Shown here piece after piece: positions 1-64,000 of a DNA stretch of 64,000 nt. The translations under genes were made by a program, and so were the position numbers. The stretch is from Candidatus Levyibacteriota bacterium. Lineage in GTDB: Bacteria > Patescibacteriota > Microgenomatia > Levybacterales > UBA12049. Every line of letters starts with the position of its first letter. Position 1 is the first letter of the stretch. The notes under the pieces are model-generated. The model worked only from the letters and a program-made list of their open reading frames with translations, was not told the DNA's origin and did no database searches. The stretch covers positions 207,251-271,250 of the forward strand of contig JACOXU010000001.1 of the NCBI GenBank assembly GCA_016182185.1. The letters are read 5' to 3'.

Positions 1-264
1 AAGAATTTCAGGAAGCACAACCTGTTCTTTAAGAGAATGCCAGAGGATATTTACCTTAACAATTTTAAATTTTAAATTTTTCCCCGCTTCGCCCAAGCTT
101 CGCGGGGCGAGAATTTTTAATTCAACCTGATCGTAATCTTGACGTCTTACAAACAGAATATACTGATTTTTTCGATCTACTTGCGCAAGCTGATCAATCA
201 AGTTACGGGTATATCTCCCAACTCCTGTCTGATTCCATAACCTGCAATCAATTCCAATTTTCAT
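1..264 (-). CDS. GT4-family glycosyltransferase, N-terminal part only; the gene runs off the left edge of the window
   Basis: Not in the ORF track because there is no stop in the window. A minus-strand ATG at 262-264 overlaps the stop of 261..1160 (ATGA). The open frame to position 1 reads MKIGIDCRLWNQTGVGRYTRNLIDQLAQVDRKNQYILFV..., the typical GT4 N-terminus. Confidence 0.55.
   Translation of the reverse strand, partial: MKIGIDCRLWNQTGVGRYTRNLIDQLAQVDRKNQYILFVRRQDYDQVELKILAPRSLGEAGKNLKFKIVKVNILWHSLKEQVVLPEIL
61..81. repeat. heptanucleotide tandem repeat (AATTTTA)x3 inside a coding sequence
   Basis: aatttta aatttta aattttt, encoding KNLKFKI on the minus strand. Confidence 0.7.
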
Positions 265-1160
265 TTTTGAATAGATGAAAGAGAAATCTTACGCTTAAAC
301 TCAATTACTGATAATATGAAGGAATTAAGAATTTTTGGGTATTTTTTTTCATAATGTTTTTTGTAAAAGATCCTCATAGCATTAAAACGAGCATTTGTCG
401 CTATCATTTTTGTTTGTAAATTTGCTGTAGATTTTCTTTCTGAATGTTTTTTGATTCCGCCTGAAATTCCTTTATGATGAAGTACGAAAACTTTTGGAAC
501 AAAATAAACTTTCCAGCCCTTCTCTTTAAGCCGGAAACAAAAATCTATGTCTTCTCCGTAAAAAAAATAATCCTCATCCCACCAATTTATCTCATCTCCT
601 GCTCTTCTTCTTACCATCATAAAAGCACCCACTACTGAATCGACTTCATGCTCAGTTGACAAATCAAGCCAGCCCATTGTATAGCCTGAAAATATTTTAC
701 TTTTTGGAAAAACTCTAGAAAAACCTGAAAAATAACAGAAAGAATTCCAGGGTGTAGGAAATCCCCGATGAGCCCCGTCATCAAGTTTCCCCGTTGGAAG
801 TCTTACAAAGCAGGTCGATACTCCTACATCGCTATGTTTATTCATAAAAGAAATCATATATGGCAATGTATTTTCATCAACCTGTGTATCTGGATTTAGA
901 AACAGAAGAAATTTTCCCTGTGATTTTCTGATGCCTATATTGTTTGCTTTTGAAAAACCAAAATTATCACTATTTTTTATTATGAAAACTTGTGGGAAAT
1001 GTTTTTTAACCTCTTCAACAGTACCGTCGGATGAAGCATTATCAACTAAAATAATCTCATAATTTCTTCTAGAAAGATCTGAGTTATAAATCGCGTCTAT
1101 GCATTGTTTTATGAATCCTTTTGTATTAAATGAGACAATAATTATTGAAAGCTCAATCAT
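261..1160 (-). CDS. GT2-family glycosyltransferase
   Basis: The N-terminus SIIIVSFNT...ILVDNASSDGT is typical of GT2, followed by the NPD/DxD region. It overlaps the next gene by 4 nt. Confidence 0.8.
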   Translation of the reverse strand: MIELSIIIVSFNTKGFIKQCIDAIYNSDLSRRNYEIILVDNASSDGTVEEVKKHFPQVFIIKNSDNFGFSKANNIGIRKSQGKFLLFLNPDTQVDENTLPYMISFMNKHSDVGVSTCFVRLPTGKLDDGAHRGFPTPWNSFCYFSGFSRVFPKSKIFSGYTMGWLDLSTEHEVDSVVGAFMMVRRRAGDEINWWDEDYFFYGEDIDFCFRLKEKGWKVYFVPKVFVLHHKGISGGIKKHSERKSTANLQTKMIATNARFNAMRIFYKKHYEKKYPKILNSFILSVIEFKRKISLSSIQK

Positions 1161-2353
1161 GATCTTAAAACGATCCTATATACATCTTCCAATTTCTTTG
1201 TAACCTTCTTCCAATCATATTTTTGCTCTACCAATTGCCTTGCATTTGCTGAAATCTTTTTATAAAACTCCTCATCGGTTACTAGTTTAATAATTTGATC
1301 TGCTATCTCTTTCTCGTTTTCTGAAACAATAATTTCTTTATCTTCAACTGCTCCGAGAGGGCCGGCTCCTAATCGGGTTGTAACAACAGGAACTCCTGAT
1401 GCCATTGCTTCAAGAATCTTATAACTTGACCCTCCACCGACTCTGATTGGCGAAAGTAAAAGGTCTACTTTCTGAAAGATAAGCGAAGTATCATCTGGAG
1501 CATTTTCATCGAAAAAAATATCACTACCGGCAAGTTTTTTTATATCATTATGAATATTTTTTCCAACTACCCACAATTTAACTTTTAATTTCTCACTTTT
1601 TACTTTTAACTTTATTGATGGCCAAATTTTCTCGATAATCCATTTTATTGCATCTCTATTCTGCACCCATTTAAAATCACCAATATATAGAATTGTTTTT
1701 TCGCCGCCAGTTTCTAAATCTGAACTTATGACTTTGAATTTTTCAAGGTCGACTCCGTTCGGGACAACTGCCGTATTCTCATTTTTTGGCTGCATCAAAT
1801 TTTTCTCTTCTTCTGAAACTGCTACGAGAAAATTTGCTTTTTCCCAGAATTTTTCTTCCTGTCTTTTTAACTTCAAGATATCAATATTTAATAATGGACG
1901 GGCGAAAAAAGGTGCCGTATTCGAATATCTTTTATAAACCATATATTCAATATTATGCTCAACTAAAACAATTGGAAGAGATGTCTCTGGTAAATTCTGC
2001 ATAATATAAGAGGTTTCAATATGGATCAAGTCAAATTTCTCTTTTTCTAAAAGATTTTTGATTTTTTGTTTCATTTCAGGACTGGTGTGTCCGGCAATAA
2101 GAAATGATGAAAAAGAAAAACCGGTCTTAAGAATATTATCTAATGACCACTGTTTTTTTCTTTTGACAGTAATCACTTCTTTACAAACATTAGTAACCTC
2201 ATCAACATCTTTTTGAGTCTGATAATCTCTTTTCTCACAAACTAGAGTAATTTGATGCGTTTTACTTAAATTTTTCAAAATATTATATAAGCGAATATGC
2301 CCGCCAGAAAAAAGAGGGTAGGGTAAGAACGACGAGACCATTAAAATCTTCAT
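1157..2353 (-). CDS. GT4-family glycosyltransferase
   Basis: Two-Rossmann GT4 layout with the C-terminal E(A)M..G.PVV motif (EAMASGVPVVTTRLGAGP). Confidence 0.8.
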   Translation of the reverse strand: MKILMVSSFLPYPLFSGGHIRLYNILKNLSKTHQITLVCEKRDYQTQKDVDEVTNVCKEVITVKRKKQWSLDNILKTGFSFSSFLIAGHTSPEMKQKIKNLLEKEKFDLIHIETSYIMQNLPETSLPIVLVEHNIEYMVYKRYSNTAPFFARPLLNIDILKLKRQEEKFWEKANFLVAVSEEEKNLMQPKNENTAVVPNGVDLEKFKVISSDLETGGEKTILYIGDFKWVQNRDAIKWIIEKIWPSIKLKVKSEKLKVKLWVVGKNIHNDIKKLAGSDIFFDENAPDDTSLIFQKVDLLLSPIRVGGGSSYKILEAMASGVPVVTTRLGAGPLGAVEDKEIIVSENEKEIADQIIKLVTDEEFYKKISANARQLVEQKYDWKKVTKKLEDVYRIVLRS

Positions 2354-3795
2354 GGTTTTTGGTGAAGATCAACCAAAATATAATCAGGAGTTGAAGAAAT
2401 AATTTTATAAGTTTCACCAATATCATCTCCTGTCGGATTAACAATCACCAAATAATCTGCACCCATCATTATCATTTTGGGTAATTCTTCCTGAAAGCTT
2501 GCCCAGCCCTGCCTATTTATTTGATATAAAAATGCTGTGTCTCCATCATATGGAGCAATAACTTTTGCGTCTTTAGGAATCAAATTATTTACTGCTTGAC
2601 CCGCCCGTACTATGGCCGGATTATTTATGTTATAGTAATCTCGAATACTCTGCCAGGAAAAAGCAAACATAAATAGCGCACAAACAGCAAATAGCAATAA
2701 ACCAAAACCACGTCTTATAAGTGAACTGTTTAATTTAAGTAAATATTCACTACCTAAAGCCAAGAAGATAACCAAGCTTGGAACTATAGGAATTTGATAA
2801 TAATCATGATGGACATTTCCACCGGCGACTACAAAAATATAAATAAGAGATGAGATAACAAAAGAAAGAAAAAATAAGTGCTCCTTGATTTTAACTTTTT
2901 GAATCAAGCCCAAAACAAAAAGCGGAAGCCCCCAAGATCCCAAAATTAAAGTCGCTATTCTTTTTTCAAATATCCAGGAGAAAAATGCACCTTTAAATCG
3001 TATATTATTCATATTAAACAGCCAATCGCTTCGAGGAATTCCTTCAGGATTTTGGATAATCCATATTCGCCAAAGAATAAGGGGGTAGATAGAAAAAATT
3101 AAAAAAATCCATAATTGCCATTTTTTTAAAAAACTCAATCCTAACTTGTTCAAAGCAAGAACAAATAACGGTAGTGTAAAAAATAAGGCAAATGGTTTAA
3201 GAAGAAATGACGAAGCAATCAGAATTAAAGATAGAATGAATCTGAAATCATAAATCTTAAGTTTTGAATTTTTTTCAAGCCATAAATCAAAAAAATAAAT
3301 ACCTCCAAGCAAAGTCATAAGCATCATGGCGTCAGGTAAAATCGTTCTGCTATAATAAACGTTATAAGGAAGAAATATAAAAAAGAACAAAGCCAACATT
3401 CCTGCAAAATTATTCTGGTATTTTTTAACAATTAGATACATGAAGATGGCAGCAAGAAGAGAAGAGAAAATCGAAACCAGTCTTCCCCATTGTTCAATCG
3501 TAAATATTCCAAATATTTTAAAAAGTCCGGCTTGAATAATATTATATATCGGAAATTCCACAAAACGATACCCATTTGGATTGTCATAGAAATTTGAGGG
3601 CACATTTGAGAGATCGTCAAACCGAGGATATAAAACATAAAAGCCGTATTTAATAAAATTCCTAGAAACTGCCGATGTATCTGCTTGTCGCCAGCTATGC
3701 CAGTCTGCTACTGGATTATTGAATTTATAAAGCCTTAATACAAAACCTAGTATTAAAATAGAAATTAAAAGAAAAAATTCTTTTTTTTTCATCAA
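2350..3795 (-). CDS. polytopic membrane glycosyltransferase, GT-C fold (ArnT/PMT, GT39/GT83-like)
   Basis: About 12 predicted TM helices. The first loop carries VADWHSWRQADT, which resembles the ArnT/PMT_2 aspartate-containing loop. Confidence 0.55.
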   Translation of the reverse strand: MMKKKEFFLLISILILGFVLRLYKFNNPVADWHSWRQADTSAVSRNFIKYGFYVLYPRFDDLSNVPSNFYDNPNGYRFVEFPIYNIIQAGLFKIFGIFTIEQWGRLVSIFSSLLAAIFMYLIVKKYQNNFAGMLALFFFIFLPYNVYYSRTILPDAMMLMTLLGGIYFFDLWLEKNSKLKIYDFRFILSLILIASSFLLKPFALFFTLPLFVLALNKLGLSFLKKWQLWIFLIFSIYPLILWRIWIIQNPEGIPRSDWLFNMNNIRFKGAFFSWIFEKRIATLILGSWGLPLFVLGLIQKVKIKEHLFFLSFVISSLIYIFVVAGGNVHHDYYQIPIVPSLVIFLALGSEYLLKLNSSLIRRGFGLLLFAVCALFMFAFSWQSIRDYYNINNPAIVRAGQAVNNLIPKDAKVIAPYDGDTAFLYQINRQGWASFQEELPKMIMMGADYLVIVNPTGDDIGETYKIISSTPDYILVDLHQKP

Positions 3796-3798
3796 ATA

Positions 3799-6700
3799 TC
3801 AAATATTTAGGGGAGTAATTTCTCCATGAATATTCTTAATCCACTCAACCAAAGTTCCATCCTCATTGAATTTGAACACTCTCCCGTTTGGTTCACTCAT
3901 TATAGCAAAAGCTTCATCCACTGATTTAACGATATTGACTTTTATATTTTTACCGGGAAAAAGAAGCCATGTCGCATCCTCAAGACCTACCGGGAAAATC
4001 CATGCCTCGCCTTCCCTAATTGGAACATCAACGAAATATAAAGTTGATGCCTCAGAAACACCATAATGAACGTAAGCATTTTCTAAAGATGAAAGAAAAC
4101 TTTTAGATTTTTGACCTGCTCTTTGCCAATCTGTTTGGGTTTTTTGAAACTGAAAAAGCTGAATTGATAAAAAAAATACTGCTATCAGTGCAAAAATAGA
4201 AATTGTAATTTGCCTATCTTTGACATAAAGAAACTTAAAAAGCTTTACGAGAAAGAATGAAAGAAGAAGAGATATTCCAAAAGAAGCAAGATAGCTGTAC
4301 CTTGATGTGATATTTCCTAGTCCTAAAAACGGTAGGAGAGACACAATAAAAAATAGAATCGAAAAGACTAAAATTCTTTTTTCATTATTTTCCAATTTTC
4401 TAAATAAAAATCTATAGAATAAAATAAATATTAATAATAAAACCACCAATGATAAAAAGGCAAATGGAATGTTCGCCCGTAAAAGTGACCTGAGTCCTTC
4501 ATAAAAATTTAAAGAAAAAGAACCAAAAAGTATAAGAATAAAATAGCCAAGAATATTACCAAAAAAATTAAAAGGAAGTTTCAGAAGATTATAATTATAG
4601 TCTCCGCTTAGCCAGTGACTTTGAGATAATAATCTTAGCAGTAAATAAGGTAAGACTGGGAAAAATAATATATAGTAATAAAGTTTGCTAAATAGAGATT
4701 TCAATATAATTTTTTCTTGAAAAATCAAATCATAAAAAATAATCAGTAGTGGAGCAATAATTCCCAGTTCATGAAAAAGTAAGCTTATTATGATTGATAC
4801 AAAAGAAAGAGCAAAATAAAATATTTTTTTATTTTCGCGCCACAAGATAAAAGACAATAACGCCAGGAGAATAAACGTAATGTTAAATAAATGTCCTGTT
4901 GCGGCAATCCAGAAAATCGCCTCTGTATATCCGCTTAGGAAAATAAAAATCAATACAGAAATTACAGACAAATAATAATTTTTAAATATTTTTCTTGAAA
5001 TCAGAAAAAAGAGAACTATATTCAGAAGATGAAGAACGATTGAGACAAAGTGGTAAACTGTTTGATTCAACCAGAATAAATTTTGCATTAAATAAAAATA
5101 AAGTTTTGTTCCCGGCCGGTAAAAAAACCCATTGGCTTTTGTGAAGTACTCGCTAACTATTGCAAGGGGGTTACAATTTATACAATCAGTAGCCCAACGA
5201 AGCCAAGTAAAATCGTCGCCAACGAAATAGTAACTTATGGCACCAGCAAATAATATAAATCCTGCCGTAATTAAGTAGATAATAAATGCATAGGGAGAAA
5301 TTAATATTTTTTTAATCTCACTAACTGTATCTATTTCTTTTTTCTTATAAAGAGCCAGACCTCCGATTACTATTCCCATAATAAGCCAATAAGAAAAAGC
5401 AATTTTTGATGCTTCAAAAACATCGATAAATATTGCGTTTAGGAAAAGACCTACGGATCCTGCAATAAATCCAATGATAAAACTTTTTACCGGCCCTGAA
5501 TCAATATCAGGCAAAATCTTCTTAATATATATGGCGGAAATTAGAAAAATTATTAGAAAAGAAAGAAAACCGATAAGACCTGATTCGCCCAATATTCTTA
5601 AATAATCATTGTCAACTGCAAGACTTACCGATCCATAGCCGCTTCCCAAAAAAATATTTCTTTTGAAGGCCGCAAGCGTATTGGGCCACTCGCCTTGAAA
5701 CCTAGTTGTAAATGAAATGTCATAAGCTTTGGCATTTTTTATAACGAAATCTCCGAAGACGGCTCGAATCTCTCCTTGTCCTTCAGGTTCTTTGTCGCTG
5801 GCTTTTTCAAAGAAATAAAGATGGGAAGTTTTGATAACGGGCGAGAGTGAAAGATTTATATAGCTTGATCCTTGAGGCAAGCTTTCTCCGTTTGGTTTAT
5901 TTGACTCTACAATTAATTGTGATTGAGGAGGTATTTTTTCAAATGGGAATACCGCAGAAGAAGTAGTATTTTTCTTATCAACTTCTGAGATTGGCTGAAT
6001 AAAAACGATTCTGTTTTTAAAATATGATGCTGGTACTTCCTTAATATGTCCGATTGCCTGTCCTGTTTTCGTATCTACCAAAACATCTACTTTCCCAACT
6101 GTGCTTGCAAAACGAGACAACAGGCTTGGAGCCAGTATTACAAAGACAGATATGAGTAAGATCAAAGAGATAACTGCCAGTTTTTTCTTTTGTATAATTA
6201 TTACGATTAAAAGGGCGATTAAAAGTACAGCAAAAGATATACGTGAAACAGTCATAAACATCAAAATAAAACCTAATGAAGCAGAAATTAGAAAAAAGAT
6301 CCGAAGCAATATTTTTTTAAAACCAAATATAGCGCTTACAATAATTGGAACAACAAGTACCAAATATGCTGCGAGATCATAGTGACCAGCAAAAGTTGAG
6401 GGCACACGACCAAGCGTTGAAATCCGAAGAGGAATACCCTTGGCGAACTCTTCATTTCCAGTAAGAAAGGCTGGAAACCCGAGGAATTTTTGACCAAACC
6501 CATATAATGAAGCAAGAATAACTATAATTCCTAGAAGTATAGGAATATATTGTAATAATTTCTTATCTCGCATTCCTGAAAAAGCTACAAAGAATAAAAA
6601 CATATACTCAATTCTCCGAATAAAGCTTAAAATTGCAACATTTGAAAAAACATTTGATAGTGTGGGAAAAAGAATTAATACTCCATGAAGAGTTGATATC

Positions 6701-6945
6701 CCGCCAATAATCCAAAAGAGAATTATAGGTAAAGTCAGGGGCGTTTTGAAACTAATTTTATTTTTCAAAAGTAAAATAAACCAGACAATAATTGTCGACA
6801 AGACTACAAAATCTTCAAGTCGGACATACGCCCACGTATTTCTCACATCGATTAAGGGAAGTTTTGGATAAAGAGGGATAAAAGCAAAAAGTGCCAAGGT
6901 AATTAAATATAAAATATTATCTTTTATAAAGGTAAAAAACTTCAT
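3799..6945 (-). CDS. fusion of an O-antigen ligase/polymerase-like (Wzy_C) domain and a GT-C-like membrane domain, 1048 aa
   Basis: The N-terminal half has Wzy_C-like motifs (RVPSTFAGHYDLAAYLVLVVP, TVSRISF, GSGYGS...DNDYLRILGESGLIGF) with a large inserted periplasmic loop. The C-terminal half is a second multi-TM domain (YYFVGDDFTWLRW) plus a soluble tail. Confidence 0.5.
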   Translation of the reverse strand: MKFFTFIKDNILYLITLALFAFIPLYPKLPLIDVRNTWAYVRLEDFVVLSTIIVWFILLLKNKISFKTPLTLPIILFWIIGGISTLHGVLILFPTLSNVFSNVAILSFIRRIEYMFLFFVAFSGMRDKKLLQYIPILLGIIVILASLYGFGQKFLGFPAFLTGNEEFAKGIPLRISTLGRVPSTFAGHYDLAAYLVLVVPIIVSAIFGFKKILLRIFFLISASLGFILMFMTVSRISFAVLLIALLIVIIIQKKKLAVISLILLISVFVILAPSLLSRFASTVGKVDVLVDTKTGQAIGHIKEVPASYFKNRIVFIQPISEVDKKNTTSSAVFPFEKIPPQSQLIVESNKPNGESLPQGSSYINLSLSPVIKTSHLYFFEKASDKEPEGQGEIRAVFGDFVIKNAKAYDISFTTRFQGEWPNTLAAFKRNIFLGSGYGSVSLAVDNDYLRILGESGLIGFLSFLIIFLISAIYIKKILPDIDSGPVKSFIIGFIAGSVGLFLNAIFIDVFEASKIAFSYWLIMGIVIGGLALYKKKEIDTVSEIKKILISPYAFIIYLITAGFILFAGAISYYFVGDDFTWLRWATDCINCNPLAIVSEYFTKANGFFYRPGTKLYFYLMQNLFWLNQTVYHFVSIVLHLLNIVLFFLISRKIFKNYYLSVISVLIFIFLSGYTEAIFWIAATGHLFNITFILLALLSFILWRENKKIFYFALSFVSIIISLLFHELGIIAPLLIIFYDLIFQEKIILKSLFSKLYYYILFFPVLPYLLLRLLSQSHWLSGDYNYNLLKLPFNFFGNILGYFILILFGSFSLNFYEGLRSLLRANIPFAFLSLVVLLLIFILFYRFLFRKLENNEKRILVFSILFFIVSLLPFLGLGNITSRYSYLASFGISLLLSFFLVKLFKFLYVKDRQITISIFALIAVFFLSIQLFQFQKTQTDWQRAGQKSKSFLSSLENAYVHYGVSEASTLYFVDVPIREGEAWIFPVGLEDATWLLFPGKNIKVNIVKSVDEAFAIMSEPNGRVFKFNEDGTLVEWIKNIHGEITPLNI

Positions 6946-6946
6946 A

Positions 6947-7822
6947 TTAAAACTTAAGTGCCTGCTTGTAGGTTTTCTTAAGATATTTATTTCCTGTAAT
7001 TATTCCAATTATAAATGCCGCAAATGCTTTTGTATTAAGTAATATTTTGACCAAATTATATTCCCAGAAACTTTTATGTTTCTTGTAAAAATACAATATC
7101 CCTTTATAAATATTTAATATGGCAAAGGTTTTATTTCCACTTCCCCTTTCTGTATGTAAAAGCTTTAAGTTAGGAAAAAAATAAGTATCAAATCCAAATT
7201 TTTTAGCTCTGAAACATAATTCTACATCATCCATATACATAAATATATTTTCATCAAATCCTTTAATTTTTTCAAAAACATCTCTTCTTATCATCATGCA
7301 GGCACCGCTCACCCAATCTACTTTTGTAATTATGGAAGGGTTTACTCGCACCAGTCCAAATCTTTCTCCTCCTATCAACATGATGACTAAATTGAAAAGA
7401 TTATAAAATTTACCTGCCGACAATTGAGAAGAACCATTTATATTGGTAAGTTTTCCTCCTAAAATTCCAGCACCGGTATTTTTCTCTAAAAATTCGATCA
7501 TGTTTAAAAAATTACGATCCTTCACTTCCGTATCCGAGTTTAGAAACAAAATATACTTACCGCCTGCAGTTTTGGCAGCTATGTTATTTCCTTTGCTAAA
7601 ACCGTAGTTTTCTTTATTTCCGACAATGTTTAAATTTGGGATTTGAAATTTAGGATCTGAGACTTCATTTAAAGTTCCATCTGTTGAAGCATTATCAGCA
7701 AGAATTATTTCAAAATCACCCATTTCAAGCTCTTTCCTGTACTGTTTTATTAACGACTGAATGCAATTAAGGGTTAATTCTTTTGTATTATACGAGAGGA
7801 TAATAATAGACAATTTAACCAT
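6947..7822 (-). CDS. GT2-family glycosyltransferase
   Basis: LSIIILSYNT...ILADNASTDGT and the rest of the GT2-A fold motifs. Confidence 0.8.
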   Translation of the reverse strand: MVKLSIIILSYNTKELTLNCIQSLIKQYRKELEMGDFEIILADNASTDGTLNEVSDPKFQIPNLNIVGNKENYGFSKGNNIAAKTAGGKYILFLNSDTEVKDRNFLNMIEFLEKNTGAGILGGKLTNINGSSQLSAGKFYNLFNLVIMLIGGERFGLVRVNPSIITKVDWVSGACMMIRRDVFEKIKGFDENIFMYMDDVELCFRAKKFGFDTYFFPNLKLLHTERGSGNKTFAILNIYKGILYFYKKHKSFWEYNLVKILLNTKAFAAFIIGIITGNKYLKKTYKQALKF

Positions 7823-7823
7823 C

Positions 7824-8375
7824 TTATCTAAACCAAGCTGCTCTACCCAGTTTGTAATTTAACTCTTTGTTTCTTTTTCCGATTTCTTTGGCGGGAACTC
7901 CACCGACTATTGTGAACTCTTCGACATCCTTTGTAACCACAGCTCCAGCTCCCACGACTGCTCCCTTTTTAATCTTTACTCCAGGCAAAATAATTGTCCT
8001 AGGTCCTACGAAAACATAATCTTCTATAGTTACCGGTGCTGTTATAGCGTGAAAATCAACGCTTTGTACATCATGCTGGGCATTATAAATCATAACCTCC
8101 GAAGCAATATCAACATGATTTCCTATAATAAGAGCGTCTCTTCCATCCAGAACCGTGCCTTCTCCTATAATCGAATCTTCACCTATCTTTATATTCTTAG
8201 GGTCATAAAAAACTGCGCCCATGTGAACAGCTGACCCTTTTCCAATGCTTAATCCTGAAATTCTGTAGAAAAATCTTCTGACATGATGAGACGGAATAAA
8301 ACCTACAACTCGCAATATAAAATTAATAAGTTCCGTAAGTATCGTATATAATCTCTTGAAAATTTTTCCAATCAT
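7824..8375 (-). CDS. hexapeptide-repeat (left-handed beta-helix) sugar O-acetyltransferase
   Basis: Tandem [LIV]G..xx hexapeptide repeats (IGEDSIIGEGTVLDG...IGNHVDIASEVMI...VGPRTIILPGVKIKKGAVVGAGAVV). Confidence 0.75.
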   Translation of the reverse strand: MIGKIFKRLYTILTELINFILRVVGFIPSHHVRRFFYRISGLSIGKGSAVHMGAVFYDPKNIKIGEDSIIGEGTVLDGRDALIIGNHVDIASEVMIYNAQHDVQSVDFHAITAPVTIEDYVFVGPRTIILPGVKIKKGAVVGAGAVVTKDVEEFTIVGGVPAKEIGKRNKELNYKLGRAAWFR

Positions 8376-9499
8376 ATACTTTCAAGTGCCTTCAATGTTT
8401 CCCTTGCTGTTTTTTCCCAAGAGAATTTTTTGACTTGTTCATAGCCTTTCGTAGCTAGTTCTCTACGAAGATCTAAGTCCTCAATAATTTTTTTTAAATT
8501 TTTCGTAATCTCTTCCACATTTTCAGGATTAAAATAAATAGCCGCTTGTCCCCCTGCTTCAGGCAGACTTGAGATATTACTGGTCAAAACCGGACATCCA
8601 TATTTCATGGCCTCAAGAATTGGTAATCCGAATCCCTCATAAAGACTAGGCAATACAAAACAAATGGCATTTTTGTAAAAATTTGGAAGCTCATCATCCG
8701 GAATTTCATGTAAAAATTTAACTCTTTTTTCTACATCAAATTTTTCAGGGGCCACAAGAATTTCTTCCCACATCCAGCCCTTTCTGCCTACAATTACTAA
8801 TTCAACATCTGTCTTAAGCTTTGAAAAAGCTTCTATAAGTCTTACAATATTTTTCCTTGGCTGAATTGTACCGACAAATAAAATGTAAGGGTTATTAATT
8901 CCGTATTTTTTCTTTAAATCTTCCATATTTTGAGATTTGAGATTTGAGATTTGAGATTTTATACCCGGATATGTAACTATGATTTTTTCGCTGGGTATTT
9001 TATATAAATTGATTATATCATCTTTGGAAGCTTGGCTTATGGTAAAAATTCGCTTGGCTTTTTTGATGGAATACCTTCCCCAGTATTTAAGTTGAATAAA
9101 GTCTTTCCCTTTAAAAAGTTGAGGGAAATGTAGATAAGAAAGGTCTAAAATTGAAATTGCGGACGGGATAGACGTAAAAAGAGGAAGATAATGGGTGGGT
9201 GTAAAAAAAATATCAGGTTTTGAATTTCCCAATATTAGCTCAAAAGACAAACCAAACATTGTCCATAATTTCCGGGGTTTTACTATTTTATAATTCCAAT
9301 TTTCTGATTCTTGAGGCATATCTGAAGCAGGATTGTCTGGAATATAAATAATGTAGTTATTTTTTTTGTCAATTTCATTAAAATTCAAAAGAAGCTCGAA
9401 GCAGTATTGTCCGCTTCCAACTCTGTTTGGCAAACCTGTTTTTGGATCGTATCCGAATCTCGACACAACAGCTTCAAAACCATTTATTCCAATTGTCAT
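8372..9499 (-). CDS. GT4-family glycosyltransferase; its interdomain linker contains a heptanucleotide repeat
   Basis: GT4 N-domain (MTIGINGFE...) and C-domain (ILFVGTIQPRKN...EAMKYGCPVLTSN). The linker KSQISNLKSQN is encoded by (TTTGAGA)x4 at 8929-8956. Confidence 0.8.
   Translation of the reverse strand: MTIGINGFEAVVSRFGYDPKTGLPNRVGSGQYCFELLLNFNEIDKKNNYIIYIPDNPASDMPQESENWNYKIVKPRKLWTMFGLSFELILGNSKPDIFFTPTHYLPLFTSIPSAISILDLSYLHFPQLFKGKDFIQLKYWGRYSIKKAKRIFTISQASKDDIINLYKIPSEKIIVTYPGIKSQISNLKSQNMEDLKKKYGINNPYILFVGTIQPRKNIVRLIEAFSKLKTDVELVIVGRKGWMWEEILVAPEKFDVEKRVKFLHEIPDDELPNFYKNAICFVLPSLYEGFGLPILEAMKYGCPVLTSNISSLPEAGGQAAIYFNPENVEEITKNLKKIIEDLDLRRELATKGYEQVKKFSWEKTARETLKALESI
8929..8960. repeat. 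heptanucleotide tandem repeat (TTTGAGA)x4.4 inside a GT4 coding sequence
   Basis: tttgaga x4 followed by tttt. The 7-nt unit is not a multiple of 3. Confidence 0.85.
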
Positions 9500-9500
9500 A

Positions 9501-10040
9501 TTAAATACCAGGATAAATAACTTTTATTTTTTTTTCTGGAATTTCTAAAATATCCATTACGTCTTTCTTAGTAGAATCCGAGATGCAAAATATCATATCT
9601 GATTCTTTTTTAACCAACTCAAATTTTCTTTTTTGAGTATTGATAATTTTTTTATCCATTTCATTTGAAGCTTTATAAATTGTTAGATCGTAGATAATTG
9701 TAGTCTTTTTTCCATTCCTCAGTGGTGGCTCTGTCCAATCAGATGTCATGAAAATATCGATATCATCGATAAGCTTATCGATCGACAGCACATGAAGCTT
9801 ATTCCATAAAATGTCCAAAAGAGTTGGTGGAAACTTAAATTTCTTTATTGTGACCTTTTTATTAAGCCTGACCTTGTTCTCAAATGGAATAGGCAATGAT
9901 CTTCTTAATGAAGAAAAAAATAAAATATAATAATTTTCTTTATCAATTGCTGTAAGGTTTAATAAAAGATTTGACAGATAATTATAAACTCCGGTTTTGC
10001 TTGGATAAGCAAGCTGAGAGATATCAATTCCAATTCTCAT
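9501..10040 (-). CDS. GT4 N-terminal-domain-only ORF; a gene-fission product or truncated duplicate
   Basis: MRIGIDISQLAYPSKTGVYNYL...KIKVIYPGI stops exactly at the GT4 interdomain boundary (YPGI). One nt later a complete GT4 gene begins. Confidence 0.5.
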   Translation of the reverse strand: MRIGIDISQLAYPSKTGVYNYLSNLLLNLTAIDKENYYILFFSSLRRSLPIPFENKVRLNKKVTIKKFKFPPTLLDILWNKLHVLSIDKLIDDIDIFMTSDWTEPPLRNGKKTTIIYDLTIYKASNEMDKKIINTQKRKFELVKKESDMIFCISDSTKKDVMDILEIPEKKIKVIYPGI

Positions 10041-10065
10041 ATATTAATTCTAAGTCAACTCAAGG

Positions 10066-10941
10066 TTATTTTCTAGTAGATAGATATATTCCCAGAAGAG
10101 CAAGCGTACCTCCGATGAGAAGTCCTAGCGTAAGTCTCTCGCTCAAAAGCACGAATGCTGCTATAAACGCGAAAATTGGCAAAAGATAAAAAGACATTGA
10201 CGCAAATACTGATCCGCCGTGTTTTATGGCGTATTGGTTAAGAAGATAAGTTATTATTGTACCAAAAATTGCTACATATCCAAGAGATAAAATGCTTGGG
10301 AAATTTATAATTGATATCCATTCGTTATTTTTCCAAAAGTCGACAATAAAGATGGGAAAAAGAATTATTGTTGTGATAAGTATGAATACGCTGTTTATCA
10401 AAAATGGTGAGTAATCTTTGCTATATTTTTTGGAAAATACTATATAAAATGACCAAGATAAAACTCCTCCCGCAATCAAGAGATTTCCTATTAAATCTCC
10501 TGCAAACGGCTTACCCTGTTCAAGAACGGGAAGAAAAGCTACAATAGCAACACCGATAAATCCTACGATAATGCCAATAGATTTGCTAATTGATTGCCTA
10601 TCATTAAAAAGAATAAATAAAATTAAAGATGTGATAAATGGTGTCCCTGCATAAAGCAGTTGTCCTATTGTTGCAGTTGTTGTTCTAATTCCTACTATAA
10701 AAAGAATAATATTAAGAGTTGCAAAAAGAGTAAACGGAATTAATTTTTTTAGCTGCTTAATTGAAAAATTATATTTTTTAAAAAATAGAGGAAGTATGAT
10801 TACTGATGCAATAAAAAATCTCAGAAAGGCAAAAGTAAGAGGAGGAATACTTACCAGTCCAATTTTTGTGGCTGTTGTTACCGCACCACCCATCAATGAG
10901 CCAAGGAAAACTGCCAAAAATGCTATTTGCCGATCAGACAT
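10066..10941 (-). CDS. EamA/DMT-superfamily transporter
   Basis: About 10 TM helices with duplicated EamA-like halves (LRFFIASVIILPLFF...; ...LSERLTLGLLIGGTLALLGIYL). Confidence 0.6.
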   Translation of the reverse strand: MSDRQIAFLAVFLGSLMGGAVTTATKIGLVSIPPLTFAFLRFFIASVIILPLFFKKYNFSIKQLKKLIPFTLFATLNIILFIVGIRTTTATIGQLLYAGTPFITSLILFILFNDRQSISKSIGIIVGFIGVAIVAFLPVLEQGKPFAGDLIGNLLIAGGVLSWSFYIVFSKKYSKDYSPFLINSVFILITTIILFPIFIVDFWKNNEWISIINFPSILSLGYVAIFGTIITYLLNQYAIKHGGSVFASMSFYLLPIFAFIAAFVLLSERLTLGLLIGGTLALLGIYLSTRK

Positions 10942-10942
10942 T

Positions 10943-11164
10943 TTATTTTGCTTTCTTTAAGCTTAATAGATGAAAAATAACTGAGACTAAAAAAAAGGCT
11001 GCAGCATAATAAGTCAGTCTTTGAGCTGTAAAAAATATTTGGAGATAAAAAAGAGGAATAGATACAATAAGCGAAATAATTCCAGTATATGCCGATATAG
11101 CCGGATTACGCTTTAAAATTAAAAAAACAAAGATAATTAAAAAAATAATATCTTGGATTTTCAT
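10943..11164 (-). CDS. small 2-TM membrane protein
   Basis: A 73-aa hydrophobic ORF packed between the transporter and a GT2 gene. It could be a GT2 accessory such as a GtrA- or DUF2304-like protein, but this is unverified. Confidence 0.35.
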   Translation of the reverse strand: MKIQDIIFLIIFVFLILKRNPAISAYTGIISLIVSIPLFYLQIFFTAQRLTYYAAAFFLVSVIFHLLSLKKAK

Positions 11165-11166
11165 TT

Positions 11167-12093
11167 CTATTCATCACTTGAAAACTTAAGCATTTTTCTT
11201 TCGGAAACTTTATCTGAGCTATGAAGAAAAAGATCAGCCAAGAATCCGGTGAAAAATATCTGAATTCCGCTTATAACCAAAAGGATTCCGAGAAAAAGCA
11301 GTGGTCTATTTCCAATTGTATAACCTTCAATACGAAGAACTGTAAGATAGAGAAGAACTATAGTTCCTGCTATAAATAGGAGTCCGCCAACAGGGGCAAA
11401 GAAATGAAGAGGTCTTTTAGCATATTTTGAAAGAAAAAGCATGGTAAACATATCAGGAATTTCAGTAAATACTTTGGAAAATCCATATTTTGATTTACCG
11501 AACTTTCTTTTTTCATGAGTAACCGGAATTTCTGTTACTCTAAAACCATCCTCGTGGAGAAAAAGCGGGATAAAACGATGTCTTCCTCCATATAAATTTA
11601 AGGATTTAGCAGCATCACTTGTATAAAGTTTTAAACCACAATTGTAATCATGCAGCTTTGTTCCCCAAAAGACAGATGCAATCAGATTAAAAAATTTTGA
11701 TGAAATAACCTTTACGATAGAATCCTTACGATTTTTTCTCCAGCCAGAAACAGCATCCCAGCCCTCTTCTTGTTTTTTGATTAATTTTGAAATCTCACTT
11801 GGTTTGTCCTGAAGATCAGCATCAAGTGTAGCTATCAATTCTCCTCTTGCTTTTTGAAATCCAAAGGTTAAGGCTTCTGCTTTCCCCCGATTTCGCCTAA
11901 ATGAAAATATATGAACGCTTTTTTCTTTACTATGAAATTCTTTTAATATTGTAAGGCTATTATCACTTGACCCATCATCAACAAAAATTACCTCATAATC
12001 CACTTTTAGCTTTTTAAATTCTGCTGTAAGCTCTTTAAAAAATGGATTTAAGCTCTCTTCTTCGTTAAAAACAGGCACAATTACGCTTAGCAT
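11167..12093 (-). CDS. GT2 polyprenyl-phosphate sugar transferase (DPM1/GtrB/ArnC-like) with C-terminal TM helices
   Basis: MLSVIVPVFNEEESL...VIFVDDGSSDNS...DADLQD, plus two C-terminal TM helices typical of GtrB/ArnC. Confidence 0.8.
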   Translation of the reverse strand: MLSVIVPVFNEEESLNPFFKELTAEFKKLKVDYEVIFVDDGSSDNSLTILKEFHSKEKSVHIFSFRRNRGKAEALTFGFQKARGELIATLDADLQDKPSEISKLIKKQEEGWDAVSGWRKNRKDSIVKVISSKFFNLIASVFWGTKLHDYNCGLKLYTSDAAKSLNLYGGRHRFIPLFLHEDGFRVTEIPVTHEKRKFGKSKYGFSKVFTEIPDMFTMLFLSKYAKRPLHFFAPVGGLLFIAGTIVLLYLTVLRIEGYTIGNRPLLFLGILLVISGIQIFFTGFLADLFLHSSDKVSERKMLKFSSDE

Positions 12094-12102
12094 ATGCCTA
12101 TT

Positions 12103-14166
12103 TTACCATTTTTTACTTATGTAGCCAAAAATAAGAAGACCTAGAACCAAAGAAACACTAATTAAACTTATCACAACTCCCCTATTGACCCAGTCTTGGG
12201 GGGTATAGTAGATCTCAAGCGTATAATCCCCGCCCTTGGGAAGAGTAAAGCTATTGAATAAATTACTATATTTATGGCTTTTTATACTAATCTCATTATT
12301 TCTTGCCACCCAATATTTATCAAAACTTTCAGAAAAAACAAGAACGTCGTTTTTCTGTGCATTTTTCACTGAAAGTTTATATTTCGTTGGATTAATAGAT
12401 TGAAAACTAATTTCTAAATTTTCCGACGGACTCCAAAAATGACCTCTTGGATCTAAGATTTCAAAAACTGTAATCTTCCCAAATCCCTTAACTTCCTTTA
12501 GCCAATTAATTTTTCTCACGTCTTCTATCGTTTTCAGATATAACGAATCAAAATATTTTCTGTCTTTTAAGAAAATCTCGTGTTGTGAATCAAAGGGGAC
12601 AATTACATATTTAACAGAAAGGTTTTGAAGCTCTACTTGTGATTTTTTATCATTCAGATATTTAACGACATCATAAGGATTATATTTATTTATAAATTCC
12701 TGGCCTGAAATTGAAGGATGAATATCTGATCGAAATCCAAATCTTTCATGTGTAGGGATCCAAAAAGTTCTGTAAAAAACTTTTTCTTTTGATAAGAAAT
12801 TTGCAAGTTTTACATATTCCTGAGGTAAACTTTGTTGCCTGAATGTTCCAGTCAACTCTCCAAAAAATGCAGGGCGGATTAAATACAATAGATATAAAGT
12901 TATAAATAACAAAAAAAAATTCTTTACATTTAGGATCTTGCCTTTGGTGGTTATTTGAAATTTGAAGTTAGAAATTTGAAATTTTAGCTGAGATTCCAGC
13001 AACTTATATAATTTCCAAATGCTAAATGGGATTAGTATTGAATATGAGAGAACAACTAGAAAATACCATTTAGTCGGATCTCTAAACATTACAAATCCCG
13101 GGATATGTTCAAAAAGCCATAAATATATTCCGCCAAATGGGTCATTTGCCCCTTTTGCCAAAAAGGAACCAATTAAGCCCAGGAATATAAAAAAAATTAT
13201 ATATTTTTTTTCATCTTGAGCTAATTTTTTGACAAAAAATAAACTTAAGTATGCAAGAATCGGTATTAGTAAAAACTCTGATTTCATAAAATAAACTTTA
13301 CCAAAAATATTTTCCGGCCAATATGGATGAAGCATTGATATTGTCTGTTCAAATTTTGCAAAACTAAGATATGGAACTATTTCCACCGATGAATAAGCCG
13401 GTCCAAGTTGTTGTATGGGATTTTGCTTAGTAACCAAAAGGGGAATAAGCCAAAAAGCATGAACCAAAAAAGCAATTACACCAGGAGGAACAAAAATAAC
13501 TATAAATTTCTTTATTAAGTCTATGCTATTCCTATTTGCGAGCTGAACAACTATGAAGTAAATCAATACAGAAACAATTGTCGCGTAAAATGCTCTAGGA
13601 TCAAATATTAATTGTAGGGCAATAATTAAACCGGTCAGTATTGATTTCTTAAGATCAAAGTGTTCTTCTTCAATAAGTTTTATGAAAATCCCCAAAACTA
13701 AAGGGGCGATTGCGTAGGCGATTGCAATTGCCATTTGCCCTCCCCCCACAATCATTAAAAGATATGTGTTAAAGATAAATACAAAAGGAGATAAAAAGGA
13801 AAGTTTATTCTTAGGCATCGTTATCTTAAACAAATACCAGGAGGATAAAAATGAAATCAGAATAAATGGCCAAAACCAAATTAATCTTTCTATAAATATC
13901 CATGGAAGATTAAAGTATCTGAATAACACAATCGTTGTGGTTGAAAAATAGGTATGAAGACCTAAAATAAAATTAATATTTATACCCGTATTGCTTAATA
14001 GATAACTCCATACATAGGGGAAGATGGTAAGGCTTTCTATTTGATTTTCAAATCTGAAATTCCAATCACCTGAGGAAATAACATCAAAAGAAAGCCAAGT
14101 TTTAAAAACGGCCAGAACGAGAAAAAAAATGAACAAATATGCAAGCTTTGTAATTATATTTTTCAA
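12103..14166 (-). CDS. large polytopic membrane protein, putative GT-C glycosyltransferase (687 aa) with an extracytoplasmic C-terminal domain
   Basis: At least 12 TM helices, an early-loop ISSGDW motif, a soluble roughly 250-aa C-terminal domain and a terminal TM anchor. It contains heptamer repeats at 12954-12987. Confidence 0.45.
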   Translation of the reverse strand: MKNIITKLAYLFIFFLVLAVFKTWLSFDVISSGDWNFRFENQIESLTIFPYVWSYLLSNTGININFILGLHTYFSTTTIVLFRYFNLPWIFIERLIWFWPFILISFLSSWYLFKITMPKNKLSFLSPFVFIFNTYLLMIVGGGQMAIAIAYAIAPLVLGIFIKLIEEEHFDLKKSILTGLIIALQLIFDPRAFYATIVSVLIYFIVVQLANRNSIDLIKKFIVIFVPPGVIAFLVHAFWLIPLLVTKQNPIQQLGPAYSSVEIVPYLSFAKFEQTISMLHPYWPENIFGKVYFMKSEFLLIPILAYLSLFFVKKLAQDEKKYIIFFIFLGLIGSFLAKGANDPFGGIYLWLFEHIPGFVMFRDPTKWYFLVVLSYSILIPFSIWKLYKLLESQLKFQISNFKFQITTKGKILNVKNFFLLFITLYLLYLIRPAFFGELTGTFRQQSLPQEYVKLANFLSKEKVFYRTFWIPTHERFGFRSDIHPSISGQEFINKYNPYDVVKYLNDKKSQVELQNLSVKYVIVPFDSQHEIFLKDRKYFDSLYLKTIEDVRKINWLKEVKGFGKITVFEILDPRGHFWSPSENLEISFQSINPTKYKLSVKNAQKNDVLVFSESFDKYWVARNNEISIKSHKYSNLFNSFTLPKGGDYTLEIYYTPQDWVNRGVVISLISVSLVLGLLIFGYISKKW
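12954..12987. repeat. imperfect heptanucleotide repeat (TTTGAAA-like)x4.7 inside the coding sequence of 12103..14166
   Basis: tttgaaa tttgaag ttagaaa tttgaaa ttttag, encoding KFQISNFKFQI. Confidence 0.7.
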
Positions 14167-14172
14167 TCTAGC

Positions 14173-15384
14173 CTACTTGTTGGTTTTAATAAATTCTTCA
14201 ATCGCATCAATCATATAATCGAGCATCTCTTTTGTCTGAGAAGAATGCACGCCGAGCAGGAATGAATCTCGATGAACCTTATCCGCTGTTTCTAGTCCGC
14301 CTACCAAAATGACAGGTAAGGATTTGAATCCTGATTGACGAAGAATATTTCCGGCGAAGAAAAGACGGGTTCTAATCTTATTTTTTTCTAAAAATTCTAC
14401 CAGATCTTTCCTACTAAAAGGAACTTTATCTCTCAAAGTTAAGGGAAAATTGAACCATGATGGATTAGCCTGTGGCAAAGTTTCAACAAAATGAAAGTAA
14501 TCTCCCAACTTATTTAATTTTGTCATAAGATATTTAAAATTTTTTCTTCTATCCCTGTGGAAATTTTCTAGCCTGTCCATTTGAACCAAGCCAAATGCTG
14601 CCATAATTTCAGGTACTTTAAAATTATAGCCTATTTCAGAATATGAATACCTATGGTCATAAGGAACTCCATTGCTTATGCTATCAAAATAAACACCATG
14701 ATCTTTGTCGTAACCTAATGTAATCTGTTCTTTTCCCCATTCCCTAAGGCTTTTAACCCGATAGGCAGACTTTTCATTTTTTGAAAGAACTATTCCTCCT
14801 GCACCTGCAAGTGTCATGTGATGGCTGGCATAGAAAGAGCATGTGGAAAAATTGCCAAACGAACCTGTTTTTCTACCATAAATTTCACTTCCTAAACCAT
14901 CACAGTTATCTTCAATAACCTGAAGCTTATACTTAGATGCAAGATGCATAATTCTTTTCATATCAACCGGATTACCAAGGGTGTGAGCAAAAATTATTGC
15001 TTTTATATCTTTATGTTTCTTAACCGCCTGTTCAACTCTATCAAGATCGATGTTTAAACTTTTAAGATCAACATCAACGGCAACAACCTGAAGATGGGAG
15101 TGCCATATAGGAGAAAGAGTCGAAGGAAATCCAGCTGCGCAGGTCAAAACCTTACTCCCCTCGGGAAGATTTAGCACACGTATAGCCAGAAGGTTTGCGG
15201 ATGAACCTGAGTTTACCAGACTTGCATAGGGCATTCCGATATATTTTGCAAAACGTTTTTCGAAACGCTCTGTCAGTCGTCCAGTACCAAGCCATCCGTA
15301 TTTTAGGCAATCCACGACTGCGTTTATCTCTTTCCCATCATAAACTGCTTTTGCAAAAAATATCTGATCTTTTCTTTTCTTCAC
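14173..15384 (-). CDS. DegT/DnrJ/EryC1/StrS-family PLP/PMP enzyme, E1-like sugar 3-dehydrase (RfbH/DdhC-type); GTG start
   Basis: VNSGSSANLLA is the DegT signature. The active-site segment reads SFYASHHMTLAGAGG, with His where aminotransferases have the PLP lysine; this is the hallmark of 3-dehydrases (E1, ColD). AGGA sits 7 nt before the GTG. Confidence 0.6.
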   Translation of the reverse strand: MKKRKDQIFFAKAVYDGKEINAVVDCLKYGWLGTGRLTERFEKRFAKYIGMPYASLVNSGSSANLLAIRVLNLPEGSKVLTCAAGFPSTLSPIWHSHLQVVAVDVDLKSLNIDLDRVEQAVKKHKDIKAIIFAHTLGNPVDMKRIMHLASKYKLQVIEDNCDGLGSEIYGRKTGSFGNFSTCSFYASHHMTLAGAGGIVLSKNEKSAYRVKSLREWGKEQITLGYDKDHGVYFDSISNGVPYDHRYSYSEIGYNFKVPEIMAAFGLVQMDRLENFHRDRRKNFKYLMTKLNKLGDYFHFVETLPQANPSWFNFPLTLRDKVPFSRKDLVEFLEKNKIRTRLFFAGNILRQSGFKSLPVILVGGLETADKVHRDSFLLGVHSSQTKEMLDYMIDAIEEFIKTNK

Positions 15385-15456
15385 AAGATTTTCCTAAAAG
15401 TTTTTATTTTGGAGTATATCATAGTGAAATTTCAATAGTAAAGAAGAATTTTCAAG

Positions 15457-16470
15457 TCAATGTTGCTTAACATTTTTCTTTACCCACAAATAAAGTTTTT
15501 CCAGCCCTTCATAAACACCTGTTTTTGGTTCCCATCCAAAATCTTTTTTTGCTTTACGAATGTCCGAGATATAAATACGCTGATCTCCCGGACGCCAGTC
15601 CGAAAAACTAACGTTTATCCTTCTTTTCATCAATTTTTCAAGCATTGGCTTGAATTCAATCCAAACGGAAATTGATTTATCTGTTCCTCCGCCGATGTTG
15701 TATATCTGCCCTTTCGTTTTACTTATGTTCTTTATTGCAAGCTCAAATGCCCTGATGAGATCTTGAATAAATAAAACATCTCTTACTTGTTTGCCGTCAC
15801 CGTAAATTGTGAACTTTTGTCCTAATGTAAGTGCAATAATAAACCACGCCAGCCAGCCCTGATCTTCGACTCCATATTGGTGCGGTCCGTAAATACAGGA
15901 TTGCCTAAAAACTATGGTTTTTAATCCATAGATTCTCGCATAATCCCGAACATATTGATCCGCAGCTCCCTTACTGCACCCATAGGGAGAATGAAAGTCT
16001 AAATTTCTCTCCTCTGAAATACCGTTTGGAAAATCCTCAAGTACGTACCTTGTTCTTTTTTCTCCAATCCTAAGATCTTCAAGTCCGCCGTAAACTTTAT
16101 TGGTTGAACTATACAAAATAATAGGTTTACTTTTGGATAAGCGGATTGACTCAAGGACATTTAATGTTGCAAGCGTGTTATTTTCAAAATCATCGCGTGG
16201 GTTTTCAACAGAGGTCGTAACTGCGACCTGACCTGCAAAGTGAAAAACAACATCACTGCCTTCTACCGCCTTTTTAAGAGAGGTGAAATCTCTTACATCT
16301 TTTTCCGCAACCCTTACCTTTGGGAAATTCTTTGATAAAAACACAAGATTTTTCTCAACATTTTTTCTTGAAAGATTATCATATATCGTCACTGAATCTT
16401 CTTTCTTTAAAAAATGTATAGCCGTATTTATACCGATGAAACCCGCTCCTCCCGTGATTAAAATTTTCAT
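15457..16470 (-). CDS. NAD-dependent SDR epimerase, CDP-paratose/tyvelose 2-epimerase-like
   Basis: GGAGFIG, DNLSRK, HFAGQVAVTTS, YSSTNKVYG, DFHSPYGCSKGAADQY and GDGKQVRDVL match my memory of tyvelose epimerase (RfbE). Not database-verified. Confidence 0.5.
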   Translation of the reverse strand: MKILITGGAGFIGINTAIHFLKKEDSVTIYDNLSRKNVEKNLVFLSKNFPKVRVAEKDVRDFTSLKKAVEGSDVVFHFAGQVAVTTSVENPRDDFENNTLATLNVLESIRLSKSKPIILYSSTNKVYGGLEDLRIGEKRTRYVLEDFPNGISEERNLDFHSPYGCSKGAADQYVRDYARIYGLKTIVFRQSCIYGPHQYGVEDQGWLAWFIIALTLGQKFTIYGDGKQVRDVLFIQDLIRAFELAIKNISKTKGQIYNIGGGTDKSISVWIEFKPMLEKLMKRRINVSFSDWRPGDQRIYISDIRKAKKDFGWEPKTGVYEGLEKLYLWVKKNVKQH

Positions 16471-16514
16471 ATTTTATTATTTAAAGATTATTATGAATAA
16501 TTCCCAAAAAAATA

Positions 16515-18179
16515 TTATAATTTTTTTTGAATTTCCCTAGTTATATCATAAATCTCATTTTTTTCAGAATTATAGCGAAATGCTGTAATATTTTCCTTTT
16601 TAAATTTTTCGTTTGCGATCTCTTCTTTTAGCTTAGTAAGATCGGTAAAGAAGCCGAATCCCTGGCCATTTTTTTCAAAATACCCCTGGTTTCCTAGCTT
16701 CCAGAAAAAATTATCAAGCAAAAAGGGATTTAACCTATCTGTATTATTTTTGTATGCATAGACAACTAAAAGTGTGTATCCAATTCCATTTTGAAATGGC
16801 AAGGGATTATTTGGGACAATAAAACTATGATCACTTTCTATATAAATTACCTCCCTCTGTGCAATAATTGGATGCTTCACTAATATTTCAGAAAGAATAT
16901 GTCTTTGAATTGCTCCCCTTTCTTTAAGAAAACTTATCTGATCTTGAATAAAACCAGCATTCATAATTAAATAGAATCCTATCAAAAAAAGGGTTACGGA
17001 GTAAATTGGTAGTGAAAGTTTTATATTATTGGTTATTCTTTTTAATCCTCCAAAGAAGCCTTGAAAGCCCATGCCGATTATTAAGACTAAGGGAGCCGCA
17101 GGGAGATAATAATATCTCGACTCTAAATACCCATTTGGCTTTATTAACACGATAAAAGGAATAAAGGCTAATAAATAGAAGGGGAAAGAAAAAATTATCG
17201 GCCATTTCTCTTTGCGCGAAAATAAAAAAAATAATATTGGTAGAATAAACAACGAAGCAGCCAAAACTGAAATAAACTCTACGATTATCTGTTCTGATAT
17301 GATTCCTGCATACCCTGTAGGCTCAAAATAGGGGAAAATAATTTCCGTAACCTTTCTTGATAAAGGAAAAATGATTTCTCCGGGAATGATTATCTGCGAC
17401 AATGATTCGAAAGGATAGGTTATTGCAGCCCAAACCAATCTCAGTAAACCACCAGATACTTCGCTACCTATATATCTAGTATTACTAGTAACGGTGAAAA
17501 AAAGACTTAAGAATTTTAAAACAAATATTAGGATCCCCAAAAATAAAAAAAAGAACGAAAATCGGGAAACTTTTACCTTATTTTTTTTGCTGATAAAATA
17601 AACAAATTCGACGAATGGAAAAAGCAAAAACAAAAAAAGGGCGTTTTCCTTAAAACCTAGTGAAATAGATAGAGTTATAACTGATCCAATTAGATAGAAT
17701 GTTTTCTTTGAATGTAAAAAATTCAAAAAAAAGAGTATCGATAATAAAATAAAACTTACTGCCGGAAGTGTCCCCGTGGATGCTCCAAACCATAATACTG
17801 CTTGCTTGCTTGTCGCATTGAATATGAAAAACAGCACAACTAAAGCTGAAAAAAAATGATTTCTGATAAAACGGTAGGCAATTTTATAAAGCAGGTAGGA
17901 ATTTATTGTGTGAAAAAAAGTCGAAAATAAAAATAAGGGGATAATATTGAGGGGAAATTGTCCAAAAAGCACCAAGTTTGTCAATCTGGCTAATGGCCTG
18001 TTCTCCAACAATAATAATCCTGTGAGAGATGGACCTGAAAAAATATATGAGATCCCTTCAGCTCTCAGCGTTCCCAGCGTATGCCATTCATCTTGTTGAT
18101 AAAAAGTTTGTATTAAATCTCTGTATAAAAATAGAATTATAGCAAAGAAAAAAATGATTATAAAAACGTCTCTTTTCAT
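16515..18179 (-). CDS. polytopic membrane protein, putative GT-C glycosyltransferase (554 aa)
   Basis: At least 12 TM helices. The first loop has FYQQDEWHTLG (a DE motif). It is a paralog of the C-terminal half of 3799..6945 and of 37808..40387. Confidence 0.45.
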   Translation of the reverse strand: MKRDVFIIIFFFAIILFLYRDLIQTFYQQDEWHTLGTLRAEGISYIFSGPSLTGLLLLENRPLARLTNLVLFGQFPLNIIPLFLFSTFFHTINSYLLYKIAYRFIRNHFFSALVVLFFIFNATSKQAVLWFGASTGTLPAVSFILLSILFFLNFLHSKKTFYLIGSVITLSISLGFKENALFLFLLFPFVEFVYFISKKNKVKVSRFSFFFLFLGILIFVLKFLSLFFTVTSNTRYIGSEVSGGLLRLVWAAITYPFESLSQIIIPGEIIFPLSRKVTEIIFPYFEPTGYAGIISEQIIVEFISVLAASLFILPILFFLFSRKEKWPIIFSFPFYLLAFIPFIVLIKPNGYLESRYYYLPAAPLVLIIGMGFQGFFGGLKRITNNIKLSLPIYSVTLFLIGFYLIMNAGFIQDQISFLKERGAIQRHILSEILVKHPIIAQREVIYIESDHSFIVPNNPLPFQNGIGYTLLVVYAYKNNTDRLNPFLLDNFFWKLGNQGYFEKNGQGFGFFTDLTKLKEEIANEKFKKENITAFRYNSEKNEIYDITREIQKKL

Positions 18180-18928
18180 TTTTTTTCTAAATAAATTATA
18201 AGATTTGAGGAAAAATATGGTATCAAAGAAAAAATGTAGTCAAGCAAATCATACACTTGTTGTAGTCCAGGAGGAAATTCATACTTAATAGTTGCTCCAC
18301 GCAATGCCAGTAATTTGAAATTATAAATTTTGGCCATATCTTTTATCGCCAATGCTGTAAAAATTCTTATATGACCGACGGGCTGTGTATTATGGAGAAT
18401 TTTTTTTAATACACCCAAACCTACACTTCTGTCTTTTGTGCTCATCTCGCAGAAAGTCGGAACAATTCCCACAACACAAAGTAATCGTTGATACCAAGCG
18501 AGAAGATTTGGTGTTGTGATAACGACCCTGCCTCCTTTTTTTAACACTCGGTTAAACTCTTCGAAATACCTATCCGTATCTAGAATATGTTCAAGAACTT
18601 CTTGCGAAACAATAAAATCAAAGTAATTGTTTGGGTAAGGAATTTTTTTATTAAGATCTGCCACTTTTGTTTCGACGCAATATTTTTTAGCCAATCTACA
18701 TCCCTCTCTTGAAATATCTACTCCATATAATTTCACCGTAGAAAAACGCGCTGCGATTTCTTTTGCCAGGCCACCATCCCCACAGCCAGCGTCTAAAATA
18801 TTTCCTTTGAATTTGAGGTTTAATTTATTAATAAGCAAAGATAATCGTAGTGGATAATAATGGTCTTTTCTCCATTGAATCATTTTTTTTTCGTAACGAG
18901 TTGTCTGGTAGTATTGATCTATTTTCAT
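18176..18928 (-). CDS. class I SAM-dependent methyltransferase
   Basis: Motif I ILDAGCGDGGLAKEIAARF and the post-I acidic residue (YGVDIS). Confidence 0.75.
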   Translation of the reverse strand: MKIDQYYQTTRYEKKMIQWRKDHYYPLRLSLLINKLNLKFKGNILDAGCGDGGLAKEIAARFSTVKLYGVDISREGCRLAKKYCVETKVADLNKKIPYPNNYFDFIVSQEVLEHILDTDRYFEEFNRVLKKGGRVVITTPNLLAWYQRLLCVVGIVPTFCEMSTKDRSVGLGVLKKILHNTQPVGHIRIFTALAIKDMAKIYNFKLLALRGATIKYEFPPGLQQVYDLLDYIFSLIPYFSSNLIIYLEKK

Positions 18929-19866
18929 CTTATCTTTAATTTATATAAAAAAAATATTGCAACGTATACAACTATGGTAAGAAAAGAAACTATTGGGTGC
19001 CAAAACCAGATCGGATTCTTACTCTTATTATACATTTTTATTGCCTCAATTAAGGGAGCGACAATTGAAAGATTATAAAGTACTGCCAAAAAAAAGTCTA
19101 TCTTCGAAGTTTTATCTACCCATGTTTCCTGACCTCTGTTCTTTCTTGCCATAAATTTTTTGCCAATTTTAATTCTTTTTTTGACATAGCCCCCTAGAGA
19201 AGAAACGTAATGATGATAGATGCCGATATTCTTAGGCACTGCATAGCGAACGAGCCCCCCGCTTACAAGTTTTGACACAAAATTAACTTCTTCAAATCTA
19301 TCGCCAAATCCTATTCTATCGATAAAATTTTTTCTATATAAAAATCCGTTTGCACCTATAACCGGTGCTTCTCCTATCTTAAGTTCATAGATTAGATAAT
19401 CTTTCTTTTCAATTATATTTGCTCTTGGATGAAGTTTTCTCGCTAATGGATCGGCAATCCTCAGAAGAGCAAAATATTGATTAAGAGAAGAGTCGTTTTT
19501 CCGAACTAGCCACGGTGACTCTACGCCAAAAACTCTTCTGTCTTCTTTTAACGGTTTTAGCATCTGCGTCAGCCATATTTTTTCAACCAACTCGTTATCA
19601 GCATCGATAAGCGCAATTATTTCTCCTTTTGCATTTTTTATACCTATCGCTTTTCCTCTTTCAGCATCACGAAGTTGGTTCTTAAGAATCTTAGTTCCCC
19701 ATTTTTTGGCAACCTTGATGGTATTATCAGTACTCCCCCCATCTATAACTAGAATTTCATACTTATTTTTTGGATAATCCTGTTTTCTAATACTCTTAAG
19801 ACACCTATCTAAAAACTTCTGTGCATTGTATGTTGGAATGATAATTGAAACAAAATATTTTCTCAC
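18925..19866 (-). CDS. GT2-family glycosyltransferase with C-terminal TM helices
   Basis: VSIIIPTYNAQKFL...ILVIDGGSTDNT...IDADN. Confidence 0.8.
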   Translation of the reverse strand: MRKYFVSIIIPTYNAQKFLDRCLKSIRKQDYPKNKYEILVIDGGSTDNTIKVAKKWGTKILKNQLRDAERGKAIGIKNAKGEIIALIDADNELVEKIWLTQMLKPLKEDRRVFGVESPWLVRKNDSSLNQYFALLRIADPLARKLHPRANIIEKKDYLIYELKIGEAPVIGANGFLYRKNFIDRIGFGDRFEEVNFVSKLVSGGLVRYAVPKNIGIYHHYVSSLGGYVKKRIKIGKKFMARKNRGQETWVDKTSKIDFFLAVLYNLSIVAPLIEAIKMYNKSKNPIWFWHPIVSFLTIVVYVAIFFLYKLKIR

Positions 19867-19878
19867 TCTAGAAAAAAT

Positions 19879-20871
19879 TTATTCATCATCAAATAAATTC
19901 GTATTAAAATATTTATGATTTATTTTCAGATCCCTACTGATTAATAGATGTGAGAAATTCTTGTACAGCAATTTTGTAATCTCCAATGCGCTCGACGGTA
20001 TACAGTAAACTACTTTATATGGTATACTTTCCAATCCTTTATTCAAAGCTAAACATTCCTGATAATATTTATGAATATTTCTTGTACTACCCGAGTAAAT
20101 TTTATAATTTATTAATTCGGCCACGGAAACATGTCTTGTGTATTTACGTCCGATAATTTTATATGATTTTTCGAGAGCATCCTGATTAGAAGTATGTTCA
20201 TTATATACTAACGTAGCCAATTGCATGTGTTCAGTTTTTACTAAAACAGTGATCTTATTAGGCAAAAAATTGAATTTCTTCTTGATAAGAATTTTAAGCA
20301 GTGGGGCAATAAAAGGAGTAATTAGATCAACATCACGACAGAGATATGGATTAAAATAATCATTTCTATATAAAATGCCTGAATAAGACGTAATGTGCAA
20401 TATAACTCCTTTATCAACTTCTTCTAAACCCTGCACTTGTTCTAAGTATTTATGATCATGAATTGTTATTCTTGTAAATCGAGGAGGCTTGCTTATAAAT
20501 TCTACATACCCCCCTCTTACAACATGTACGTCTTTATCCTTCTTGATTAAAGTAAGTAAATCCCTCAAAACACCACTGTAAGCCAGGATGTCATCATCTC
20601 CCAACAGGAATGAATACTTAAAGCCTCTGATTTTGACATAGTTTGTAGCAAGCCTAAAATTTTTTGCAAAACCGATATTCCTTCTGTGTCTTACGTATGT
20701 AATCTTTGAATTTTTTGGAAAATACTCAGAAACAGGTTTTTTTGAAGCATTATCAAAAACAAATATGTGGAATGGGGCATGTTTTTGCATGAGCACAGAT
20801 TTTAAAGCTAGTCCAAATTCCTCAAACCTGTTATGGGTTAGAATAATTACAGCAATTTTGTTATGATTCAT
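19879..20871 (-). CDS. GT2-like glycosyltransferase
   Basis: IAVIILTHNR...FVFDNAS...LLGDDD (GT-A fold DxD). Confidence 0.55.
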   Translation of the reverse strand: MNHNKIAVIILTHNRFEEFGLALKSVLMQKHAPFHIFVFDNASKKPVSEYFPKNSKITYVRHRRNIGFAKNFRLATNYVKIRGFKYSFLLGDDDILAYSGVLRDLLTLIKKDKDVHVVRGGYVEFISKPPRFTRITIHDHKYLEQVQGLEEVDKGVILHITSYSGILYRNDYFNPYLCRDVDLITPFIAPLLKILIKKKFNFLPNKITVLVKTEHMQLATLVYNEHTSNQDALEKSYKIIGRKYTRHVSVAELINYKIYSGSTRNIHKYYQECLALNKGLESIPYKVVYCIPSSALEITKLLYKNFSHLLISRDLKINHKYFNTNLFDDE

Positions 20872-20895
20872 TGGTAATGGCTTATTTAGGATCCG

Positions 20896-21756
20896 CTAAG
20901 GTAAGGTAGCTAAATATCTTATCAATGCAGTTCTCCATGGAGGCAAAACAACACCCAAAGATTTTGCGCTTGTATTCTTAAGAGAGGACACTACGGGAAT
21001 TCTTATACCTTTAAAAACTCCTTTTCTGTCTACAGGAACAATTTCTAAATTAAGCCTTCTTAATTTAACAATTTCCTGTGCAATTTTTACCCAAGAGCAA
21101 TAACCGGTGTTTACCAAATGATAAATTCCTGAACTTGCTTTTTTTTCCAATAATTCTAGTACTCCGCTTGCCAAGTCTTCTGCGTACGCTACGCTTACAA
21201 TTTGCTCCGATGAGATCTCCAAAGTTTTTTTGTTTTTCGCCTCATTTAATATATACAGTATGAAATTTCCTTTTTTAGCTCTACTTCCTCTCTGTCCTCC
21301 AAAAACTCCGCATGTTCTTATTATAATCGTATCCGAATTATAATTAATTGAAGCGATTTCTCCTGCAAATTTTGATAGTCCATAAATTTGCAAAGGGTTT
21401 GGTATATCTTTTTCAACATACGGACCCTCCTTGTCCCCATCGAAAACCCAACTCGTACTAAAATGAACAAATTTTATTTTTTTTTGACTGCATAAATCTC
21501 CTATGTTTCTTACAGCCAAGGTATTAATATTAAAGGCTTTTTGAGGATACCTCTCGCAATTTAATACTACATGATATGCGGCAGTATTAATAACAATTTC
21601 CGGTCTGACTCTATCGATCTTTTTTTTTAGTCTATCAAAATTAGTAATATCTAATTCTTGTTTACTAAAAGCGTGTATTTCATGTCCGTAAATATTAGAA
21701 ATGCGTTCAATTTGGGCGCCTATCTGACCATTTTTACCTAAAAGCAATATTCTCAT
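20896..21756 (-). CDS. RmlD-family (dTDP-4-dehydrorhamnose reductase-like) nucleotide-sugar 4-reductase
   Basis: MRILLLGKNGQIGAQI...INTAAY...NINTLAVRNI...YGLSKFAGE (YxxxK) follows RmlD/RfbD. Its substrate may be a CDP-sugar, given its neighbours. Confidence 0.65.
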   Translation of the reverse strand: MRILLLGKNGQIGAQIERISNIYGHEIHAFSKQELDITNFDRLKKKIDRVRPEIVINTAAYHVVLNCERYPQKAFNINTLAVRNIGDLCSQKKIKFVHFSTSWVFDGDKEGPYVEKDIPNPLQIYGLSKFAGEIASINYNSDTIIIRTCGVFGGQRGSRAKKGNFILYILNEAKNKKTLEISSEQIVSVAYAEDLASGVLELLEKKASSGIYHLVNTGYCSWVKIAQEIVKLRRLNLEIVPVDRKGVFKGIRIPVVSSLKNTSAKSLGVVLPPWRTALIRYLATLP

Positions 21757-21762
21757 TTTTTT

Positions 21763-22212
21763 TCATTTCATGACAATATCCCAGGAATATGGGACTTTTT
21801 GACTTAATGGATCTATTCTAATTATCTCTTTCTCATTGTATGGATGCGTAGAGCAATTAATAAGTACTGCTGGTTTTACGCCGATCGTTTTATAACCATT
21901 AATTACTCCCGGGGGAATTTGTACTAGGCAGTAATTATCTTCTCCAACAAATATTTCCTGAAGTCTCTTGTATGTTTTTGAATTCTTCCTATCATCAAAT
22001 AGGACCAGCTTAATCATTCCCTCCGCAACACAATAGTTTAGTGTCATTTTTTTGTGTTTATGCCAGCCTTTAATAATTCCCGGATAGCTTTTGGAAAAAT
22101 AGACTTCTCCAAAACGCTCGAACTCCCTATCGTCCTCTCTTAACATATGCATAATTGTGCCTCTTTCATCTGGGATTTTACTCAATTTTTTAATGTGGAC
22201 TCCGTCTATCAT
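21763..22212 (-). CDS. RmlC-like cupin sugar 3,5-(or 5-)epimerase
   Basis: DERGTIMHM..., KGWHKHKK (compare RGLHFQ) and a LNYCVAEGMIKLVLFDDR core; about 150 aa. Confidence 0.5.
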   Translation of the reverse strand: MIDGVHIKKLSKIPDERGTIMHMLREDDREFERFGEVYFSKSYPGIIKGWHKHKKMTLNYCVAEGMIKLVLFDDRKNSKTYKRLQEIFVGEDNYCLVQIPPGVINGYKTIGVKPAVLINCSTHPYNEKEIIRIDPLSQKVPYSWDIVMK

Positions 22213-23240
22213 ATCCAGTAAAGTTTTTTGTTTATTTTACGACTATCCAGTAAATATTTCAATTTTTTCATTCTGAAATAATCCGCGCTCTTAAGTTCCG
22301 CCGCAGTCAATTTGGTTTCCTTAAAAAATTTTATCAACTCACTAATACTCTTTTGCAAGTTCATCTTGAATCTGAATTTTGGAAATTTTGTGTTAAACTT
22401 GTAAAAATTCATTTTATAACTTCTTCTATCTCTGCTCTTCTTGTCGCCGAAAACTATTTTACATTCAGGCAATTGTCCATGTATCTCTTGAGCGATATTA
22501 ATAATTAAATAGTTTTGGCTATTTTCTCCTACCAGAAATACTTGATTGTGCACAAGCAACCTCTGACTCTCTATCATTAGCATAAAAACGCGGGATAAAT
22601 CTTTTACATGAATTACAGGACGCCAAGCTCTTCCATCGGATAGAAGAATTATCTTACGGTTAGCTATAGCACAGGCCACAAGATTATTAACCACAAGATC
22701 CAATCTTATGTTGGGAGAATAACCATGAACTGTCGGGTTACGCAGAATAATAGGAGAAAAATTTTCATTAGACAATTCCAGCAATGCTTTTTCTGTCTGA
22801 ACTTTGGTTTTTGCGTAACTGGTCAAAGGGTTGACTGAATCCTCCTCTGTTACCGAAGCTTTAAATTTATTTCCATAAACACTACAAGAAGAGGAAAATA
22901 TAAATCTCTTAACTCCTGTCTGCTTACTTAATTCTGCTAGTCGAACTGAAGCCGAAAAGTTTATTTCGCGAGTTAAGGCAGAATTTAGCTCAGCCATCGG
23001 ATCATTGGACAGAGCTGCTAGATGAACAACAGAGTCAACTCCTTCTAAATCCCTTTTCTCCAGTTTTCGAATATCTTTTTTGAGTCTTGGGTAGGAAAAC
23101 TTTTTCTTATTACTCACAAAATAGTCGGTGTCGCAACCGACAACAGAATATTTTTTGTGAACGAGCATAGGAACCAATACTGCTCCGATATAACCTTGAT
23201 CGCCGGTAACCAAAATTTTTTTCATAACTTTCTCTACCAA
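22209..23240 (-). CDS. NAD-dependent epimerase/dehydratase (SDR); candidate CDP-sugar dehydratase or reductase
   Basis: VTGDQGYIGAVL (GxxGxxG), SSSCSVYG, YAKTK (YxxxK). It lacks the GHTGFKG N-terminus of canonical CDP-glucose 4,6-dehydratase, so the exact reaction is unresolved. Confidence 0.6.
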   Translation of the reverse strand: MVEKVMKKILVTGDQGYIGAVLVPMLVHKKYSVVGCDTDYFVSNKKKFSYPRLKKDIRKLEKRDLEGVDSVVHLAALSNDPMAELNSALTREINFSASVRLAELSKQTGVKRFIFSSSCSVYGNKFKASVTEEDSVNPLTSYAKTKVQTEKALLELSNENFSPIILRNPTVHGYSPNIRLDLVVNNLVACAIANRKIILLSDGRAWRPVIHVKDLSRVFMLMIESQRLLVHNQVFLVGENSQNYLIINIAQEIHGQLPECKIVFGDKKSRDRRSYKMNFYKFNTKFPKFRFKMNLQKSISELIKFFKETKLTAAELKSADYFRMKKLKYLLDSRKINKKLYWI

Positions 23241-24025
23241 ATTTTCCAGACAGGATTATCCACCCATTGTTTGTTCAGCTCTTCTAAATCTTGATAAGTA
23301 TCTACAGCCGACCAATAACCGTTGTGGGCATAAACAGCCAATTGTCTTATCTTAACTAAACGCTCGAGTGCAATTTCTATTGTTTCTTCTGGTTTCACGT
23401 ATTTTAAAAAGGACTTTTTAAAAACCATAAAACCCCCATTAACATATTGATTAAGAAGAGGCTTTTGTACAAAATTTTTGATGATGCCATCCTTATCCGC
23501 TATCACTAAACCCCACTTTGATTTAGGATGTACACCTGTAATAGCGCCAACTGTTTTTTTTGATTTAAAATAAGATAACAATTTAAGTATGTTTATATTA
23601 CCTATACCATCTCCATAGGTTGCCATAAAAATGTCTGACTTGATATATTTTTTAACGCGGAGCAAACGTTCTCCAGTTAGGGTTTCAAGTCCTGTATTAA
23701 CAAAAGTAATTTTAAAATTTTCATGCTTTTCGACACTTCTTCGATAAATTATTTTCCTACCCGTTTTTACTTTAATAGTAAAATCATGAATAAGATACTC
23801 TTCATTTAGAAAGTAGCTTTTAATATAGTCTCCCTTATAGCCTAAAGCGATAATAAAATTATTAAATCCGTAATGAGAATAAATTTTCATGATATGCCAA
23901 AGAATCGGTTTCTCTCCGACAAGCACCATTGGTTTTGGACGAAATTCTGTTTCTTCTTTCATTCTAGTCCCTTGTCCGCCACAAAAAATAACAATAGGAA
24001 TATTCATGATTAACGAGTATAGCAT
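23234..24025 (-). CDS. rfbF: glucose-1-phosphate cytidylyltransferase
   Basis: IVIFCGGQGTRM...RPKPMVLVGEKPILWHIMKIYSHYGFNNFIIALGYKGDYIKSYF...GGFMVF...W.AVDT and a C-terminal PVWKIW match RfbF/DdhA closely. It is the first gene of the leftward operon. Confidence 0.8.
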   Translation of the reverse strand: MLYSLIMNIPIVIFCGGQGTRMKEETEFRPKPMVLVGEKPILWHIMKIYSHYGFNNFIIALGYKGDYIKSYFLNEEYLIHDFTIKVKTGRKIIYRRSVEKHENFKITFVNTGLETLTGERLLRVKKYIKSDIFMATYGDGIGNINILKLLSYFKSKKTVGAITGVHPKSKWGLVIADKDGIIKNFVQKPLLNQYVNGGFMVFKKSFLKYVKPEETIEIALERLVKIRQLAVYAHNGYWSAVDTYQDLEELNKQWVDNPVWKIW

Positions 24026-24030
24026 AGCTA

Positions 24031-24060
24031 ATTCTACCTTGTCGAATATTTTAATTTCAA
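24031..24060 (-). promoter_or_regulatory. sigma70-like promoter of the 24-kb leftward operon; leaderless
   Basis: On the minus strand: TTGAAA (24060-24055), an 18-nt spacer, TAGAAT (24036-24031), then 5 nt to the ATG at 24025. Confidence 0.4.
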
Positions 24061-24067
24061 GTATAAT
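24039..24067 (+). promoter_or_regulatory. sigma70-like promoter; near-leaderless transcript for 24076..25290
   Basis: TTGTCG (24039-44), a 17-nt spacer, TATAAT (24062-67); the ATG is 8 nt downstream. It overlaps the leftward promoter face-to-face. Confidence 0.45.
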
Positions 24068-24075
24068 CCTGAATA

Positions 24076-25290
24076 ATGATTAGCAGTCCAAAAAAAATAA
24101 GAATCCCATATGCTTTGGCTGTATATGATGAGAAAGAAAAAAAACGAATTATAAAAGTTTTAGACGAACACAGAACCAATCTTGGGAGTGAAACTATTTC
24201 GTTTGAGAAAAGTGTGGCAAGACTTTTTGGTAAAAAATTTGGGGTAATGGTAAATTCCGGATCTTCGGCAAATTATCTCGCAGTTGAGTTACTTCAGCTT
24301 CCTCCCGGATCAGAAGTGATCACTCCTCTTTTGACTTTCTCAACAACGGTTGCACCACTTATTCAGCACCGCCTTATTCCAGTTTTTGCAGACGTTGAAC
24401 CAGGTAAATATACGATTGACATAAATCAAATCGAAAAACTCATCTCAAAAAAAACAAAAGCTTTAATGATTCCGCTACTTTTAGGTAATGTGCCAGACAT
24501 GCATGAACTCGCAGGTCTTGCCAAAAAATACAAACTACGATTTATTGAGGACTCATGTGATACATTGGGTGCAAGGTTTAACAAAAAACCTACCGGAAGT
24601 TTTTCCGATATTTCTACTACTAGCTTTTTTGGGTCACATATTATAACTACCGGAGGGAATGGAGGCATGATCTTGATGAATAAATCTAAATGGAAAGACA
24701 GAGCGAAAGTTTTAAGAGGTTGGGGAAGAAGTTCTTCCCTTTTTAGTGAGTCAGAGCAAATTTCAAAACGTTTCAAAACAAAGATAGGTGATATTCCATA
24801 TGATGCTAAATTTATATTTGAAGAGATTGGATATAATTTCCTTCCTTCGGAAATTGGCTCCGCCTTTGGTAACGAGCAGCTTAAAAAACTTCCGACATTC
24901 AGAAGAAAAAGGAGAATACATTTTGCAAGATTACGGAAATTTTTTAAAAAGTATGAAGAATTTTTTATCCTTCCCATACAAAACCCCTCTGCGGAAACTC
25001 AATGGCTCGCTTTCCCGCTGACGATTAGGAAAGAGTCTCCTTTTTCCAGAATGGAAATTACTACATATCTTGAAAAAAATAATGTTCAAACTCGTCCAAT
25101 TTTTACGGGGAGCGTTCTTAGGCAACCTGGCTTTAGAAACATAGTTCATCGCTCTGTTAATAATGGGGCTCCAGTGACTCGCGAAGTTATGGAACGAGGT
25201 TTTCTAATAGGTTGTCATCATGGACTTGAAGAAAAACATATAGAAAAGCTGAAGGAACTTTTCAGGAGATTTTTAAAACGGTACGCTTAA
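24076..25290 (+). CDS. DegT-family PLP/PMP enzyme, second E1-like sugar 3-dehydrase paralog
   Basis: VNSGSSANYLA; the active-site segment SFFGSHIITTGGNGG has His in place of Lys, as in 14173..15384. Confidence 0.6.
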   Translation: MISSPKKIRIPYALAVYDEKEKKRIIKVLDEHRTNLGSETISFEKSVARLFGKKFGVMVNSGSSANYLAVELLQLPPGSEVITPLLTFSTTVAPLIQHRLIPVFADVEPGKYTIDINQIEKLISKKTKALMIPLLLGNVPDMHELAGLAKKYKLRFIEDSCDTLGARFNKKPTGSFSDISTTSFFGSHIITTGGNGGMILMNKSKWKDRAKVLRGWGRSSSLFSESEQISKRFKTKIGDIPYDAKFIFEEIGYNFLPSEIGSAFGNEQLKKLPTFRRKRRIHFARLRKFFKKYEEFFILPIQNPSAETQWLAFPLTIRKESPFSRMEITTYLEKNNVQTRPIFTGSVLRQPGFRNIVHRSVNNGAPVTREVMERGFLIGCHHGLEEKHIEKLKELFRRFLKRYA

Positions 25291-26750
25291 ATTTTAATCA
25301 ACTTTTTAATTTTATAAATACGAACATCTCCAAACTTAGCGGCCATCATATAGTTTTCATCGAGGAATTCATAAAACGGCCAGTCATTAAGAGAAGGTAC
25401 CTGCGGATAATCGACGTGATTTAATTTACTATCGATAACAAATTTAGGAGGATCCATTTCAATTTCTCGGGCGCTTTTGTCGTAAGGTTTAAGAAGCCAT
25501 GGAATAGGCCACAAATACTTATTCGCTGGAAGGCGCTGACTTAAAAAAAGTATATAGTGATTTCCAAGATTCATAATCTTTTCGTCTTTAACCGTATTCT
25601 TCTTAAGCCACACCACAGCTTTCAAATCGTCTTTATTATAATCTACAATATTGTATGGTTTTCCTGGAAAAGATTGGATGTACTCAAAAAGGTTTTGTAC
25701 GTAAGGAATTGAAACAAGTGTGAAAACGATCAGAATAATAAATGACGTTTTAGAAAAAAGGCCGAAGTTTTTGTCGGAGAATTTTGATGACATTGAAATG
25801 AGCTTTGCGAATAAAAATCCGTATCCGACTGAAGAAATGACAAAAAGACCGCGCAAACGATTGATATAAAAGCTCGGTAAAAGTCCAAAAAGAAGCCCGA
25901 ACGCAAACAAGACTAACACAATTACGGCTTCTCTTTCAAATGATGATAAATATTTTTTCTTGTAGATGAAAAGTAAAGGAAAAACAAAAGATGTAAAAAT
26001 AAAAGCGACTTTTAGTCCTTCAGAAGCTGATGCTACGGGCGCATCTTTTGCATATGTTGTTAGATTAAATAAAATGTTCCAGTAAAAGAAATCGATGAAT
26101 GCATTCTGTAAAAAAAAATATAGTGAAATAATCCCTATTACAGAACTGAGTCCTAGAGAAAACCACCAAATTTCTATATTTAATGCCCATCTCTCTTCCC
26201 TGATTTTTTTTACGAAAAGATATATAAATATAACAGGAGCAAGAACAGCAACAACTTGTTTTGTCATAATAGCGGCGCCTATAGATGCGCCGCTTAAAAA
26301 AATGTATTTATCTTTATTTGTTTTTATATACCGCACGAAAAGATACAAGGAGATTGAAGAGAAAAACGCAACAGTTACTTCTTCAAGCTGTGAGTCGGAA
26401 AAGAAAGGAAGGTAGAAAATCGTAAAAAACAAAACGGCAAAAAATCCCGATTTCTGTGAAAGATAGCTTCCGCTTTTGTAGACAAAAAAAAGAGTTAATA
26501 AAACGGTTAATAAAAAATACAGTCTGTAGGCAAAGAATGTATAACCGAAAGTCGTATAGAATCCAGTTAATATAAACTGCATAAGTGGAGTATGGTGATA
26601 AACAATATCTCTATATAAAACGAGGCCATTTTTAATAAGATATGGGACAGTTATATGAATAAGTTGTATGGGTAAGGAAAGTCCCAGATAGACGTAGGCA
26701 AAAAATGAACAAAGAAGAACAAACGCTACTACCAAAAGGATGTGTCGCAT
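25287..26750 (-). CDS. polytopic membrane protein, putative GT-C glycosyltransferase (487 aa)
   Basis: At least 11 TM helices with a conserved early loop (LYRDIVYHHTPL). It is convergent with, and overlaps, the plus-strand gene at TTAA. Confidence 0.4.
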   Translation of the reverse strand: MRHILLVVAFVLLCSFFAYVYLGLSLPIQLIHITVPYLIKNGLVLYRDIVYHHTPLMQFILTGFYTTFGYTFFAYRLYFLLTVLLTLFFVYKSGSYLSQKSGFFAVLFFTIFYLPFFSDSQLEEVTVAFFSSISLYLFVRYIKTNKDKYIFLSGASIGAAIMTKQVVAVLAPVIFIYLFVKKIREERWALNIEIWWFSLGLSSVIGIISLYFFLQNAFIDFFYWNILFNLTTYAKDAPVASASEGLKVAFIFTSFVFPLLFIYKKKYLSSFEREAVIVLVLFAFGLLFGLLPSFYINRLRGLFVISSVGYGFLFAKLISMSSKFSDKNFGLFSKTSFIILIVFTLVSIPYVQNLFEYIQSFPGKPYNIVDYNKDDLKAVVWLKKNTVKDEKIMNLGNHYILFLSQRLPANKYLWPIPWLLKPYDKSAREIEMDPPKFVIDSKLNHVDYPQVPSLNDWPFYEFLDENYMMAAKFGDVRIYKIKKLIKI

Positions 26751-27470
26751 TTAAAAATATCCTAAAGCCCGAAGTCTTTTCATGATTACTTCTCTATCCT
26801 TTGCTCGTCCAGACCTTTCATCTCCCCCAGACTTTGCTGGTTTTGTAAATTCTTTCTCGCCCAGAGACCTGTACCCCAAATCGTATAATGAGATGTAGGG
26901 AACATTTTTACTATGAATGTACTCCCATATATCTTCTTCTGTCCAATGAAGAAGCGGGTGAATCCGGATATGATCTTCTCGCTTGGAAAAATATTTCTCA
27001 TCTATTCTTTCCTTATGCTCGTCCCATCGAATTCCAATAACAAGAGCGGGCAGTTTGTGTTCTTTTACCGCCTGTTTTAGAAGAATAATTTTCATCATAC
27101 TTGCAAAGGTTACCCTATCCCTTTTTGTTTTTTGTTTTTTATACTCGGATGCTAATTTTTTCGAGGGCTTTATAGTAATTAGGTTAAGATTCCACATTCT
27201 GTTTGTCCTTTCTATAAAATTGTAAACCTCCTCAAAATCTAATCCCGTATCCAGAAATAAAACAGGAAATTTTGCTTTTGCTCCAAACATTTCTCGAATT
27301 AAATGAAGTAGGACCGTGGAGTCCTTACCTCCTGTCCAGAATATTGCCATCTGCTCCCCATGCGCTTTAAACGCTTCATTTAATTTCTCTCTACTTTTAG
27401 CAATCTTTTTACTAAGAGAGGTGATTAATTTTTTTTTCATTTTTTTATTTTTATTTTTATTTAATTTCAT
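26751..27470 (-). CDS. CysD-like PP-loop ATP pyrophosphatase (PAPS reductase/sulfate adenylyltransferase subunit 2 family)
   Basis: WTGGKDSTVLLHL is the SGGKDS PP-loop. LFLDTGLDFEEVY matches the CysD HVDTGWKF region. The C-terminus ERSGRAKDREVIMKRLRALGYF resembles the E. coli CysD C-terminus (ERQGRVIDRD...KKRQGYF). Confidence 0.55.
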   Translation of the reverse strand: MKLNKNKNKKMKKKLITSLSKKIAKSREKLNEAFKAHGEQMAIFWTGGKDSTVLLHLIREMFGAKAKFPVLFLDTGLDFEEVYNFIERTNRMWNLNLITIKPSKKLASEYKKQKTKRDRVTFASMMKIILLKQAVKEHKLPALVIGIRWDEHKERIDEKYFSKREDHIRIHPLLHWTEEDIWEYIHSKNVPYISLYDLGYRSLGEKEFTKPAKSGGDERSGRAKDREVIMKRLRALGYF

Positions 27471-27487
27471 AAATCTTTAATCATATT

Positions 27488-27516
27488 AGTTTATCAGTGA
27501 AAACATATACTGTCAA
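27488..27516 (-). promoter_or_regulatory. candidate sigma70-like promoter for 26751..27470
   Basis: On the minus strand: TTGACA (27516-27511), a 17-nt spacer, TAAACT (27493-27488), then 17 nt to the ATG. It lies back-to-back with the plus-strand promoter. Confidence 0.3.
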
Positions 27517-27521
27517 CCTAA

Positions 27522-27550
27522 TTGACTTATGAAGAGTCCTTATTTATACT
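27522..27550 (+). promoter_or_regulatory. sigma70-like promoter; leaderless transcript for 27557..28252
   Basis: TTGACT (27522-27), a 17-nt spacer, TATACT (27545-50), then 6 nt to the ATG at 27557. Confidence 0.5.
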
Positions 27551-27556
27551 TCTGTA

Positions 27557-28252
27557 ATGAACAGAATAAAACCAACAGTTTCTATTATTGTCCCTCTTTA
27601 TAACGACAAGAAATTTATTCTCGAAACTCTAAAAAGAATCGAAAAAGCAAAAATTCCGGGATTTAAAAAAGAAATAATTGTCGTCGATGATTATTCAACA
27701 GATGGAGGGCGCGAACTTATTAAAAAATATAAAAACAAATATAAAATCATTCTTCACAAAAAAAATATCGGGGTCGGCGGCGCATTACGCTCGGGCATTA
27801 AGGTGGCGACAGGAGAATATATTGTAAGACAAGACGATGATCTTGAATATGACCCGAATGATATTTTTTACCTTCTTCATCCGCTCATAACAAACCAGGC
27901 TGACATAGTATATGGATCCCGAACCCTAAATAAAAATAATGATTATTCTAAAAAATCCTACTATTGGGGAGGAAGACTACTTAATCTAATTTTTAACATC
28001 TTATATTTAAATACCATAAGCGATTTCATCACGGGTTCAAAAGTTTTTAAAAGAAGTGTATTTAACAATTTGCACCTTGAGACAAATGGGTTTGAGATTG
28101 AATCTGAAATATCGGCAAAAGCCACCAAGGAAAAATACCGGATAGTAAGCCTGCCTATAGCGTATCGCTCCCGAAGTTTTGAAGAGGGTAAAAATATCCG
28201 TTGGTACCATGCTTTTTCAATAATAGTGACTTTGATTAAATATAGGTTCTAG
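27557..28252 (+). CDS. GT2-family glycosyltransferase (DPM1-like, soluble)
   Basis: VSIIVPLYNDKKFI...IIVVDDYSTDGG...QDDDLEYDP. Confidence 0.8.
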   Translation: MNRIKPTVSIIVPLYNDKKFILETLKRIEKAKIPGFKKEIIVVDDYSTDGGRELIKKYKNKYKIILHKKNIGVGGALRSGIKVATGEYIVRQDDDLEYDPNDIFYLLHPLITNQADIVYGSRTLNKNNDYSKKSYYWGGRLLNLIFNILYLNTISDFITGSKVFKRSVFNNLHLETNGFEIESEISAKATKEKYRIVSLPIAYRSRSFEEGKNIRWYHAFSIIVTLIKYRF

Positions 28253-28267
28253 ATAACATTTTCAATA

Positions 28268-28296
28268 TTGCTACAATTTTCCTAATCGTGTATTAT
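28268..28296 (+). promoter_or_regulatory. sigma70-like promoter; leaderless transcript for 28304..28846
   Basis: TTGCTA (28268-73), a 17-nt spacer, TATTAT (28291-96), then 7 nt to the ATG at 28304. Confidence 0.45.
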
Positions 28297-28303
28297 TTAT
28301 AGA

Positions 28304-28846
28304 ATGAAATTTATAACTCTCTTATCCTTGTTTTTCGTAACTTTATTTTTAGCAAATACACCATCGCTTTATGCGCAGGGGTCAACGGAATCTGCAAGCC
28401 CAAAGGTAGATTACACGCTTCCCTATCCTGGAATACTTCCTGATCATCCGCTTTATAAACTAAAAGTTCTGCGGGATAAATTAATTCCTTTATTTATCAG
28501 TGCTCCGCAAAAAAAGGTTGAATTTTATTTACTTCAAACAGATAAAGGTATCGAGGCAACCAGAGTGCTTGTAAAAAAGGGTGATATTGAGCTTGCTAAA
28601 GAAACGGGACTCAAGGCAGAAAATAATTATACAATCCTTTCATATATTGTCAAAGCAAATAAATTGGATATATCCGATAAAGAGTATGCTAAGCTTTATT
28701 TGGCGGCTGAGAAACATCAGGATGTATTACGCACGATTATTTCATCAGTTCCCAAGAAGGATCAAAAGATCTTTCAGACAATACTATATTTTTCTGAGAA
28801 GAATGAGAAAGAAATCAAAAATACACAAAATTCTCTCATCAAGTAA
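28304..28846 (+). CDS. small secreted protein with a conserved LPYPG(I/F)xPxxPxYK N-terminal motif (paralog A)
   Basis: Signal peptide (MKFITLLSLFFVTLFLANTPSLYAQG), then YTLPYPGILPDHPLYKLKVLRDKLI. It is homologous over its full length to 57806..58333. Confidence 0.6.
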   Translation: MKFITLLSLFFVTLFLANTPSLYAQGSTESASPKVDYTLPYPGILPDHPLYKLKVLRDKLIPLFISAPQKKVEFYLLQTDKGIEATRVLVKKGDIELAKETGLKAENNYTILSYIVKANKLDISDKEYAKLYLAAEKHQDVLRTIISSVPKKDQKIFQTILYFSEKNEKEIKNTQNSLIK

Positions 28847-28895
28847 AACTCGATCCATTCTTCTAAGTCACCGCTTTCAAACAGTTAAGGAATTT

Positions 28896-30599
28896 GTGGA
28901 GAAAAATTTTTACTCAATTCTTCTTGTTTCTCTTATTATCGGAATTTCTATAAGTCATATCCTATACGTCATAAAGACCTATCAATACCCCCAATGGGAC
29001 GAACATCCATACCTAGATTATGCTGTCAATGTGCTCCCCCTTATAAAACATCCAACAATTTCCATATGGAACGATATACTGCATATTACAAAATTTAGAC
29101 AACCGCTTTATTCAGTTATTATTGCCATTGTACTTAGTATCTTTGGAACAATACATGCCTACAAAACTATACTCATTCTAAACGGCATTTTCTATTCCTT
29201 AACAATAATTGGAACATATTTTTTGGCAAAACACTTTATGAATCGCTTTCTTTCGCTTCTAGCAGCATACAGCTTTGCCTTTTATGGATTTCCGCTTTTT
29301 TATCTTCATTTCACCGTAAGTGAAACAGCCACGACAACATTTATTATTCTTTCGTTACTCTTTCTTATGAAATCAGATATCTTTAAAAAAAATATCTACA
29401 CCATATTATTTTCAATTTTTGCCAGTTTTAGCTTACTTGTTAGATGGGAAAGTATTATTTTCCTCATCGGCCCATCGCTATGGATTTTTTTGTTTTATAT
29501 AAAATTTGTTTTAAAACAGAATAAACTGAATGTCATTCGCATTGTATCCACGGTTAAGCCTATGCTTCTCATAATATTTTTCTTTGTTATTCCTACGCTC
29601 CTCCTCTATTACGTGCCCAATTTTAACTATTTTAAACAATATGTAGAAGAAAATAGAATGTATGGACCAATCTGGGCACCTGGATCAATAAAAAACCCCT
29701 TTTCCCCATCTTCATTAATTTGGTACTCAAATGTCTTAGCGCAGCAAACGATTTTCTTTTGGTTATTATTTATCGCCGGATTTTTACTAAGCGTATCAAA
29801 AATAAGAAAAAATGGCTTTCTTGTTATAACCTTCCTGACGCCATATATAGTTTTGACAATTGGTGGAGTTTGGAAAGACGACAGATTTATTGTTCCAATT
29901 TATCCATACATGGCTATTTTATCTATAACGTGTATAGATATGATTAAATTAAAAAAAATAAAATATTTGTTGATAGGCAGTGTTATCGTAATCGGATTTC
30001 TTAATTTTTTGGGCGCAAGTTGGGGCATTGGCCCTATGAAATTCAGCGTAACAGGAAACCGTACAACTGTTCCGCATTCAATTCTCGTCCCAATGCCAAT
30101 CGGGCATCCCAGGCGGGTGTGGTTTGCTCCAATTTCCTGGCCCCCAAGAGAAAACGAAGGAAATTCAGATTTAATCCTCAAGACAATTCTGGAAGATAAT
30201 AAAAATGAGAAAAGACCAAATGTCCTTCTTACATTTTCTATCCCTCAGATAGAAGGACCTTTATATAAAACTGTTCTCTATGAACAAAGAGATATTATTG
30301 ACCTTCGCGCTCTTTGGGGATTCAATGCCGATGATTACGAAATATTGTTTAACAGAATCAAAAATGCTGACTACATCTTGATTAAAGAAGAAGGCGCCTT
30401 TGATGATCAGTTTGATGGCAAACTTGACTTGCTGCAAACCTTTAACGAAACCATACGATCTTCTAATGTCCGGCTTCCCATGGCGTACCAGAAATTAAAA
30501 GAGGTAAACATTCCTTTTGATGAAAGTCGAGTATATATTTATAAAAGAATTCGCTCTCTGTCTCAAGAAGATATTGAAACATTTGAAGAAATTTTTTAG
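28896..30599 (+). CDS. polytopic membrane protein, putative GT-C glycosyltransferase with a C-terminal soluble domain; start uncertain
   Basis: The track ORF 28581..30599 overlaps the previous gene by 266 nt. An in-frame GTG at 28896, preceded by AAGGA, gives MEKNFYSILLV... without overlap. The first loop has YPQWDEHPYLDY (DE motif). Confidence 0.45.
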   Translation: MEKNFYSILLVSLIIGISISHILYVIKTYQYPQWDEHPYLDYAVNVLPLIKHPTISIWNDILHITKFRQPLYSVIIAIVLSIFGTIHAYKTILILNGIFYSLTIIGTYFLAKHFMNRFLSLLAAYSFAFYGFPLFYLHFTVSETATTTFIILSLLFLMKSDIFKKNIYTILFSIFASFSLLVRWESIIFLIGPSLWIFLFYIKFVLKQNKLNVIRIVSTVKPMLLIIFFFVIPTLLLYYVPNFNYFKQYVEENRMYGPIWAPGSIKNPFSPSSLIWYSNVLAQQTIFFWLLFIAGFLLSVSKIRKNGFLVITFLTPYIVLTIGGVWKDDRFIVPIYPYMAILSITCIDMIKLKKIKYLLIGSVIVIGFLNFLGASWGIGPMKFSVTGNRTTVPHSILVPMPIGHPRRVWFAPISWPPRENEGNSDLILKTILEDNKNEKRPNVLLTFSIPQIEGPLYKTVLYEQRDIIDLRALWGFNADDYEILFNRIKNADYILIKEEGAFDDQFDGKLDLLQTFNETIRSSNVRLPMAYQKLKEVNIPFDESRVYIYKRIRSLSQEDIETFEEIF

Positions 30600-30961
30600 A
30601 TTTTATTTCTTAAATCCCACAGATATTGTCCAAGACCTAAAACCATCAGACCGTAAACGATATTTCCCAGGTTCTCCGAAAGAGGGCTATCAATGGTTAA
30701 TATATTTATCACTGCGTTTACCCCAAGAAGAGTCATGGTAAAAATAACCGTATGTCTTGCCTTTAAATTAAAAAGAAGTAAAATTGCAATATAGAAAACG
30801 ATAGCTGAAATTATTGGATCACCAAACACTAAGTTTAAATATGGAACATTTTTTGAGAAATCAAAGAAGTAAAGTAAGAAAAGCAGGAATATAATTTTTG
30901 TAAAATTTCTTCGTATAAATTCAGAACTTTTGTTCCGTAAATAATCTAATCTATTTTTCAT
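30596..30961 (-). CDS. small 3-4-TM membrane protein; last gene of the long leftward operon
   Basis: A 121-aa hydrophobic ORF. It is convergent with the plus-strand gene and its stop codon overlaps at TTAG. Confidence 0.4.
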   Translation of the reverse strand: MKNRLDYLRNKSSEFIRRNFTKIIFLLFLLYFFDFSKNVPYLNLVFGDPIISAIVFYIAILLLFNLKARHTVIFTMTLLGVNAVINILTIDSPLSENLGNIVYGLMVLGLGQYLWDLRNKI

Positions 30962-33900
30962 TTTTAATCAAAACTATAGCTAGCGAACCTAAGACAATAA
31001 AAACGCTCGAAAATGTAATTAAAAATCCAATCCAGGTTATGATCTGAGGAAAATAAATTACTGCCAGAAAACTATTATCATCAAGATTATTCGGGTCGAT
31101 ATACCACGCGTTTGCGTAATTATTGGCCATGTAATGATTGGATTTTTCAAGTTCTCTGCCTTTAATAACTGTGTATATTTGCATTGTTGCTTGACAAACT
31201 ATATTTGTACAATCTTTAAGCGGCATTTTATTGGGCATTTTAAATAGCCTCCAACCCTCAGAGTAACCCTGTTTCAGTAAAATAAAAAATGGATTTTTTT
31301 GAGATTTTATATTAAATGCATAAAACGTAGGATTATGTTTTTGTAAATCAGGAAAAATTGTTGACGAAACAGGAATAACATCTCTCCTGGTTGGCAAAAG
31401 CATTAGGATTGGATCTTTTATCAACTGATGCATTTTTAATTTTTCAATATTTATAGATTGAGAGTTATTTCGCGGATCTGAATAATTAAATCCTAAAATA
31501 ATTTCTCTAGTCCTGTTTGGGGTCTCAAATATAATTCGTTGTTCTTCGTCTTTTTTGGGAGTCAGCACTTTAGATGCAACTGTTTGTTTCTTTTCACCCT
31601 GTAATACGGCAGTGACGCTTATTTTAGTATCTCTAGTCGAATTCTCTTTATATTTAAAGCTCAATAGATATTTCTGATTTGGTTTTATAAATGTAGGAGA
31701 AATATAAGAAGGATCGCCGTAGGACGCGATATCTACATTAGAAACGGAAAGCAAATTTTTATATTGAGGCGTATTAACGGAAACTTTATAAGTTCCCTTA
31801 TCTAGGGAAATCTTTCCGTAATTAAACCCGAGATTCGGATCAGAAGATTCTATGTCTTTATTTTCTTTCGTATTTTCTAACACAATGCTTGATTTGACAG
31901 AATTCTCATCAAAAATATTTGCATATTCAATGGGGTCTTCTGAGACTAGGTAAAAAGTGTATGAATCTAGTTTGGGAATATTAACTGTAAATTTTAAAGA
32001 ACTTTCCTGGGATGTCCGCCAAAAATTTTTATTTCCGAGAATCCGTAATTTTTCTATTTTTTCATATATAGATTCGAGCTTCTTATCAAATTCACTTGAA
32101 TGAGAAAGTTCATAGCTTAAATTTCTAGTTTCATTCGCCATTGCAGTCGTAAAACTTTCCATGTACTGATTGTAGGGATAATTAATCGGCTCATTAAGAA
32201 TCTCTATACTTCTGATCTTATAAATATCATCAAGTAGTATTTCTACATCAGCGAAAGTTTCGTTTATTACTTTTGCGTATGTGGACTGAGAAAACTTATT
32301 TTCTGTTTTTGATAAAATAAGTGATAAATTTTTTATTTCGTCTATCCTCCTTAGTGCGTATCCTGCCATAAGAGAAGTTTTCTTCTGGTTAGTTCCTGAA
32401 ATTTTAACATTTATTCTCTCCTTTAATCTTAGAAAGCTGTAAAAAGGGGATGTAGAAAGCATGTTTGATTTTTGAATAGGAAAACTTGGAGGAGAAATAT
32501 CAGTGTCGCAAAAATTGCACTCTGCTGTGATTACTGCTCTGTCAATTGGCGTTTTTATTTTTTCAGTATCGACTGTATTTGGAATTACAATTGTATTAAC
32601 GTTTAAAAGTTTTATAAATTTATCCAGATTCGTTACATCGTTTGTATAGGACACGGCTTGTTTTACATCAAGTGGTAAAAATTTGTAACCATCTCTTTTT
32701 GGCAACTCGTAAACAACCCATCTATCAAATATATAAACAGGCTTTATCCAAGGCGATTCTGAGAGTATATTCTCGTAATAACTTACTGGGAAATCATCTA
32801 GATTTGTTTGCACGTCTTTTCTGAATAAAATAAACTTAACATCGAGTAAATCAGCAATTGAAATGGTTTTTTTCTCATCTTTTGATTCAATTACCTTGTA
32901 AAACTGATCGACGATATCATACTGTTCCTTGCTTAAAAAGATGCTATCTGAAATGACAGATTTTTCTGTCAGAAGGTTTATAAAGGGAGTTAGGCTCCAA
33001 TAATTCCATGTATATTGATCCGCCCGTCCTCTTTGAAGCCTAGGGTAAAGCAGAATTTTGTTATTATCTTTTTTCTCATTAATCCACTTTTGGAAGTCAA
33101 AAGAATATTGAGGAGGACGAACCATTGTCGAAAGGGGCGTATCCCATTTGAAAAAAACCCCTGTAAAAAACGGGTAGCTATAGATACCTGTCAGAAGTAG
33201 AAAAAGTACCAACGTAAGTAACTTGATGATTTTTTTAAACAATTCTCTTTTAAAATTTATTTGAGATATTTTTTCAATAAACGTAGAAAAGGAATAAGAT
33301 ATCAAAACCGCATATCCAATCCAAAGCATATAGCCAAACTTGTAAAATGGGGTACGTATTGTGGCGAAACCGGGAATATTAAGTAGACTTGAGAATATAA
33401 AACCCAAAGGAGATCTGGTTCCGCTCATGAAAAATATTGTCAAAAGTAATAAACCAAAGAAAAAACCTATAAAAACTTTATCCTTACGATTTACTTTCTT
33501 TAGAATTAATGAAGTCAATACCATTAGAGACCAAACAAAACTAATAATAATAAAAAACGGATTTTTCAAAAGTATATTTGAATAAGGATGGTTTTCAATG
33601 TCGTACCAGCCCGAGAATCCTTGAAGTCTTAGTAAATTATCAAACGTCGCATATCTTGTAATTATCTCAACCCAGCTTGAAACACCCGCAACTCCTCCTG
33701 CTAAATTAAGTTCTGCTGTATAATTATTTTTTACATAATTACCAAAGGGTAAAATCCAATAAGCATTAAATAAAATAAAAAATATTATTAACACTGTGAT
33801 AAATTTACCGCAGGCGAAAAAATTTTTCCTTCTATGTTTTTGTGAAAATGAGATAAACCCAAAGTAGATAAAAAACCAGATCAGAGCTAGTCCTAAACCC

Positions 33901-34505
33901 GCAACTATTGGAATACCGACTCCTCCCGTACCATTAAAAATGGTAAGAAGAAATGCTCCAATTATACCCAGTAAAAGAAAATTATCTCCTTTTGTAAAAA
34001 TTTTTATTAAAAATGCAATAAGTATTGGGGTAACAATTACAAAGGAGATTTCTTGCTTTAAGGCCACAAACCAAGCTTGAAGCAAATAGTGATTTAGACT
34101 ATAAAAAATACTACCTGAGAGAAGAAAATATAAACTATATTTTCTTGGAAAATCTTTATTGTCTATAATTGTTTTTAAAAGATAAAACATCGATAAGCCT
34201 GGCAAAACAAACCAAATCATAAAGACTATTATTTGTCCAGTTCTAATGGGAACTCCTAAAAGTTGAAGAATTGCCTCCGGAAGATACGTAGCGATAGCCC
34301 CTATGTTAAATGATGCATCAGAGCCTAAATTCAATGTATCAGACCAGATAAAAATTCTATTAATAACTCTTGAAAGAGGATCTAGCGAATAACCCATATC
34401 ATGACCGGAAGCAATAAATCCCGGCTTAAACCAAAGTAGAGGAATTAAACCAATTAAAAAAAGGGGAAATAATGGAATAAGAGCTTTCAATCTATTGCGC
34501 CACAT
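30951..34505 (-). CDS. giant (1184 aa) polytopic membrane protein, AftD/arabinofuranosyltransferase-like GT-C architecture
   Basis: About 12 N-terminal TM helices with an early loop FIASGHDMGYSLDP, a 600-aa soluble domain and a C-terminal TM anchor (ITWIGFLITFSSVFIVLGSLAIVL). Confidence 0.45.
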   Translation of the reverse strand: MWRNRLKALIPLFPLFLIGLIPLLWFKPGFIASGHDMGYSLDPLSRVINRIFIWSDTLNLGSDASFNIGAIATYLPEAILQLLGVPIRTGQIIVFMIWFVLPGLSMFYLLKTIIDNKDFPRKYSLYFLLSGSIFYSLNHYLLQAWFVALKQEISFVIVTPILIAFLIKIFTKGDNFLLLGIIGAFLLTIFNGTGGVGIPIVAGLGLALIWFFIYFGFISFSQKHRRKNFFACGKFITVLIIFFILFNAYWILPFGNYVKNNYTAELNLAGGVAGVSSWVEIITRYATFDNLLRLQGFSGWYDIENHPYSNILLKNPFFIIISFVWSLMVLTSLILKKVNRKDKVFIGFFFGLLLLTIFFMSGTRSPLGFIFSSLLNIPGFATIRTPFYKFGYMLWIGYAVLISYSFSTFIEKISQINFKRELFKKIIKLLTLVLFLLLTGIYSYPFFTGVFFKWDTPLSTMVRPPQYSFDFQKWINEKKDNNKILLYPRLQRGRADQYTWNYWSLTPFINLLTEKSVISDSIFLSKEQYDIVDQFYKVIESKDEKKTISIADLLDVKFILFRKDVQTNLDDFPVSYYENILSESPWIKPVYIFDRWVVYELPKRDGYKFLPLDVKQAVSYTNDVTNLDKFIKLLNVNTIVIPNTVDTEKIKTPIDRAVITAECNFCDTDISPPSFPIQKSNMLSTSPFYSFLRLKERINVKISGTNQKKTSLMAGYALRRIDEIKNLSLILSKTENKFSQSTYAKVINETFADVEILLDDIYKIRSIEILNEPINYPYNQYMESFTTAMANETRNLSYELSHSSEFDKKLESIYEKIEKLRILGNKNFWRTSQESSLKFTVNIPKLDSYTFYLVSEDPIEYANIFDENSVKSSIVLENTKENKDIESSDPNLGFNYGKISLDKGTYKVSVNTPQYKNLLSVSNVDIASYGDPSYISPTFIKPNQKYLLSFKYKENSTRDTKISVTAVLQGEKKQTVASKVLTPKKDEEQRIIFETPNRTREIILGFNYSDPRNNSQSINIEKLKMHQLIKDPILMLLPTRRDVIPVSSTIFPDLQKHNPTFYAFNIKSQKNPFFILLKQGYSEGWRLFKMPNKMPLKDCTNIVCQATMQIYTVIKGRELEKSNHYMANNYANAWYIDPNNLDDNSFLAVIYFPQIITWIGFLITFSSVFIVLGSLAIVLIKNEK

Positions 34506-35178
34506 AAAAAACAGTCGAGTTTATGAAGGGAAGATTGCTGTTAAATGGAAAAATTATGTTTAATCTGGAATCAATTCTGTATAAAAATGGAAAAAATGTA
34601 ACAGGTTGAAATTTTACCTCTTTAAAACCGGCATCTTTCATAAACCTCCTCCACTTTTTAGGATGTAAAACATTGACATGAGTATTAATCTCTATATATT
34701 TTTTAAAAGGGTATGGAGTAGTAGCGATCAACTTTCCATTCTTATTAAGTGATTTCTTTATGTTAATCAAACCTGATAAAGGATCAGTCAGATGCTCTAG
34801 TACTTCAAATGCGAAAATAAAATCGAATTTTTCCCTGATAGGAATTTCCTCCTGTACATCACACACCAAAAAATTTACCTCTGGGGAAAGTTTTTTCGCT
34901 CTACTTATAGCATACCTTGATATATCTACTGCCCATGCATTGCTTCCCTTCTCCTGAAAAATGTCTGCTATGCCACCTATCGCACATCCTACTTCCAATA
35001 CTTTCCTTGCCTTCTTAAATGAAACTGAAAAGTGTTGCTCAAAAAATGAAAGCTGCCCTTTAAACCAATACCTGTTTCTTTTTAACGCGCTTGAATCAAA
35101 GTCTCCAACTGCATTAAACTGTTTTATAAAATAGCCTTTGTCGTAATCTTTTTTTTTATTCTTAAGTTTTTTGTTCAT
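34492..35178 (-). CDS. class I SAM-dependent methyltransferase
   Basis: VLEVGCAIGGIADIF...AVDIS...FDFIFAFEVLEHL. Confidence 0.75.
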   Translation of the reverse strand: MNKKLKNKKKDYDKGYFIKQFNAVGDFDSSALKRNRYWFKGQLSFFEQHFSVSFKKARKVLEVGCAIGGIADIFQEKGSNAWAVDISRYAISRAKKLSPEVNFLVCDVQEEIPIREKFDFIFAFEVLEHLTDPLSGLINIKKSLNKNGKLIATTPYPFKKYIEINTHVNVLHPKKWRRFMKDAGFKEVKFQPVTFFPFLYRIDSRLNIIFPFNSNLPFINSTVFYVAQ

Positions 35179-36719
35179 CTGTCAAATATATCTTTTCTTA
35201 TTTTTCCTTCCATTGTTTTGGGAGCCGGTAAACCTAGAATATATAGCAAAGATGGTGCAATATCAAGTATTTGCATTTTCTCTACTTTAGAATTTCTTTT
35301 TTTAAGTTTATCATGATAATAAATAAACATTCCATCCCTCCCGTGCTCTGCACTTTTCGGAACCCCACCCTCAGATGCAAGCCCTATTTTACCCTTTTTT
35401 ATCCCTTTTTGAAGATGATACCCGCTCTTAGTTTCAACAATCAAATCCTGAGCATTTTCAACATACGGACCCGAGTATATCTCTTCCCTTCTGTAGACTC
35501 GTTTAATTATTTTTTCTCCGGTATTTGGATCTTTAAGGTTAAGTAACTTATTGATAACATAATTTCTTATTTTATTATAATCTTTTTCTTTTACAGCTCC
35601 TTTTTCTTCTCTACCGACAAGATTTACCCTTAAGCCTTGGCTTGAAGGCGTGGGAAAATAGACTTTTGTATTTGACCATTCAATGTGTAATTCTTTGCCC
35701 TCAATACCAGATGTTTGTGCCAAAAACGTAAAAATATTACCCGGTAAGATTCTCTGAACATATTGAGCAAGTCCCAATTTATAAGCCAATTTTCTTCCTA
35801 TTAAAATACTCTCTGTAAAGTACTTGGTTAAATATCCCGCATAATTTTTTTTAAAAGATAAAAGCTTCCATTCCTCCAAATATTTTTCAATAAACACATC
35901 ATTATAGAGAGCTTCGGTGCCATGATCTGAAAATATGAAAAAAGAGAAATTACGGAACGATTTGAGCAAATCTTCTAAAATCTTATCAAGAACTACATAA
36001 TATTCTTCTATTCTATTTTTTTTCTTTTTATTATCATAAAGCGGATGGCTCTTGTCGATATGGTGGTAAAAATAATGATGAACTCGATCTAACTGTGTAA
36101 GGAATATAAGAGACAAGTCCCAAGGATACTTTCTTAGCAAATATTTCACTGCTTTTGCATGATCGAGTGTTAAACGCACAATATCATCAAAATATAAATC
36201 TTCCTTGCCGTTTATAATATGATCACCAAGTACATCTATTTTGTATGATGGTGCCACTTGGAGTATTTCTTTTTTAATCGATGCAGGGTATGTAAAGTTT
36301 GTATTGACCCCAGGAGTGTTCATCCCGGAAACAAAAATTCCTTCAATTTTTTTTGGAGGATACCCCATCGGATAATTGAAAACGATTGTCTTTTTTTTGG
36401 CAAAACCAAGGAAATCCCAAACGGCGAGGGATGATCTATCAGTTGAATTTAATACCTCAACTCCATAATCGCTTGTATAAGAAAAGAAATCAAAAATATT
36501 ATGTTTTCCCGCATTTACTCCTGTCACTGCAGTTTCCCATGCGCAAGGAGTAATTGGAGGAACTGTACTTTCAAGTGCTCCATATATCCCCTCCTCCATT
36601 ATTTTTTTAAATGTAGGAAGATAACCTTTTTCTACTAACGGAGATAAAATACTTAAGGTTGCACTATCCAGCCCTAGACCGATTAGTTTCTTTTGACCAG
36701 CGCTCTTTTTTGCTTTCAT
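35175..36719 (-). CDS. alkaline-phosphatase-superfamily enzyme (type I phosphodiesterase/nucleotide pyrophosphatase-like)
   Basis: LIGLGLDSATLS...PPITPCAWETAVTGVNAGKHNIFDFF matches the NPP-family metal-site motifs (GlDg...PTxTxP...TG..P.HGI). Downstream there are LDRVHHYF and SDHG. Confidence 0.55.
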   Translation of the reverse strand: MKAKKSAGQKKLIGLGLDSATLSILSPLVEKGYLPTFKKIMEEGIYGALESTVPPITPCAWETAVTGVNAGKHNIFDFFSYTSDYGVEVLNSTDRSSLAVWDFLGFAKKKTIVFNYPMGYPPKKIEGIFVSGMNTPGVNTNFTYPASIKKEILQVAPSYKIDVLGDHIINGKEDLYFDDIVRLTLDHAKAVKYLLRKYPWDLSLIFLTQLDRVHHYFYHHIDKSHPLYDNKKKKNRIEEYYVVLDKILEDLLKSFRNFSFFIFSDHGTEALYNDVFIEKYLEEWKLLSFKKNYAGYLTKYFTESILIGRKLAYKLGLAQYVQRILPGNIFTFLAQTSGIEGKELHIEWSNTKVYFPTPSSQGLRVNLVGREEKGAVKEKDYNKIRNYVINKLLNLKDPNTGEKIIKRVYRREEIYSGPYVENAQDLIVETKSGYHLQKGIKKGKIGLASEGGVPKSAEHGRDGMFIYYHDKLKKRNSKVEKMQILDIAPSLLYILGLPAPKTMEGKIRKDIFDR

Positions 36720-36764
36720 ATGTTTTAAAGGGTAAAATTTTCTAGGTATTTACCAGAAACAATG

Positions 36765-37811
36765 TCAATCTGGATAATCTTCATTTTCAAATAACACCTC
36801 CTTATTAAGAAACATGTTTAAATAATATTTAAGATTAAATTTTCTGCTTATCCAAGGAAGATAAGCTTTGTCAGCGACCGCTCTTATTTTAGTTTGGATT
36901 ACCCTGCGTTTTTTGAGAGTATTGTCGATATTTACAACATTCCATAAAAGAGCATTTATTACTGCTATGCTCAGTCTTAACTTAAACTTTATCGAATAAA
37001 TAATAGCCAGAAATAAATATATTACTACCAATGATAAGACAATTCTGGCAAGCGTTGGAAGTTCAAAATTTTTAATGGAGCTTGCCAACCTATTCTTGAA
37101 TGAGTGAAAAAAAATAAAACTTTCTGCCATTTTCTGACTTGTCTGTCCTCCTTTGTGATATATCACCGATGCCGGTTCATAGACGACTTTATAGCCTGAA
37201 AGCCAAACCCGATGACAAAAATCAGTTTCTTCGTAATATGCAAAAAAATCCTTGTCAAATAAAGAAACTTTCTTTATGGCCTCTCTTCTTATCAGTAAGC
37301 AAGCTCCATTGCCGGAGAATATGGGCATTGATTTGTTGTAGATTTTTTTCTCGGGATCCTGGCCGTAACCGAAGTAATATAAAAAACCGGGAGTAGTAAA
37401 AAAAGCACCCCCGGATTGAAGACGCTTGTTATCAAGAAATATAATCTTAGGCTGAACAACTCCTATCAGTCTATCTGATCTTATTTTTTCAACTAAAACT
37501 GTTAAAAAATTGGGTTTAACAATAGTATCATTATTTAAAAGCAGTACTAGATTCCCATTTACCATTGGTATAGCCTGATTATTAGCCTCGGCAAAACCTA
37601 CATTTTTGACATTCCTGATTAATCTTATATTTAAATCTTGATATCTTTTTTTTGATAATTCTTCGAGTGAGCCATCTGTTGAACCATTATCTACAATAAT
37701 TATCTCTGTATTTTTATATGTATTGTTTTTAAAAGACATAAGACATTCTTTAAGTAGCCCAGAGCCATTAAGATTAACAATAATGATTGATACAAGATAA
37801 GATTTTTTCAT
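36765..37811 (-). CDS. GT2-family glycosyltransferase with C-terminal TM helices
   Basis: VSIIIVNLNGSGLL...IIIVDNGSTDGS...LLNNDT. Confidence 0.8.
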   Translation of the reverse strand: MKKSYLVSIIIVNLNGSGLLKECLMSFKNNTYKNTEIIIVDNGSTDGSLEELSKKRYQDLNIRLIRNVKNVGFAEANNQAIPMVNGNLVLLLNNDTIVKPNFLTVLVEKIRSDRLIGVVQPKIIFLDNKRLQSGGAFFTTPGFLYYFGYGQDPEKKIYNKSMPIFSGNGACLLIRREAIKKVSLFDKDFFAYYEETDFCHRVWLSGYKVVYEPASVIYHKGGQTSQKMAESFIFFHSFKNRLASSIKNFELPTLARIVLSLVVIYLFLAIIYSIKFKLRLSIAVINALLWNVVNIDNTLKKRRVIQTKIRAVADKAYLPWISRKFNLKYYLNMFLNKEVLFENEDYPD

Positions 37812-40387
37812 TCTGAAACGGAGATTTTAGGTACCAGCCGTAGGCTTTCTACGACGACATTTCCAGGAAAATTGCTAAAATCAAGACTTATCTTCTGAAT
37901 TTTTCTTTTTAAAAATTGTCCTGGTAAGCTATAATTTTCAGATTCGTAAATTGGAATTTTGTATGCATGAAACTTCCCATCAACTGCAATTTTGAAATAA
38001 AAACTTGTTTGGTCTTGGGGAATATTTGTAAGATTTGTTTCCCATGTCAACTTCCCAAATGAATAATCGGGTATTTCAGTAAATTTTGAATTCATAACGT
38101 ATGCATGAAGGTTGTATAAATCTTCTTTTAATTCTTGTCTGCTAGACCACAAATTAAATATCCCTACTGCATCTGCAAGCACCGGCTCAACTTCATCAAG
38201 CTTGACAAAACTTCCTTTTTGAGTTGAATCAACACTTGCTCTAACAAAACGCGCATTATAAGTCTTGGGCCATTTATCTAATATTTCCCATCTTGTATTA
38301 TTCTTAACAGTCATAACCTTTTCCCAAGCTTTCCCGTCCTTAGATACCTCATAGTTATAATCCTGAGGAAGTAGCGGGTCATCTTTGATCCCTCCCATTA
38401 TGAAACCTGAAAGCTCGTATTCTTTTCCCAAATCCATAATAAACCACCCTGGTAAACAATCTGCCCACCAGGTAGAGCGTGTTCCGAAATTCCCGTCGAC
38501 TAGATGATCTGGATCAAACATTAGCATGTTTCCGCGGGTTCTACACACCTCTAAAATTTTTCTATCTATCATCTCCTCGTAGCTTTTGGAATACGCCAAC
38601 AATGCTTTTAATTTTTCTTCGGTCATTTGAGCATCATCCTGTTCCTTGGGTATTTTTGCTGGAAACAAATCAGCTTTTAAACTAATCTCTGCGATATATG
38701 GAATTTCAACGGGAGATATATCATCAACAGAAAGGTTTAAAAAAGATTTCTGAGACTGTTCATTTGAGAGGTTAAATTGAACTGTTTTCTGATGCAATAT
38801 TACTTCTTTTACCTCATCTGTGTAATTAACAACGCCAATATCTGGATCGAAATCAATAAAATGTAGATTCTGAAAAACAGAGGGTTCATGTTTTATAAGC
38901 GTGATGACTTTTTCCATCTCGCCATACGACCAATCTGTTCTTAAGGTTGATAAACCCTTATAGTAAAATTCTTTAGAAAAGTACCATTCCCATAAATAGT
39001 CTCCCAGTTGATATGAATAGGGATACACGTAAAGAATACTATCTTTTGAATAACTTGGGAATGTTTTTAAAAAAGTTGAATAAAAAAGTTTCTGAGCACG
39101 AAACATATCAGAATACATCCTATCCTGTTCTGTCCAGAGAAAAAAAATATTCCCTACGATATTTAAAAAAAATATACCGCCAATAAGAATCAATCCAAAC
39201 GACTTTCTAAGCTTTTTAAGTTTAAGGCTCAATAGGGAAATTACGATAAACAGTGATGTTCCATAAAAAGCGAAATAACGCCATCTATTTTCGTCATAAC
39301 TATAGTTCCGAAGAAACATGTTTTCATCCATGCTGATTGCCGTTGAATAGAAAAATGTCGGAACGGTTATCATCACAATTGAAAAAAGAAGTAATTTGAA
39401 GTACTTACTTTTTTTTTGCTTATAGACAACATAGAACGCGCTGGCATAGATAAGAAACCCCAAGACAGAAAAGAAATATACTTTTGCAATTTTTTGCGGC
39501 AGTAAAATGACAACAATCTCACGCAACGTATTTAACACCGGATAGGGAATTACGTGAGGAGGAAGATATGTGCCAAATGATGCAATAGAAATAAAAAAAT
39601 ATTCTAAATATCTTTTCTGAGTAAGAAGTACGAACTGGAATTTTACTCTTTCATCGATGAAATAATTGGGCGGTTCAAGAAAACTTTTTGAGAGAACAAA
39701 GTAAATACATGCAATAATGATAAGTGGAAGCTGCGGAAGGAGAAAACGTATGATTTTCTTTCCATTTGCTAAAATAGACTCTTTCTTATGATGGGGAAAA
39801 AAAAAGATGATATCGAAAAAAAGCAAAATAGGAAAAAATATAAGTCCCAGTTCACGAAGAGGCAGAGTGATTACAAGAGAAATAAATGCAATAATATAAC
39901 TTGCTGCGGCGTGTTTTTTTTCTCGAAATTGTTTATAAAAAAATAATGCTATAAAAAATAAAAAAAACTGTAAACTATAAACTCCTTCCTGGCTTCCAAA
40001 AGTAATCGCATCGATCCAGGACAAGTTTGCAGAAAACCATATACCAGTAAGAAAGCCTATTACTCTGCTTTTCGCAAGATTTGTTGTTAAAACAATAAGC
40101 ATGAATGTTGCGAGAATATGAAATAAGATAGCTGTTGCATACCAGCCAGCAGGATTAACGCCAAATAACTTGTAATTTATGAATGATAAAAACCCATGGC
40201 TTCTAATAAGGTTCACTAGGGTAAACTGCTCCCCGGTTGTGCCAATCAGCCATCCGATTTCTCTATTTGCATGGAAGGAGAAATTAAATACTTTATAAAA
40301 ACCGACCAATACAAGGCTTGCGACAATAACAAATTGTAAGAGATATGACTGTAAAATTTTTTTAAATATTAATTTTGCAATTATCAT
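37808..40387 (-). CDS. polytopic membrane protein (putative GT-C) fused to a C-terminal discoidin/F5-8-type-C-like carbohydrate-binding domain
   Basis: At least 13 TM helices in the N-terminal half. The C-terminal VDGNFGTRSTWWADCLPGWFIMDLGKEYELSGFIMG...YEVSKDGKAWEKV fits the F5/8 type C pattern. The start was moved to M11 (40387), giving a TAATG overlap with the upstream MTase. Confidence 0.5.
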   Translation of the reverse strand: MIIAKLIFKKILQSYLLQFVIVASLVLVGFYKVFNFSFHANREIGWLIGTTGEQFTLVNLIRSHGFLSFINYKLFGVNPAGWYATAILFHILATFMLIVLTTNLAKSRVIGFLTGIWFSANLSWIDAITFGSQEGVYSLQFFLFFIALFFYKQFREKKHAAASYIIAFISLVITLPLRELGLIFFPILLFFDIIFFFPHHKKESILANGKKIIRFLLPQLPLIIIACIYFVLSKSFLEPPNYFIDERVKFQFVLLTQKRYLEYFFISIASFGTYLPPHVIPYPVLNTLREIVVILLPQKIAKVYFFSVLGFLIYASAFYVVYKQKKSKYFKLLLFSIVMITVPTFFYSTAISMDENMFLRNYSYDENRWRYFAFYGTSLFIVISLLSLKLKKLRKSFGLILIGGIFFLNIVGNIFFLWTEQDRMYSDMFRAQKLFYSTFLKTFPSYSKDSILYVYPYSYQLGDYLWEWYFSKEFYYKGLSTLRTDWSYGEMEKVITLIKHEPSVFQNLHFIDFDPDIGVVNYTDEVKEVILHQKTVQFNLSNEQSQKSFLNLSVDDISPVEIPYIAEISLKADLFPAKIPKEQDDAQMTEEKLKALLAYSKSYEEMIDRKILEVCRTRGNMLMFDPDHLVDGNFGTRSTWWADCLPGWFIMDLGKEYELSGFIMGGIKDDPLLPQDYNYEVSKDGKAWEKVMTVKNNTRWEILDKWPKTYNARFVRASVDSTQKGSFVKLDEVEPVLADAVGIFNLWSSRQELKEDLYNLHAYVMNSKFTEIPDYSFGKLTWETNLTNIPQDQTSFYFKIAVDGKFHAYKIPIYESENYSLPGQFLKRKIQKISLDFSNFPGNVVVESLRLVPKISVSE

Positions 40388-41139
40388 TACTTCTTGCGGC
40401 AAACAAAAATGAAACAATAACTCAAATTAAAAGGTACGAATTTGTTAAAGAACACGTTATAAAGTTTTATTATGAGAGGATGTGCGAATCTGGTACCTCC
40501 TAGATGGTTATATACGCTTGCCGATTCTATTTCAAGACCTCCTTTAGCCAGAACTTCTCTCCAGCCCTGATATGTATAAAATTTCTCGTTATTGTAATCA
40601 TATATGTTCTCGCCGCTATTTGTAGTTCCTCCGTGGGTGGGCATAAGGCCACGACGTAATGCGAGCCATACATAACCTACAAACATAAGATTTGGCACAA
40701 ATATAACTGCCCGTCCATTATTCTTAAGAACGCGGGCGATTTCCCTTGCGCCTTTCACTGGATTTTGGTAGTACTCAAGTCCGCCAAGACAGGAAACAAA
40801 ATCGAATTGGCTGCTCGTAAAGGAGAGCGCTTCTCCGTCATCTACGGAAAACGTTGCATTTGGAACAATTTTTTTTGCATTAGTAATTGCGTATCTTGAA
40901 ATATCTGATCCGTAAAGTTCAAGGTAATTATTCTTTTCATTAATTTGTTTAATTAGTAGTCCTTTTCCGCAAGCCACGTCCAATAACCTTCCTCTTGTTT
41001 TACTGGTGATGCCTAAAGCCTGCATGACATTCCTGTTGGAGAACGAAAAGTCTTTTATGCTTTTTTCTATATCAAGTTGGTAAACTTCTTTATGCCAACG
41101 ATCGTATAGTTCCTGCTTGGTTCTATTCCTTTTTCTCAT
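40387..41139 (-). CDS. class I SAM-dependent methyltransferase
   Basis: RLLDVACGKGLLIKQI...GSDIS...FDFVSCLGGLEY. Confidence 0.75.
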   Translation of the reverse strand: MRKRNRTKQELYDRWHKEVYQLDIEKSIKDFSFSNRNVMQALGITSKTRGRLLDVACGKGLLIKQINEKNNYLELYGSDISRYAITNAKKIVPNATFSVDDGEALSFTSSQFDFVSCLGGLEYYQNPVKGAREIARVLKNNGRAVIFVPNLMFVGYVWLALRRGLMPTHGGTTNSGENIYDYNNEKFYTYQGWREVLAKGGLEIESASVYNHLGGTRFAHPLIIKLYNVFFNKFVPFNLSYCFIFVCRKK

Positions 41140-41752
41140 TGTTTACTATTGCTAAATTATATGCACGAAAAGGTTCTAAAAAGGGAACTTTTTCCATAAA
41201 AAATTCAAAAATTTTGAAAGGGAAACGTACGAAAGAAGGATATGCGTGTGCTTCAAAATATTTAAACTGGGACCTAGGAAATATTGAGCGGATTATTCTT
41301 ATAAAATATCCTTTCGTAAAATGATTATGACCTTCCATTTTGACCATATGCGGGTAGAAAAGAGGATTATACCTATTGGCCTCAAGAATAATAATCTTCC
41401 CCCCCCGCTTACAAACCCTTCTTAGCTCCTTTAAACCATCGAGATGCAACCTAGTACTTTGATTTTTCTCATCTATGTGATGGAGTACATCGTGTAAAAA
41501 AACGTAATCAAAAGAATTATCTTTGAAAGGAATTTTGTAGATACTTCCTTTCTTAAAATTAAGAGCTTTTATGTTTTTGATGTTTTTGTCCTTATAAATA
41601 TCTGTCCCCCATGTTTTTAGACTATATTTTTCAATAAAAATTTTATCATCATCACCGTCGCCGCATCCCACATCCAGAAGTGTGTTTCCTTTTTTGAAGG
41701 AAAGTCCCATTTTTTCAAAAATATCTTTTTTGTAAAGCTGTTTTACAGTCAT
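41123..41752 (-). CDS. class I SAM-dependent methyltransferase (type 11-like)
   Basis: TLLDVGCGDGDDDKIF...GTDI...FDYVFLHDVLHHI. Confidence 0.75.
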   Translation of the reverse strand: MTVKQLYKKDIFEKMGLSFKKGNTLLDVGCGDGDDDKIFIEKYSLKTWGTDIYKDKNIKNIKALNFKKGSIYKIPFKDNSFDYVFLHDVLHHIDEKNQSTRLHLDGLKELRRVCKRGGKIIILEANRYNPLFYPHMVKMEGHNHFTKGYFIRIIRSIFPRSQFKYFEAHAYPSFVRFPFKIFEFFMEKVPFLEPFRAYNLAIVNNEKKE

Positions 41753-42936
41753 ACAAATACTCTTTTCAGGTGCTTAGCAAGAAGAGACGGATAATCAAAT
41801 TGTTTTGCATACCGAAGAGATGATCTCCTATATTCTTTTAAGCGTTTGTCATTACCTATGATTGATATTATAGCACTTGCTGCTTCTTTCGAACTCTCTT
41901 TTATTACTATTCCTCCTCCTGCATCCTGAATATCATACGCATTATAGAAAGTATCAGTCATAACAACAGGTATACCAGCTCCTAAATATAATTTAGTCTT
42001 TGCAGGATCCGCATAAAAGGTGAGACCACTTTCATCTTCATTGGTATATGTTGCAATACCTACACCACATGAAGCAATAATATTTTCCACTTCTTTGTGA
42101 TCTTCGACATATCCCATAAATTTTACATTATCTGAAACTCCTAAATTCTTTGCTAATTTTTCAAGCGAGTTTTTATAATCACCTTTTCCGATAATAATAA
42201 GAATAAAATCAGGGATTCTTTCAAGAATTATCGGCATTGCGCGAATAACAATTTGAACACCCATTCTTTTGACAATATGTCCTACAAATATTGCTGAATG
42301 TTTATTAACATTGAAAAATGGTAATCTTTTAATTCTATCAATCCAGACACCCTCAGGGACAAGTTTTTGTTTTTTGTCATACTTATTATTCAACTCAAGT
42401 AGATTCCGTCTTCCTTCAATCACTCTAGGGGACAGTATCCAAACTTCATCGGAAAAAATTACTGCAAGTTTTTCAACCCAATGATAAAAATTATTCAAAA
42501 GTTTATTTTCAAATCTTTGAGGGACGAAATCGACTGTATAAAAAATGACCTTATCTACAAAACCCAGTTTTTTTAAAATTACTCCAGATATGGTATTGAG
42601 ATTATCAGCGCCGATGTAAAGATCCCATCTCTTTCTCTTACTCAAAACGAAAACAATATTTAAAATGCCGTCTTTTAAATAAGTCAGTAATCCCTTATTC
42701 TTTAAAAAAGAAAACTTCTTCATTTCTACAGCTTTACCTTTTTTTGAAAAACGATAAAAGGATAGTTCATTTTCTCTTTCTGGATGCAATGGGTGGCCTA
42801 TGTATAAAAGTTTTTTTATTTTTATAATACGAAGGAATTCTTCCAGGTGCTGTATAAATGCAGTTGATGAATAATGTGTTGCAATGATAACAGATTTGTT
42901 TTGAAGAATAGTGTTGTCATTATCGCGCTTGTGCAT
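41749..42936 (-). CDS. GT4-family glycosyltransferase
   Basis: The C-domain ...IIIGKGDYKNSLEKLAKNLGVSDNVKFMGYV...GIPVVMTD is typical of GT4. Confidence 0.75.
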   Translation of the reverse strand: MHKRDNDNTILQNKSVIIATHYSSTAFIQHLEEFLRIIKIKKLLYIGHPLHPERENELSFYRFSKKGKAVEMKKFSFLKNKGLLTYLKDGILNIVFVLSKRKRWDLYIGADNLNTISGVILKKLGFVDKVIFYTVDFVPQRFENKLLNNFYHWVEKLAVIFSDEVWILSPRVIEGRRNLLELNNKYDKKQKLVPEGVWIDRIKRLPFFNVNKHSAIFVGHIVKRMGVQIVIRAMPIILERIPDFILIIIGKGDYKNSLEKLAKNLGVSDNVKFMGYVEDHKEVENIIASCGVGIATYTNEDESGLTFYADPAKTKLYLGAGIPVVMTDTFYNAYDIQDAGGGIVIKESSKEAASAIISIIGNDKRLKEYRRSSLRYAKQFDYPSLLAKHLKRVFV

Positions 42937-44026
42937 AAAATTTTTTTATAGCATCACAGATATATTTTATTTGTCCTTTTTTTAATTCATAATAAACAGG
43001 GAGCGATAATCCATTTTTATATGCATAAATTGAATTTGGAAAATTTTGGTCATTGTATTTATACATTTTATAGCAAGGCTGCTTATGCAGAGGATAAAAC
43101 ATTTCTCTAGTTTGAATTCCTTTTTCTTGTAAAAATTCTGTAAGCCCTGGTAGATTTTGGACAAAAATATTAAATCTGAATGGAGTAAAGCTTGAGTATG
43201 AAAGCGGTTTTATTATTTCAACATTCTTAAGATTTACTAAGTATTTTTCATACAAGCTGTGATTTTCTAATCTTTTCTTCAAAATTTTGTCAAATTTTTT
43301 AATCTGCGCGAGACCAACAGCGCATTGAAGATCCGTCATTCTGAAATTATAACCTATTTGAGGATGGATAAAGGAACCGCTTGTTAATCTTCCTTGATTT
43401 CTAAAATACAAAAGTTTTTCGTACAATCTCTTGTCGTTGGTAACAACCATTCCTCCTTCCCCGCCCGTTGTAAAAGCTTTGTCAGCAAAAAAAGAAAAAC
43501 AGCCTAAATCTCCAATAGTTCCCACGTGTTTATTTTTGTAAAACAACCCATGACCCTGACATGCATCTTCGACAATAAATAATTTATTTTTCTTGGCAAT
43601 TTTTTGAATTATATCTATATCGCATGCTGCGCCATAAATATGAACAGGCATTATCGCTTTGGTTTTCTTAGTTATCACTTTTTCGATCTTGTCGGTATCA
43701 ATGTTTAAATCATCAATTTTTACATCAACAAATATTGGTGTTGCGCCTGTTAAATAGACGGCATTCGATGACGCAATCATAGTAAAATCAGGCACTATTA
43801 TCTCATCTCCCGGACCAATACCGAGAACCATTAATGACATATATAAAGCCAGCGTCCCATTTGGAGCAAGAACACCATATTTTGATCCAGTTATTTTCAG
43901 CATTTCTGAAATAAAACTTTTGGCTTTTGGCCCTTCAGTAACCCAGGCATTTCTTAAAGTATCTAAGACTTCTTTTTCTTCATCTTTTGTAAAATATGGA
44001 TAAACTTGTGGAATTATTTGTTTCAT
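42920..44026 (-). CDS. DegT/DnrJ/EryC1-family PLP-dependent sugar aminotransferase
   Basis: The active-site segment FSFFADKAFTTGGEGGMVV keeps the catalytic Lys, unlike the two E1-like paralogs. It is about 368 aa. Confidence 0.75.
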   Translation of the reverse strand: MKQIIPQVYPYFTKDEEKEVLDTLRNAWVTEGPKAKSFISEMLKITGSKYGVLAPNGTLALYMSLMVLGIGPGDEIIVPDFTMIASSNAVYLTGATPIFVDVKIDDLNIDTDKIEKVITKKTKAIMPVHIYGAACDIDIIQKIAKKNKLFIVEDACQGHGLFYKNKHVGTIGDLGCFSFFADKAFTTGGEGGMVVTNDKRLYEKLLYFRNQGRLTSGSFIHPQIGYNFRMTDLQCAVGLAQIKKFDKILKKRLENHSLYEKYLVNLKNVEIIKPLSYSSFTPFRFNIFVQNLPGLTEFLQEKGIQTREMFYPLHKQPCYKMYKYNDQNFPNSIYAYKNGLSLPVYYELKKGQIKYICDAIKKFYAQAR

Positions 44027-44030
44027 AAAT

Positions 44031-44963
44031 TTAATCGTTTAAATAGGATTTGTACGTTGTTTTAATTCCTTGTTCAATACCGGTTTCTGGTAACCATTTA
44101 AAAATTTTTTTGCATAGGGAAACATCCATAACTTTATAGGGAGCTCCATCCGGTTTTGTTTTATCAAAGACTAACCTACCTTTATATCCAACAATTTTTT
44201 TAATTAACTTTGCCAAATCTAATATGGTTATTCCCTTGCCAACTCCTATATTTATTGGCTCTATGAAGTAATCGATATTTATAGCTTTGATCAGTGCTTC
44301 AGCCCCATCGTCAACATATAACCATTCTCTGACAGGTTTTCCTGTTCCCCATACCACAACTTCAGATAGCCCCTTCTTTTTGGCATTAATAATTTTCATA
44401 AGAAGAGCTCCTAAAGCATGGGATCTTTCGGGATCAAAGTAATCACCGGGTCCGTACATATTTGGTAAGACTAAGTTGATAAATTTCATTCCGTACTGCC
44501 GTGCATACGCCCATGTTTGCGCCCACTGTGCTTTTCTAACCATGCCGTACACCATAACTGAGGGGTGAAGCGGACCATTCCAAAACTCAGATTCTTTAAA
44601 ATCTTTATTCACCACATCAGGATACGCACAATTGGCAATGGGACTTATAAAAAGCTCAACTCCAGTAAGTCTTGCTGCCTCTATTAAATTTGTGCTGATC
44701 AAAATATTATTAAAATATACTTCACCTGCATGATCCAATCCAAACTTAATTCCGCCTATATAGGCAGCTGAGTGAATTACGATATCAGCTTTATTTTTCC
44801 TGAAGTAGGTAAGGGTTTTGTTAAAATTTCTGAAGTCAACTCCACTAGTTAAAGAGGCAGAAACAACCTTGTATTGTTTTTTTTCTTTTAGTTTTTTGAC
44901 TATCCTTTTACCTAAAAATCCATTTCCACCGGCAACAAAAACAGTTTTATTTATCATGCGCAC
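44031..44963 (-). CDS. fcl: GDP-L-fucose synthase-like 3,5-epimerase/4-reductase (Fcl/GMER family; ColC is a homolog)
   Basis: VVVWGTGKPVREWLYVDD and VGYKGRLVFDKTKPDGAPYKVMDV closely parallel E. coli Fcl ([42 protein letters not shown]). Confidence 0.7.
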   Translation of the reverse strand: MRMINKTVFVAGGNGFLGKRIVKKLKEKKQYKVVSASLTSGVDFRNFNKTLTYFRKNKADIVIHSAAYIGGIKFGLDHAGEVYFNNILISTNLIEAARLTGVELFISPIANCAYPDVVNKDFKESEFWNGPLHPSVMVYGMVRKAQWAQTWAYARQYGMKFINLVLPNMYGPGDYFDPERSHALGALLMKIINAKKKGLSEVVVWGTGKPVREWLYVDDGAEALIKAINIDYFIEPINIGVGKGITILDLAKLIKKIVGYKGRLVFDKTKPDGAPYKVMDVSLCKKIFKWLPETGIEQGIKTTYKSYLND

Positions 44964-44996
44964 AGATTAATCTTCAATATCATATAGAATATACGA

Positions 44997-46208
44997 TCAT
45001 TTTTCAACAGGAATCAAAGGAAGAATAAGGGGATCGCGAGGTCCTGACTTGAAATCGAAAGCGTTCAGCATATTTGCAGATTTCCCATCACGCTCTGTTA
45101 AAGAAGGCAAGTTATAAAGTGTTTGAAAAAATTTTAGTACAGAACTTGTATTATACGTGGTATGATCTATATACCCCTTTTTACTGTAGGCTGAAATTAC
45201 TAAACCTGGCACTCTTGGTCCAGGACCAAACTGGTCTGTTATTTCTGGCTTAACATGATCAAAATAACCCCCGAAATCATCCCAAATAACAATTATGGCT
45301 GTGTCCTTCCAATATTTGCTTTTCATAATTTCGTTTATAACCTCCGTTACATGATTCATTCCCTTTCTCACATTTTGAGGAGGATGCTCGCTTTCTTCCG
45401 CTTCCGGAAAAATCCAGGAGAATTGTGGCAAGGTACCATTTTTTATATCCTTAAAAATTTTATCTCTATGAACAATGTTACTAATGACTTTTTTGTCATT
45501 TTTATGCTGCTTAAAAGTAAGGATGTAATTAAAACCATTAGGGACATTTGTTAGATTATTAAAAGTTTCGCCGGAGTAAAGCTTCCAGCTGATGGAGTAT
45601 TCTTTAAAAAGGTCTATCATGGTCTTTGAAGCTAGATAAGGTTTCTCCATTCTGTTGGTCATCCAACCTTCTGCAGTTGCAGCAATTAAATAAAAATGCG
45701 ACGGCACAGAATATCTGACTCTCACTGCGCTAAAAAGTCTGTCTAAAAGCACAAAATTTTTAGCATATGCCCAGTAATTGGGAATTTCCTTCTCCTCAAA
45801 ATATTGCATTACAACCATCCCGTTAGCATCTTCTCTACCAGTATCAAAATCCTTATGATAGGCTCTTTCTCTTAAACTGGGAGTTTTTGTATTTTGTGTG
45901 CGTCGCAAACCAATTGATGGTTTTTCGCCTGGAAGCCTAGGAAGCAGAGTATTTGGATCAAAACCATCCGCTCCAGGATATGTTCCGAAATAACTATCAA
46001 AACTATGGTTTTCCTGAACTATTAAAACTACCCTTTTAATCGGGTAGCTTGAAACAGCTTTTTTCTGATCAAGTACGATTGGAACTTTTGTTTTATGACG
46101 AACAAAGGTCTTGATAGTTAAGGACAAGGTGACAATTAAGATCAGTAAGGCAAATAGTAAAAATGATTTTCTCATCAAGAAATCCACCATATTTTTTTGT
46201 TTTTTCAT
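44997..46208 (-). CDS. phosphoesterase-family protein (phospholipase C/AcpA-like), N-terminally membrane-anchored
   Basis: VVLIVQENHSFDSYFGTYPG is the phosphoesterase-family (PF04185-type) signature. There is an N-terminal TM helix. Confidence 0.6.
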   Translation of the reverse strand: MKKQKNMVDFLMRKSFLLFALLILIVTLSLTIKTFVRHKTKVPIVLDQKKAVSSYPIKRVVLIVQENHSFDSYFGTYPGADGFDPNTLLPRLPGEKPSIGLRRTQNTKTPSLRERAYHKDFDTGREDANGMVVMQYFEEKEIPNYWAYAKNFVLLDRLFSAVRVRYSVPSHFYLIAATAEGWMTNRMEKPYLASKTMIDLFKEYSISWKLYSGETFNNLTNVPNGFNYILTFKQHKNDKKVISNIVHRDKIFKDIKNGTLPQFSWIFPEAEESEHPPQNVRKGMNHVTEVINEIMKSKYWKDTAIIVIWDDFGGYFDHVKPEITDQFGPGPRVPGLVISAYSKKGYIDHTTYNTSSVLKFFQTLYNLPSLTERDGKSANMLNAFDFKSGPRDPLILPLIPVEK

Positions 46209-46237
46209 TAGATATCTAAATACGTAATAAACCCATG

Positions 46238-47143
46238 CTATCTTTTTTTAAAATAGTCTACCGTTTGTCTAAGTCCCTCTCCTATAGTTGTCTTTGGTTG
46301 CCAATTAAGTAGCTTTGACGCTTTATGAATATCTAGTAACCATTCATCCGCTTCCCCCAATCTTTCCGGAATTTGTCCGTAGAAAACCTTAGATTTGCTT
46401 TTTGCGAAAGATAGTATAAGATCTACTATTTTACGTAGAGAATAACTTCTACCGCCGCTAATATTTATTATATTTACACCATTGTTAAATGTTGCTTCTT
46501 TAATTCTAATAAGTGCCTCAACAACGTCATCTATAAAAACATAGTCTCTTTTTTTTAGCCCTGAATTTAGGTCAATTTGTTTATTATTTATTGCCCGGAC
46601 AATAATCTGTGGTATTAATCTATGTATTCTATCGCCTGGCCCATACATAGTTCCTATTCGTGCAATAATTAATTGAAATTTAAATTCTTTTGCATAAATC
46701 ATGCACAATCTTTCGGCCGCCAGTTTAGAAATTGAGTATCCTGAGGGAGGATCCACTTTTGATTCTTCAGTGTAAGGAATATTGCTGTTTCCATATATTT
46801 CTTCTGTACTGATGAAAACAAATTTTTTTGGTGGATAATCTCTTAGAGATTCTAAAAGATTGAGAGTTCCTATCGTATTTATCTCAAGACAATTTTTGTA
46901 TACCTCATAATCCCTTGAAAGATTAACTAAACCCCCTATGTGGTAGATAACTGATGATCTTGCCCTGCTTATTGTTTCTTTTACCTCCTCAGGAAACAAA
47001 AAATTCATCTTTTGAATTTTTAGATTCTTATTTTCGCCTGAAGCAGTCGCAAAAACGTCTACTTTTTGTTTTGAAAGATACGCCAAGAAGCGTCTTCCTA
47101 AAAAACTTGTAGCGCCTGTCATCAATATTGTATCTTTTATCAT
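46238..47143 (-). CDS. NAD-dependent epimerase/dehydratase (SDR)
   Basis: The start was moved to the internal ATG at 47141-47143 (MIKDTILMTGATSFLGRRF), which forms an ATGA overlap with the upstream gene. STEEIYG and YSISK (YxxxK) are present. Confidence 0.65.
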   Translation of the reverse strand: MIKDTILMTGATSFLGRRFLAYLSKQKVDVFATASGENKNLKIQKMNFLFPEEVKETISRARSSVIYHIGGLVNLSRDYEVYKNCLEINTIGTLNLLESLRDYPPKKFVFISTEEIYGNSNIPYTEESKVDPPSGYSISKLAAERLCMIYAKEFKFQLIIARIGTMYGPGDRIHRLIPQIIVRAINNKQIDLNSGLKKRDYVFIDDVVEALIRIKEATFNNGVNIINISGGRSYSLRKIVDLILSFAKSKSKVFYGQIPERLGEADEWLLDIHKASKLLNWQPKTTIGEGLRQTVDYFKKR

Positions 47144-48156
47144 ATATGTAGAATTTTTTTGAGTGTTGCAAAAGAATATGCCAGAAGATACACCCAACAC
47201 ACAATTGGATGAAGAAACCAAGCTCGATCCCGAATGACAATGTATCCTCTTAAGCTGTCCATAAATGGCTTTACTAAAGTGATCGTATACAAAATGAATA
47301 AAATAAGTTTAATCGTGTCACTCAGTTTTTTTGGATTGTAGATATAATATCTCCTTTCCATTCTACTGTTTTTAGATTTAAAATAATACGAAAGAAGAAA
47401 GGCCATTCTTTTTTTCATCAACGTTCTTAGATTAACTGCCGTATCATGTGAGATGCTATTTTTAACTATCGCATACGTGTCGTATTTTTTATCAAGCAAA
47501 TCAACAAAAACATCCATGTGAAGAAACTTTGACGGATCACTTTGAGCATGCGCAAGTAATAAGTCTTTTCTATATACAACTCCATTGCATCCAACAGTCG
47601 GAAGAGTTTCGTGAGTGAACTTTACTATATAATAACGCTGTGTTTCCTTTAAAATTGTACCAACGGCCCACTTTTTCTTAAAATAAGGAAGTCGATCGGG
47701 TTTACCTATGTAGAAAACGACAGGATCTAACACTCCAAATAACGCAACGTATCTGTTAAAAATGTTGTCTGTTTCTGTATATGTAAAGTAAATTGTACCA
47801 GCATGAATTATTTTCTTTTCACTCATAAAAGGCTCAACCATTTGCTTGAGCCAATTTTTATGGGGAATGTAATTGTCTGCATCTAATGATACGATGAGAT
47901 TATTTTTTGCATACATCAAGCCAATTGCTCTTTGAGCCTCGGCGTTATGCGGAATCGGACTTTTAATTATTTTGAAAGAATGATTCTTTAATATTTTTTC
48001 TGTATTGTCAGTAGATCCTCCATCGATATTTAAATATTCAATTTTTTCTTTGGGGTAATCTTGAAACTTAATGGCCTGAACGCATTTTTTGATCGTCCTT
48101 CCATTATTGTAGGTAACAATTACTATCGAGATTTTTGGTAATTTTTTATTTTTCAT
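47140..48156 (-). CDS. GT2-family glycosyltransferase with C-terminal TM helices
   Basis: ISIVIVTYNNGRTI...NIDGGSTDNT...LDADN. Confidence 0.8.
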   Translation of the reverse strand: MKNKKLPKISIVIVTYNNGRTIKKCVQAIKFQDYPKEKIEYLNIDGGSTDNTEKILKNHSFKIIKSPIPHNAEAQRAIGLMYAKNNLIVSLDADNYIPHKNWLKQMVEPFMSEKKIIHAGTIYFTYTETDNIFNRYVALFGVLDPVVFYIGKPDRLPYFKKKWAVGTILKETQRYYIVKFTHETLPTVGCNGVVYRKDLLLAHAQSDPSKFLHMDVFVDLLDKKYDTYAIVKNSISHDTAVNLRTLMKKRMAFLLSYYFKSKNSRMERRYYIYNPKKLSDTIKLILFILYTITLVKPFMDSLRGYIVIRDRAWFLHPIVCWVYLLAYSFATLKKILHI

Positions 48157-49270
48157 TTAGTTTATGATTAAGTAAATAGTTATTGAAATTATTGAAGCTT
48201 TTAGACCAAGAGAAATTTTTACTCCACTTAATTGAGTTCTGATAAAGACTACTTCTGTCTTTATTTTCAATTAAACTGATTAAGGCATTAGCAATCTCAG
48301 TGGGCGATGGATTACTTGATAAAATTGTTCCTGTTCTTTTATGAATTACAGAATCCCGCAGACCCGTTACATTTGATACTATTGATGGTGTCCCGCATGC
48401 GGCCGCTTCGGTAACCACCATGCCCCAGCCCTCTTTTACCGATGGTAATATTAATGCCCACGCTTGCTGCATTAATCTAACTTTTTCATCGCGCATATCC
48501 CTTTTGAGAAAAAAATTATTTTTGTTAACTATAAATACATTTTTTTTGAGTTTTAATTTTTCGATTTGTGTTTTTAAGTTTTTCTCCTCTTTCCCATATC
48601 CTATTAAATATAATTTAGCTTTTGGATATTTAGAAATAACAATAATCATTGCAGAAACACATCTTTCAGGTCTTTTATTCCGAACAAACCTTGCGACAAA
48701 AATGAACGTTGGGTTTTCGGATTTCTTTTGTGGATAATATCTTTTGTGATCGAGTCCAAGAGGAAAAACATAAATATTCTTCTTATCAATCCCAAGAGAT
48801 ATTAAATCCTCTTTTGTGCTATTACTATAACAAACAACATCTGTATTCTTATAAGTAAGGTATTGTAACGGTTCAACTAGATAAGCCAGTATGGAAAAAG
48901 GGAACGGGTATTCATAAAAGAATACTTCCCTCGCCGCTTGATTAGTATATAAAACCCTTCTATCTTTACTTACATAAAGAGGCGTTTGCCAACAAGCCGT
49001 ATTTACGCAATCTAGCACGATGTCGGGTTTTACTTTTAGACTCCGATAATATTGAAAAGCATGAAAAAATACTGAATATTTTCCTCCTGAACGAATTATT
49101 TTTATTCCTTCCTGCACCTCTTCTTCGGAAGAATTCTTAAAACCACTGCAAAACCAAGTAACAGAATTACCTTTTTTGACAAGTCTTTTGACGAGCTCGT
49201 AAAGAATAATTTCAGCTCCTCCGCCTTCCGGATTCTTGATATCACGCCAATTAAGTATTAATATATTCAT
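48146..49270 (-). CDS. GT4-family glycosyltransferase
   Basis: MNILILNWRDIKNPEGGGAEI...EGWGMVVTEAAACGTPSIVSN. Confidence 0.8.
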   Translation of the reverse strand: MNILILNWRDIKNPEGGGAEIILYELVKRLVKKGNSVTWFCSGFKNSSEEEVQEGIKIIRSGGKYSVFFHAFQYYRSLKVKPDIVLDCVNTACWQTPLYVSKDRRVLYTNQAAREVFFYEYPFPFSILAYLVEPLQYLTYKNTDVVCYSNSTKEDLISLGIDKKNIYVFPLGLDHKRYYPQKKSENPTFIFVARFVRNKRPERCVSAMIIVISKYPKAKLYLIGYGKEEKNLKTQIEKLKLKKNVFIVNKNNFFLKRDMRDEKVRLMQQAWALILPSVKEGWGMVVTEAAACGTPSIVSNVTGLRDSVIHKRTGTILSSNPSPTEIANALISLIENKDRSSLYQNSIKWSKNFSWSKSFNNFNNYLLNHKLNEK

Positions 49271-50157
49271 TACAAAAGACTAATTATTTCTCGAAGATCA
49301 TCTATCCTGATTATTTTTCCCTCAATGTGCGCACCCTTTATTGTCTCGTCGACCAGAATGCCCATACCAAAACCAAGCTCACTTATTGGAACCACAAGAT
49401 CGTCTTCAAAAGAATTCCCAACGACTACCAAATCTTCTGAACCTACATATCTCCCTAAAACTTTATTTATCGTAGATATTCCTTTCTTAAAATAATCCCT
49501 TGAAGGCTTATCATGTGGATCTCCAACTATAATATCATTAAAATATAATCCTTCTTTTCGAAGCTCTTCCATACGCCTCTTTTTGAATTCTTCGGAATAA
49601 ATTGGGTCATAAGAAAAAACTCCGTTTTCAAAAAGTAACCTTCCATCACTACTTGTTAATAAATAAATTGGGATATTATGTTTTTTAAGCTCCTTGAATA
49701 AAATTTTTGCAGATATGAAAGTTTTTGCTTTTTTTGTAATTGCATGCCAATGAGCATCTACTACTGATTTTATTATTCTGTTGTCTATTTCTACCCCTAC
49801 ACTATCTGCAGCAATCTTAAGAAATACCTCCCTGCTCCATTTTTTTATAAATCCCCATTTGTCATTTATTAATTTCTGATGAAGACTTATCTTTGAAAGT
49901 ATCTCCTTATATGCCTTCTTACCACCCGGAACACCATCCCAATCCTTCTCGTTTGTTATGAGAAAACCTGCAATCATAAGACTTGTTATATAGTGAACAT
50001 GCTTAATAATACTATTTGCTTTATGTTTCTCTATTCCGTTATCTATAAGTTCTTGTTCCATGCTCTTCATTGCATAAAGATGACCCGTTGCTGTATTAAT
50101 CAAAGTATGGTTAACATCAAATAGAAAAATTTTATTCTTTAAATTCACGCTTTTCAT
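49270..50157 (-). CDS. HAD-superfamily-like hydrolase (atypical motif I)
   Basis: IFLFDVNHTL (the DxDxT position, with D-x-N), LLTSS, a K...D pair and a terminal VVVGNSFEDD (GDxxxD-like). Weak. Confidence 0.35.
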   Translation of the reverse strand: MKSVNLKNKIFLFDVNHTLINTATGHLYAMKSMEQELIDNGIEKHKANSIIKHVHYITSLMIAGFLITNEKDWDGVPGGKKAYKEILSKISLHQKLINDKWGFIKKWSREVFLKIAADSVGVEIDNRIIKSVVDAHWHAITKKAKTFISAKILFKELKKHNIPIYLLTSSDGRLLFENGVFSYDPIYSEEFKKRRMEELRKEGLYFNDIIVGDPHDKPSRDYFKKGISTINKVLGRYVGSEDLVVVGNSFEDDLVVPISELGFGMGILVDETIKGAHIEGKIIRIDDLREIISLL

Positions 50158-50237
50158 GTTTTTTGCATAAACCGTTTACTTCTTTATAGAAACACCTGCG
50201 GTTTTTTAAGTGTTGTCAGCCCTTTAATATCCCAGTG

Positions 50238-50990
50238 TTAATGAGTTTTATTTATTTTACTATAATAATTAAGTATTTTAAGTCTGTAGAATACAGCAAT
50301 TGTATCCCACAATGCGTTAAATATTATATTCCAAAAATTTCTAGAGGTTATACTTCCGCTTTTAAAATTGAGTTTTATAGGAGACTCATAAATTCTTGTA
50401 TATCCCAGTTTATGTGCCAGAGCTAAAACTTCTATGTCAAAGGCAAATCTTTTAACAATTATCATCGGGAAAACTTCTTTTGCAACCCGTTTTTTAAATA
50501 TTTTAAGTCCAACCTGCGTGTCTTTAATTTCAAATCCAAAAAGTGCGTGGGTAAGAGTTCTATATCCCCAAGATAGGATTTTTCTAGTAAATGGGTAATT
50601 CACCTTTGATTCAGGATGAAGTTTACTGCCCATAACAATGTCTGCTTTATTCCAATCCATAATATCAAGCATTATTGAAATTTGCGTCGGATCTAAATCC
50701 ATCCCCGCATCAATAAAACCTATTGTTTCGCCTCTAGCTTCGCTTACTCCGTATTTAATTGCAAAACCCTTTCCTTTGTTTTCTTCGTACCCGAAGATTT
50801 TTATATTATTATTTTTTATTGATTTTAGAATTTCATATGTTTTATCCACAAAACCATCAACAACTATAAGTATTTCGTAATTAATATGAAGTGAGGTTAA
50901 AATTCTATTAAGATTCTTAATATCTCTAATTATAGTTTTTTCTTGTTTATAGGCAGGAACTATTATTGAAAGAAGATTTCCTTCACTCAT
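50238..50990 (-). CDS. GT2-family glycosyltransferase (DPM1-like)
   Basis: SIIVPAYKQEKTI...LIVVDGFVDKT...IDAGMD. The start was moved to the internal ATG (MSEGNLLSII) to avoid an 83-nt overlap; the longer form would add an N-terminal TM helix. Confidence 0.7.
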   Translation of the reverse strand: MSEGNLLSIIVPAYKQEKTIIRDIKNLNRILTSLHINYEILIVVDGFVDKTYEILKSIKNNNIKIFGYEENKGKGFAIKYGVSEARGETIGFIDAGMDLDPTQISIMLDIMDWNKADIVMGSKLHPESKVNYPFTRKILSWGYRTLTHALFGFEIKDTQVGLKIFKKRVAKEVFPMIIVKRFAFDIEVLALAHKLGYTRIYESPIKLNFKSGSITSRNFWNIIFNALWDTIAVFYRLKILNYYSKINKTH

Positions 50991-51537
50991 TAGTATTGAA
51001 AAGTTTCCTAATAATATCCCAATTAAAAAAAGTGTCATCGGGAAATTTAATACCAGCTCTATCAAAAGGCAATCTTTCTTCTTCTTCTGGATTATAAAGT
51101 GCAGTCGGAAAGTTTAGCAAAATCGCTGGCTTTTGAGATACGACTAGGAACCCATGAAGAGTCTTCTTTGGTATCAACAGGATATATGGGTCAATGTCAG
51201 ATTGCATGTGAAATAAATTCAATAATCCTTTTGTCGGTGATTCTTCTCGGTTATCTGCAATTGCAACTACTGTTGCACCTTGGACAACAATAAATCTGTC
51301 GTCCTGAACTGTTGGATGATAATGCCAAACGTCTTCATCTCGAGCCGTACCTGGAGGAGTAACAGAGTAATATTGCATAAAAAATTCTCTTTTTTTTCCG
51401 TAAATCTCCTTCCAATCTATCCTTAAAGTTTCAACCAGGACTCCCGATTCGTCGCTATTTATTTTGAGCGGATAAAGAAAAACGTCTTTAATAAGATCAG
51501 CACTATCCTTATTCTTAAAATCAATAAACTCAATCAT
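50983..51537 (-). CDS. rmlC: dTDP-4-dehydrorhamnose 3,5-epimerase
   Basis: KINSDESGVLVE..., ESPTKG, LLIPKKTLHGF and YNPEEEERLPFDRAGIKFP match RmlC family motifs. Confidence 0.75.
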   Translation of the reverse strand: MIEFIDFKNKDSADLIKDVFLYPLKINSDESGVLVETLRIDWKEIYGKKREFFMQYYSVTPPGTARDEDVWHYHPTVQDDRFIVVQGATVVAIADNREESPTKGLLNLFHMQSDIDPYILLIPKKTLHGFLVVSQKPAILLNFPTALYNPEEEERLPFDRAGIKFPDDTFFNWDIIRKLFNTNE

Positions 51538-51581
51538 TGATAAATGATATCAAATATTAATTGTTATTCCAACTACGTGCT

Positions 51582-52901
51582 CTAATTTCTTGGATTATTA
51601 ACAAAAGTAATGGCTTTTATAATTCTATTAAAATTTCCGTATTCTTTAAAATAGTATGCGAGAAGAATTATAAAAATTACCGATGAGGCAATAAGGGAAA
51701 CGCCAATTACCTGAAAAAAAGTTCTATGGAAAGCCGAAATAAGTATTATTTGAGAGAGCACCCCTAATCCAATAATTATAAATACATTTGTTTTTTTTAA
51801 AGAAAGGAAAAAATTTGCACATACATTTAACAAGCTAAATACTACAATAAACAAACCATAAATTCCAAGATAGGGAGAGATTTCTACATACTCTCTTCCT
51901 CCTAAAAAGAAATTAATAGTAAGTAGTGGAAAGAGAAAGTAAAATAGCATTATCACAATTGAAGGAATAGCTACCAATATTAAAGCCAGGTAAAATAAAG
52001 AATTATAATCTTTCCCGAGATTATGTCTTTTAATAAGCAAAGGGAACATAACAGATACTATAGGGCTAGTAAAATAGAATATTACCTTGCCTGCGAGAGA
52101 AAGACCTGCATATAGCCCTGCATCATGAGCATGGAAAAAATGCTTAACTAAAATTATGTCTATTGAAGTAAGAGAATTAAGAGAAAGAATTGTAATAGTG
52201 GTTGGAAGAGCATAAATTATGATTTCTTTTGTTGGAAATTTAATATCCATAGTTTTCTTTTTATTTATCAAGAAACGAAGCGGTATAAATGTAAAAAATA
52301 AAGGTAATAAAAAAGCGAGCACTATTGCCCAAAGAGCAGCGAATACCTTAAATCCCAAAAATACCAGCAGTCCTCCAATCGCAATCTTTAAAGCCCCTCC
52401 TGCTATCTGAGTAAAAGAAATAAACGAAAATTTAAGCAAGCTTTGTAGATAAGCATTATTAACTATTCCCAAATAATTAATGCTCACAATAAAGCCAGTT
52501 AAAATAACATACCAAATATTATCTAGATTTAAAAATTCTTTTATTGAGATCGAAAATAAAACAAATCCCAGAAATATAAAAATGGAAAAAATTATAGACA
52601 ATTTTAATAATCTAGAATATAATACTTTAGCTTCATCGATTTTGTTTTTGGTAAAATAGTCAGCGGCAAATTTAATAATTACAGTCGTTATAGACTGAGC
52701 AGGAATTCCTATAAGAATAAAAAGTGATAATAAACTAGCATAAGCTCCATAATCTACGGTATTAAGATTTCGAGCAAGGAGAAGATTAAATAAGAAAGCA
52801 AAAATGTTGGCAATTAAAGATCCTGTGAATATATAAAAACTCCCTGTTATTAATTCATGTTTTATAAATTTTTCTCCTATATTTAATAAATTCTGTTTCA
52901 T
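51582..52901 (-). CDS. wzx: Wzx-type polysaccharide/oligosaccharide flippase (MOP superfamily)
   Basis: A 439-aa protein with about 12 TM helices and N-terminal ...FTGSLIANIFAFLFNLLLARNLNTVDYG, as in polysaccharide biosynthesis protein family members. Confidence 0.6.
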   Translation of the reverse strand: MKQNLLNIGEKFIKHELITGSFYIFTGSLIANIFAFLFNLLLARNLNTVDYGAYASLLSLFILIGIPAQSITTVIIKFAADYFTKNKIDEAKVLYSRLLKLSIIFSIFIFLGFVLFSISIKEFLNLDNIWYVILTGFIVSINYLGIVNNAYLQSLLKFSFISFTQIAGGALKIAIGGLLVFLGFKVFAALWAIVLAFLLPLFFTFIPLRFLINKKKTMDIKFPTKEIIIYALPTTITILSLNSLTSIDIILVKHFFHAHDAGLYAGLSLAGKVIFYFTSPIVSVMFPLLIKRHNLGKDYNSLFYLALILVAIPSIVIMLFYFLFPLLTINFFLGGREYVEISPYLGIYGLFIVVFSLLNVCANFFLSLKKTNVFIIIGLGVLSQIILISAFHRTFFQVIGVSLIASSVIFIILLAYYFKEYGNFNRIIKAITFVNNPRN

Positions 52902-52902
52902 A

Positions 52903-54033
52903 TTAAGCTATAAAATAACCTCTAAGAAAGAAGGATGTTAATATGATTAATAATATTGATAATATTGTCAATAATAATAGTTTATATACAGTTTTTTTAA
53001 TTCTAGCCAGTAATATAAAAATGGGAAAAACAACAAGCGTATATCTTGGCATGGAAGATAACGTCCCTGAAAATGTTGGAACTATAATAGCAAATAAACT
53101 AAACAATACATAGGAAAACCTAATGTTTTTTCTAAATAACATTAGCAAAAGTAAAAATGCAGAAAAAATAATAATTTCCAAGAGAGCGATAAGATAATTA
53201 TGTGTTAGAGGATTGAGGGTAGTCAATATTTTCACATATCTAAAAAATAATTGTGGCAGTAAAATTATTTCCCCCCCGCTTCTTTCTGCCCCGAAAGCAG
53301 GCTGAGTATGAATGAATAAGAAGGAATCTTGGTAGTTAACCCATAAGTAAATCATATAAGCAAGTACTCCAGATGAAGAAATTAGAGTAAAAGAAAGAAA
53401 ATTTAAGAGATATGACTTTAAATTACTCACATTTTTAATTCTAGAAAGATAAAATTCTAGTAAAAGAGGAATCAAAAGAAAAATTCCGATTATTCTTGTT
53501 GCTGAAGCAAATCCAATTAAAATACTCGTCAAAGTAAATTTTTGCCTACGCATGAAATAAAAAGACGAAAAGACAAAGGCAAGAAATAAAGATTCAGTAT
53601 ATATACTGCCTAAAAAAAATGCTGTTGGGAAAAACAACAAGAAAATAAGAGTCCACTTTACGGTATCAGTTTTAAAATCCATTGAAGCTAACTTATATAA
53701 AAATATTAGAGAGATTAATAAACTAACATGAACAATAAATAACGCGCTGAGAATATAATTTCCCATAAAGAAAAGAGAAAAAAATTTAATTAATAACGGA
53801 AATAAGGGGAAAAATGCCTGTTGATAAATACCGTATCCATATTTAGCAATGTTTAGATAATGCTCTCCGTCAAAATTCGCCCATGGAATAAGACCTGTAA
53901 ATTGAGGGTTTAAAATAATATATTTACTGAAATATTCAACAACATAAAGAACGAGTTTCCAAATAACAAATAATATAAAAATAAATAAAAATAAATCCCT
54001 ATTGCCCTTTAATAACTTCTTCATATACGGCAT
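52903..54033 (-). CDS. polytopic membrane protein, PIG-V/DUF2029-like mannosyltransferase-type GT-C; start uncertain
   Basis: WANFDGEHYLNIAKYGY...AFFPLFPLL resembles PIG-V-type GT-C motifs. The track ORF start (54195) would overlap the upstream GT4 by 197 nt. An internal ATG at 54033 (or 54024) is preferred. Confidence 0.4.
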   Translation of the reverse strand: MPYMKKLLKGNRDLFLFIFILFVIWKLVLYVVEYFSKYIILNPQFTGLIPWANFDGEHYLNIAKYGYGIYQQAFFPLFPLLIKFFSLFFMGNYILSALFIVHVSLLISLIFLYKLASMDFKTDTVKWTLIFLLFFPTAFFLGSIYTESLFLAFVFSSFYFMRRQKFTLTSILIGFASATRIIGIFLLIPLLLEFYLSRIKNVSNLKSYLLNFLSFTLISSSGVLAYMIYLWVNYQDSFLFIHTQPAFGAERSGGEIILLPQLFFRYVKILTTLNPLTHNYLIALLEIIIFSAFLLLLMLFRKNIRFSYVLFSLFAIIVPTFSGTLSSMPRYTLVVFPIFILLARIKKTVYKLLLLTILSILLIILTSFFLRGYFIA

Positions 54034-55066
54034 TCGTTTCTTTAGCTGTTTTTTGCCAGGAAAATTTTTTGGACTGAATTGATCCTTTTTCTGAAAGTTC
54101 TTTCTGTAAATTTGTATTCGAAAAAACCTCTTCAATTCCCTCTCTAATACTATTGGCATCATAGGGATCAACATAGAAAACAGCATCTTCTGCAACTTCG
54201 GGAATTGATCCCTCTCTTGAGGTTACTACCGGACAACCGCAAGACATTGCCTCAAGAATCGGCAGTCCAAATCCCTCATACAAGCTCGGCATTGCAAAAA
54301 CTGATGCGTAATTATAAAGAGAAACTAAATCTTTTTGATCCACAAATCCAAGCCTAATAAATCTGCCATCATTTCTAATCATTTCTTGAATTTTTCTAAG
54401 ATCCTGATTCCATGGATTATCAATGTCGTAATCTTTAGATATTAAAGCTTCTCCAATCATTACGATCTTAAGGTTCGTTTTTTTAATCGCTTCGATTAAC
54501 CGAGGTAAATTCTTATTCCATGTCACATCACCTACATAAAGAACAAAACTTTCCGGCAGGCTGTATTTCTTTCTCAAATTCTGAATTTTGAATTCTGAAT
54601 TTTGAATTCTTTTGAATTCTTCTCCCGCAGCTAAATATACAACACTAATTTTATTTTCATCAATTCCGGCGAATTTGCTTATATCTCTCTTTGATGACTC
54701 AGAATCTGTAATAATAGTTTCTACCTTATTCAGCGCTTTTTTTTGTATTTGCCACCTCAATTCTCCTTTTATGCCTCTTGGAAAATAATTGGGAAAAACA
54801 AGAGGAGTTAAATCATGAACAGTGACAATTGTCTTAAATTTTTTAAAAAAGGGCAGCGTCAAAAAAAAGGGTTCAAAATAAGGGTAGTGGACTAAATCTA
54901 GTTTTTGGAGTAATTTTTCTCCTCGAGTAAAAAAAATATACTTATTTTCTGGATAGTACTTCAATAGAGCCTTTTTAAGATTTTTTAAATAAAAGCCCGT
55001 ACCCCTAACTCTGTGCTGTAAATAATTTTTCTTTTCCAATGGAGAGATATCGATACCAATTATCAT
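53999..55066 (-). CDS. GT4-family glycosyltransferase; its interdomain linker contains a heptamer/14-mer repeat
   Basis: MIIGIDISPL...EAMSCGCPVVTSREGSIPE. The linker EEFKRIQNSEFKIQNLRKK is encoded by (AATTCTGAATTTTG)x2 and related copies at 54577-54620. Confidence 0.8.
   Translation of the reverse strand: MIIGIDISPLEKKNYLQHRVRGTGFYLKNLKKALLKYYPENKYIFFTRGEKLLQKLDLVHYPYFEPFFLTLPFFKKFKTIVTVHDLTPLVFPNYFPRGIKGELRWQIQKKALNKVETIITDSESSKRDISKFAGIDENKISVVYLAAGEEFKRIQNSEFKIQNLRKKYSLPESFVLYVGDVTWNKNLPRLIEAIKKTNLKIVMIGEALISKDYDIDNPWNQDLRKIQEMIRNDGRFIRLGFVDQKDLVSLYNYASVFAMPSLYEGFGLPILEAMSCGCPVVTSREGSIPEVAEDAVFYVDPYDANSIREGIEEVFSNTNLQKELSEKGSIQSKKFSWQKTAKETNAVYEEVIKGQ
54577..54620. repeat. 14-nt tandem repeat (AATTCTGAATTTTG)x2 plus degenerate copies inside a GT4 coding sequence
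   Basis: Two exact 14-mers at 54577-54604, followed by aattcttttg aattcttc. Confidence 0.8.
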
Positions 55067-56697
55067 ATTATCTTATATCGAAAATTTTTGAAAATTATTA
55101 TCGTAAATATTACGAAAGATATCAATGAAAGAGCTTCAGCAAAATTTCTGACCGAAGTATTTCCAAATTTTAGTTCAACAACATGTTTCCCTCTTGGAAC
55201 TAAAAATTTAATTAAACCGTTTTCAGTACGTCCCAGAGCTGAAGGTCTATTATCTATAGTAACATACCAGCCGGGAAAATAAGCAGTGTTTACAATAATT
55301 TCGCTTTTTTCTTTTATCTTTATTTCAAATAAGTATCTCGATGGGTTTAATTTTTTTATGAAAATTTCTCCGTGATTTTTATTAATAGATATCTTTTTAT
55401 CACTTCTGGAAAATGATCCATTGATCCAATTTGTGTTAAATAAATTCCCTGGACTATTTGTCCCGTCCATAAAATTTGATCGGGTTAAATAGTAATTATC
55501 TTCTCTATCAAAATAATGAGCTGGTCGAGCATAACCTATCCCGAGCAGGAATACTAAAAAAATTATGATTCCGGCTAGTATTTTTGAATGATATACAGAA
55601 AATAGGCTTCCAGCCATGAACGACGCTGTAAGCATCACGATACTTAAAAATCGCCATGGAAACTGAAAATAGTTCATAAGCGGGAAAAAATCCCAAATAG
55701 AGATAGAGAACTTTGTTATCAATAAAACTGATAAAAAAAACCAAATTAAGAAAAACAAGAGGATTTTAAATTTTTTATCTTTCCTCTTCAGCAAGGGGAC
55801 AAGTAAAACAATACTTGCTAAAACCGCAAAAATATTTGCTATTCCAATTTGAACTGACATTTCGTTTCCTCCCCCCGTTCCGAAAAAGCCGGAACCCCAC
55901 GATGGAATAATGAGCTGGTAAATCTCGGCAAAGTTTCTTTTGACATCAAAAATTTGAAGACCGGTAACGTATTTTAGTTCAAAAATTGCCGGAATCCAAA
56001 AAATAGACGCTAACCCTAGTCCGAGAAAAATAACGGCTACAGAATTTTTTAAACTTGTAATTATATTATTACCTAAATAACTTAGTAATAACATATAAGA
56101 CAGGACGAATGGAAAAAAGGCAAAGGCAAGTATATTGTGTGCAAATATTATTAAAGCCAAAATTAAACCGGAAAATGCAATAAAGATTTTTTCATCTCTA
56201 AATATTGCTTTTGTTACAGCCCATAAAAAAACGGGAAATAATCCCAAAGCCCAAACCTCACCGACTGATCCTCTAATATAGATGTCTACAAAAAAATATG
56301 GTGAAAATGAATAGAAAATTGCGCCAACTACTCCTCCTAACTTACCCCAAAATTCTTTACTCCATAAATAAAAAGATATAGCACCAAAAACATAGGCCAT
56401 GAACATATTCAACTTAAAGGCATTAATAAAGCTAATTCCAAGCAAATGCAAGAACGATGCAATATAGTTAGGTAAGGGGTAAACATAGTTAAAAAGTGGT
56501 ACTCCCAAACCGAAATTTAAGTCCGGTGCCCAACGGGGATATAAATTTCCATCTGCTAAAACTTTATAAAATTCATAAAAACGCACAATATGATACTCAC
56601 CGTCATGGGTTGGAATGAGACCGGAATAAAGCAAAGGGAATCCTCCTATCAAAGGAAAAATAATTAACAAAACCCATACTAGATATTTCTTGACCAT
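55063..56697 (-). CDS. polytopic membrane protein, uncharacterised GT-C-like family (paralog of 60120..61763)
   Basis: Shared N-terminal motif PTHDGEYHIVRF...NLYPRWAPDLNFGLGVPLF.YVYPLPNY. The C-terminal soluble domain has YFPGWYV...VPRGKHVVE, followed by a TM anchor. Confidence 0.45.
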   Translation of the reverse strand: MVKKYLVWVLLIIFPLIGGFPLLYSGLIPTHDGEYHIVRFYEFYKVLADGNLYPRWAPDLNFGLGVPLFNYVYPLPNYIASFLHLLGISFINAFKLNMFMAYVFGAISFYLWSKEFWGKLGGVVGAIFYSFSPYFFVDIYIRGSVGEVWALGLFPVFLWAVTKAIFRDEKIFIAFSGLILALIIFAHNILAFAFFPFVLSYMLLLSYLGNNIITSLKNSVAVIFLGLGLASIFWIPAIFELKYVTGLQIFDVKRNFAEIYQLIIPSWGSGFFGTGGGNEMSVQIGIANIFAVLASIVLLVPLLKRKDKKFKILLFFLIWFFLSVLLITKFSISIWDFFPLMNYFQFPWRFLSIVMLTASFMAGSLFSVYHSKILAGIIIFLVFLLGIGYARPAHYFDREDNYYLTRSNFMDGTNSPGNLFNTNWINGSFSRSDKKISINKNHGEIFIKKLNPSRYLFEIKIKEKSEIIVNTAYFPGWYVTIDNRPSALGRTENGLIKFLVPRGKHVVELKFGNTSVRNFAEALSLISFVIFTIIIFKNFRYKII

Positions 56698-57809
56698 AGA
56701 ATTTTTTTGGAATAAAAGAAAATTAGTAAGATTAACGATGGGAAAAATAGAAATAATGTTTTTAATACTGGTGTTATCTCAAAATGAGTTCCTAAAAACA
56801 TAAAAGGTATATAACGCAAGAGAAGACCGAAAGATAAAGATATAGATAAATAAAAAATGATCTTTTTTTCAGGAATCAAAGCTGTAAACACTAAGAACCA
56901 TATTGCATACCACGGATATATCTCCTCCCTTAACGGGGACAGAAGAAAAATTAGAAACATTGATATTGCTGAAAAATAAATAAATTTTTCAATGTTTAAA
57001 TTTTTATTCTTAATTATTTGAAAGATTCCATAAAAATAAATTGGAATTAAAAATAATGTAGAATATTTTATCAGTACTGAAAGTATTATTGTTAATAAAC
57101 CACTCCAAATTTTTTTCTTTATTAGGAAAAACAATGAAGCAATTGCCAAAAACATCATCACAGTATCATTATGTCCTGAAACCATTGTTTCAATTATAAC
57201 TAGAGGATTTAAGCCAAAAATTATTAATGATATATTTTTTTTTGAAATTTTCCAAATGAAATATAAAGTCCCTATGTAAAAAAGAATATTTAAAAATTTA
57301 AAGCTAAATAGAATTATAAGAAAATTTCCAAAACCCAAGGAAAATGGTATTACGGACAGCAAAATCCAAAATGGTCCATAAAGAGCAATCTTATTTGCGG
57401 CATGTGTAAAAGACAAAAGTGGATCATTTATAAATTCAATTGGCATAATAATATAGGGGTTTTCATGATAAAAGAAAGCAACCTTGGCTGTTGAAATATA
57501 ATTAAAAATATCATATGAAAGCATTGCTGGATATGAAAAAAGTAAGGAAAGAGTTGTAATTGTTATTAAAACTACTACTCCCCTTTTGTTAAGTAACTTA
57601 TTCCTTCCAAACTGAATAAATGATATATAAAATATAAAAAAAATGATGATACCTATTAGATATATTACTGTTGTGATTTCTCTATTATTAAATGCAAAAC
57701 CTGTATACAAATTACTTAAATATATTAAGTTAGGATCTACAAATAGATATGAAAATATGCTAAACGACAGTAGAAAGAGTCCGTATAAAATGAGGAATAA
57801 TTTTTTCAT
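56679..57809 (-). CDS. polytopic membrane protein, putative GT-C glycosyltransferase (376 aa)
   Basis: At least 10 TM helices and no soluble domain. Hypothetical. Confidence 0.35.
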   Translation of the reverse strand: MKKLFLILYGLFLLSFSIFSYLFVDPNLIYLSNLYTGFAFNNREITTVIYLIGIIIFFIFYISFIQFGRNKLLNKRGVVVLITITTLSLLFSYPAMLSYDIFNYISTAKVAFFYHENPYIIMPIEFINDPLLSFTHAANKIALYGPFWILLSVIPFSLGFGNFLIILFSFKFLNILFYIGTLYFIWKISKKNISLIIFGLNPLVIIETMVSGHNDTVMMFLAIASLFFLIKKKIWSGLLTIILSVLIKYSTLFLIPIYFYGIFQIIKNKNLNIEKFIYFSAISMFLIFLLSPLREEIYPWYAIWFLVFTALIPEKKIIFYLSISLSFGLLLRYIPFMFLGTHFEITPVLKTLFLFFPSLILLIFFYSKKILWSRNI

Positions 57810-58333
57810 AAATTTTTCCTTCGAATAGATATAGACATTTCTATATCTTTCTTAAGATAGATTTTGGTTGAAAAAGATTTCTCCGGCCTCCAATAAACTT
57901 TTTCCGGAATTCCTTCTCTCAACATCAATAACGCTTCTATATGCTTTAGGCTCGCCTCTTTTAATAATGTCCGTTTTGAATCAATGCTCTCTTTATTAGC
58001 TTTCGAATTGTCAAGATTTGATCGAATATTATAAAAATATTCGTCAGATTTTTTTAGCGCTTTTTGCCCTAATAAAAACTGGTCATATTCAAAAAGCGTT
58101 TTTGCTTCAACTAGATATTTATCTGCTTGTTTAAGATTATAATTAAACTGCCCAAATTTACCAAAATACCAGTATTTTAAGATTTTATCCTTAATAAGAT
58201 TGATTTTGTAAAAAGGGCTTCCTGGCATAAATGATGGGTATGGAAGTACATAAGAAGATTGAGCAAAAATTGGACTATAGAAAAAAAATAAAAACATGAT
58301 AGAAAGGAGAAAAGATCGAAGAATCCACCTCAT
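57806..58333 (-). CDS. small secreted protein, paralog B of 28304..28846 (LPYPxxxPxxPxYK motif)
   Basis: Signal peptide (MRWILRSFLLSIMFLFFFYSPIFAQS), then YVLPYPSFMPGSPFYKINLIKDKIL. Its start codon sits inside the (TTTTGAA)x4 repeat. Confidence 0.55.
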   Translation of the reverse strand: MRWILRSFLLSIMFLFFFYSPIFAQSSYVLPYPSFMPGSPFYKINLIKDKILKYWYFGKFGQFNYNLKQADKYLVEAKTLFEYDQFLLGQKALKKSDEYFYNIRSNLDNSKANKESIDSKRTLLKEASLKHIEALLMLREGIPEKVYWRPEKSFSTKIYLKKDIEMSISIRRKNL

Positions 58334-59325
58334 TTTGAATTTTGAATTTTGAATTTTGAATTATTTTTGCGCCATTCCCATGCGGTTTTAACAATTGTTT
58401 CAAGATCAGAATATTTTGGCTCAAACCCCAATTCCTTTTTAATCTTTGTCGGATCCGCAATTAAAACATCTACATCCCCTGATCTTCTTGAGGAGTTTTT
58501 TACCTTAAAATCAATTCCTGATATTTTTTTTACCATTTCAAGTACTTCTTTATTTGAATATCCTTTTCCGGTTCCAACGTTGTAATAGTAATCATCTGGA
58601 TTTTCTTTTAGTTTTTGAAGCGTTAAAAGATGAGATTCAACTAAATCAATCACATGAATATAATCCCTAATACATGTTCCATCAGGGGTATCATAATCAT
58701 TTCCAAAAAGACTAAATTCGGAGTTTCCTAAGGTTGCTTTAATTGCTAGAGGAATTATATGAGTTTCAGGATCATGATCTTCTCCCATATTTCCATCAAG
58801 AGAGGCGCCAGCTGCATTAAAATAGCGAAGACTTGCAAAGCTCAATCCAAAGATTTTATTATACCAAGCAAGAATTTTCTCAACCATTAATTTACTTTCT
58901 CCATAAGGGTTAGTGGGAAGAGTCTGGTGATCCTCAGATATAGGAGTTTTAATTGGATTCCCATAAACTCCGGCCGTAGAAGAAAAAACTAAAGATTTAA
59001 TATTGTGCCTTACAGCTTGCTCGATCAAATTAAGAGATCCAAGAGTATTGTTTTGAAAATACAATTTGGGATTTTCCATAGATTCTGCCATAGATATATA
59101 TCCTGCGAAATGGATCACGGCATCGAACTTATCGGTGGAAAATGTATTTTCTAGTATTTCAGGATTTAAAAGGTCTCCTTGAACAAACTTTGCTTTCGTA
59201 TCAATAGCTTCTCTTTGACCGCGCTCCAAACTATCAAGCACAACCACATCATCTCCATTTTTTAGAAGTCGCTTAACCATAAAGCTTCCAATATAACCTG
59301 CCCCACCCGTAACCAAGATTTTCAT
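58330..59325 (-). CDS. galE: UDP-glucose 4-epimerase
   Basis: MKILVTGGAGYIGSFMVKRL...AVIHFAGY...FSSTAGVYG...YGESK matches GalE throughout. The C-terminus NNSKFKIQNSK is encoded by a heptamer repeat. Confidence 0.8.
   Translation of the reverse strand: MKILVTGGAGYIGSFMVKRLLKNGDDVVVLDSLERGQREAIDTKAKFVQGDLLNPEILENTFSTDKFDAVIHFAGYISMAESMENPKLYFQNNTLGSLNLIEQAVRHNIKSLVFSSTAGVYGNPIKTPISEDHQTLPTNPYGESKLMVEKILAWYNKIFGLSFASLRYFNAAGASLDGNMGEDHDPETHIIPLAIKATLGNSEFSLFGNDYDTPDGTCIRDYIHVIDLVESHLLTLQKLKENPDDYYYNVGTGKGYSNKEVLEMVKKISGIDFKVKNSSRRSGDVDVLIADPTKIKKELGFEPKYSDLETIVKTAWEWRKNNSKFKIQNSK
58333..58362. repeat. heptanucleotide tandem repeat (TTTTGAA)x4 spanning the galE stop codon and the next gene's start
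   Basis: Four exact copies at 58333-58360. It encodes the GalE C-terminus KFKIQNSK-stop and overlaps the ATG of 57806..58333. Confidence 0.85.
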
Positions 59326-60104
59326 AATTTTAAGTACTTAATATATGATACAGGAAATCGAAGAGATGAGAAAAGAGAGAAGACAAATCCTGGCCACAAA
59401 TCCATAAAACCTTTATGCCTTAAATAAGTAAAAAGAAACCAATAAACAGGTTTAAAAGTTAAGGAGGCGCCTGCAAAAATTATTTTGTAAAAAATATTTT
59501 TATTTTTTAGCTTTTCTTTAATTTGCGATGCAATAAGATCAGTATATCTATCCCACTTTAAAAGATAATCGTTAAAATCTTTATATGGATAATGTAATAA
59601 CGGGTTTTTAAGATATGTGACTTCTCCTTCAACTTCTGCTTGTTCATGAACATCCTTCTGAGGAAGCCTTCCTTTTCCCCTTTTATACAGTCTTAAAGTA
59701 TAGTCAGGATACTGCCCGCCCTTCATAAGAAATCTACCCAAAAACCAATTTTTTCTCGGAATCCAATATCCATTAACATGACTGACTATTGATGACTGAC
59801 TATTGATGACTGACTTAATCTCTTTTCTAAGTCCTTTGGAGACCACTTCATCTGCATCAAGTTGCAAGATCCAATCAGAAGTTGCCATATCTATAGCCAT
59901 TTGCTTATTGATATGAAAAATAGGTTTATTTGTTGTGATTTTAATTTTGGCTCCGAATTGCTTCGCCTTATCAACTGTCTTGTCACTTGAAGCTCCATCA
60001 ACAACAACAATCTCATCTGCCAAACCATCTACGCTTTCAAGACAAGCTGGAAGATTCTTTTCCTCATTGTAAGTTGCCAAAACCACAGACAAAGTTGCCT
60101 TCAT
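59322..60104 (-). CDS. GT2-family glycosyltransferase; contains a 14-bp tandem repeat
   Basis: LSVVLATYNEEKNL...IVVVDGASSDKT...LDADEVV. The segment KSVINSQSSIVSHVNG is encoded by (ATGACTGACTATTG)x2.7 at 59779-59818. Confidence 0.75.
   Translation of the reverse strand: MKATLSVVLATYNEEKNLPACLESVDGLADEIVVVDGASSDKTVDKAKQFGAKIKITTNKPIFHINKQMAIDMATSDWILQLDADEVVSKGLRKEIKSVINSQSSIVSHVNGYWIPRKNWFLGRFLMKGGQYPDYTLRLYKRGKGRLPQKDVHEQAEVEGEVTYLKNPLLHYPYKDFNDYLLKWDRYTDLIASQIKEKLKNKNIFYKIIFAGASLTFKPVYWFLFTYLRHKGFMDLWPGFVFSLFSSLRFPVSYIKYLKL
59779..59818. repeat. 14-nt tandem repeat (ATGACTGACTATTG)x2.7 inside a GT2 coding sequence
   Basis: atgactgactattg atgactgactattg atgactgact. Confidence 0.85.
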
Positions 60105-60119
60105 AATACATATGATACC

Positions 60120-61763
60120 CTAAAATTTCGTTTTTATAAACTTGAATAAGTAAAAAGTTAATATACCAAATAAAACAAACGTTGAAGCAATATTGGAAAA
60201 CAATCTTAATTTAGTTTCTCTGTAAACAATTTCAATATCGTGTTTTCCTTCCGGGACGTAAAAGGTTATTAAGCCTCGGAAACGTTGATCTTGAAACTCA
60301 ACTATTGCAGGTTTACTGTCCAACAAAACCGTCCAGCCTGGAAAATATAATGTATTTTCAAGAATTCTGCTTGTTTTCTGGGCGTTAATTTTATAAATAC
60401 GTTTCGTCGTTGACCTTTGAACGAGCTCTATTGATGCTTTTCCGTCAATCAGCTGTATTTGCTCTAAAGCTCTCTTTTCCATAAACCTCACAGACCAGAT
60501 TGGGGAACTTTCACCGGTGTCAGTTGTGCTGTTATAAATTCCAGTGTAAAAGTTTTCAGGTTTGTAGAGATAATCTATCGGCCTCATATAATCTTTGCTC
60601 AAAAACAAAAGTAAAATAATCGCAAAGACTGTAAACCAGATTCGAGATTTACGAAAAACCTGCTCAAAAACGACTGCTCCTAATACAGACGTTGTGAAAA
60701 CCGGAATTGCCAAGAATCGCCAGGGAAATTGAAAATTTTGAAGGAGAATAAATTTCTGCCAAATAAAACTAGAGATAGGAAGCATTAAAAAAATCGCAAT
60801 TAATGTATAGACGATTAATCCTAAAGAGAATACCAGGTTTTTTCTATCTTTTTTTATATAAAATTTAGTAAGTAATATAATAGACAAAATAAAACTAGCC
60901 CAATGTAGAATTCCAAGTTGGACCGTAAATTGTCCGGATATACCATAGCTCCACGGTCCATATAGTAAATCTCTGAAATTTACAAACCTTCCGATATAAC
61001 CTCCGGCCGTCACAATATTCCTTAATGTATATTTTCCCTCCAAAAGTCCCGGTATCCAGAAGAATGCAGAAAGGCCGAATCCGATGAGCATTAAAGAAGT
61101 AAGATTTATGATATAAGATTTACGATTTTTAGATAAATTAAGAAGAAAAAATCCATAAAAAATAATAAATGGCATAAGCATAAGGCTAATGGCATTATGA
61201 GAAAGAATTAGGAACGCCAAGGAAAAACCTCCTAGAAAAATGTTGTTCATATTTTTCTTTTTATAAATACTATAAATAAAAAATAAAACAAGAGGTATAA
61301 AAGCAAAAGCGAGATGCTCTCCTATATCTCCCCTTACATAAACTTCAACAAATCTATAAGGCGCATGTGTATATAAAACTGCTCCAAAAAGAGCAGAAAA
61401 CTTGTTAAGAAAAGATGATAACCATAAATACATAAATATTATTGATAATATTGTGCCTAATCCGAAAACTATTTTCACTGAATCAACCAATGAAAATCCC
61501 AAGAAATGAAAAAATGAGGCTGTATAAGATGGAAAAGGATACAGAAACTCAAGGATCGGATGGCCATATCCCCAATTAAGGTTCCCCGCCCAACGAGGAA
61601 TAATATTTCCCTCGGAAAGATTTTGGTAAAAATTTGCAATTCTTGCCACATGATCCTGTCCATCATGAGTAATCGGAAGTCCTGAATGGAAAAGAGATAT
61701 CGCTGGAATAATACCGATAAAAATTAAAACTAAATATAAAAAATGTTTTTTATATTTTTTCAT
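60120..61763 (-). CDS. polytopic membrane protein, uncharacterised GT-C-like family (paralog of 55063..56697)
   Basis: PITHDGQDHVARIANF...NIIPRWAGNLNWGYGHPILEFLYPFPSY. The C-terminus has YFPGWTV...VPEGKHDIE and a TM anchor. Confidence 0.45.
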   Translation of the reverse strand: MKKYKKHFLYLVLIFIGIIPAISLFHSGLPITHDGQDHVARIANFYQNLSEGNIIPRWAGNLNWGYGHPILEFLYPFPSYTASFFHFLGFSLVDSVKIVFGLGTILSIIFMYLWLSSFLNKFSALFGAVLYTHAPYRFVEVYVRGDIGEHLAFAFIPLVLFFIYSIYKKKNMNNIFLGGFSLAFLILSHNAISLMLMPFIIFYGFFLLNLSKNRKSYIINLTSLMLIGFGLSAFFWIPGLLEGKYTLRNIVTAGGYIGRFVNFRDLLYGPWSYGISGQFTVQLGILHWASFILSIILLTKFYIKKDRKNLVFSLGLIVYTLIAIFLMLPISSFIWQKFILLQNFQFPWRFLAIPVFTTSVLGAVVFEQVFRKSRIWFTVFAIILLLFLSKDYMRPIDYLYKPENFYTGIYNSTTDTGESSPIWSVRFMEKRALEQIQLIDGKASIELVQRSTTKRIYKINAQKTSRILENTLYFPGWTVLLDSKPAIVEFQDQRFRGLITFYVPEGKHDIEIVYRETKLRLFSNIASTFVLFGILTFYLFKFIKTKF

Positions 61764-63324
61764 CTTCTATTCGTTTTTGAATAATAAAACCCGATGGCAA
61801 TGTTTGAGTCCATTCAATTTTACCTGATTTAATTACCGTCTCCATCCATCCTTTGTAAGACCATGGTTTTGAAGAATCAACCTCTATCCATAAGTAAAAC
61901 GTGTCTTTTTTTTCTTTGCTAGGAACATAATTATATTTTCTCTGACCATACCACCATATAACATAATCATAGGGATAAGTATAAACCGGAGGGCTAAAAA
62001 CCAAAAGGTTAAATGGTTTTCCTTTTGAATCTTGATAAATGAAATCGAGTGCGTCTATTTTCCCTTTAATTTTTGCCGTTCCTCCGTAATCTTTATAATC
62101 ATAGAAAAATGTTACTGAACCTTTAATAGAGGCGTTGATAACCATTACTATAGTCAAGACAATTCCGACAAGCTGAACAATTTTAAGCTTATATTTAAAA
62201 GAAGAATATAAAATATAGACAAAAAACAGGATGTAAACAAAATAAAGATGTGTTAGATAATAAACATATATTGCTCCTTTAATGAAAGATAAAATAAAAA
62301 AACTGATTATTGGAAGTAGAATAATAAAAAAAAGAAAATTTTTTAACTTTCCTCTTGGTTCCCTTAGGAAAAAGTAAATAAATACAAGGAAAAATAATAT
62401 TAAAAAGAAAGTATTTTGTACAGGAAAAACTCGTTGAAAAGTATCAAGAAAATTGTAAATAAATAATCCAAAATGATCTTTTAGATTTAGCTCAATAAAT
62501 TTAGCCGTTACGATATTTTTTTCTCTAATAAAGATGTACGTATATATTCCATTAATTGTTGTAAAACCATGTCTAATCTCAAAGAAAATCATAGGAGCAA
62601 AAGCCAAGATGAAACCAGAGAATAAAGTGATAAACTTGATAATTCTTTCTTTTCTGATAATAAATATATAGAAAAGGATAACAGTCAAACTAAGAGGTGT
62701 GGCGACTGCAAGCTGAAAATTATAGGAAAAACCTGCAAAGAATGAAGTAAGAAATAGATTTCTCAATTTTATTTGTTTTTCCTCAAGACTCTTAAGTAAA
62801 AAATAGAAAGACAGCAGGATAAAAATAGTTGAGCCATGGGTATTCCAGACAAAACGAGAATAAGATATTAAAGGAGGAGATATGGCAATAAGAAGCGACG
62901 TTACGATCCCTGCCCAACGTCCTAATAATTTTTTTCCAAGAAGATAACCGAGAAAAATTGTGATTGCTCCATAAAGAAATGTCAGTAAAACCCCACCGTA
63001 TGGATTACCATTTAAGACAGCGAAAAAAGTCGCCAGAAAAAAATAATGTAAAGGGCCGTGGAATACTCCTTGAAATCCAGCAGATCCTGCTCCAATCTCA
63101 GAACCAATCAGCGTCAGCTTCTTATCTACCACGATATTTTTAACTGCGAGATAATCCCTGCCCTGATCAAAGCCAAATAAATAGTTTCCGCTTAAGACTT
63201 CCGCTGCTCGCGGAAATACGGATAAAAAAATAATTAATGTAATTATTAAATATTCGATAATTTTCAAGGTTTTTTTAGAAAAAATTTTCTCTCTGTTATT
63301 TTTCAAAAAAGTTTTTGTTTTCAT
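61750..63324 (-). CDS. polytopic membrane glycosyltransferase, GT-C fold (ArnT/PMT, GT39-like) with a C-terminal soluble domain
   Basis: The first loop has YLFGFDQGRDYLAV (a DxxRD/DE-type motif). There are about 11 TM helices, and the soluble C-terminal domain is rich in Y and W. Confidence 0.5.
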   Translation of the reverse strand: MKTKTFLKNNREKIFSKKTLKIIEYLIITLIIFLSVFPRAAEVLSGNYLFGFDQGRDYLAVKNIVVDKKLTLIGSEIGAGSAGFQGVFHGPLHYFFLATFFAVLNGNPYGGVLLTFLYGAITIFLGYLLGKKLLGRWAGIVTSLLIAISPPLISYSRFVWNTHGSTIFILLSFYFLLKSLEEKQIKLRNLFLTSFFAGFSYNFQLAVATPLSLTVILFYIFIIRKERIIKFITLFSGFILAFAPMIFFEIRHGFTTINGIYTYIFIREKNIVTAKFIELNLKDHFGLFIYNFLDTFQRVFPVQNTFFLILFFLVFIYFFLREPRGKLKNFLFFIILLPIISFFILSFIKGAIYVYYLTHLYFVYILFFVYILYSSFKYKLKIVQLVGIVLTIVMVINASIKGSVTFFYDYKDYGGTAKIKGKIDALDFIYQDSKGKPFNLLVFSPPVYTYPYDYVIWWYGQRKYNYVPSKEKKDTFYLWIEVDSSKPWSYKGWMETVIKSGKIEWTQTLPSGFIIQKRIEDEKI

Positions 63325-64000
63325 GTTTCTGTTATTACAACAACTACATTCCCGTCAAGATTTTTAAATTCTGTTACGGATTGTATATCTTTAGGAAAAT
63401 CTGTGGGATTACCAACATAAAGAGTTTTTTCTTTTTTGACTTCACTATTCCAATTGATAGGCCGGAATTCGTACTTTCCAATTTTATGTGTTGCCGCAAA
63501 ACCCCCCGAAAGTGTTCCCCCCTGCTTAAGATATTTTTCCGGATCATATTTAGTATGAAAAAGAAAAAACATATATGATTGATAAAGATTATCCTTATTC
63601 GATAAAACTATATGGTTATAATCATTTTGTCTTGAAAATACATATGGGATAGCCTGAGTTAAACCGTATTGAAAAGATTTGGATTGTTCCTTTGGAAAAT
63701 TATTGAAATAATTTTTGAAAAGAGTAAATAAACTAAATAAAGTAACGAGTAAAAAAAGAGAGAGTATCCACAGCTTAAGCTTTCGTAATTTGTAAAATAA
63801 ATAACCCAAACCAAGCGCAGTAAATATTTGCCAGACTGGAACGAAATTGTACGATCTCATCGCATGAGGGGCTTGTGTGGCAATTGAAGCAGGAACTGCC
63901 GATAATAAAAACCATAGTAAGATTAATTTTTTATAATTAGCATCAACCTCTTTTCGTAGAAGAATAAACCCTGTCCCAAAAATTATAAAAGGGGCCTGCC
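63321..64000 (-). CDS. C-terminal part of a membrane protein whose 5' end lies beyond the window (probably another GT-C-like protein)
   Basis: The track ORF starts at M (63860), but the frame stays open upstream to position 64000 (...FGTGFILLRKEVDANYKKLILLWFLLSAVPASIATQAPHAMRSYNF), encoding TM helices. There is an ATGA overlap with 61750..63324. Confidence 0.5.
   Translation of the reverse strand, partial: QAPFIIFGTGFILLRKEVDANYKKLILLWFLLSAVPASIATQAPHAMRSYNFVPVWQIFTALGLGYLFYKLRKLKLWILSLFLLVTLFSLFTLFKNYFNNFPKEQSKSFQYGLTQAIPYVFSRQNDYNHIVLSNKDNLYQSYMFFLFHTKYDPEKYLKQGGTLSGGFAATHKIGKYEFRPINWNSEVKKEKTLYVGNPTDFPKDIQSVTEFKNLDGNVVVVITET

What the first reader, a model, noticed from the sequence alone, without database searches (positions are those of the whole stretch)
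24031..24075. Face-to-face overlapping divergent promoters, both apparently leaderless
In the 50-bp gap between rfbF (minus strand) and the E1-like gene (plus strand), a TTGTCG-17-TATAAT promoter on the plus strand puts the ATG 8 nt after the -10 box. On the minus strand TTGAAA-18-TAGAAT puts the rfbF ATG 5 nt after its -10 box. The two promoters overlap, so RNAP occupancy would be mutually exclusive. This offers a simple switch between the 24-kb operon and the divergent E1 gene. Neither start has room for a Shine-Dalgarno sequence.
Basis: seen in the sequence. Interest (0 to 1): 0.5.

Follow-up and report, generated by a model that had tools for sequence, protein, structure and literature searches.

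The report
Divergent leaderless promoter pair in Levybacteria
The short gap between two oppositely oriented sugar-biosynthesis genes of an uncultured Levybacteria (CPR) bacterium holds two ordinary sigma-70-type promoters placed back to back, each so close to its gene that the mRNA probably has no leader; this looks like the normal way this genome starts its operons, not a special switch.

Summary
The plus-strand part is well supported. TTGTCG-17-TATAAT lies 8 nt before the E1-like ATG (24076). Ten further orthologues (58-74% identity) keep a TATAAT or TATTAT box 6-13 nt before a start codon whose position in the protein varies.

The minus-strand part is mis-assigned. rfbF most likely starts at the second ATG (24007), so the gap is 68 nt, not 50. 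The conserved promoter there is TCGACA-18-TGcTATACT, 8 nt before that ATG.

The two promoters are back to back and share the -35 position (TTGTCGA). They are not face to face. 'No room for a Shine-Dalgarno' tells us nothing here, because 0 of 53 window genes has one. A -35/-10 pair ending 6-8 nt before the start codon occurs at 8 of 54 genes, against 0.34 expected.

The 'switch' idea is untested and unlikely, since both genes serve one CDP-sugar pathway. Verdict: a real, conserved, probably leaderless divergent promoter pair, a new member of a known kind, of modest interest. No transcript 5' ends were available.

The parts
24039..24044 (+). -35 hexamer TTGTCG of the E1-like gene promoter
   Evidence: The TTGT core is invariant in the window/L170/L001 alignment.
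24062..24067 (+). -10 hexamer TATAAT of the E1-like gene promoter
   Evidence: An exact TATAAT lies 6-13 nt before the start codon in 9 further orthologues, and TATTAT in one more.
24073..24076 (+). Predicted transcription start. A24075 (T-A, 8th nt after the -10) or A24076 (the A of the ATG) would give a 0-1 nt leader. Inferred, not mapped.
   Evidence: Geometry. Rule from E. coli start-site selection (6th-9th nt after the -10, purine preferred), which is established knowledge.
24076..25290 (+). E1-like (RfbH/ColD-type) sugar 3-dehydratase gene, 404 aa
   Evidence: NF011936 RfbH 4.6e-103, 345 bits, below the cutoff of 423. Best solved structure is Yersinia E1 3BCX, 1.7e-67. The exact protein is MBI2031234.1.
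24040..24045 (-). -35 hexamer TCGACA of the rfbF promoter. It shares 5 bp with the plus-strand -35.
   Evidence: The -35 hexamers coincide in the same way in L001 (TTGTAAA). In L170 they sit in the palindrome TTGTCTAGACAA.
24016..24024 (-). Extended -10 TGcTATACT of the rfbF promoter
   Evidence: TG flagged. Conserved as TGcTATAAT in L001 and TGgTATACT in L170.
24005..24007 (-). Probable true rfbF start codon (ATG, 8 nt after the -10). Predicted leaderless start at A24007.
   Evidence: NCBI and Logan gene calls give 257 aa. TIGR02623 profile position 3 aligns to residue 11 of the long form. L001 and L170 orthologues start here. The base after the ATG is A, as in 45 of 53 window genes.
23234..24007 (-). 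rfbF (glucose-1-phosphate cytidylyltransferase), 257 aa, first gene of the minus-strand run
   Evidence: TIGR02623 4e-70, 236 bits, below the cutoff of 300. NCBI name taken.
24031..24060 (-). Possibly a secondary promoter that would give a leader of about 16-17 nt to ATG 24007. Not conserved.
   Evidence: 10/12 match. The equivalent positions read TTAAAT in L001 and CCTTAT in L170.
24023..24025 (-). Probably not the start. Codons 2-3 and the first base of codon 4 of that longer ORF are the conserved -10 box.
   Evidence: The 263-aa form is not in the 15-billion-protein collection. There is no equivalent ATG in L001 or L170.

Best explanation
The 68-nt gap (24008-24075) holds two constitutive sigma-70-type promoters arranged back to back, and their -35 hexamers fall on the same 7 bp (TTGTCGA). 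The rightward promoter is TTGTCG-17-TATAAT. It starts transcription at or 1 nt before the ATG of the E1-like dehydratase gene (24076). The leftward promoter is TCGACA-18-TGcTATACT, an extended -10. It starts at or a few nt before the rfbF ATG at 24007. Both mRNAs are therefore leaderless or nearly so and would be translated from a 5'-terminal AUG.

This appears to be the usual way this Levybacteria genome expresses the first gene of an operon. It has no Shine-Dalgarno sequences, and many first genes carry a -10 box 6-8 nt before the start codon. The pair most likely serves to co-express two parts of one CDP-deoxyhexose pathway.

What is shown: the sequence elements, their statistical excess, their conservation and the genome-wide pattern. 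What is inferred: the start-site positions, leaderless translation and any interplay between the two polymerases.
For: 1. Elements and spacing are present.
2. They exceed chance. Three sites of >=10/12 lie in 68 nt against 0.058 expected. Both strands with a -10 ending 5-8 nt from the ATGs occurred in 0 of 20,000 shuffles.
3. The plus side is conserved. The -10 box ends 6-8 nt before the start codon in L001, L002, L003, L005, L167, L168, L169 and L170. It ends 11 nt before in L004 and 13 nt before in L085. Most have a TTGnnn -35 at 16-18 nt. Meanwhile the N-terminal tail ahead of the conserved RIPYA motif varies from 1 to 9 residues. So the start codon tracks the -10 box rather than the protein core.
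4. The minus side is conserved. L170, a second Levybacteria MAG with the same rfbF<->E1 layout and a 71-nt gap, has TAGACA-18-TGgTATACT-6-ATG. L001 has TTTACA-18-TGcTATAAT. The conserved islands in the three-way alignment are exactly the two -10 boxes, the TTGT of the -35 and the start codons.
5. rfbF starts at 24007.
6. The pattern is genome-wide. -35/-10 pairs of >=9/12 end 6-8 nt before the start codon at 8 of 54 genes, against 0.34 expected, with a sharp peak in the distance histogram. The same geometry occurs on both sides of a divergent gap outside the window, in L164: TGcTATAAT-6-ATG and TGcTATACT-8-ATG. A distance of 6-8 nt is the published signature of bacterial leaderless transcription (PMC6028130).
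7. No SD is present at any of 53 genes.
Against: - No transcript 5' ends exist for this organism, so every start site is inferred.
- With 8 nt after the -10, the A of the ATG is the 9th nucleotide, at the far edge of the usual range. A leader of 1-4 nt is as likely as a strictly leaderless mRNA.
- Leaderless geometry on the rfbF side is not universal. The distance is 19 nt in L001 (with a GGAG) and 29 nt in L085.
- Promoter rules are borrowed from E. coli and have not been tested for Levybacteria.
- Minus-strand read-through from the promoter at 27470 could also feed rfbF, because the convergent E1 and GT39 genes overlap by 4 nt with no visible terminator.
Confidence: 0.55

Rival explanations
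1. Tandem leftward promoters. Both the conserved TGcTATACT promoter and the reader's TTGAAA-18-TAGAAT are active. rfbF would then be made from a leaderless mRNA and also from an mRNA with a leader of about 16-17 nt and no SD. Only the upstream one would overlap the whole E1 promoter.
For: Its -10 ends 23 nt before ATG 24007. That is within the range of the leadered units seen in this window: 17 nt at 27470, 21 nt at 44957 and 28 nt at 15384.
Against: Neither hexamer is conserved in L001 or L170. Sites of >=10/12 occur 47 times in the window, mostly inside genes, so one extra site in an AT-rich gap is not compelling.
Confidence: 0.2
2. rfbF starts at ATG 24025 and is transcribed leaderless from TTGAAA-18-TAGAAT. 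This promoter overlaps the E1 promoter almost completely, so RNA polymerase occupancy is mutually exclusive and acts as a switch between E1 and the long operon.
For: The hexamers and the ATG exist. The A of ATG 24025 is the 6th nt after TAGAAT and follows a T, so it is an allowed start site.
Against: - ATG 24025 and both hexamers are absent in L001 and L170.
- Both gene callers use 24007, and the 263-aa form is not in the protein collection.
- No window gene has a -35/-10 pair 5 nt from its start; the mode is 6-8 nt.
- The base after ATG 24025 is C, whereas it is A in 45 of 53 genes.
- The two genes act in one pathway and co-occur in more than 30 loci.
- In E. coli, overlap alone does not produce competition at basal promoter activity (PMC12825309).
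Confidence: 0.07
3. The boxes are not promoters. The TATAAT-like motifs close to start codons are AT-rich translation-initiation signals of an SD-less organism (non-SD ribosome-binding sites, as in Bacteroidota). In that case the real start sites lie further upstream, for example inside the neighbouring gene, and the mRNAs have leaders.
For: The genome has no SD, so some other upstream signal could be expected. Upstream regions are A/T-rich at all genes. A plus-strand 10/12 site with TG lies 427 nt upstream, inside rfbF, at 23620-23649.
Against: Eight of the 9 close -10 boxes have a -35-like hexamer at 16-18 nt. By my tally and the ORF list, they sit mainly at genes preceded by a gap: about 6 of 15 genes with a gap of at least 25 nt, against about 2 of 39 genes without one. 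A ribosome-binding motif should occur at internal genes too (criterion in PMC6028130). Three rfbF-side boxes carry the TGn extension, which is an RNA polymerase contact.
Confidence: 0.1

Closest known systems
Bacterial leaderless transcription units (GeneMarkS-2 'group C' genomes such as Mycobacterium, Streptomyces and Deinococcus)
   Same: A Pribnow box lies 6-8 nt upstream of the start codon of first-in-operon genes, there is no ribosome-binding site, and the start codon is ATG or GTG (PMC6028130).
   Different: In group C genomes the internal and leadered genes use SD sites. Here no gene has one (0 of 53). The organism is a CPR/Microgenomates bacterium. In five literature searches I found no report of leaderless transcription for this group. 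No start-site data exist.
Back-to-back or overlapping divergent promoters (Beck and Warren 1988 classification; for example Tn10 tetA/tetR and ilvY/ilvC). Cited from my own knowledge.
   Same: Two sigma-70 promoters on opposite strands sit in a gap of under 100 bp with overlapping upstream elements, so their RNA polymerase footprints overlap.
   Different: No repressor or activator site was identified. The neighbouring gene is not a regulator. Both genes are enzymes of one pathway. The overlap is at the -35 hexamers.
Bidirectional promoters with a shared, symmetric -10 element (Warman et al.; bioRxiv 10.1101/2020.01.31.928960; PMC12825309)
   Same: Divergent transcription exploits the near-palindromic nature of a core promoter element. 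Here that element is the -35: TTGTCGA reads TTGTCG on one strand and TCGACA on the other, and L170 has TTGTCTAGACAA.
   Different: That class is defined by start sites 7-25 bp apart (mode 18) around one shared -10. Here the predicted start sites are about 69 bp apart, with separate -10 boxes and a shared -35.
Face-to-face divergent promoters (for example E. coli bioA/bioBFCD). Cited from my own knowledge.
   Same: A compact divergent control region between biosynthetic genes.
   Different: Face-to-face means each start site lies downstream of the other, so the transcripts overlap. Here the transcripts diverge without overlap in either model (51 or 69 bp apart).

Membership tests
Sigma-70-type promoter (each of the two) | A -35-like and a -10-like hexamer separated by 16-18 bp, with A at position 2 and T at position 6 of the -10 | tested here: met
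   Plus strand: TTGTCG-17-TATAAT, 10/12. Minus strand: TCGACA-18-TATACT, 10/12, with a TG extension.
Sigma-70-type promoter (each of the two) | The elements are conserved in orthologous regions while the surrounding intergenic DNA diverges | tested here: met
   The three-way alignment conserves the two -10 boxes and TTGT. Ten further orthologues keep the box: TATAAT in 9 and TATTAT in 1.
Sigma-70-type promoter (each of the two) | A transcript 5' end 6-9 nt downstream of the -10 | not testable with these tools
   No RNA data are available for this uncultured organism.
Leaderless mRNA / leaderless transcription unit | The -10 box ends 6-8 nt before the start codon | tested here: met
   8 nt on both sides. 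The window-wide peak is at 6-8 nt: 8 of 54 genes against 0.34 expected. The criterion is from PMC6028130.
Leaderless mRNA / leaderless transcription unit | No ribosome-binding site between the start site and the start codon | tested here: inconclusive
   None is present, but none is present at any of the 53 genes, so the feature does not discriminate.
Leaderless mRNA / leaderless transcription unit | The mRNA 5' end coincides with the start codon (0-5 nt) and is translated | not testable with these tools
   Needs 5'-end mapping and ribosome profiling or N-terminal proteomics.
Bidirectional promoter in the sense of Warman et al. | Divergent start sites 7-25 bp apart around one shared, symmetric -10 element | tested here: not met
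   The -10 boxes are separate, at 24016-24021 and 24062-24067. Predicted start sites are about 69 bp apart. Definition.
Face-to-face divergent promoters | Each start site lies downstream of the other, so the transcripts overlap | tested here: not met
   The predicted start sites (about 24007 or 24024 leftward, about 24075 rightward) point away from each other.
RfbH/E1 (CDP-4-keto-6-deoxyglucose 3-dehydrase) | Reaches the curated family score, has His in place of the PLP lysine, and has the Cys-rich [2Fe-2S] motif | tested here: not met
   NF011936 scores 345 bits, below the cutoff of 423. His is present (SFFGSHIIT aligned to SFYPAHHIT). The motif RDWGRDCYCAPGCDNTC is replaced by RGWGRSSSLFSESEQ, which has no Cys. 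The protein therefore resembles E1 and ColD but is not a full E1.
RfbF (glucose-1-phosphate cytidylyltransferase, TIGR02623) | Full-length match above the curated cutoff | tested here: inconclusive
   4e-70, 236 bits, full length (profile positions 3-255 of 255), but below the cutoff of 300.25. NCBI names it a glucose-1-phosphate cytidylyltransferase.

The most novel reading that the evidence does not exclude
Levybacteria, and perhaps many CPR lineages, may run a translation-initiation regime with no Shine-Dalgarno pairing at all. First cistrons would be leaderless and internal cistrons would start by an SD-independent route. The rfbF<->E1 control region would then be a conserved module in which two leaderless promoters share one palindromic -35 (TTGTCGA, or TTGTCTAGACAA in L170). 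That would be a -35-sharing counterpart of the known -10-sharing bidirectional promoters. The extended -10 on the rfbF side would let both directions fire from one shared -35.
Probability: 0.35. Interest if true: 0.5.

Novelty: new member of a known kind. Interest (0 to 1): 0.3.

Why it matters
As a single locus it matters little. It is a compact divergent promoter pair for two parts of a CDP-deoxysugar pathway. Its value is as a clean, conserved example of how an uncultured CPR bacterium appears to start its operons: leaderless, with no Shine-Dalgarno.

If start-site mapping confirmed this, it would extend leaderless initiation, documented mainly in Actinobacteria, Deinococcus and archaea, to the Microgenomates. 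It would also improve start-codon calling there; this window shows an 18-nt ambiguity that the promoter geometry resolves. Finally it would provide a natural shared -35 bidirectional promoter for studying RNA polymerase competition.

Tried and rejected
- Leptospira origin. I first suspected it from the rfb genes and low G+C. The exact proteins belong to a Candidatus Levybacteria MAG.
- Close relatives for hexamer-level conservation. None exists. The nearest E1 homologue is 74% identical among 7,557 hits, and the Logan contigs are identical to the window. I therefore used three relatives with the same divergent layout, at about 70% identity (L001, L085, L170), plus seven other orthologues.
- Extending the genome sample. 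Only about 4 kb was gained (L164), and the 617-kb NCBI contig could not be fetched. The 4 kb did give an independent divergent gap with the same geometry.
- A regulator site. The only notable inverted repeat is 24001-24012 / 24064-24075 (11 of 12). It is not conserved in L001, and my rough estimate of its chance probability is 0.08. I rejected it as an operator.
- A structured RNA or riboswitch in the gap. Rfam gave no hit anywhere in the window.
- Intrinsic terminators that would delimit the '24-kb operon'. The counts are at shuffle level.
- Literature on leaderless or SD usage in CPR. I found only loss of the anti-SD in a Parcubacteria subgroup (PMC9297842), and nothing for Levybacteria.

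Full report
**What the window is.** Exact-sequence look-up places the proteins of this window in a Candidatus Levybacteria MAG (CPR/Patescibacteria, Microgenomates). They lie on a 617-kb contig as MBI2031215 to MBI2031241. The window is 33% G+C and is almost entirely a glycosylation and polysaccharide locus read on the minus strand.

The gene left of the gap is a glucose-1-phosphate cytidylyltransferase (TIGR02623, 4e-70, below the curated cutoff; NCBI uses the same name). The gene to the right is an E1/RfbH-like PMP-dependent sugar 3-dehydratase. It matches NF011936 at 4.6e-103, below the cutoff. Its best solved structure is Yersinia E1 3BCX at 1.7e-67.

**Checking the observation.** Every hexamer quoted is present.
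- Plus strand: TTGTCG (24039-24044), 17 nt, TATAAT (24062-24067), CCTGAATA, ATG 24076.
- Minus strand: TTGAAA (24060..24055), 18 nt, TAGAAT (24036..24031), TAGCT, ATG 24025.
- A TGA at 24070-24072 rules out a longer E1-like ORF.

Promoter-like matches are frequent in this AT-rich DNA. One search found 15 against 11.4 +/- 3.5 in shuffles over 4 kb. One search found 47 sites of >=10/12 in the whole window. The gap nevertheless contains three of those 47. In 20,000 dinucleotide-preserving shuffles of the gap the mean was 0.058 such sites. A site on both strands appeared in 0.1% of shuffles. A site on both strands ending 5-8 nt from the flanking ATGs never appeared. The cluster is real.

**The third site is the important one.** The scan also reports TCGACA (24045..24040), 18 nt, TATACT (24021..24016) preceded by TG. 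This extended -10 ends 8 nt before the second in-frame ATG of rfbF at 24007.

**Which rfbF start codon.** Five lines favour 24007.
- Both the NCBI annotation and the Logan gene calls give a 257-aa protein. The 263-aa form is not in the 15-billion-protein collection.
- The family profile begins at residue 9-11 of the long form.
- Orthologues in L001 (79% identical) and L170 begin at the equivalent Met (MKIPVVIFCGG) with no in-frame ATG upstream.
- The base after the ATG is A at 24007. It is A in 45 of 53 window genes, but C after ATG 24025.
- Codons 2-3 and the first base of codon 4 of the longer ORF are the conserved -10 box itself.

The gap is therefore 68 nt (24008-24075, 28% G+C), not 50.

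**Conservation.** No close relative exists. The best E1 homologue among 7,557 is 74% identical, and the Logan contigs are identical to the window. Most relatives have the classical co-directional rfbF-rfbG-rfbH order. Three have the divergent rfbF<->E1 layout: L001, L085 and L170. L170 is a second Levybacteria MAG, GCA_030650175.1.

In the window/L170/L001 alignment the conserved intergenic islands are TG.TATA.T (the rfbF -10), TTGT (the -35) and TATAAT (the E1 -10).
- L170: TAGACA-18-TATAAT-7-GTG on the E1 side and TAGACA-18-TGgTATACT-6-ATG on the rfbF side. The two -35 hexamers sit in a perfect palindrome, TTGTCTAGACAA.
- L001: TTGTAA-16-TATAAT-6-ATG and TTTACA-18-TGcTATAAT-19-ATG. Its -35 hexamers coincide (TTGTAAA), as in the window (TTGTCGA).

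For the E1-like gene the evidence is broader. The -10 box ends 6 nt before the start in L001, L002 and L168. It ends 7 nt before in L003, L167, L169 and L170, and 8 nt before in the window and L005 (TATTAT). It ends 11 nt before in L004 and 13 nt before in L085. There is usually a TTGnnn hexamer 16-18 nt upstream. Over the same set, the N-terminal tail before the conserved RIPYA motif varies from 1 to 9 residues. The start codon therefore follows the -10 box rather than the protein core, which is what leaderless initiation predicts.

**The pattern is genome-wide.** None of 53 curated gene starts has GGAG or GAGG at -20 to -4, against 5.6% of random 17-mers. The same holds for 1 of 34 genes in other CPR-labelled loci. 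The figures for controls were 7 of 22 in Legionellaceae/Coxiellaceae loci and 0 of 21 in Bacteroidota, which are known non-SD users. 'No room for a Shine-Dalgarno' is therefore uninformative here.

What does stand out is the distance histogram. -35/-10 pairs of >=9/12 end 6, 7 or 8 nt before the start codon at 4, 2 and 2 genes. That is 8 of 54 against 0.34 expected from the window-wide density, and about 0.4 per position elsewhere. Besides the two genes in question these include 27557, 51537, 28304, 10040 and 12093.

Outside the window, the only extra sequence I could fetch (L164) has a divergent gap with TGcTATAAT-6-ATG on one side and TGcTATACT-8-ATG on the other. A Pribnow box 6-8 nt from the start codon of first-in-operon genes is the published signature of bacterial leaderless transcription (PMC6028130). 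Leadered units also exist here: 17 nt at 27470, 21 nt at 44957 and 28 nt at 15384.

**Most likely mechanism.** Two back-to-back sigma-70-type promoters share the -35 position. By the E. coli start-site rule (6th-9th nt after the -10, purine after pyrimidine preferred; established knowledge), the rightward transcript should begin at A24075 or A24076, giving a 0-1 nt leader. The leftward transcript should begin at A24007 (C-A, 9th nt) or a few nt upstream. Both mRNAs would be translated from a 5'-terminal AUG.

These start sites and the translation mode are inferred. No RNA data exist. Predicted start sites are about 69 bp apart and the transcripts do not overlap. The arrangement is therefore back to back. 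It is not face to face, and it is not the shared -10 bidirectional class, which has start sites 7-25 bp apart.

**On the 'switch'.** The footprints of two polymerases would overlap, and both sigma region 4 domains would need the same 5-7 bp. Some competition is therefore physically plausible. Four points argue against a switch.
- The rfbF-side promoter has an extended -10 in all three divergent relatives examined. This type is less dependent on the -35 (established knowledge).
- In E. coli, overlapping bidirectional promoters do not compete at basal activity. They compete only when one side is strongly activated (PMC12825309).
- RfbF and the E1-like enzyme belong to one pathway and are clustered in more than 30 loci, so co-expression is the sensible expectation.
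- No conserved operator-like repeat was found. The 12-nt inverted repeat is absent from L001.

I rate the switch as unsupported. The '24-kb operon' is also unverified. The minus-strand run contains internal promoter-like sites with the same geometry at 12093 and 10040, and a leadered one at 15384.

**Rivals.** I cannot exclude this (0.2). The idea that the boxes are translation signals rather than promoters (0.1) is weakened by three observations. They have properly spaced -35 partners. They carry TGn extensions. By my tally and the ORF list, they sit mainly at genes preceded by a gap.

**Novelty and verdict.** Leaderless mRNAs from promoters that sit against the start codon are well known, and so are compact divergent promoter pairs. 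This instance is new, and it lies in a lineage for which I found no such report. It is a new member of a known kind. Interest is 0.3. What lifts it slightly above ordinary is the conserved shared, palindromic -35 and the apparently SD-free, leaderless-first-gene regime of this CPR genome.

Noticed in passing
window 1-64000 (all gene starts): No Shine-Dalgarno anywhere. 0 of 53 genes has GGAG or GAGG at -20 to -4, against 5.6% background. The base after the start codon is A in 45 of 53 genes. Other CPR-labelled loci give 1 of 34. Gammaproteobacterial controls give 7 of 22. The only related report found describes anti-SD loss in a Parcubacteria subgroup, not in Microgenomates (PMC9297842).
   Followed up: partly
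window 27471-27556: A second divergent gap with the same style. TTGACA-17-TGaTAAACT ends 17 nt before ATG 27470 (-). TTGACT-17-TATACT ends 6 nt before ATG 27557 (+). The -35 hexamers are back to back, 5 bp apart.
   Followed up: partly
L164 3435-3511 (Logan contig continuing beyond the left end of the window): A third divergent gap in the same genome. TGcTATAAT lies 6 nt before ATG 3512 (+) and TGcTATACT lies 8 nt before ATG 3434 (-).
   Followed up: partly
window 24076-25290 and its orthologues in L170, L001, L168, L169, L167, L003, L004: In 7 of 10 loci the E1-like gene is a lone gene with oppositely oriented genes on both sides. In L167 the upstream side is missing, but the downstream gene is also opposite. 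Its 3' end often overlaps the convergent neighbour: 4 nt in the window (25287-25290), 29 nt in L170 and 17 nt in L168. This leaves no room for a terminator. Minus-strand read-through would be antisense to E1.
   Followed up: partly
window 24076-25290 (protein residues about 190-230): The E1-like protein keeps His in place of the PLP lysine (SFFGSHIIT). It lacks the Cys-rich [2Fe-2S] motif of true E1: RDWGRDCYCAPGCDNTC aligns to RGWGRSSSLFSESEQ. It is probably a ColD-like 3-dehydratase that needs no E3 reductase. None of the seven neighbouring ORFs scanned (20896-27470) matched an E3/RfbI-type reductase.
   Followed up: partly
window 24001-24012 and 24064-24075: A 12-nt inverted repeat (TATTCATGATTA / TAATCCTGAATA, 11 of 12) brackets the gap. 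One arm covers the rfbF ATG and the other lies just before the E1 ATG. It is not conserved in L001. My rough estimate of its chance probability is about 0.08.
   Followed up: partly
window 10047-10075, 12100-12128, 15413-15442 (minus strand): Internal promoter-like sites lie inside the supposed 24-kb operon. TAGAAA-17-TAGAAT ends 6 nt before ATG 10040. TTGGCT-17-TGgTAAAAT ends 6 nt before ATG 12093. TTTACT-18-TGaTATACT ends 28 nt before GTG 15384. The run is probably several transcription units.
   Followed up: partly
L085 2300-2430: The divergent rfbF<->E1 gap of this relative is about 250 bp. It contains a GC-rich insert with a perfect palindrome (GTCCGTCAGCTGACGGAC) that is unlike the AT-rich surroundings. 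It may be a small inserted repeat element.
   Followed up: no
L167 1442-2074: In this relative an IS200/IS605-type Y1 transposase gene (PF01797) converges on the 3' end of the E1-like gene and overlaps it.
   Followed up: no
window 23620-23649 (plus strand, inside rfbF): A 10/12 promoter-like site with a TG extension (TTGCCA-18-TATATT) lies antisense within rfbF, 427 nt upstream of the E1 ATG. It could be chance, since there are 47 such sites in the window, or it could be an antisense or long-leader promoter.
   Followed up: no

What the first reader, a model, noticed from the sequence alone, without database searches (positions are those of the whole stretch)
28304..28846. Paralogous small secreted proteins with a conserved LPYPG-x-P-xx-P-x-YK motif, each preceding a GT-C membrane protein
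28304..28846 and 57806..58333 both have signal peptides. They share YxLPYP(G/S)xxPxxPxYK(L/I)xxxxDK(L/I) plus downstream conserved positions. Each sits immediately upstream, in transcriptional order, of a polytopic GT-C-like gene (28896..30599 and 56679..57809). They could be secreted acceptor substrates, meaning glycosylation targets, or periplasmic partners or chaperones of the membrane transferases.
Basis: seen in the sequence. Interest (0 to 1): 0.5.

Follow-up and report, generated by a model that had tools for sequence, protein, structure and literature searches.

The report
Two DUF5667 secreted proteins near glycosyltransferases
Two small secreted helical proteins of the uncharacterised DUF5667 family lie in a sugar-polymer gene cluster of a Levybacteria genome; one is paired with a membrane mannosyltransferase-like gene in nearly every relative and is probably its outer-face helper, while the other's similar position looks incidental.

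Summary
ORFs 28304..28846(+) and 57806..58333(-) are paralogues: 29% identity, E 2e-12, and still E 1e-11 without the signal peptides. Both carry the YxLPYP..P..P.YK...DK motif, and each precedes a polytopic membrane gene. The family is already catalogued as Pfam DUF5667 (PF18915). It has at least 2,885 clusters at 50% identity, mostly in Microgenomates (CPR), with no paper and no solved structure.

AlphaFold gives both a signal peptide plus a confident five-helix bundle.

- **p2-type (57806..58333):** an MptA/B-family GT-C gene lies directly downstream in 71 of 73 related loci, usually with an ATGA stop/start overlap. This is the best-kept junction of the operon, which supports a dedicated extracytoplasmic partner of that enzyme.
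- **p1-type (28304..28846):** it sits in glycosylation clusters, but polytopic neighbours are no commoner next to it than elsewhere in those clusters.
- **A third subfamily** sits beside nrdR and ribonucleotide reductase genes with no sugar genes nearby.

The core residues (Y, K, D, DK, K, KH.E) are conserved in all subfamilies, so the basic biochemistry is family-wide rather than GT-C-specific. Function remains inferred. Moderate interest.

The parts
28304..28846 (+). p1: DUF5667 protein, 180 aa, canonical ('p1-type') subfamily
   Evidence: ORF. Pfam PF18915 at 29.8 bits, above the cut-off of 27. 250 homologues, almost all 170-210 aa and carrying PF18915. AlphaFold2 mean pLDDT 89.4.
28304..28375 (+). 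p1 signal peptide (residues 1-24, ...SLYA|QG)
   Evidence: Hydrophobic helix 2-17 in the model. Ala24 is nearly invariant at -1. A variable T/S/A/P-rich linker follows. Cleavage is inferred.
28412..28480 (+). p1 conserved motif YTLPYPGILPDHPLYKLKVLRDK (residues 37-59)
   Evidence: Invariant Y37, L39, P42, Y51, K52, D58. Conserved in all subfamilies. Modelled as a coil running into helix 1.
28454..28840 (+). p1 five-helix bundle (H51-64, 68-91, 95-118, 125-148, 151-179)
   Evidence: AlphaFold2, pLDDT 87-99 over this range. Carries the invariant K81, K104, K137 and H138.
27557..28252 (+). GT2 glycosyltransferase, first gene of the plus-strand trio GT2 - p1 - polytopic gene
   Evidence: Pfam Glycos_transf_2, E 1.3e-33. 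Promoter-like site at 27522-27550 and no terminator-like site inside the trio. GT2 is the commonest immediate neighbour of p1-type genes, adjacent in 13 of 31 loci.
28896..30599 (+). 567-aa polytopic membrane protein (GT-C-like, family F28) downstream of p1
   Evidence: GTG start with AAGGA upstream. 9 predicted TM segments. No Pfam or PDB hit of its own. Its relative in L004 gives weak Glyco_transf_22 and PMT_2 hits. Weak NCBIfam LA_3751/LA_3752 hit.
57806..58333 (-). p2: DUF5667 paralogue, 175 aa, 'p2-type' subfamily
   Evidence: ORF. PF18915 at 25.2 bits, just under the cut-off. 606 homologues, and P0269 is 100% identical and annotated as Candidatus Levybacteria. AlphaFold2 mean pLDDT 86.6.
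58262..58333 (-). p2 signal peptide (residues 1-24, ...PIFA|QSS)
   Evidence: Ala24 is invariant in 24 of 24 sequences while the hydrophobic region is variable. Cleavage is inferred.
58184..58252 (-). p2 conserved motif YVLPYPSFMPGSPFYKINLIKDK (residues 28-50)
   Evidence: YVLPYP and M36, P37 are invariant in the p2-type alignment. The motif begins 3-4 residues after the predicted cleavage site.
56679..57809 (-). 376-aa MptA/B-family GT-C membrane protein, translationally coupled to p2 (ATGA overlap)
   Evidence: Overlap seen. Orthologues carry PF26314 MptA_B_family. Weak TIGR03459 MptA hit, E 6.4e-7. Directly downstream of the p2-type gene in 71 of 73 loci.
55063..56697 (-). 544-aa PTPS_related/YfhO-type GT-C, next gene in the p2 operon
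   Evidence: Pfam result. Follows the Mpt-like gene in 38 of 55 loci.
58330..59325 (-). NAD-dependent sugar epimerase/dehydratase directly upstream of p2 (4-nt overlap)
   Evidence: Pfam Epimerase, E 3.5e-58. Directly upstream of the p2-type gene in 65 of 74 loci.
32226..32492 (-). Possible degenerate DUF5667-like segment (residues about 672-760) inside the extracytoplasmic part of the 1184-aa AftD-like GT-C (30951..34505)
   Evidence: Pfam GT-C_AftD at 37.9 bits, plus DUF5667 at 22.9 bits, E 1.2e-4, residues 685-743. Same place in the L001 orthologue at 18.9 bits. hhalign against A1 gives probability 63%, E 7e-5, in register with the motif, but only 6% against A2. Suggestive only.

Best explanation
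Both genes encode Sec-exported members of the DUF5667 family, each about 150 aa after cleavage. The fold is a five-helix bundle preceded by a Pro/Tyr-rich strand (Y-x-L-P-Y-P-x-x-x-P-x-x-P-x-Y-K).

The family-wide invariant residues are Y51, K52, D/E58, D80, K81, K104, K137, H138 and E140. By helix register they fall at roughly one level of the antiparallel bundle, so they probably form a single polar, mainly cationic site. Such a site would suit an anionic, phosphate-bearing ligand such as a polyprenyl-phosphate-linked sugar or a lipoglycan.

p2 belongs to a specialised subfamily that is made in step with an MptA/B-type GT-C mannosyltransferase-like enzyme (4-nt stop/start overlap). It most likely acts on the outer face of the membrane as that enzyme's dedicated accessory subunit, stabilising it or presenting donor or acceptor to it.

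p1 is the canonical family member. It probably has the same basic biochemistry, but its position in front of a GT-C-like gene in this genome is most likely a feature of the local gene cluster rather than a dedicated pairing.

Shown: homology, fold prediction, export signal, conserved pairing of p2-type genes with Mpt-like genes. Inferred: cleavage, the single binding site, the nature of the ligand, physical contact with the enzyme.
For: - Paralogy and family.
- Confident helical-bundle models for both proteins.
- Core residues conserved across the p1-type, p2-type, ribonucleotide-reductase-context and other subfamilies.
- p2-type followed by an Mpt-like gene in 71 of 73 loci, and by PF26314 genes in three annotated loci at 53-63% identity.
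- An ATGA overlap in most pairs.
- Junction conservation: p2 to Mpt 97%, epimerase to p2 88%, Mpt to YfhO 69%, GT2 to epimerase 58%.
- Insertions occurred next to the pair but never inside it.
- Mirror-tree partial correlation r(p2,Mpt|epimerase) = 0.55 against r(p2,epimerase|Mpt) = 0.18, with equal mean divergence of 0.46 for p2 and Mpt.
- A possible DUF5667-like module inside an AftD-like GT-C two genes from p1.
- Precedents for small outer-face partners of GT-C mannosyltransferases: LmeA with MptA (PMC7643837) and PIG-X/Pbn1 with PIG-M/Gpi14 (PMC9306709, PMC12653191).
Against: - No direct evidence of contact; co-folding could not be run.
- All p2-type loci are at least 49% identical to p2, so the pairing could partly reflect inherited gene order in one clade. 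Other junctions there are also 58-89% conserved.
- The converse, Mpt-like genes without a p2-type gene, was not tested.
- The p1-type shows no specific pairing.
- A whole subfamily lies beside nrdR and ribonucleotide reductase genes with no glycosylation genes, and one member is fused to DUF4430. The conserved site therefore serves something not specific to GT-C enzymes.
- 17 other large GT-C proteins show no DUF5667 segment, and the AftD-like hit is below the Pfam threshold.
- The 'one level of the bundle' argument rests on helix register, not on coordinates.
Confidence: 0.45

Rival explanations
1. No functional link. DUF5667 proteins are general cell-envelope proteins of Microgenomates with a function unrelated to GT-C enzymes. 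Their adjacency to polytopic glycosyltransferase genes here reflects the gene density of a 64-kb glycan cluster and inherited gene order.
For: - 15 of 55 window genes are polytopic.
- The p1-type has no enrichment of polytopic neighbours at distance 1.
- The ribonucleotide-reductase-context subfamily has no glycosylation genes nearby.
- The core site is conserved family-wide.
- All p2-type loci come from one moderately related clade.
Against: - The p2-to-Mpt junction is 71 of 73 and the best conserved in the block. Insertions flank the pair but never split it.
- The ATGA overlap is conserved.
- The partial correlation favours p2 with Mpt.
- The p1-type core clade is embedded in glycosylation clusters in nearly all 31 loci.
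Confidence: 0.27
2. Acceptor substrates. The secreted proteins are glycoproteins that the neighbouring GT-C enzymes modify, on the T/S/P-rich N-terminal linker of p1-type proteins or on the Ser/Tyr of the SSYVLPYPS N-terminus of p2-type proteins.
For: - The p1-type linker has a median of 20 aa and is rich in T, S, A and P, for example TPTPTP runs.
- PMT_2-type protein O-mannosyltransferase-like genes are frequent neighbours.
- The invariant mature N-terminus of p2-type proteins could be a recognition site.
Against: - Translational coupling to the enzyme gene implies roughly equimolar synthesis, which is unusual for a substrate.
- The whole 150-aa domain and a polar residue constellation are conserved, not only a sequon.
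- MptA/B-family enzymes are known as lipoglycan mannan polymerases, not protein glycosylases (established knowledge; PMC7643837).
- The motif is equally conserved in the subfamily with no glycosylation genes nearby.
Confidence: 0.13
3. Small-molecule or cofactor binding protein or enzyme. The conserved Lys/His/Asp/Glu/Tyr constellation is a catalytic or cofactor-binding site, for example for a corrinoid or a phosphorylated lipid carrier. The protein would act on its own in the extracytoplasmic space, and p2 would merely supply or process a substrate in the same pathway as the GT-C.
For: - Invariant polar residues across all subfamilies.
- A DUF5667+DUF4430 fusion next to DUF6580, ribonucleotide reductase genes and a cobalamin adenosyltransferase in other lineages. 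DUF4430 is known as the transcobalamin-like beta domain; this is from memory and was not tested here.
Against: - Fold hits are generic helical repeats with no specific relative.
- Only one fusion was seen.
- The gaps of 110-350 nt to nrdR suggest separate transcription.
Confidence: 0.15

Closest known systems
Pfam PF18915, DUF5667 (domain of unknown function)
   Same: p1 scores above the gathering threshold (29.8 against 27 bits). p2 is a clear homologue of p1, and about half of its orthologues carry the precomputed PF18915 label. Length, signal peptide and helical content match the family.
   Different: Pfam gives no function. No paper in the searched library mentions DUF5667 or PF18915, and no structure is solved. 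The split into p1-type, p2-type and ribonucleotide-reductase-context subfamilies, and the p2/MptA_B pairing, are described here for the first time as far as these searches can tell.
PIG-X / Pbn1, accessory subunit of GPI mannosyltransferase I (PIG-M/Gpi14, a GT-C enzyme)
   Same: A small protein whose soluble domain sits on the non-cytoplasmic face and which is needed for, and stabilises, a polyprenol-phosphate-mannose-dependent GT-C mannosyltransferase (PMC9306709, PMC12653191). This is the role proposed for p2.
   Different: No sequence or fold relationship was detected. PIG-X is membrane-anchored and eukaryotic. For p2 the interaction is inferred from gene order only.
LmeA, mycobacterial periplasmic protein that maintains MptA
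   Same: A periplasmic, non-catalytic protein that supports the alpha-1,6-mannosyltransferase MptA, from the same GT-C family that p2's neighbour falls in (PMC7643837).
   Different: No similarity to LmeA was detected here; that LmeA is a lipid-binding beta-rich fold is from memory. Whether lmeA lies next to mptA was not checked here. DUF5667 is an all-helical bundle.
Three-component (GtrA/GtrB/GtrC-type) extracytoplasmic glycosylation systems
   Same: The p1 neighbourhood holds a GT2, a small membrane protein with 2 TM segments by the hydropathy count used here (30596..30961) and GT-C-like enzymes. Six p1-type loci place a roughly 305-aa GT2 with 1-2 predicted TM segments directly downstream. 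That layout is typical of polyprenyl-phosphate sugar synthases, which is established knowledge.
   Different: Those systems have no known secreted helical component. The 121-aa protein has no GtrA hit.

Membership tests
Pfam DUF5667 (PF18915) | Whole-protein HMM score at or above the gathering threshold of 27 bits | tested here: met
   p1 scores 29.8 bits, E 8.4e-7, covering profile positions 1-98 of 99.
Pfam DUF5667 (PF18915) | The same threshold applied to p2 | tested here: inconclusive
   p2 scores 25.2 bits, E 2.2e-5, just under 27. It is nevertheless homologous to p1 (E 2e-12 and 1e-11). Many p2-type orthologues carry a precomputed PF18915 label, and the predicted fold is the same.
Sec-exported protein cleaved by signal peptidase I | N-terminal n/h/c regions with small residues at -3 and -1, and no lipobox Cys | tested here: inconclusive
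   A hydrophobic helix at 2-17 or 2-18 appears in both models. Ala is invariant or nearly so at -1, and there is no Cys at +1. No dedicated predictor was available and cleavage has not been demonstrated, so an uncleaved signal anchor is not excluded.
MptA_B family GT-C (PF26314), for the gene after p2 | A match to the family model | tested here: inconclusive
   Orthologues at 48-57% identity carry PF26314 in the precomputed annotation. In the local Pfam scan the window protein and the other 18 members of alignment A4 gave no PF26314 hit. Only weak GT87, PMT_2 and EpsG hits appear in some members. TIGR03459 MptA scores 28.6 bits, far below its equivalog cut-off of 439.
GT-C fold glycosyltransferases, for both downstream genes | Polytopic membrane protein (8-13 TM) with a conserved acidic motif in the first extracytoplasmic loop | tested here: met
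   The two genes have 11 and 9 predicted TM segments. D100 is invariant in 'SYDIFNY' in the Mpt-like alignment. D35, E36 and H37 are invariant after TM1 in the 567-aa family. No structure-level confirmation was obtained.
Accessory subunit of a GT-C enzyme (functional class, as for PIG-X/Pbn1) | Physical complex with the enzyme, and dependence of the enzyme on it | not testable with these tools
   Only genomic evidence is available: 71 of 73 adjacency, ATGA overlap and a mirror-tree signal. Co-folding was not available.
Glycoprotein acceptor substrate | A covalently attached glycan that depends on the neighbouring transferase | not testable with these tools
   The only observation is the T/S/A/P-rich linker in p1-type proteins.

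The most novel reading that the evidence does not exclude
DUF5667 is a widespread CPR family of secreted helical-bundle proteins whose invariant Lys/His/Asp site binds polyprenyl-phosphate-linked or other phosphorylated envelope intermediates. Paralogues have been recruited repeatedly as dedicated outer-face subunits of GT-C glycosyltransferases: p2 with MptA/B-type enzymes, and a degenerate copy built into an AftD-like enzyme. This would be a bacterial counterpart of PIG-X/Pbn1 and a new class of GT-C cofactor.
Probability: 0.25. Interest if true: 0.6.

Novelty: new member of a known kind. Interest (0 to 1): 0.38.

Why it matters
CPR/Patescibacteria genomes are small, yet this one devotes a 64-kb stretch, including 15 polytopic proteins with 8 or more predicted TM segments (most of those scanned are GT-C-like), to surface glycan synthesis. 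Almost nothing is known about how these enzymes work or what they build.

A conserved, translationally coupled secreted partner for an MptA/B-type enzyme gives a concrete two-gene unit for co-expression, structure determination and activity assays. It would also attach a first functional context to a DUF with thousands of members.

The practical lesson for annotation is that only the p2-type subfamily should inherit a 'GT-C partner' label. The family as a whole occurs in unrelated contexts.

Tried and rejected
- **Sequence and profile searches against PDB.** None found for p1, A1, A2, the 376-aa protein, A4, the 567-aa protein or A5.
- **Literature.** No paper mentions DUF5667 or PF18915. Nothing relevant on CPR GT-C enzymes.
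- **DUF5667 modules fused to GT-C proteins.** 17 further large GT-C proteins from the loci have none. Local profiles built from A1, or from A1+A2+distant members, did not recover the AftD-like segment.
- **Last homologue search.** The query on the AftD-like segment returned nothing, not even the protein itself. That segment's family alignment therefore has only 3 sequences.
- **63321..63860.** This 179-aa ORF directly upstream of a PMT_2 gene is not a third hidden paralogue. It has no Pfam hit and hhalign probability 0.5%.
- **567-aa family against the Mpt-like family.** hhalign probability 5%.
- **Lipoprotein or sortase-type anchoring.** Rejected from the sequence: no lipobox Cys and no C-terminal sorting signal.

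Full report
**1. What is in the window**

The window is AT-rich (GC about 0.33) and almost every gene is on the minus strand. p2 is 100% identical to a protein annotated 'hypothetical protein HYT08_01475 [Candidatus Levybacteria bacterium]' on a 617-kb contig. The source is therefore a Levybacteria (Microgenomates, CPR) genome.

The 64 kb form one large glycan-biosynthesis region. It holds GT2, GT4, sugar epimerases, aminotransferase, methyltransferase, a Polysacc_synt flippase, and many polytopic proteins of PMT_2, PTPS_related/YfhO and AftD type. Fifteen of 55 ORFs have 8 or more predicted TM segments.

**2. Checking the observation**

Both ORFs exist at the stated coordinates. They are homologous over their whole length: 29% identity, E 2e-12. 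Only these two copies occur in the window.

- p1 is followed after 49 nt by a GTG-initiated 567-aa membrane protein.
- p2's stop overlaps the ATG of a 376-aa membrane protein (ATGA), and its own ATG overlaps the end of an epimerase gene.
- p1 lies in a three-gene plus-strand unit, GT2 - p1 - polytopic gene. A promoter-like site sits in the divergent gap upstream, and no terminator-like site lies inside the unit.

**3. The family**

p1 matches Pfam DUF5667 above threshold and p2 just below it.

- p1 has 250 homologues and p2 has 606 in the 90% identity database. Nearly all are 170-210 aa, and the named ones come from Levy-, Roizman- and Gottesmanbacteria and other Microgenomates.
- A profile of p1-type sequences finds 2,885 clusters at 50% identity with E of 0.001 or better. 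The 150 listed are almost all stand-alone proteins of this size.
- No paper in the library mentions the family and no relative has a solved structure.

p1 and p2 represent two distinct, well-conserved subfamilies (alignments A1 and A2; classification). Both occur together in the same contigs of other Levybacteria, for example the 253-kb and 446-kb contigs.

**4. Structure**

AlphaFold2 gives confident models for both: pLDDT 89.4 for p1 and 86.6 for p2. Each has an N-terminal hydrophobic helix, a disordered stretch, the Pro/Tyr-rich motif as a coil, then five helices. p2 has an extra beta-hairpin at 145-159, which carries its invariant W.PEK.

The signal-peptide region is variable, but the Ala at -1 is invariant or nearly so.
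- In p2-type proteins the invariant YVLPYPS starts 3-4 residues after the predicted cleavage site.
- In p1-type proteins a linker of about 20 aa, rich in T, S, A and P, intervenes.

The residues Y37, L39, P42, P46, Y51, K52, D/E58, D80, K81, K104, K137, H138 and E140 are conserved in all subfamilies. Counting along the antiparallel helices of the p1 model, K52, K81, K104 and K137/H138 fall at about the same level. I therefore infer a single polar, mainly cationic site next to the N-terminal strand. This is inference; I had no coordinates.

**5. Genomic context of the p2-type**

Three annotated loci at 53-63% identity show the same block: GT2 - epimerase - p2-type - PF26314 MptA_B_family (376-380 aa) - PTPS_related/YfhO GT-C - GT4.

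In 83 loci in all (80 from a metagenome scan plus the three annotated loci):
- An Mpt-like gene lies directly downstream on the same strand in 71 of the 73 loci with enough sequence.
- The two exceptions come from one organism and carry another polytopic gene there.
- Most pairs keep the ATGA overlap.

Junction conservation:

| Junction | Loci conserved | Fraction |
|---|---|---|
| p2 to Mpt | 71 of 73 | 97% |
| epimerase to p2 | 65 of 74 | 88% |
| YfhO to GT4 | 24 of 27 | 89% |
| Mpt to YfhO | 38 of 55 | 69% |
| GT2 to epimerase | 25 of 43 | 58% |

Extra genes have been inserted on either side of the pair but never within it.

On 39 complete triplets, p2 and Mpt distances correlate at r = 0.71. 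The partial correlation controlling for the epimerase is 0.55, against 0.18 for p2 with the epimerase controlling for Mpt. Mean divergence is identical at 0.46.

The window's 376-aa protein has 11 TM segments, an invariant Asp in the first loop and a weak MptA hit. No PF26314 hit came back from the local Pfam scan, either for it or for the other 18 members of alignment A4.

**6. Genomic context of the p1-type**

Forty loci from species-representative genomes were retrieved.

In the 31 core-clade loci, the whole neighbourhood of ten genes either side is a glycosylation cluster. Polytopic genes are no more frequent at distance 1 (21%) than at distances 2-4 (12-24%). A same-strand polytopic gene directly downstream occurs only in L001, the closest fully syntenic relative, and in L026.

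The commonest immediate neighbour is a GT2, adjacent in 13 of 31 loci. Six of these loci have a roughly 305-aa GT2 with 1-2 predicted TM segments directly downstream.

Nine more distant loci, plus L124, L125 and L127, show a different and itself conserved context. A stand-alone DUF5667 gene sits 110-350 nt upstream of nrdR and a ribonucleotide reductase. A cobalamin adenosyltransferase, DUF6580, an Rce1-like protease and class A PBPs are often nearby, and there are almost no glycosylation genes. One representative is a DUF5667+DUF4430 fusion.

In its motif details (G43, L45, P49, K54, R57) p1 resembles this canonical type more than it resembles p2.

**7. A possible fusion**

The 1184-aa AftD-like GT-C, two genes from p1, gives a sub-threshold DUF5667 hit at residues 685-743 of its extracytoplasmic domain (22.9 bits).
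- Its orthologue in L001 hits at the same place (18.9 bits), although that region is only about 25% identical between the two.
- A profile of three orthologues aligns to A1 in register with the motif at 63% probability, E 7e-5, but at only 6% to A2.
- Seventeen other large GT-C proteins have no such segment.

I treat this as suggestive only.

**8. Interpretation**

The best-supported reading is as follows.
- DUF5667 is an exported helical-bundle module with a family-wide conserved site.
- The p2-type paralogue has become the dedicated, co-translated partner of an MptA/B-type GT-C enzyme.
- p1 is the canonical paralogue, and its place in front of a GT-C-like gene is local.

The partner role has functional precedents in LmeA with MptA (PMC7643837) and PIG-X/Pbn1 with PIG-M (PMC9306709, PMC12653191), but there is no homology to either.

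The acceptor-substrate idea is not excluded. It fits poorly with translational coupling, full-length conservation, and the same motif occurring in lineages with no glycosylation genes nearby.

The main rival is that the pairing is inherited gene order in one clade. Co-folding and a genome-wide co-occurrence census would decide this.

**9. Novelty and score**

The family is catalogued and the genes are new members of it. What is new here is the subfamily structure and the strong p2-type/MptA_B coupling, which gives a testable functional hypothesis for part of a large DUF.

This is useful but not very surprising, and the mechanism remains inferred. Interest is 0.38.

Noticed in passing
window 32226..32492 (-), inside gene 30951..34505: The 1184-aa AftD-like GT-C has a sub-threshold DUF5667-like stretch ('SPFYSFLRLKERI...') in its large extracytoplasmic domain. 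It recurs at the same position in the L001 orthologue. hhalign probability is 63% against the p1-type profile.
   Followed up: partly
L029, L031, L032, L034-L038, L040, L124, L125, L127 (DUF5667 gene at about 10000 or 6000 in each): A third DUF5667 subfamily is conserved just upstream of nrdR plus a ribonucleotide reductase (class I/II barrel or NrdD/NrdG). A PduO-type cobalamin adenosyltransferase, DUF6580, an Rce1-like protease and class A PBPs are often nearby, and there are no glycosylation genes. Why a secreted protein keeps this position is unexplained.
   Followed up: partly
L124 5394..6317 (protein P0238): A DUF5667 + DUF4430 fusion (57 and 43 bits) lies next to a DUF6580 membrane protein and NrdD/NrdG. 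This hints at a ligand-binding, possibly corrinoid-related, use of the module in some lineages.
   Followed up: no
window 58333..58360 (-) and 54579..54606 (-): Heptamer tandem repeats occur at two sites: (TTCAAAA)x4 ending exactly at the p2 ATG, where it encodes the KFKIQN tail of the epimerase, and (TTCARAA)x4 inside the GT4 gene. That is 6 matches against 0.93 expected. Some p2-type homologues have N-terminal extensions that read like translations of similar repeats.
   Followed up: partly
window 28626..28653 (-): A perfect sigma-70 consensus (TTGACA, 16 nt spacer, TATAAT, 12 of 12) lies antisense inside the p1 coding sequence. It may be chance in AT-rich DNA, or an antisense promoter.
   Followed up: no
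window 1..64000: Nearly the whole window is one glycan-synthesis supercluster. Fifteen ORFs have 8 or more predicted TM segments (PMT_2, PTPS_related/YfhO, AftD-like, Wzy-like and unclassified), an unusual investment for a small CPR genome. The GT-C at 37808..40417 carries an F5/8 type C (discoidin) domain.
   Followed up: partly
window 63321..63860 (-): A 179-aa ORF with one TM segment overlaps by 4 nt the start of a PMT_2 GT-C gene (61750..63324). It has no Pfam family and is unrelated to DUF5667. It may be another small partner or a split gene fragment.
   Followed up: partly
L053 574..2859: A single 762-aa protein fuses an N-terminal GT2 domain to a PMT_2-type polytopic domain. A cytoplasmic transferase and a GT-C-like module share one chain.
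   Followed up: no
window 31926..32588 (-) as query: The large protein database returned no hit at all for the AftD-like segment, not even the protein itself, although p2 from the same genome is present. Either this gene is missing or differently called in the public annotation, or the word index failed on this composition.
   Followed up: no

What the first reader, a model, noticed from the sequence alone, without database searches (positions are those of the whole stretch)
54577..54620. A second GT4 carries the same type of repeat at the same structural position
In 53999..55066 the linker EEFKRIQNSEFKIQNLRKK is encoded by two exact 14-mers (AATTCTGAATTTTG) plus degenerate copies. Again this lies between the N-domain and the FVLYVGD start of the C-domain. 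Two different GT4 paralogs with repeat-encoded linkers at the homologous site argue against coincidence.
Basis: seen in the sequence. Interest (0 to 1): 0.5.

Follow-up and report, generated by a model that had tools for sequence, protein, structure and literature searches.

The report
Seven-base repeat inside glycosyltransferase linker
The connector between the two halves of this sugar-transferring enzyme is written by about five copies of a 7-base DNA repeat, one of many such in-frame runs in this group of tiny uncultured bacteria; it behaves like a tolerated, slowly renewed product of DNA-copying slips, not like an on/off switch.

Summary
The repeat is real. Window 54577..54610 is a 7-nt tandem array (AATTCTG/AATTTTG, 4.9 units, equal to an exact 14-mer x2.4). 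It lies in a GT4 glycosyltransferase of a Candidatus Levybacteria MAG and encodes R153-N163 of the interdomain connector. A second GT4 paralog (array 8929..8959) carries one at the homologous site.

The phenomenon is not GT4-specific. All strong tandem repeats in the window have period 7 or 14. They also sit in a membrane protein, a GalE tail, a GT2 and two other GT4-like genes. In 739 kb of related loci, 43 of 50 tandem repeats have period 7.

At the orthologous linker, 18 of 79 species carry strong heptamer arrays with 14 different units and nearly constant linker length. Units are more alike within a gene (0.81) than between orthologs (0.62), which indicates concerted evolution. GT4#1 orthologs fall into length classes 39/46/53/60 aa, steps of three heptamers.

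A phase-variation switch is disfavoured. A frame-blind scan found 0 of 45 out-of-frame alleles, and near-identical contigs showed no copy-number differences. The arrays also host small GC-rich in-frame inserts.

Verdict: a coding heptanucleotide microsatellite at a permissive site. The lineage-wide pattern is of moderate interest.

The parts
54577..54610 (-). The finding. A heptanucleotide tandem array (coding strand AGAATTC/AAAATTC, 4.9 units, equal to a 14-mer x2.4) that encodes R153-N163 of the GT4 interdomain connector.
53999..55066 (-). GT4-family GT-B glycosyltransferase (355 aa, called GT4#2 here). It is 100% identical to a Candidatus Levybacteria MAG protein.
8929..8959 (-). Perfect heptamer array (coding strand AAATCTC x4.4) encoding KSQISNLKSQ at the homologous connector of paralog GT4#1.
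8372..9499 (-). GT4-family glycosyltransferase paralog (375 aa, GT4#1), 35% identical to GT4#2.
12953..12984 (-). Degenerate heptamer array (TTCAAAT-like, 4.6 units, 84%) encoding LKFQISNFKFQI in a 687-aa membrane protein with no Pfam match.
58332..58362 (-). Perfect heptamer array (TTCAAAA x4.4) that forms the C-terminal tail NSKFKIQNSK* of the GalE-like epimerase and runs into the ATG of the next gene. The same site carries arrays in several orthologs.
59778..59815 (-). 14-nt repeat x2.7, made of two alternating heptamers (AGTCAGT/CATCAAT on the coding strand), inside a GT2 gene.
1577..1613 (-). Degenerate heptamer array (AGTTAAA-like, 5.3 units, 76%) encoding IKLKVKSEKLKVKL. It lies in a C-domain loop, not the connector, of GT4-like paralog 1157..2353.
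61..80 (-). Heptamer array (AAAATTT x2.9) in the N-domain of a sixth GT4-like gene that runs off the left edge of the window.
82..111 (-). 30-nt GC-rich insert (CTCGCCCCGCGAAGCTTGGGCGAAGCGGGG), translated in frame as LAPRSLGEAG. It is flanked on both sides by AAAAATT and abuts the 61..80 array.

Best explanation
The tract is a coding heptanucleotide microsatellite. This Levybacteria lineage, and related Microgenomates/CPR bacteria, accumulate tandem arrays of arbitrary A/T-rich 7-nt units. Inside genes the arrays survive only where the protein tolerates them: interdomain connectors, termini, gene junctions and membrane-protein segments.

In this GT4 enzyme the array occupies a fixed tract of about 34 nt between the last N-domain strand and the helix that precedes the first C-domain strand. 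Because 7 is not a multiple of 3, the array is read in all three frames. Three units make one 7-residue peptide period (FKIQNSE/K).

The tract is renewed from time to time by slipped-strand or template-switch events. Only outcomes that keep the reading frame and roughly the same connector length persist (net change 0 or +/-21 nt, i.e. 3 units or 7 residues). As a result the units of one gene stay alike while the unit sequence drifts between species, which is concerted evolution.

No regulatory role needs to be assumed. The peptide is a passive spacer and short helix start.

Shown here: the repeat, its placement, the excess of period 7, array recurrence at orthologous sites with different units, the 7-residue length classes, and the absence of out-of-frame alleles.

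Inferred: slippage as the generating process, the 21-nt step, and neutrality.
For: The repeat is real and non-random.

Period 7 dominates. In 739 kb of Levybacteria-like loci, 43 of 50 tandem repeats have period 7. Of these, 32 lie in frame inside long ORFs and most of the rest lie at gene junctions.

At the orthologous connector, 18 of 79 distinct sequences have a period-7 score of at least 15. None does so for periods 4-6 or 8-12, and none of 7,900 shuffles does. The 18 arrays use 14 different units.

Connector length is almost constant whether or not the array is intact: 72 or 75 nt in 43 of 45 sequences.

Unit identity is 0.81 within a gene and 0.62 between genes at the same position. Array borders are fixed at nt 3-36 after the GEEF codons. 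Proteins that are 86% identical outside the linker carry different units, IQNSESIIQNL versus VQSSKFKVQSL.

GT4#1 orthologs fall into length classes of 39, 46, 53 and 60 aa, with 6, 71, 11 and 1 members.

The structural model gives pLDDT 87-93 across the segment and shows coil plus a helix start at the domain boundary of a GT-B fold.

Heptanucleotides were previously reported as the most abundant long SSR class in prokaryotic genomes rich in 5-11 nt repeats, and polymerase slippage was proposed as the cause (Mrazek et al. 2007, as summarised in PMC4679880).
Against: Generic slippage does not explain why only 7-nt units occur. In coding DNA, units of 3, 6 or 9 nt should be tolerated far better, yet they are almost absent.

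Perfect arrays cluster at about 31 nt (4.4 units) even in C-terminal tails, where frame constraint is weak.

No intermediate or polymorphic state was caught, so the renewal process itself is unobserved.

Arrays are over-represented in GT4 genes of the window: 4 of 7 arrays lie in about 10% of the sequence. The connector is hit in 9 of 11 distant CPR GT4 genes. That could reflect something more specific than tolerance.

All fetched loci are glycan-biosynthesis clusters, so the genome-wide distribution is untested.
Confidence: 0.65

Rival explanations
1. Phase-variable contingency locus. Slippage by single 7-nt units would switch the glycosyltransferase, and other glycan genes of the cluster, on and off. 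The population would then hold a mixture of surface-glycan types as a hedge against phage or host.
For: The unit length is not divisible by 3. The array sits mid-gene, where a frameshift would remove the whole C-domain. At least seven such arrays lie in glycan-biosynthesis genes of one cluster. There is precedent in neuO, where a translated heptanucleotide repeat gives on/off switching (PMC13001214).
Against: A frame-blind DNA pattern scan of metagenome contigs found 45 orthologs, and every gap length was a multiple of 3, so 0 of 45 were out of frame. In neuO, 65.6% of 64 genomes are OFF and the repeat number ranges from 3 to 53.

No copy-number difference appeared in contigs of 95.8-100% identity that span arrays: L008/L123/L105, L016/L096, L107/L119 and window/L081/L082.

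The tracts are short, 4.4-5.6 units.

Three truncated cluster members were inspected. One was a scaffold gap. One was a junction to GC-rich sequence 61 nt from a contig end. One was a junction to another array-bearing region, possibly a k-mer assembly chimera. None was a +/-7 slip.

Low-frequency switching below the consensus level is not excluded.
Confidence: 0.08
2. Composite selfish element. The heptamer arrays and the small GC-rich inserts (about 16-36 nt, often 30 nt, some palindromic) found inside them would belong to one mobile or repair-linked system, possibly driven by a Y1 (IS200/RAYT-like) transposase. That system would create, target or renew the arrays. This would parallel the very small dispersed repeats reported inside tandem heptamers of Nostoc (Elhai et al. 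2008; recalled from memory, paper not held).
For: GC-rich inserts sit inside the arrays of many orthologs and are translated in frame: L083, L084, L085/L086, L013, L049, L068, P0136/P0220 and others.

The window has one at 82..111, flanked by AAAAATT on both sides.

The same palindrome type, TCCGCC-N2-3-GGCGGA, recurs in three different MAGs, each time next to an array (L068 twice, L057, L101).

Some inserts fold well: L068 z = -4.3, and a nested 81-nt insert in L134 z = -2.8.

A Y1_Tnp gene lies near a GT4#1 ortholog in L135 (E = 4e-7).
Against: Most arrays carry no insert. Unit and insert sequences differ widely between genomes. The window's 30-mer is single-copy in 64 kb and shares only an 11-mer with L083.

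Several inserts do not fold better than shuffles.

In L083 the insert adds exactly 30 nt with no extra heptamer compared with the window's array, so a 7-bp target-site duplication as the source of the units is not supported.

Inserts may simply land, or survive, at the same permissive sites.
Confidence: 0.15
3. Protein-level selection. The connector would need a 7-residue periodic peptide, for example a spacer or helix whose length tunes domain closure or membrane contact. The DNA repeat would then be a by-product of that need.
For: Connector length is strongly conserved. The segment is modelled confidently, and half of it is helix. In NeuO, enzyme activity is reported to rise with repeat number.
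Against: A 7-residue protein period corresponds to 21 nt, not 7 nt. The DNA is periodic at 7 nt, including synonymous positions.

The encoded peptides differ widely between species: IQNSEFK, MENGKWK, LEIGNWK, YQISNIK, VQSSKFK, IQDTRYK.

The same kind of array forms C-terminal tails, gene junctions and hydrophobic membrane segments.
Confidence: 0.05

Closest known systems
Long simple sequence repeats with 5-11 nt units in prokaryotic genomes, heptanucleotide class (Mrazek, Guo & Shah 2007, as summarised in PMC4679880)
   Same: Head-to-tail arrays of arbitrary 7-nt units, far longer than chance allows. Seven nt is the preferred unit length of the lineage. Polymerase slippage is the proposed origin.
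   Different: That survey found that coding-region repeats are mainly multiples of three. Here 7-nt arrays are mostly inside ORFs, read through in frame, short (4-5 units) and recurrent at orthologous protein positions. CPR genomes were not part of that survey.
neuO heptanucleotide repeat (5'-AAGACTC-3')n of E. coli K1 prophage CUS-3 (Deszo et al. 2005; PMC13001214)
   Same: A 7-nt repeat inside a coding region of a surface-glycan-modifying enzyme. It is translated in all three frames into a 7-residue peptide repeat, and full-length protein is made only when the frame is kept.
   Different: neuO has 3-53 units at the 5' end of the gene, varies between and within strains, and is OFF in about two thirds of genomes. 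The arrays here have 4-5 units at an internal connector, were never found out of frame (0 of 45) and are identical in near-identical genomes.
Cyanobacterial STRR heptanucleotide repeats and the very small dispersed repeats inserted in them (Mazel et al. 1990; Elhai et al. 2008). Recalled from memory, not read here.
   Same: Lineage-wide tandem heptamers, with small GC-rich, partly palindromic inserts of about 20-30 nt sitting inside the heptamer arrays.
   Different: STRRs are described as mainly intergenic, with a few favoured units. Here the units are diverse and most arrays and inserts are translated. Homology between the inserts was not tested.
TAACTGA direct repeats of marine Beggiatoaceae (PMC4679880)
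   Same: Heptamer direct repeats in sets of two to six copies, often directly upstream of start codons or at gene ends. This resembles the GalE-tail/next-gene junction arrays here.
   Different: That case has one specific heptamer that contains stop codons and is largely intergenic. Here there are many different stop-free heptamers inside ORFs.

Membership tests
GT4-family GT-B glycosyltransferase (the host gene) | N-terminal Glyco_transf_4 domain and C-terminal Glycos_transf_1 domain | tested here: met
   Pfam PF13439 at residues 39-144 (E = 4e-12) and PF00534 at residues 165-328 (E = 1.9e-34)
GT4-family GT-B glycosyltransferase (the host gene) | Two-Rossmann-domain GT-B fold resembling solved GT4 enzymes | tested here: met
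   AlphaFold model with pLDDT 87.7 and pTM 0.88. Best PDB matches are MshA, GlgM, BshA, PimA and WaaG, with TM up to 0.76 and E down to 3e-19.
GT4-family GT-B glycosyltransferase (the host gene) | E-x7-E motif in the C-domain | tested here: met
   E264-GFGLPIL-E272 is read directly from the translation. Both residues are invariant in 38 orthologs.
SSR-mediated phase-variable (contingency) locus | Tandem repeat in an ORF or promoter, with a unit length not divisible by three | tested here: met
   7-nt unit inside the ORF
SSR-mediated phase-variable (contingency) locus | Out-of-frame (OFF) alleles present among genomes or populations | tested here: not met
   0 of 45 orthologs out of frame in a frame-blind scan. 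Three truncated relatives were not +/-7 slips.
SSR-mediated phase-variable (contingency) locus | Copy number differs between closely related strains or within a population | tested here: not met
   Arrays are identical in contig pairs of 95.8-100% identity and in two Logan assemblies of this organism. Read-level heterogeneity could not be tested.
Prokaryotic heptanucleotide long SSR | Head-to-tail copies longer than expected from composition | tested here: met
   0 of 30 window shuffles and 0 of 7,900 linker shuffles reach the observed scores
Prokaryotic heptanucleotide long SSR | The lineage shows an excess of 7-nt units over other unit lengths | tested here: met
   43 of 50 repeats in 739 kb have period 7. 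The sample covers glycan-cluster loci only, not whole genomes.
Cyanobacterial STRR | Mainly intergenic location and a few lineage-specific consensus heptamers | tested here: not met
   32 of 43 arrays are inside ORFs. There are 14 units at one site alone.
Small mobile palindromic elements (REP/SDR-like), for the GC-rich inserts only | Many dispersed near-identical copies within one genome, and insertion polymorphism between relatives | tested here: inconclusive
   The TCCGCC..GGCGGA palindrome occurs twice in L068 and once each in L057 and L101. The window's insert is single-copy in 64 kb. Whole genomes were not available.

The most novel reading that the evidence does not exclude
Microgenomates/CPR bacteria, and perhaps some Chloroflexi and cyanobacteria, may have an active, length-specific process that writes and rewrites arrays of about 4-5 heptamers at fixed tracts. 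This process may be coupled to GC-rich mini-inserts of about 30 nt that are translated in frame. It would be a cryptic mobile or repair-linked system that remodels permissive protein segments. It could also give low-frequency frameshift switching of surface-glycan genes, below what consensus assemblies show.
Probability: 0.15. Interest if true: 0.7.

Novelty: new variant of a known kind. Interest (0 to 1): 0.45.

Why it matters
For this gene alone the result is ordinary: a low-complexity connector with no sign of regulation.

The wider pattern is more interesting. In a whole CPR lineage, 7-nt repeats that should be frame-breaking are kept in frame inside genes. They recur at the same protein positions across species with only 50-70% protein identity. 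Their unit sequence turns over in concert at constant length, and they host tiny GC-rich inserts that become part of the protein.

This offers a comparative handle on an old, unsolved question: why prokaryotic tandem repeats so often have 7-nt units.

There are also practical consequences. Arrays of about 31 nt with shared units are potential k-mer assembly breakpoints. Two contigs inspected here break or change partner exactly at an array. In addition, these arrays should not be annotated as phase-variable on unit length alone.

Tried and rejected
1. Chance was rejected by shuffles.

2. A period of 14 as the basic unit was rejected. It is two diverged heptamers.

3. Phase variation was tested four ways, all negative.
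   - A frame-blind metagenome scan.
   - Near-identical contig pairs.
   - Two Logan assemblies of the same organism.
   - Truncated members of 90% clusters. P0262 is a scaffold gap. P0249 joins GC-rich sequence 61 nt before a contig end. P0242 joins another array-bearing region and may be an assembly chimera.

4. Heptamers as 7-bp target-site duplications of the GC-rich inserts: not supported. The L083 insert adds exactly 30 nt and no extra unit.

5. The idea that all inserts are hairpins was rejected. Only some fold better than shuffles.

6. Further copies of the window's 30-nt insert: none in the window, and only an 11-mer shared with L083.

7. Known RNA families, promoters and terminators at the site: no Rfam hit in the window, and consensus sites at chance level.

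8. Literature on heptamer repeats in CPR, Patescibacteria or Levybacteria: nothing found. Elhai et al. 2008 is not held.

Full report
**Observation.** The sequence is as described. AATTCTGAATTTTG occurs exactly at 54577-54590 and 54591-54604. Tandem Repeats Finder reports 54577..54610 as period 14 x2.4 at 100% and period 7 x4.9 at 85%. On the coding (minus) strand the tract is AGAATTCAAAATTCAGAATTCAAAATTCAGAATT. It encodes R153-N163 (RIQNSEFKIQN) of ORF 53999..55066. The basic unit is therefore a heptamer with two alternating variants. Thirty dinucleotide-preserving shuffles of the window gave no tandem repeat of any period from 4 to 15 at the threshold used. The real window has such repeats only at periods 7 and 14.

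**The gene and the site.** The ORF is 100% identical to a protein annotated as a family 4 glycosyltransferase of a Candidatus Levybacteria MAG, on a 617-kb contig.
- Pfam finds Glyco_transf_4 at residues 39-144 and Glycos_transf_1 at residues 165-328.
- An AlphaFold model (pLDDT 87.7, pTM 0.88) matches solved GT4 enzymes such as MshA, BshA, PimA and WaaG.
- In the model, residues 153-157 are coil and 158-168 are the helix just before the first C-domain strand (175-178).
- No known RNA family, and no excess of promoter- or terminator-like sites, lies there.

**Other arrays in the window.** Every strong tandem repeat in the window has period 7 or 14, and all lie on the coding strand of minus-strand genes.
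- 8929..8959, (AAATCTC) x4.4, in a second GT4 paralog.
- 12953..12984 in a 687-aa membrane protein.
- 58332..58362, (TTCAAAA) x4.4, which forms the C-terminal tail of a GalE-like epimerase and runs into the start codon of the next gene.
- 59778..59815, two alternating heptamers, in a GT2.
- 1577..1613, degenerate, in a third GT4-like gene.
- 61..80 in a GT4-like gene cut by the left edge of the window.

An alignment of the five complete GT4-like paralogs puts the arrays of 8372..9499 and 53999..55066 in the same connector. Two other paralogs have no array and a connector about 10 residues shorter.

**Related genomes.** A scan of species-representative genomes returned 80 loci. In 739 kb of Levybacteria-like loci, 43 of 50 tandem repeats have period 7. 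Of these, 32 lie in frame inside long ORFs, and most of the rest lie at gene junctions.

At the orthologous connector the DNA shows heptamer arrays with different units in different species. Examples are AGAATTC, AAGAATT, AAATTGA, GAAATTG, AAAATGG, TAAGACT, AAATATC, AAAGTTC, AGATACA and AGAATCA. Of 79 distinct connector sequences:
- 18 have a period-7 score of at least 15;
- none reaches that score at periods 4-6 or 8-12;
- none of 7,900 shuffles reaches it;
- the 18 arrays use 14 different units.

A more distant GT4 group in Roizmanbacteria and other Patescibacteria (33-38% identity) has arrays at the same place in 9 of 11 loci. The 27 non-CPR GT4 genes have none there.

**Dynamics.** Connector length is nearly constant whether or not the array is intact: 72 or 75 nt in 43 of 45 sequences. 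The array occupies a fixed tract, nt 3-36 after the GEEF codons. Units within one gene are 81% identical to each other. Units at the same position in different genes are 62% identical, and the next 35 nt are 68% identical between genes.

Proteins that are 86% identical outside the connector carry different units, IQNSESIIQNL versus VQSSKFKVQSL. This is the signature of concerted evolution of a tract that is old and repeatedly homogenised.

In the orthologs of the other paralog (GT4#1), the segment falls into length classes of 39, 46, 53 and 60 residues, with 6, 71, 11 and 1 of 120 proteins. These are steps of exactly 7 residues, or three heptamers. Copy number therefore does change between species, but only frame-preserving states are seen.

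**Test of phase variation.**
- A DNA pattern that anchors on GGAGARGARTTY and on the YVGDVTWNKN codons, with a free gap of 60-90 nt, is blind to reading frame. It found 45 metagenome contigs. Gap lengths were 69, 72, 75 and 87 nt, so none was out of frame.
- As a benchmark, the translated heptanucleotide repeat of neuO ranges from 3 to 53 copies and is OFF in 65.6% of 64 genomes (PMC13001214).
- Contigs of 95.8-100% identity that span arrays show no copy-number difference: L008/L123/L105, L016/L096 and L107/L119. The same holds for two Logan assemblies of this very organism.
- Three truncated members of 90% clusters were inspected. One was a scaffold gap. One was a junction to GC-rich sequence 61 nt from a contig end. 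One was a junction to another array-bearing region, possibly a k-mer chimera. None was a +/-7 slip.
- Sub-consensus switching cannot be excluded without reads.

**GC-rich inserts.** About one ortholog in ten has an extra GC-rich stretch inside the array, translated in frame. Examples are PASPSEAGRT in L083, TCC(A)TTCGGCAAGCTCAGGA in L085/L086, TCCGCCAACTGGCGGA in L068 and L057, and a nested 81-nt hairpin in L134.
- Several inserts are exactly 30 nt.
- Some fold far better than shuffles (z = -4.3 and -2.8), and others do not.
- The window has one at 82..111 (LAPRSLGEAG), flanked by AAAAATT on both sides and next to the 61..80 array. It is single-copy in the window and shares an 11-mer with the L083 insert.
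- In L083 the insert adds exactly 30 nt and no extra heptamer, so the heptamers are not target-site duplications of such inserts.
- A Y1 (IS200-like) transposase gene lies near one ortholog. This is only a lead.

**Explanation.** The best-supported reading is a coding heptanucleotide microsatellite at a permissive site. It is renewed by slippage or template switching and filtered by selection for reading frame and connector length. I put this at about 0.65.

Shown here: the repeat, its placement, the period-7 excess, recurrence at orthologous sites, concerted evolution, the 7-residue length classes and the absence of out-of-frame alleles.

Inferred: the slippage mechanism, the 21-nt step and neutrality.

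Not explained: why only 7-nt units occur when triplet multiples should be better tolerated in ORFs, and why perfect arrays cluster at about 31 nt even in C-terminal tails.

Rivals: phase variation (0.08), a composite mobile or repair-linked element that includes the GC-rich inserts (0.15), and protein-level selection for a heptad peptide (0.05).

**Comparison with what is known.** Heptanucleotides were reported as the most abundant long SSR class in prokaryotic genomes rich in 5-11 nt repeats, with polymerase slippage proposed as the cause and coding repeats expected to be multiples of three (Mrazek et al. 2007, as summarised in PMC4679880). neuO shows that a translated heptamer repeat can exist. 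Cyanobacterial STRRs and the small dispersed repeats inside them are a close parallel, but I recall this from memory and could not read the paper.

I found no paper describing such arrays in CPR bacteria. I therefore class this as a new variant of a known kind. The variant is mostly intragenic, kept in frame, short, positionally conserved and not hypervariable.

**Limits.** All fetched loci are glycan-biosynthesis clusters chosen through the GT4 gene, so the genome-wide distribution and any functional enrichment are untested. Assemblies are consensus sequences. The shuffling controls ignore codon structure.

Noticed in passing
window 82..111 (minus strand), next to array 61..80: A 30-nt GC-rich insert (CTCGCCCCGCGAAGCTTGGGCGAAGCGGGG; 6-bp stem CCCCGC/GCGGGG) is translated in frame as LAPRSLGEAG in the N-domain of a GT4-like gene cut by the window edge. 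It is flanked by AAAAATT on both sides. It shares GCGAAGCGGGG with an insert in the GT4 connector of L083.
   Followed up: partly
window 58332..58362, with L004 6669..6699, L013 6666..6696, L113, L130, L108, L104: The C-terminal tail of the GalE-like epimerase is a perfect heptamer array that ends in the ATG of the next gene. About 12 of 55 orthologs have such a tail (3-4.4 units). The others stop right after WKWHxK. L101 and L097 have small palindromes (TCCGCCAAAGGCGGA + TCGGCCTCTGGCCGA; TCCCGACAAAGTCGGGA) inside the tail array.
   Followed up: partly
window 59778..59815: An exact 14-nt repeat x2.7 (ATGACTGACTATTG) sits in a GT2 gene and encodes SVINSQSSIVSH. It consists of two alternating heptamers, like the finding itself.
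   Followed up: partly
window 9501..10040 (minus), directly upstream of GT4#1: A 179-aa ORF consists only of a GT4 N-terminal domain (Pfam Glyco_transf_4, residues 55-179) and ends where the connector would begin. The same arrangement is conserved upstream of GT4#1 orthologs in L132-L136. It is therefore not a recent frameshift product. It may be a split GT-B partner.
   Followed up: no
L053 (3474-3615, 6517-6699, 7367-7521, 5415-5486, 9303-9374) and L065 (768-918, 14846-14936): Two Anaerolineae contigs carry pairs of heptamer (and octamer) arrays in inverted orientation, about 10-100 nt apart, outside long ORFs. They resemble hairpin-forming STRR-like intergenic elements. The period-7 preference therefore extends beyond CPR.
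   Followed up: no
L135 8048..8722 (minus): An IS200-like Y1 transposase gene (PF01797, E = 4e-7, above the Pfam cut-off) lies in a Levybacteria-like contig, 1.3 kb upstream of the GT4#1 ortholog. It is a candidate enzyme for small palindromic elements.
   Followed up: no
L136 3560..3667 and L137 570..700: Two contigs lose the C-domain of the GT4#1 ortholog exactly at the heptamer array. One continues into GC-rich sequence and ends 61 nt later. The other continues into an intergenic region with inverted arrays of the same unit, followed by an unrelated PEGA-domain gene. These may be real rearrangements at arrays or k=31 assembly chimeras.
   Followed up: partly
P0264 versus P0062 (90% cluster of GT4#2 orthologs): Two proteins about 93% identical over the N-domain have entirely different connector repeats, KKLEIGNWKLEIKKRY versus ERFKTDDLRVRKIKEKY. 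This points to very fast unit replacement or allelic recombination. P0264 is a read-derived fragment, so a chimera cannot be excluded.
   Followed up: no
L029 8981..9020, L039 3320..3354, L008 2957..2989, L035 3726..3759, and AATACTT arrays in L001, L003, L004, L006 and L031: T-rich heptamer arrays encode hydrophobic stretches (for example FFILYSLFIIH) at an orthologous position of a neighbouring membrane protein. The arrays are therefore also tolerated in probable transmembrane segments, and a second orthologous hot spot exists.
   Followed up: no
window 1..64000: Almost the whole window is one minus-strand glycan-biosynthesis cluster. It holds six GT4-like genes, several GT2 genes, GT-C-type membrane proteins (PMT_2, PTPS_related/YfhO, AftD-like), three DegT aminotransferases, a GalE-like epimerase and a Wzx-like flippase.
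   Followed up: partly
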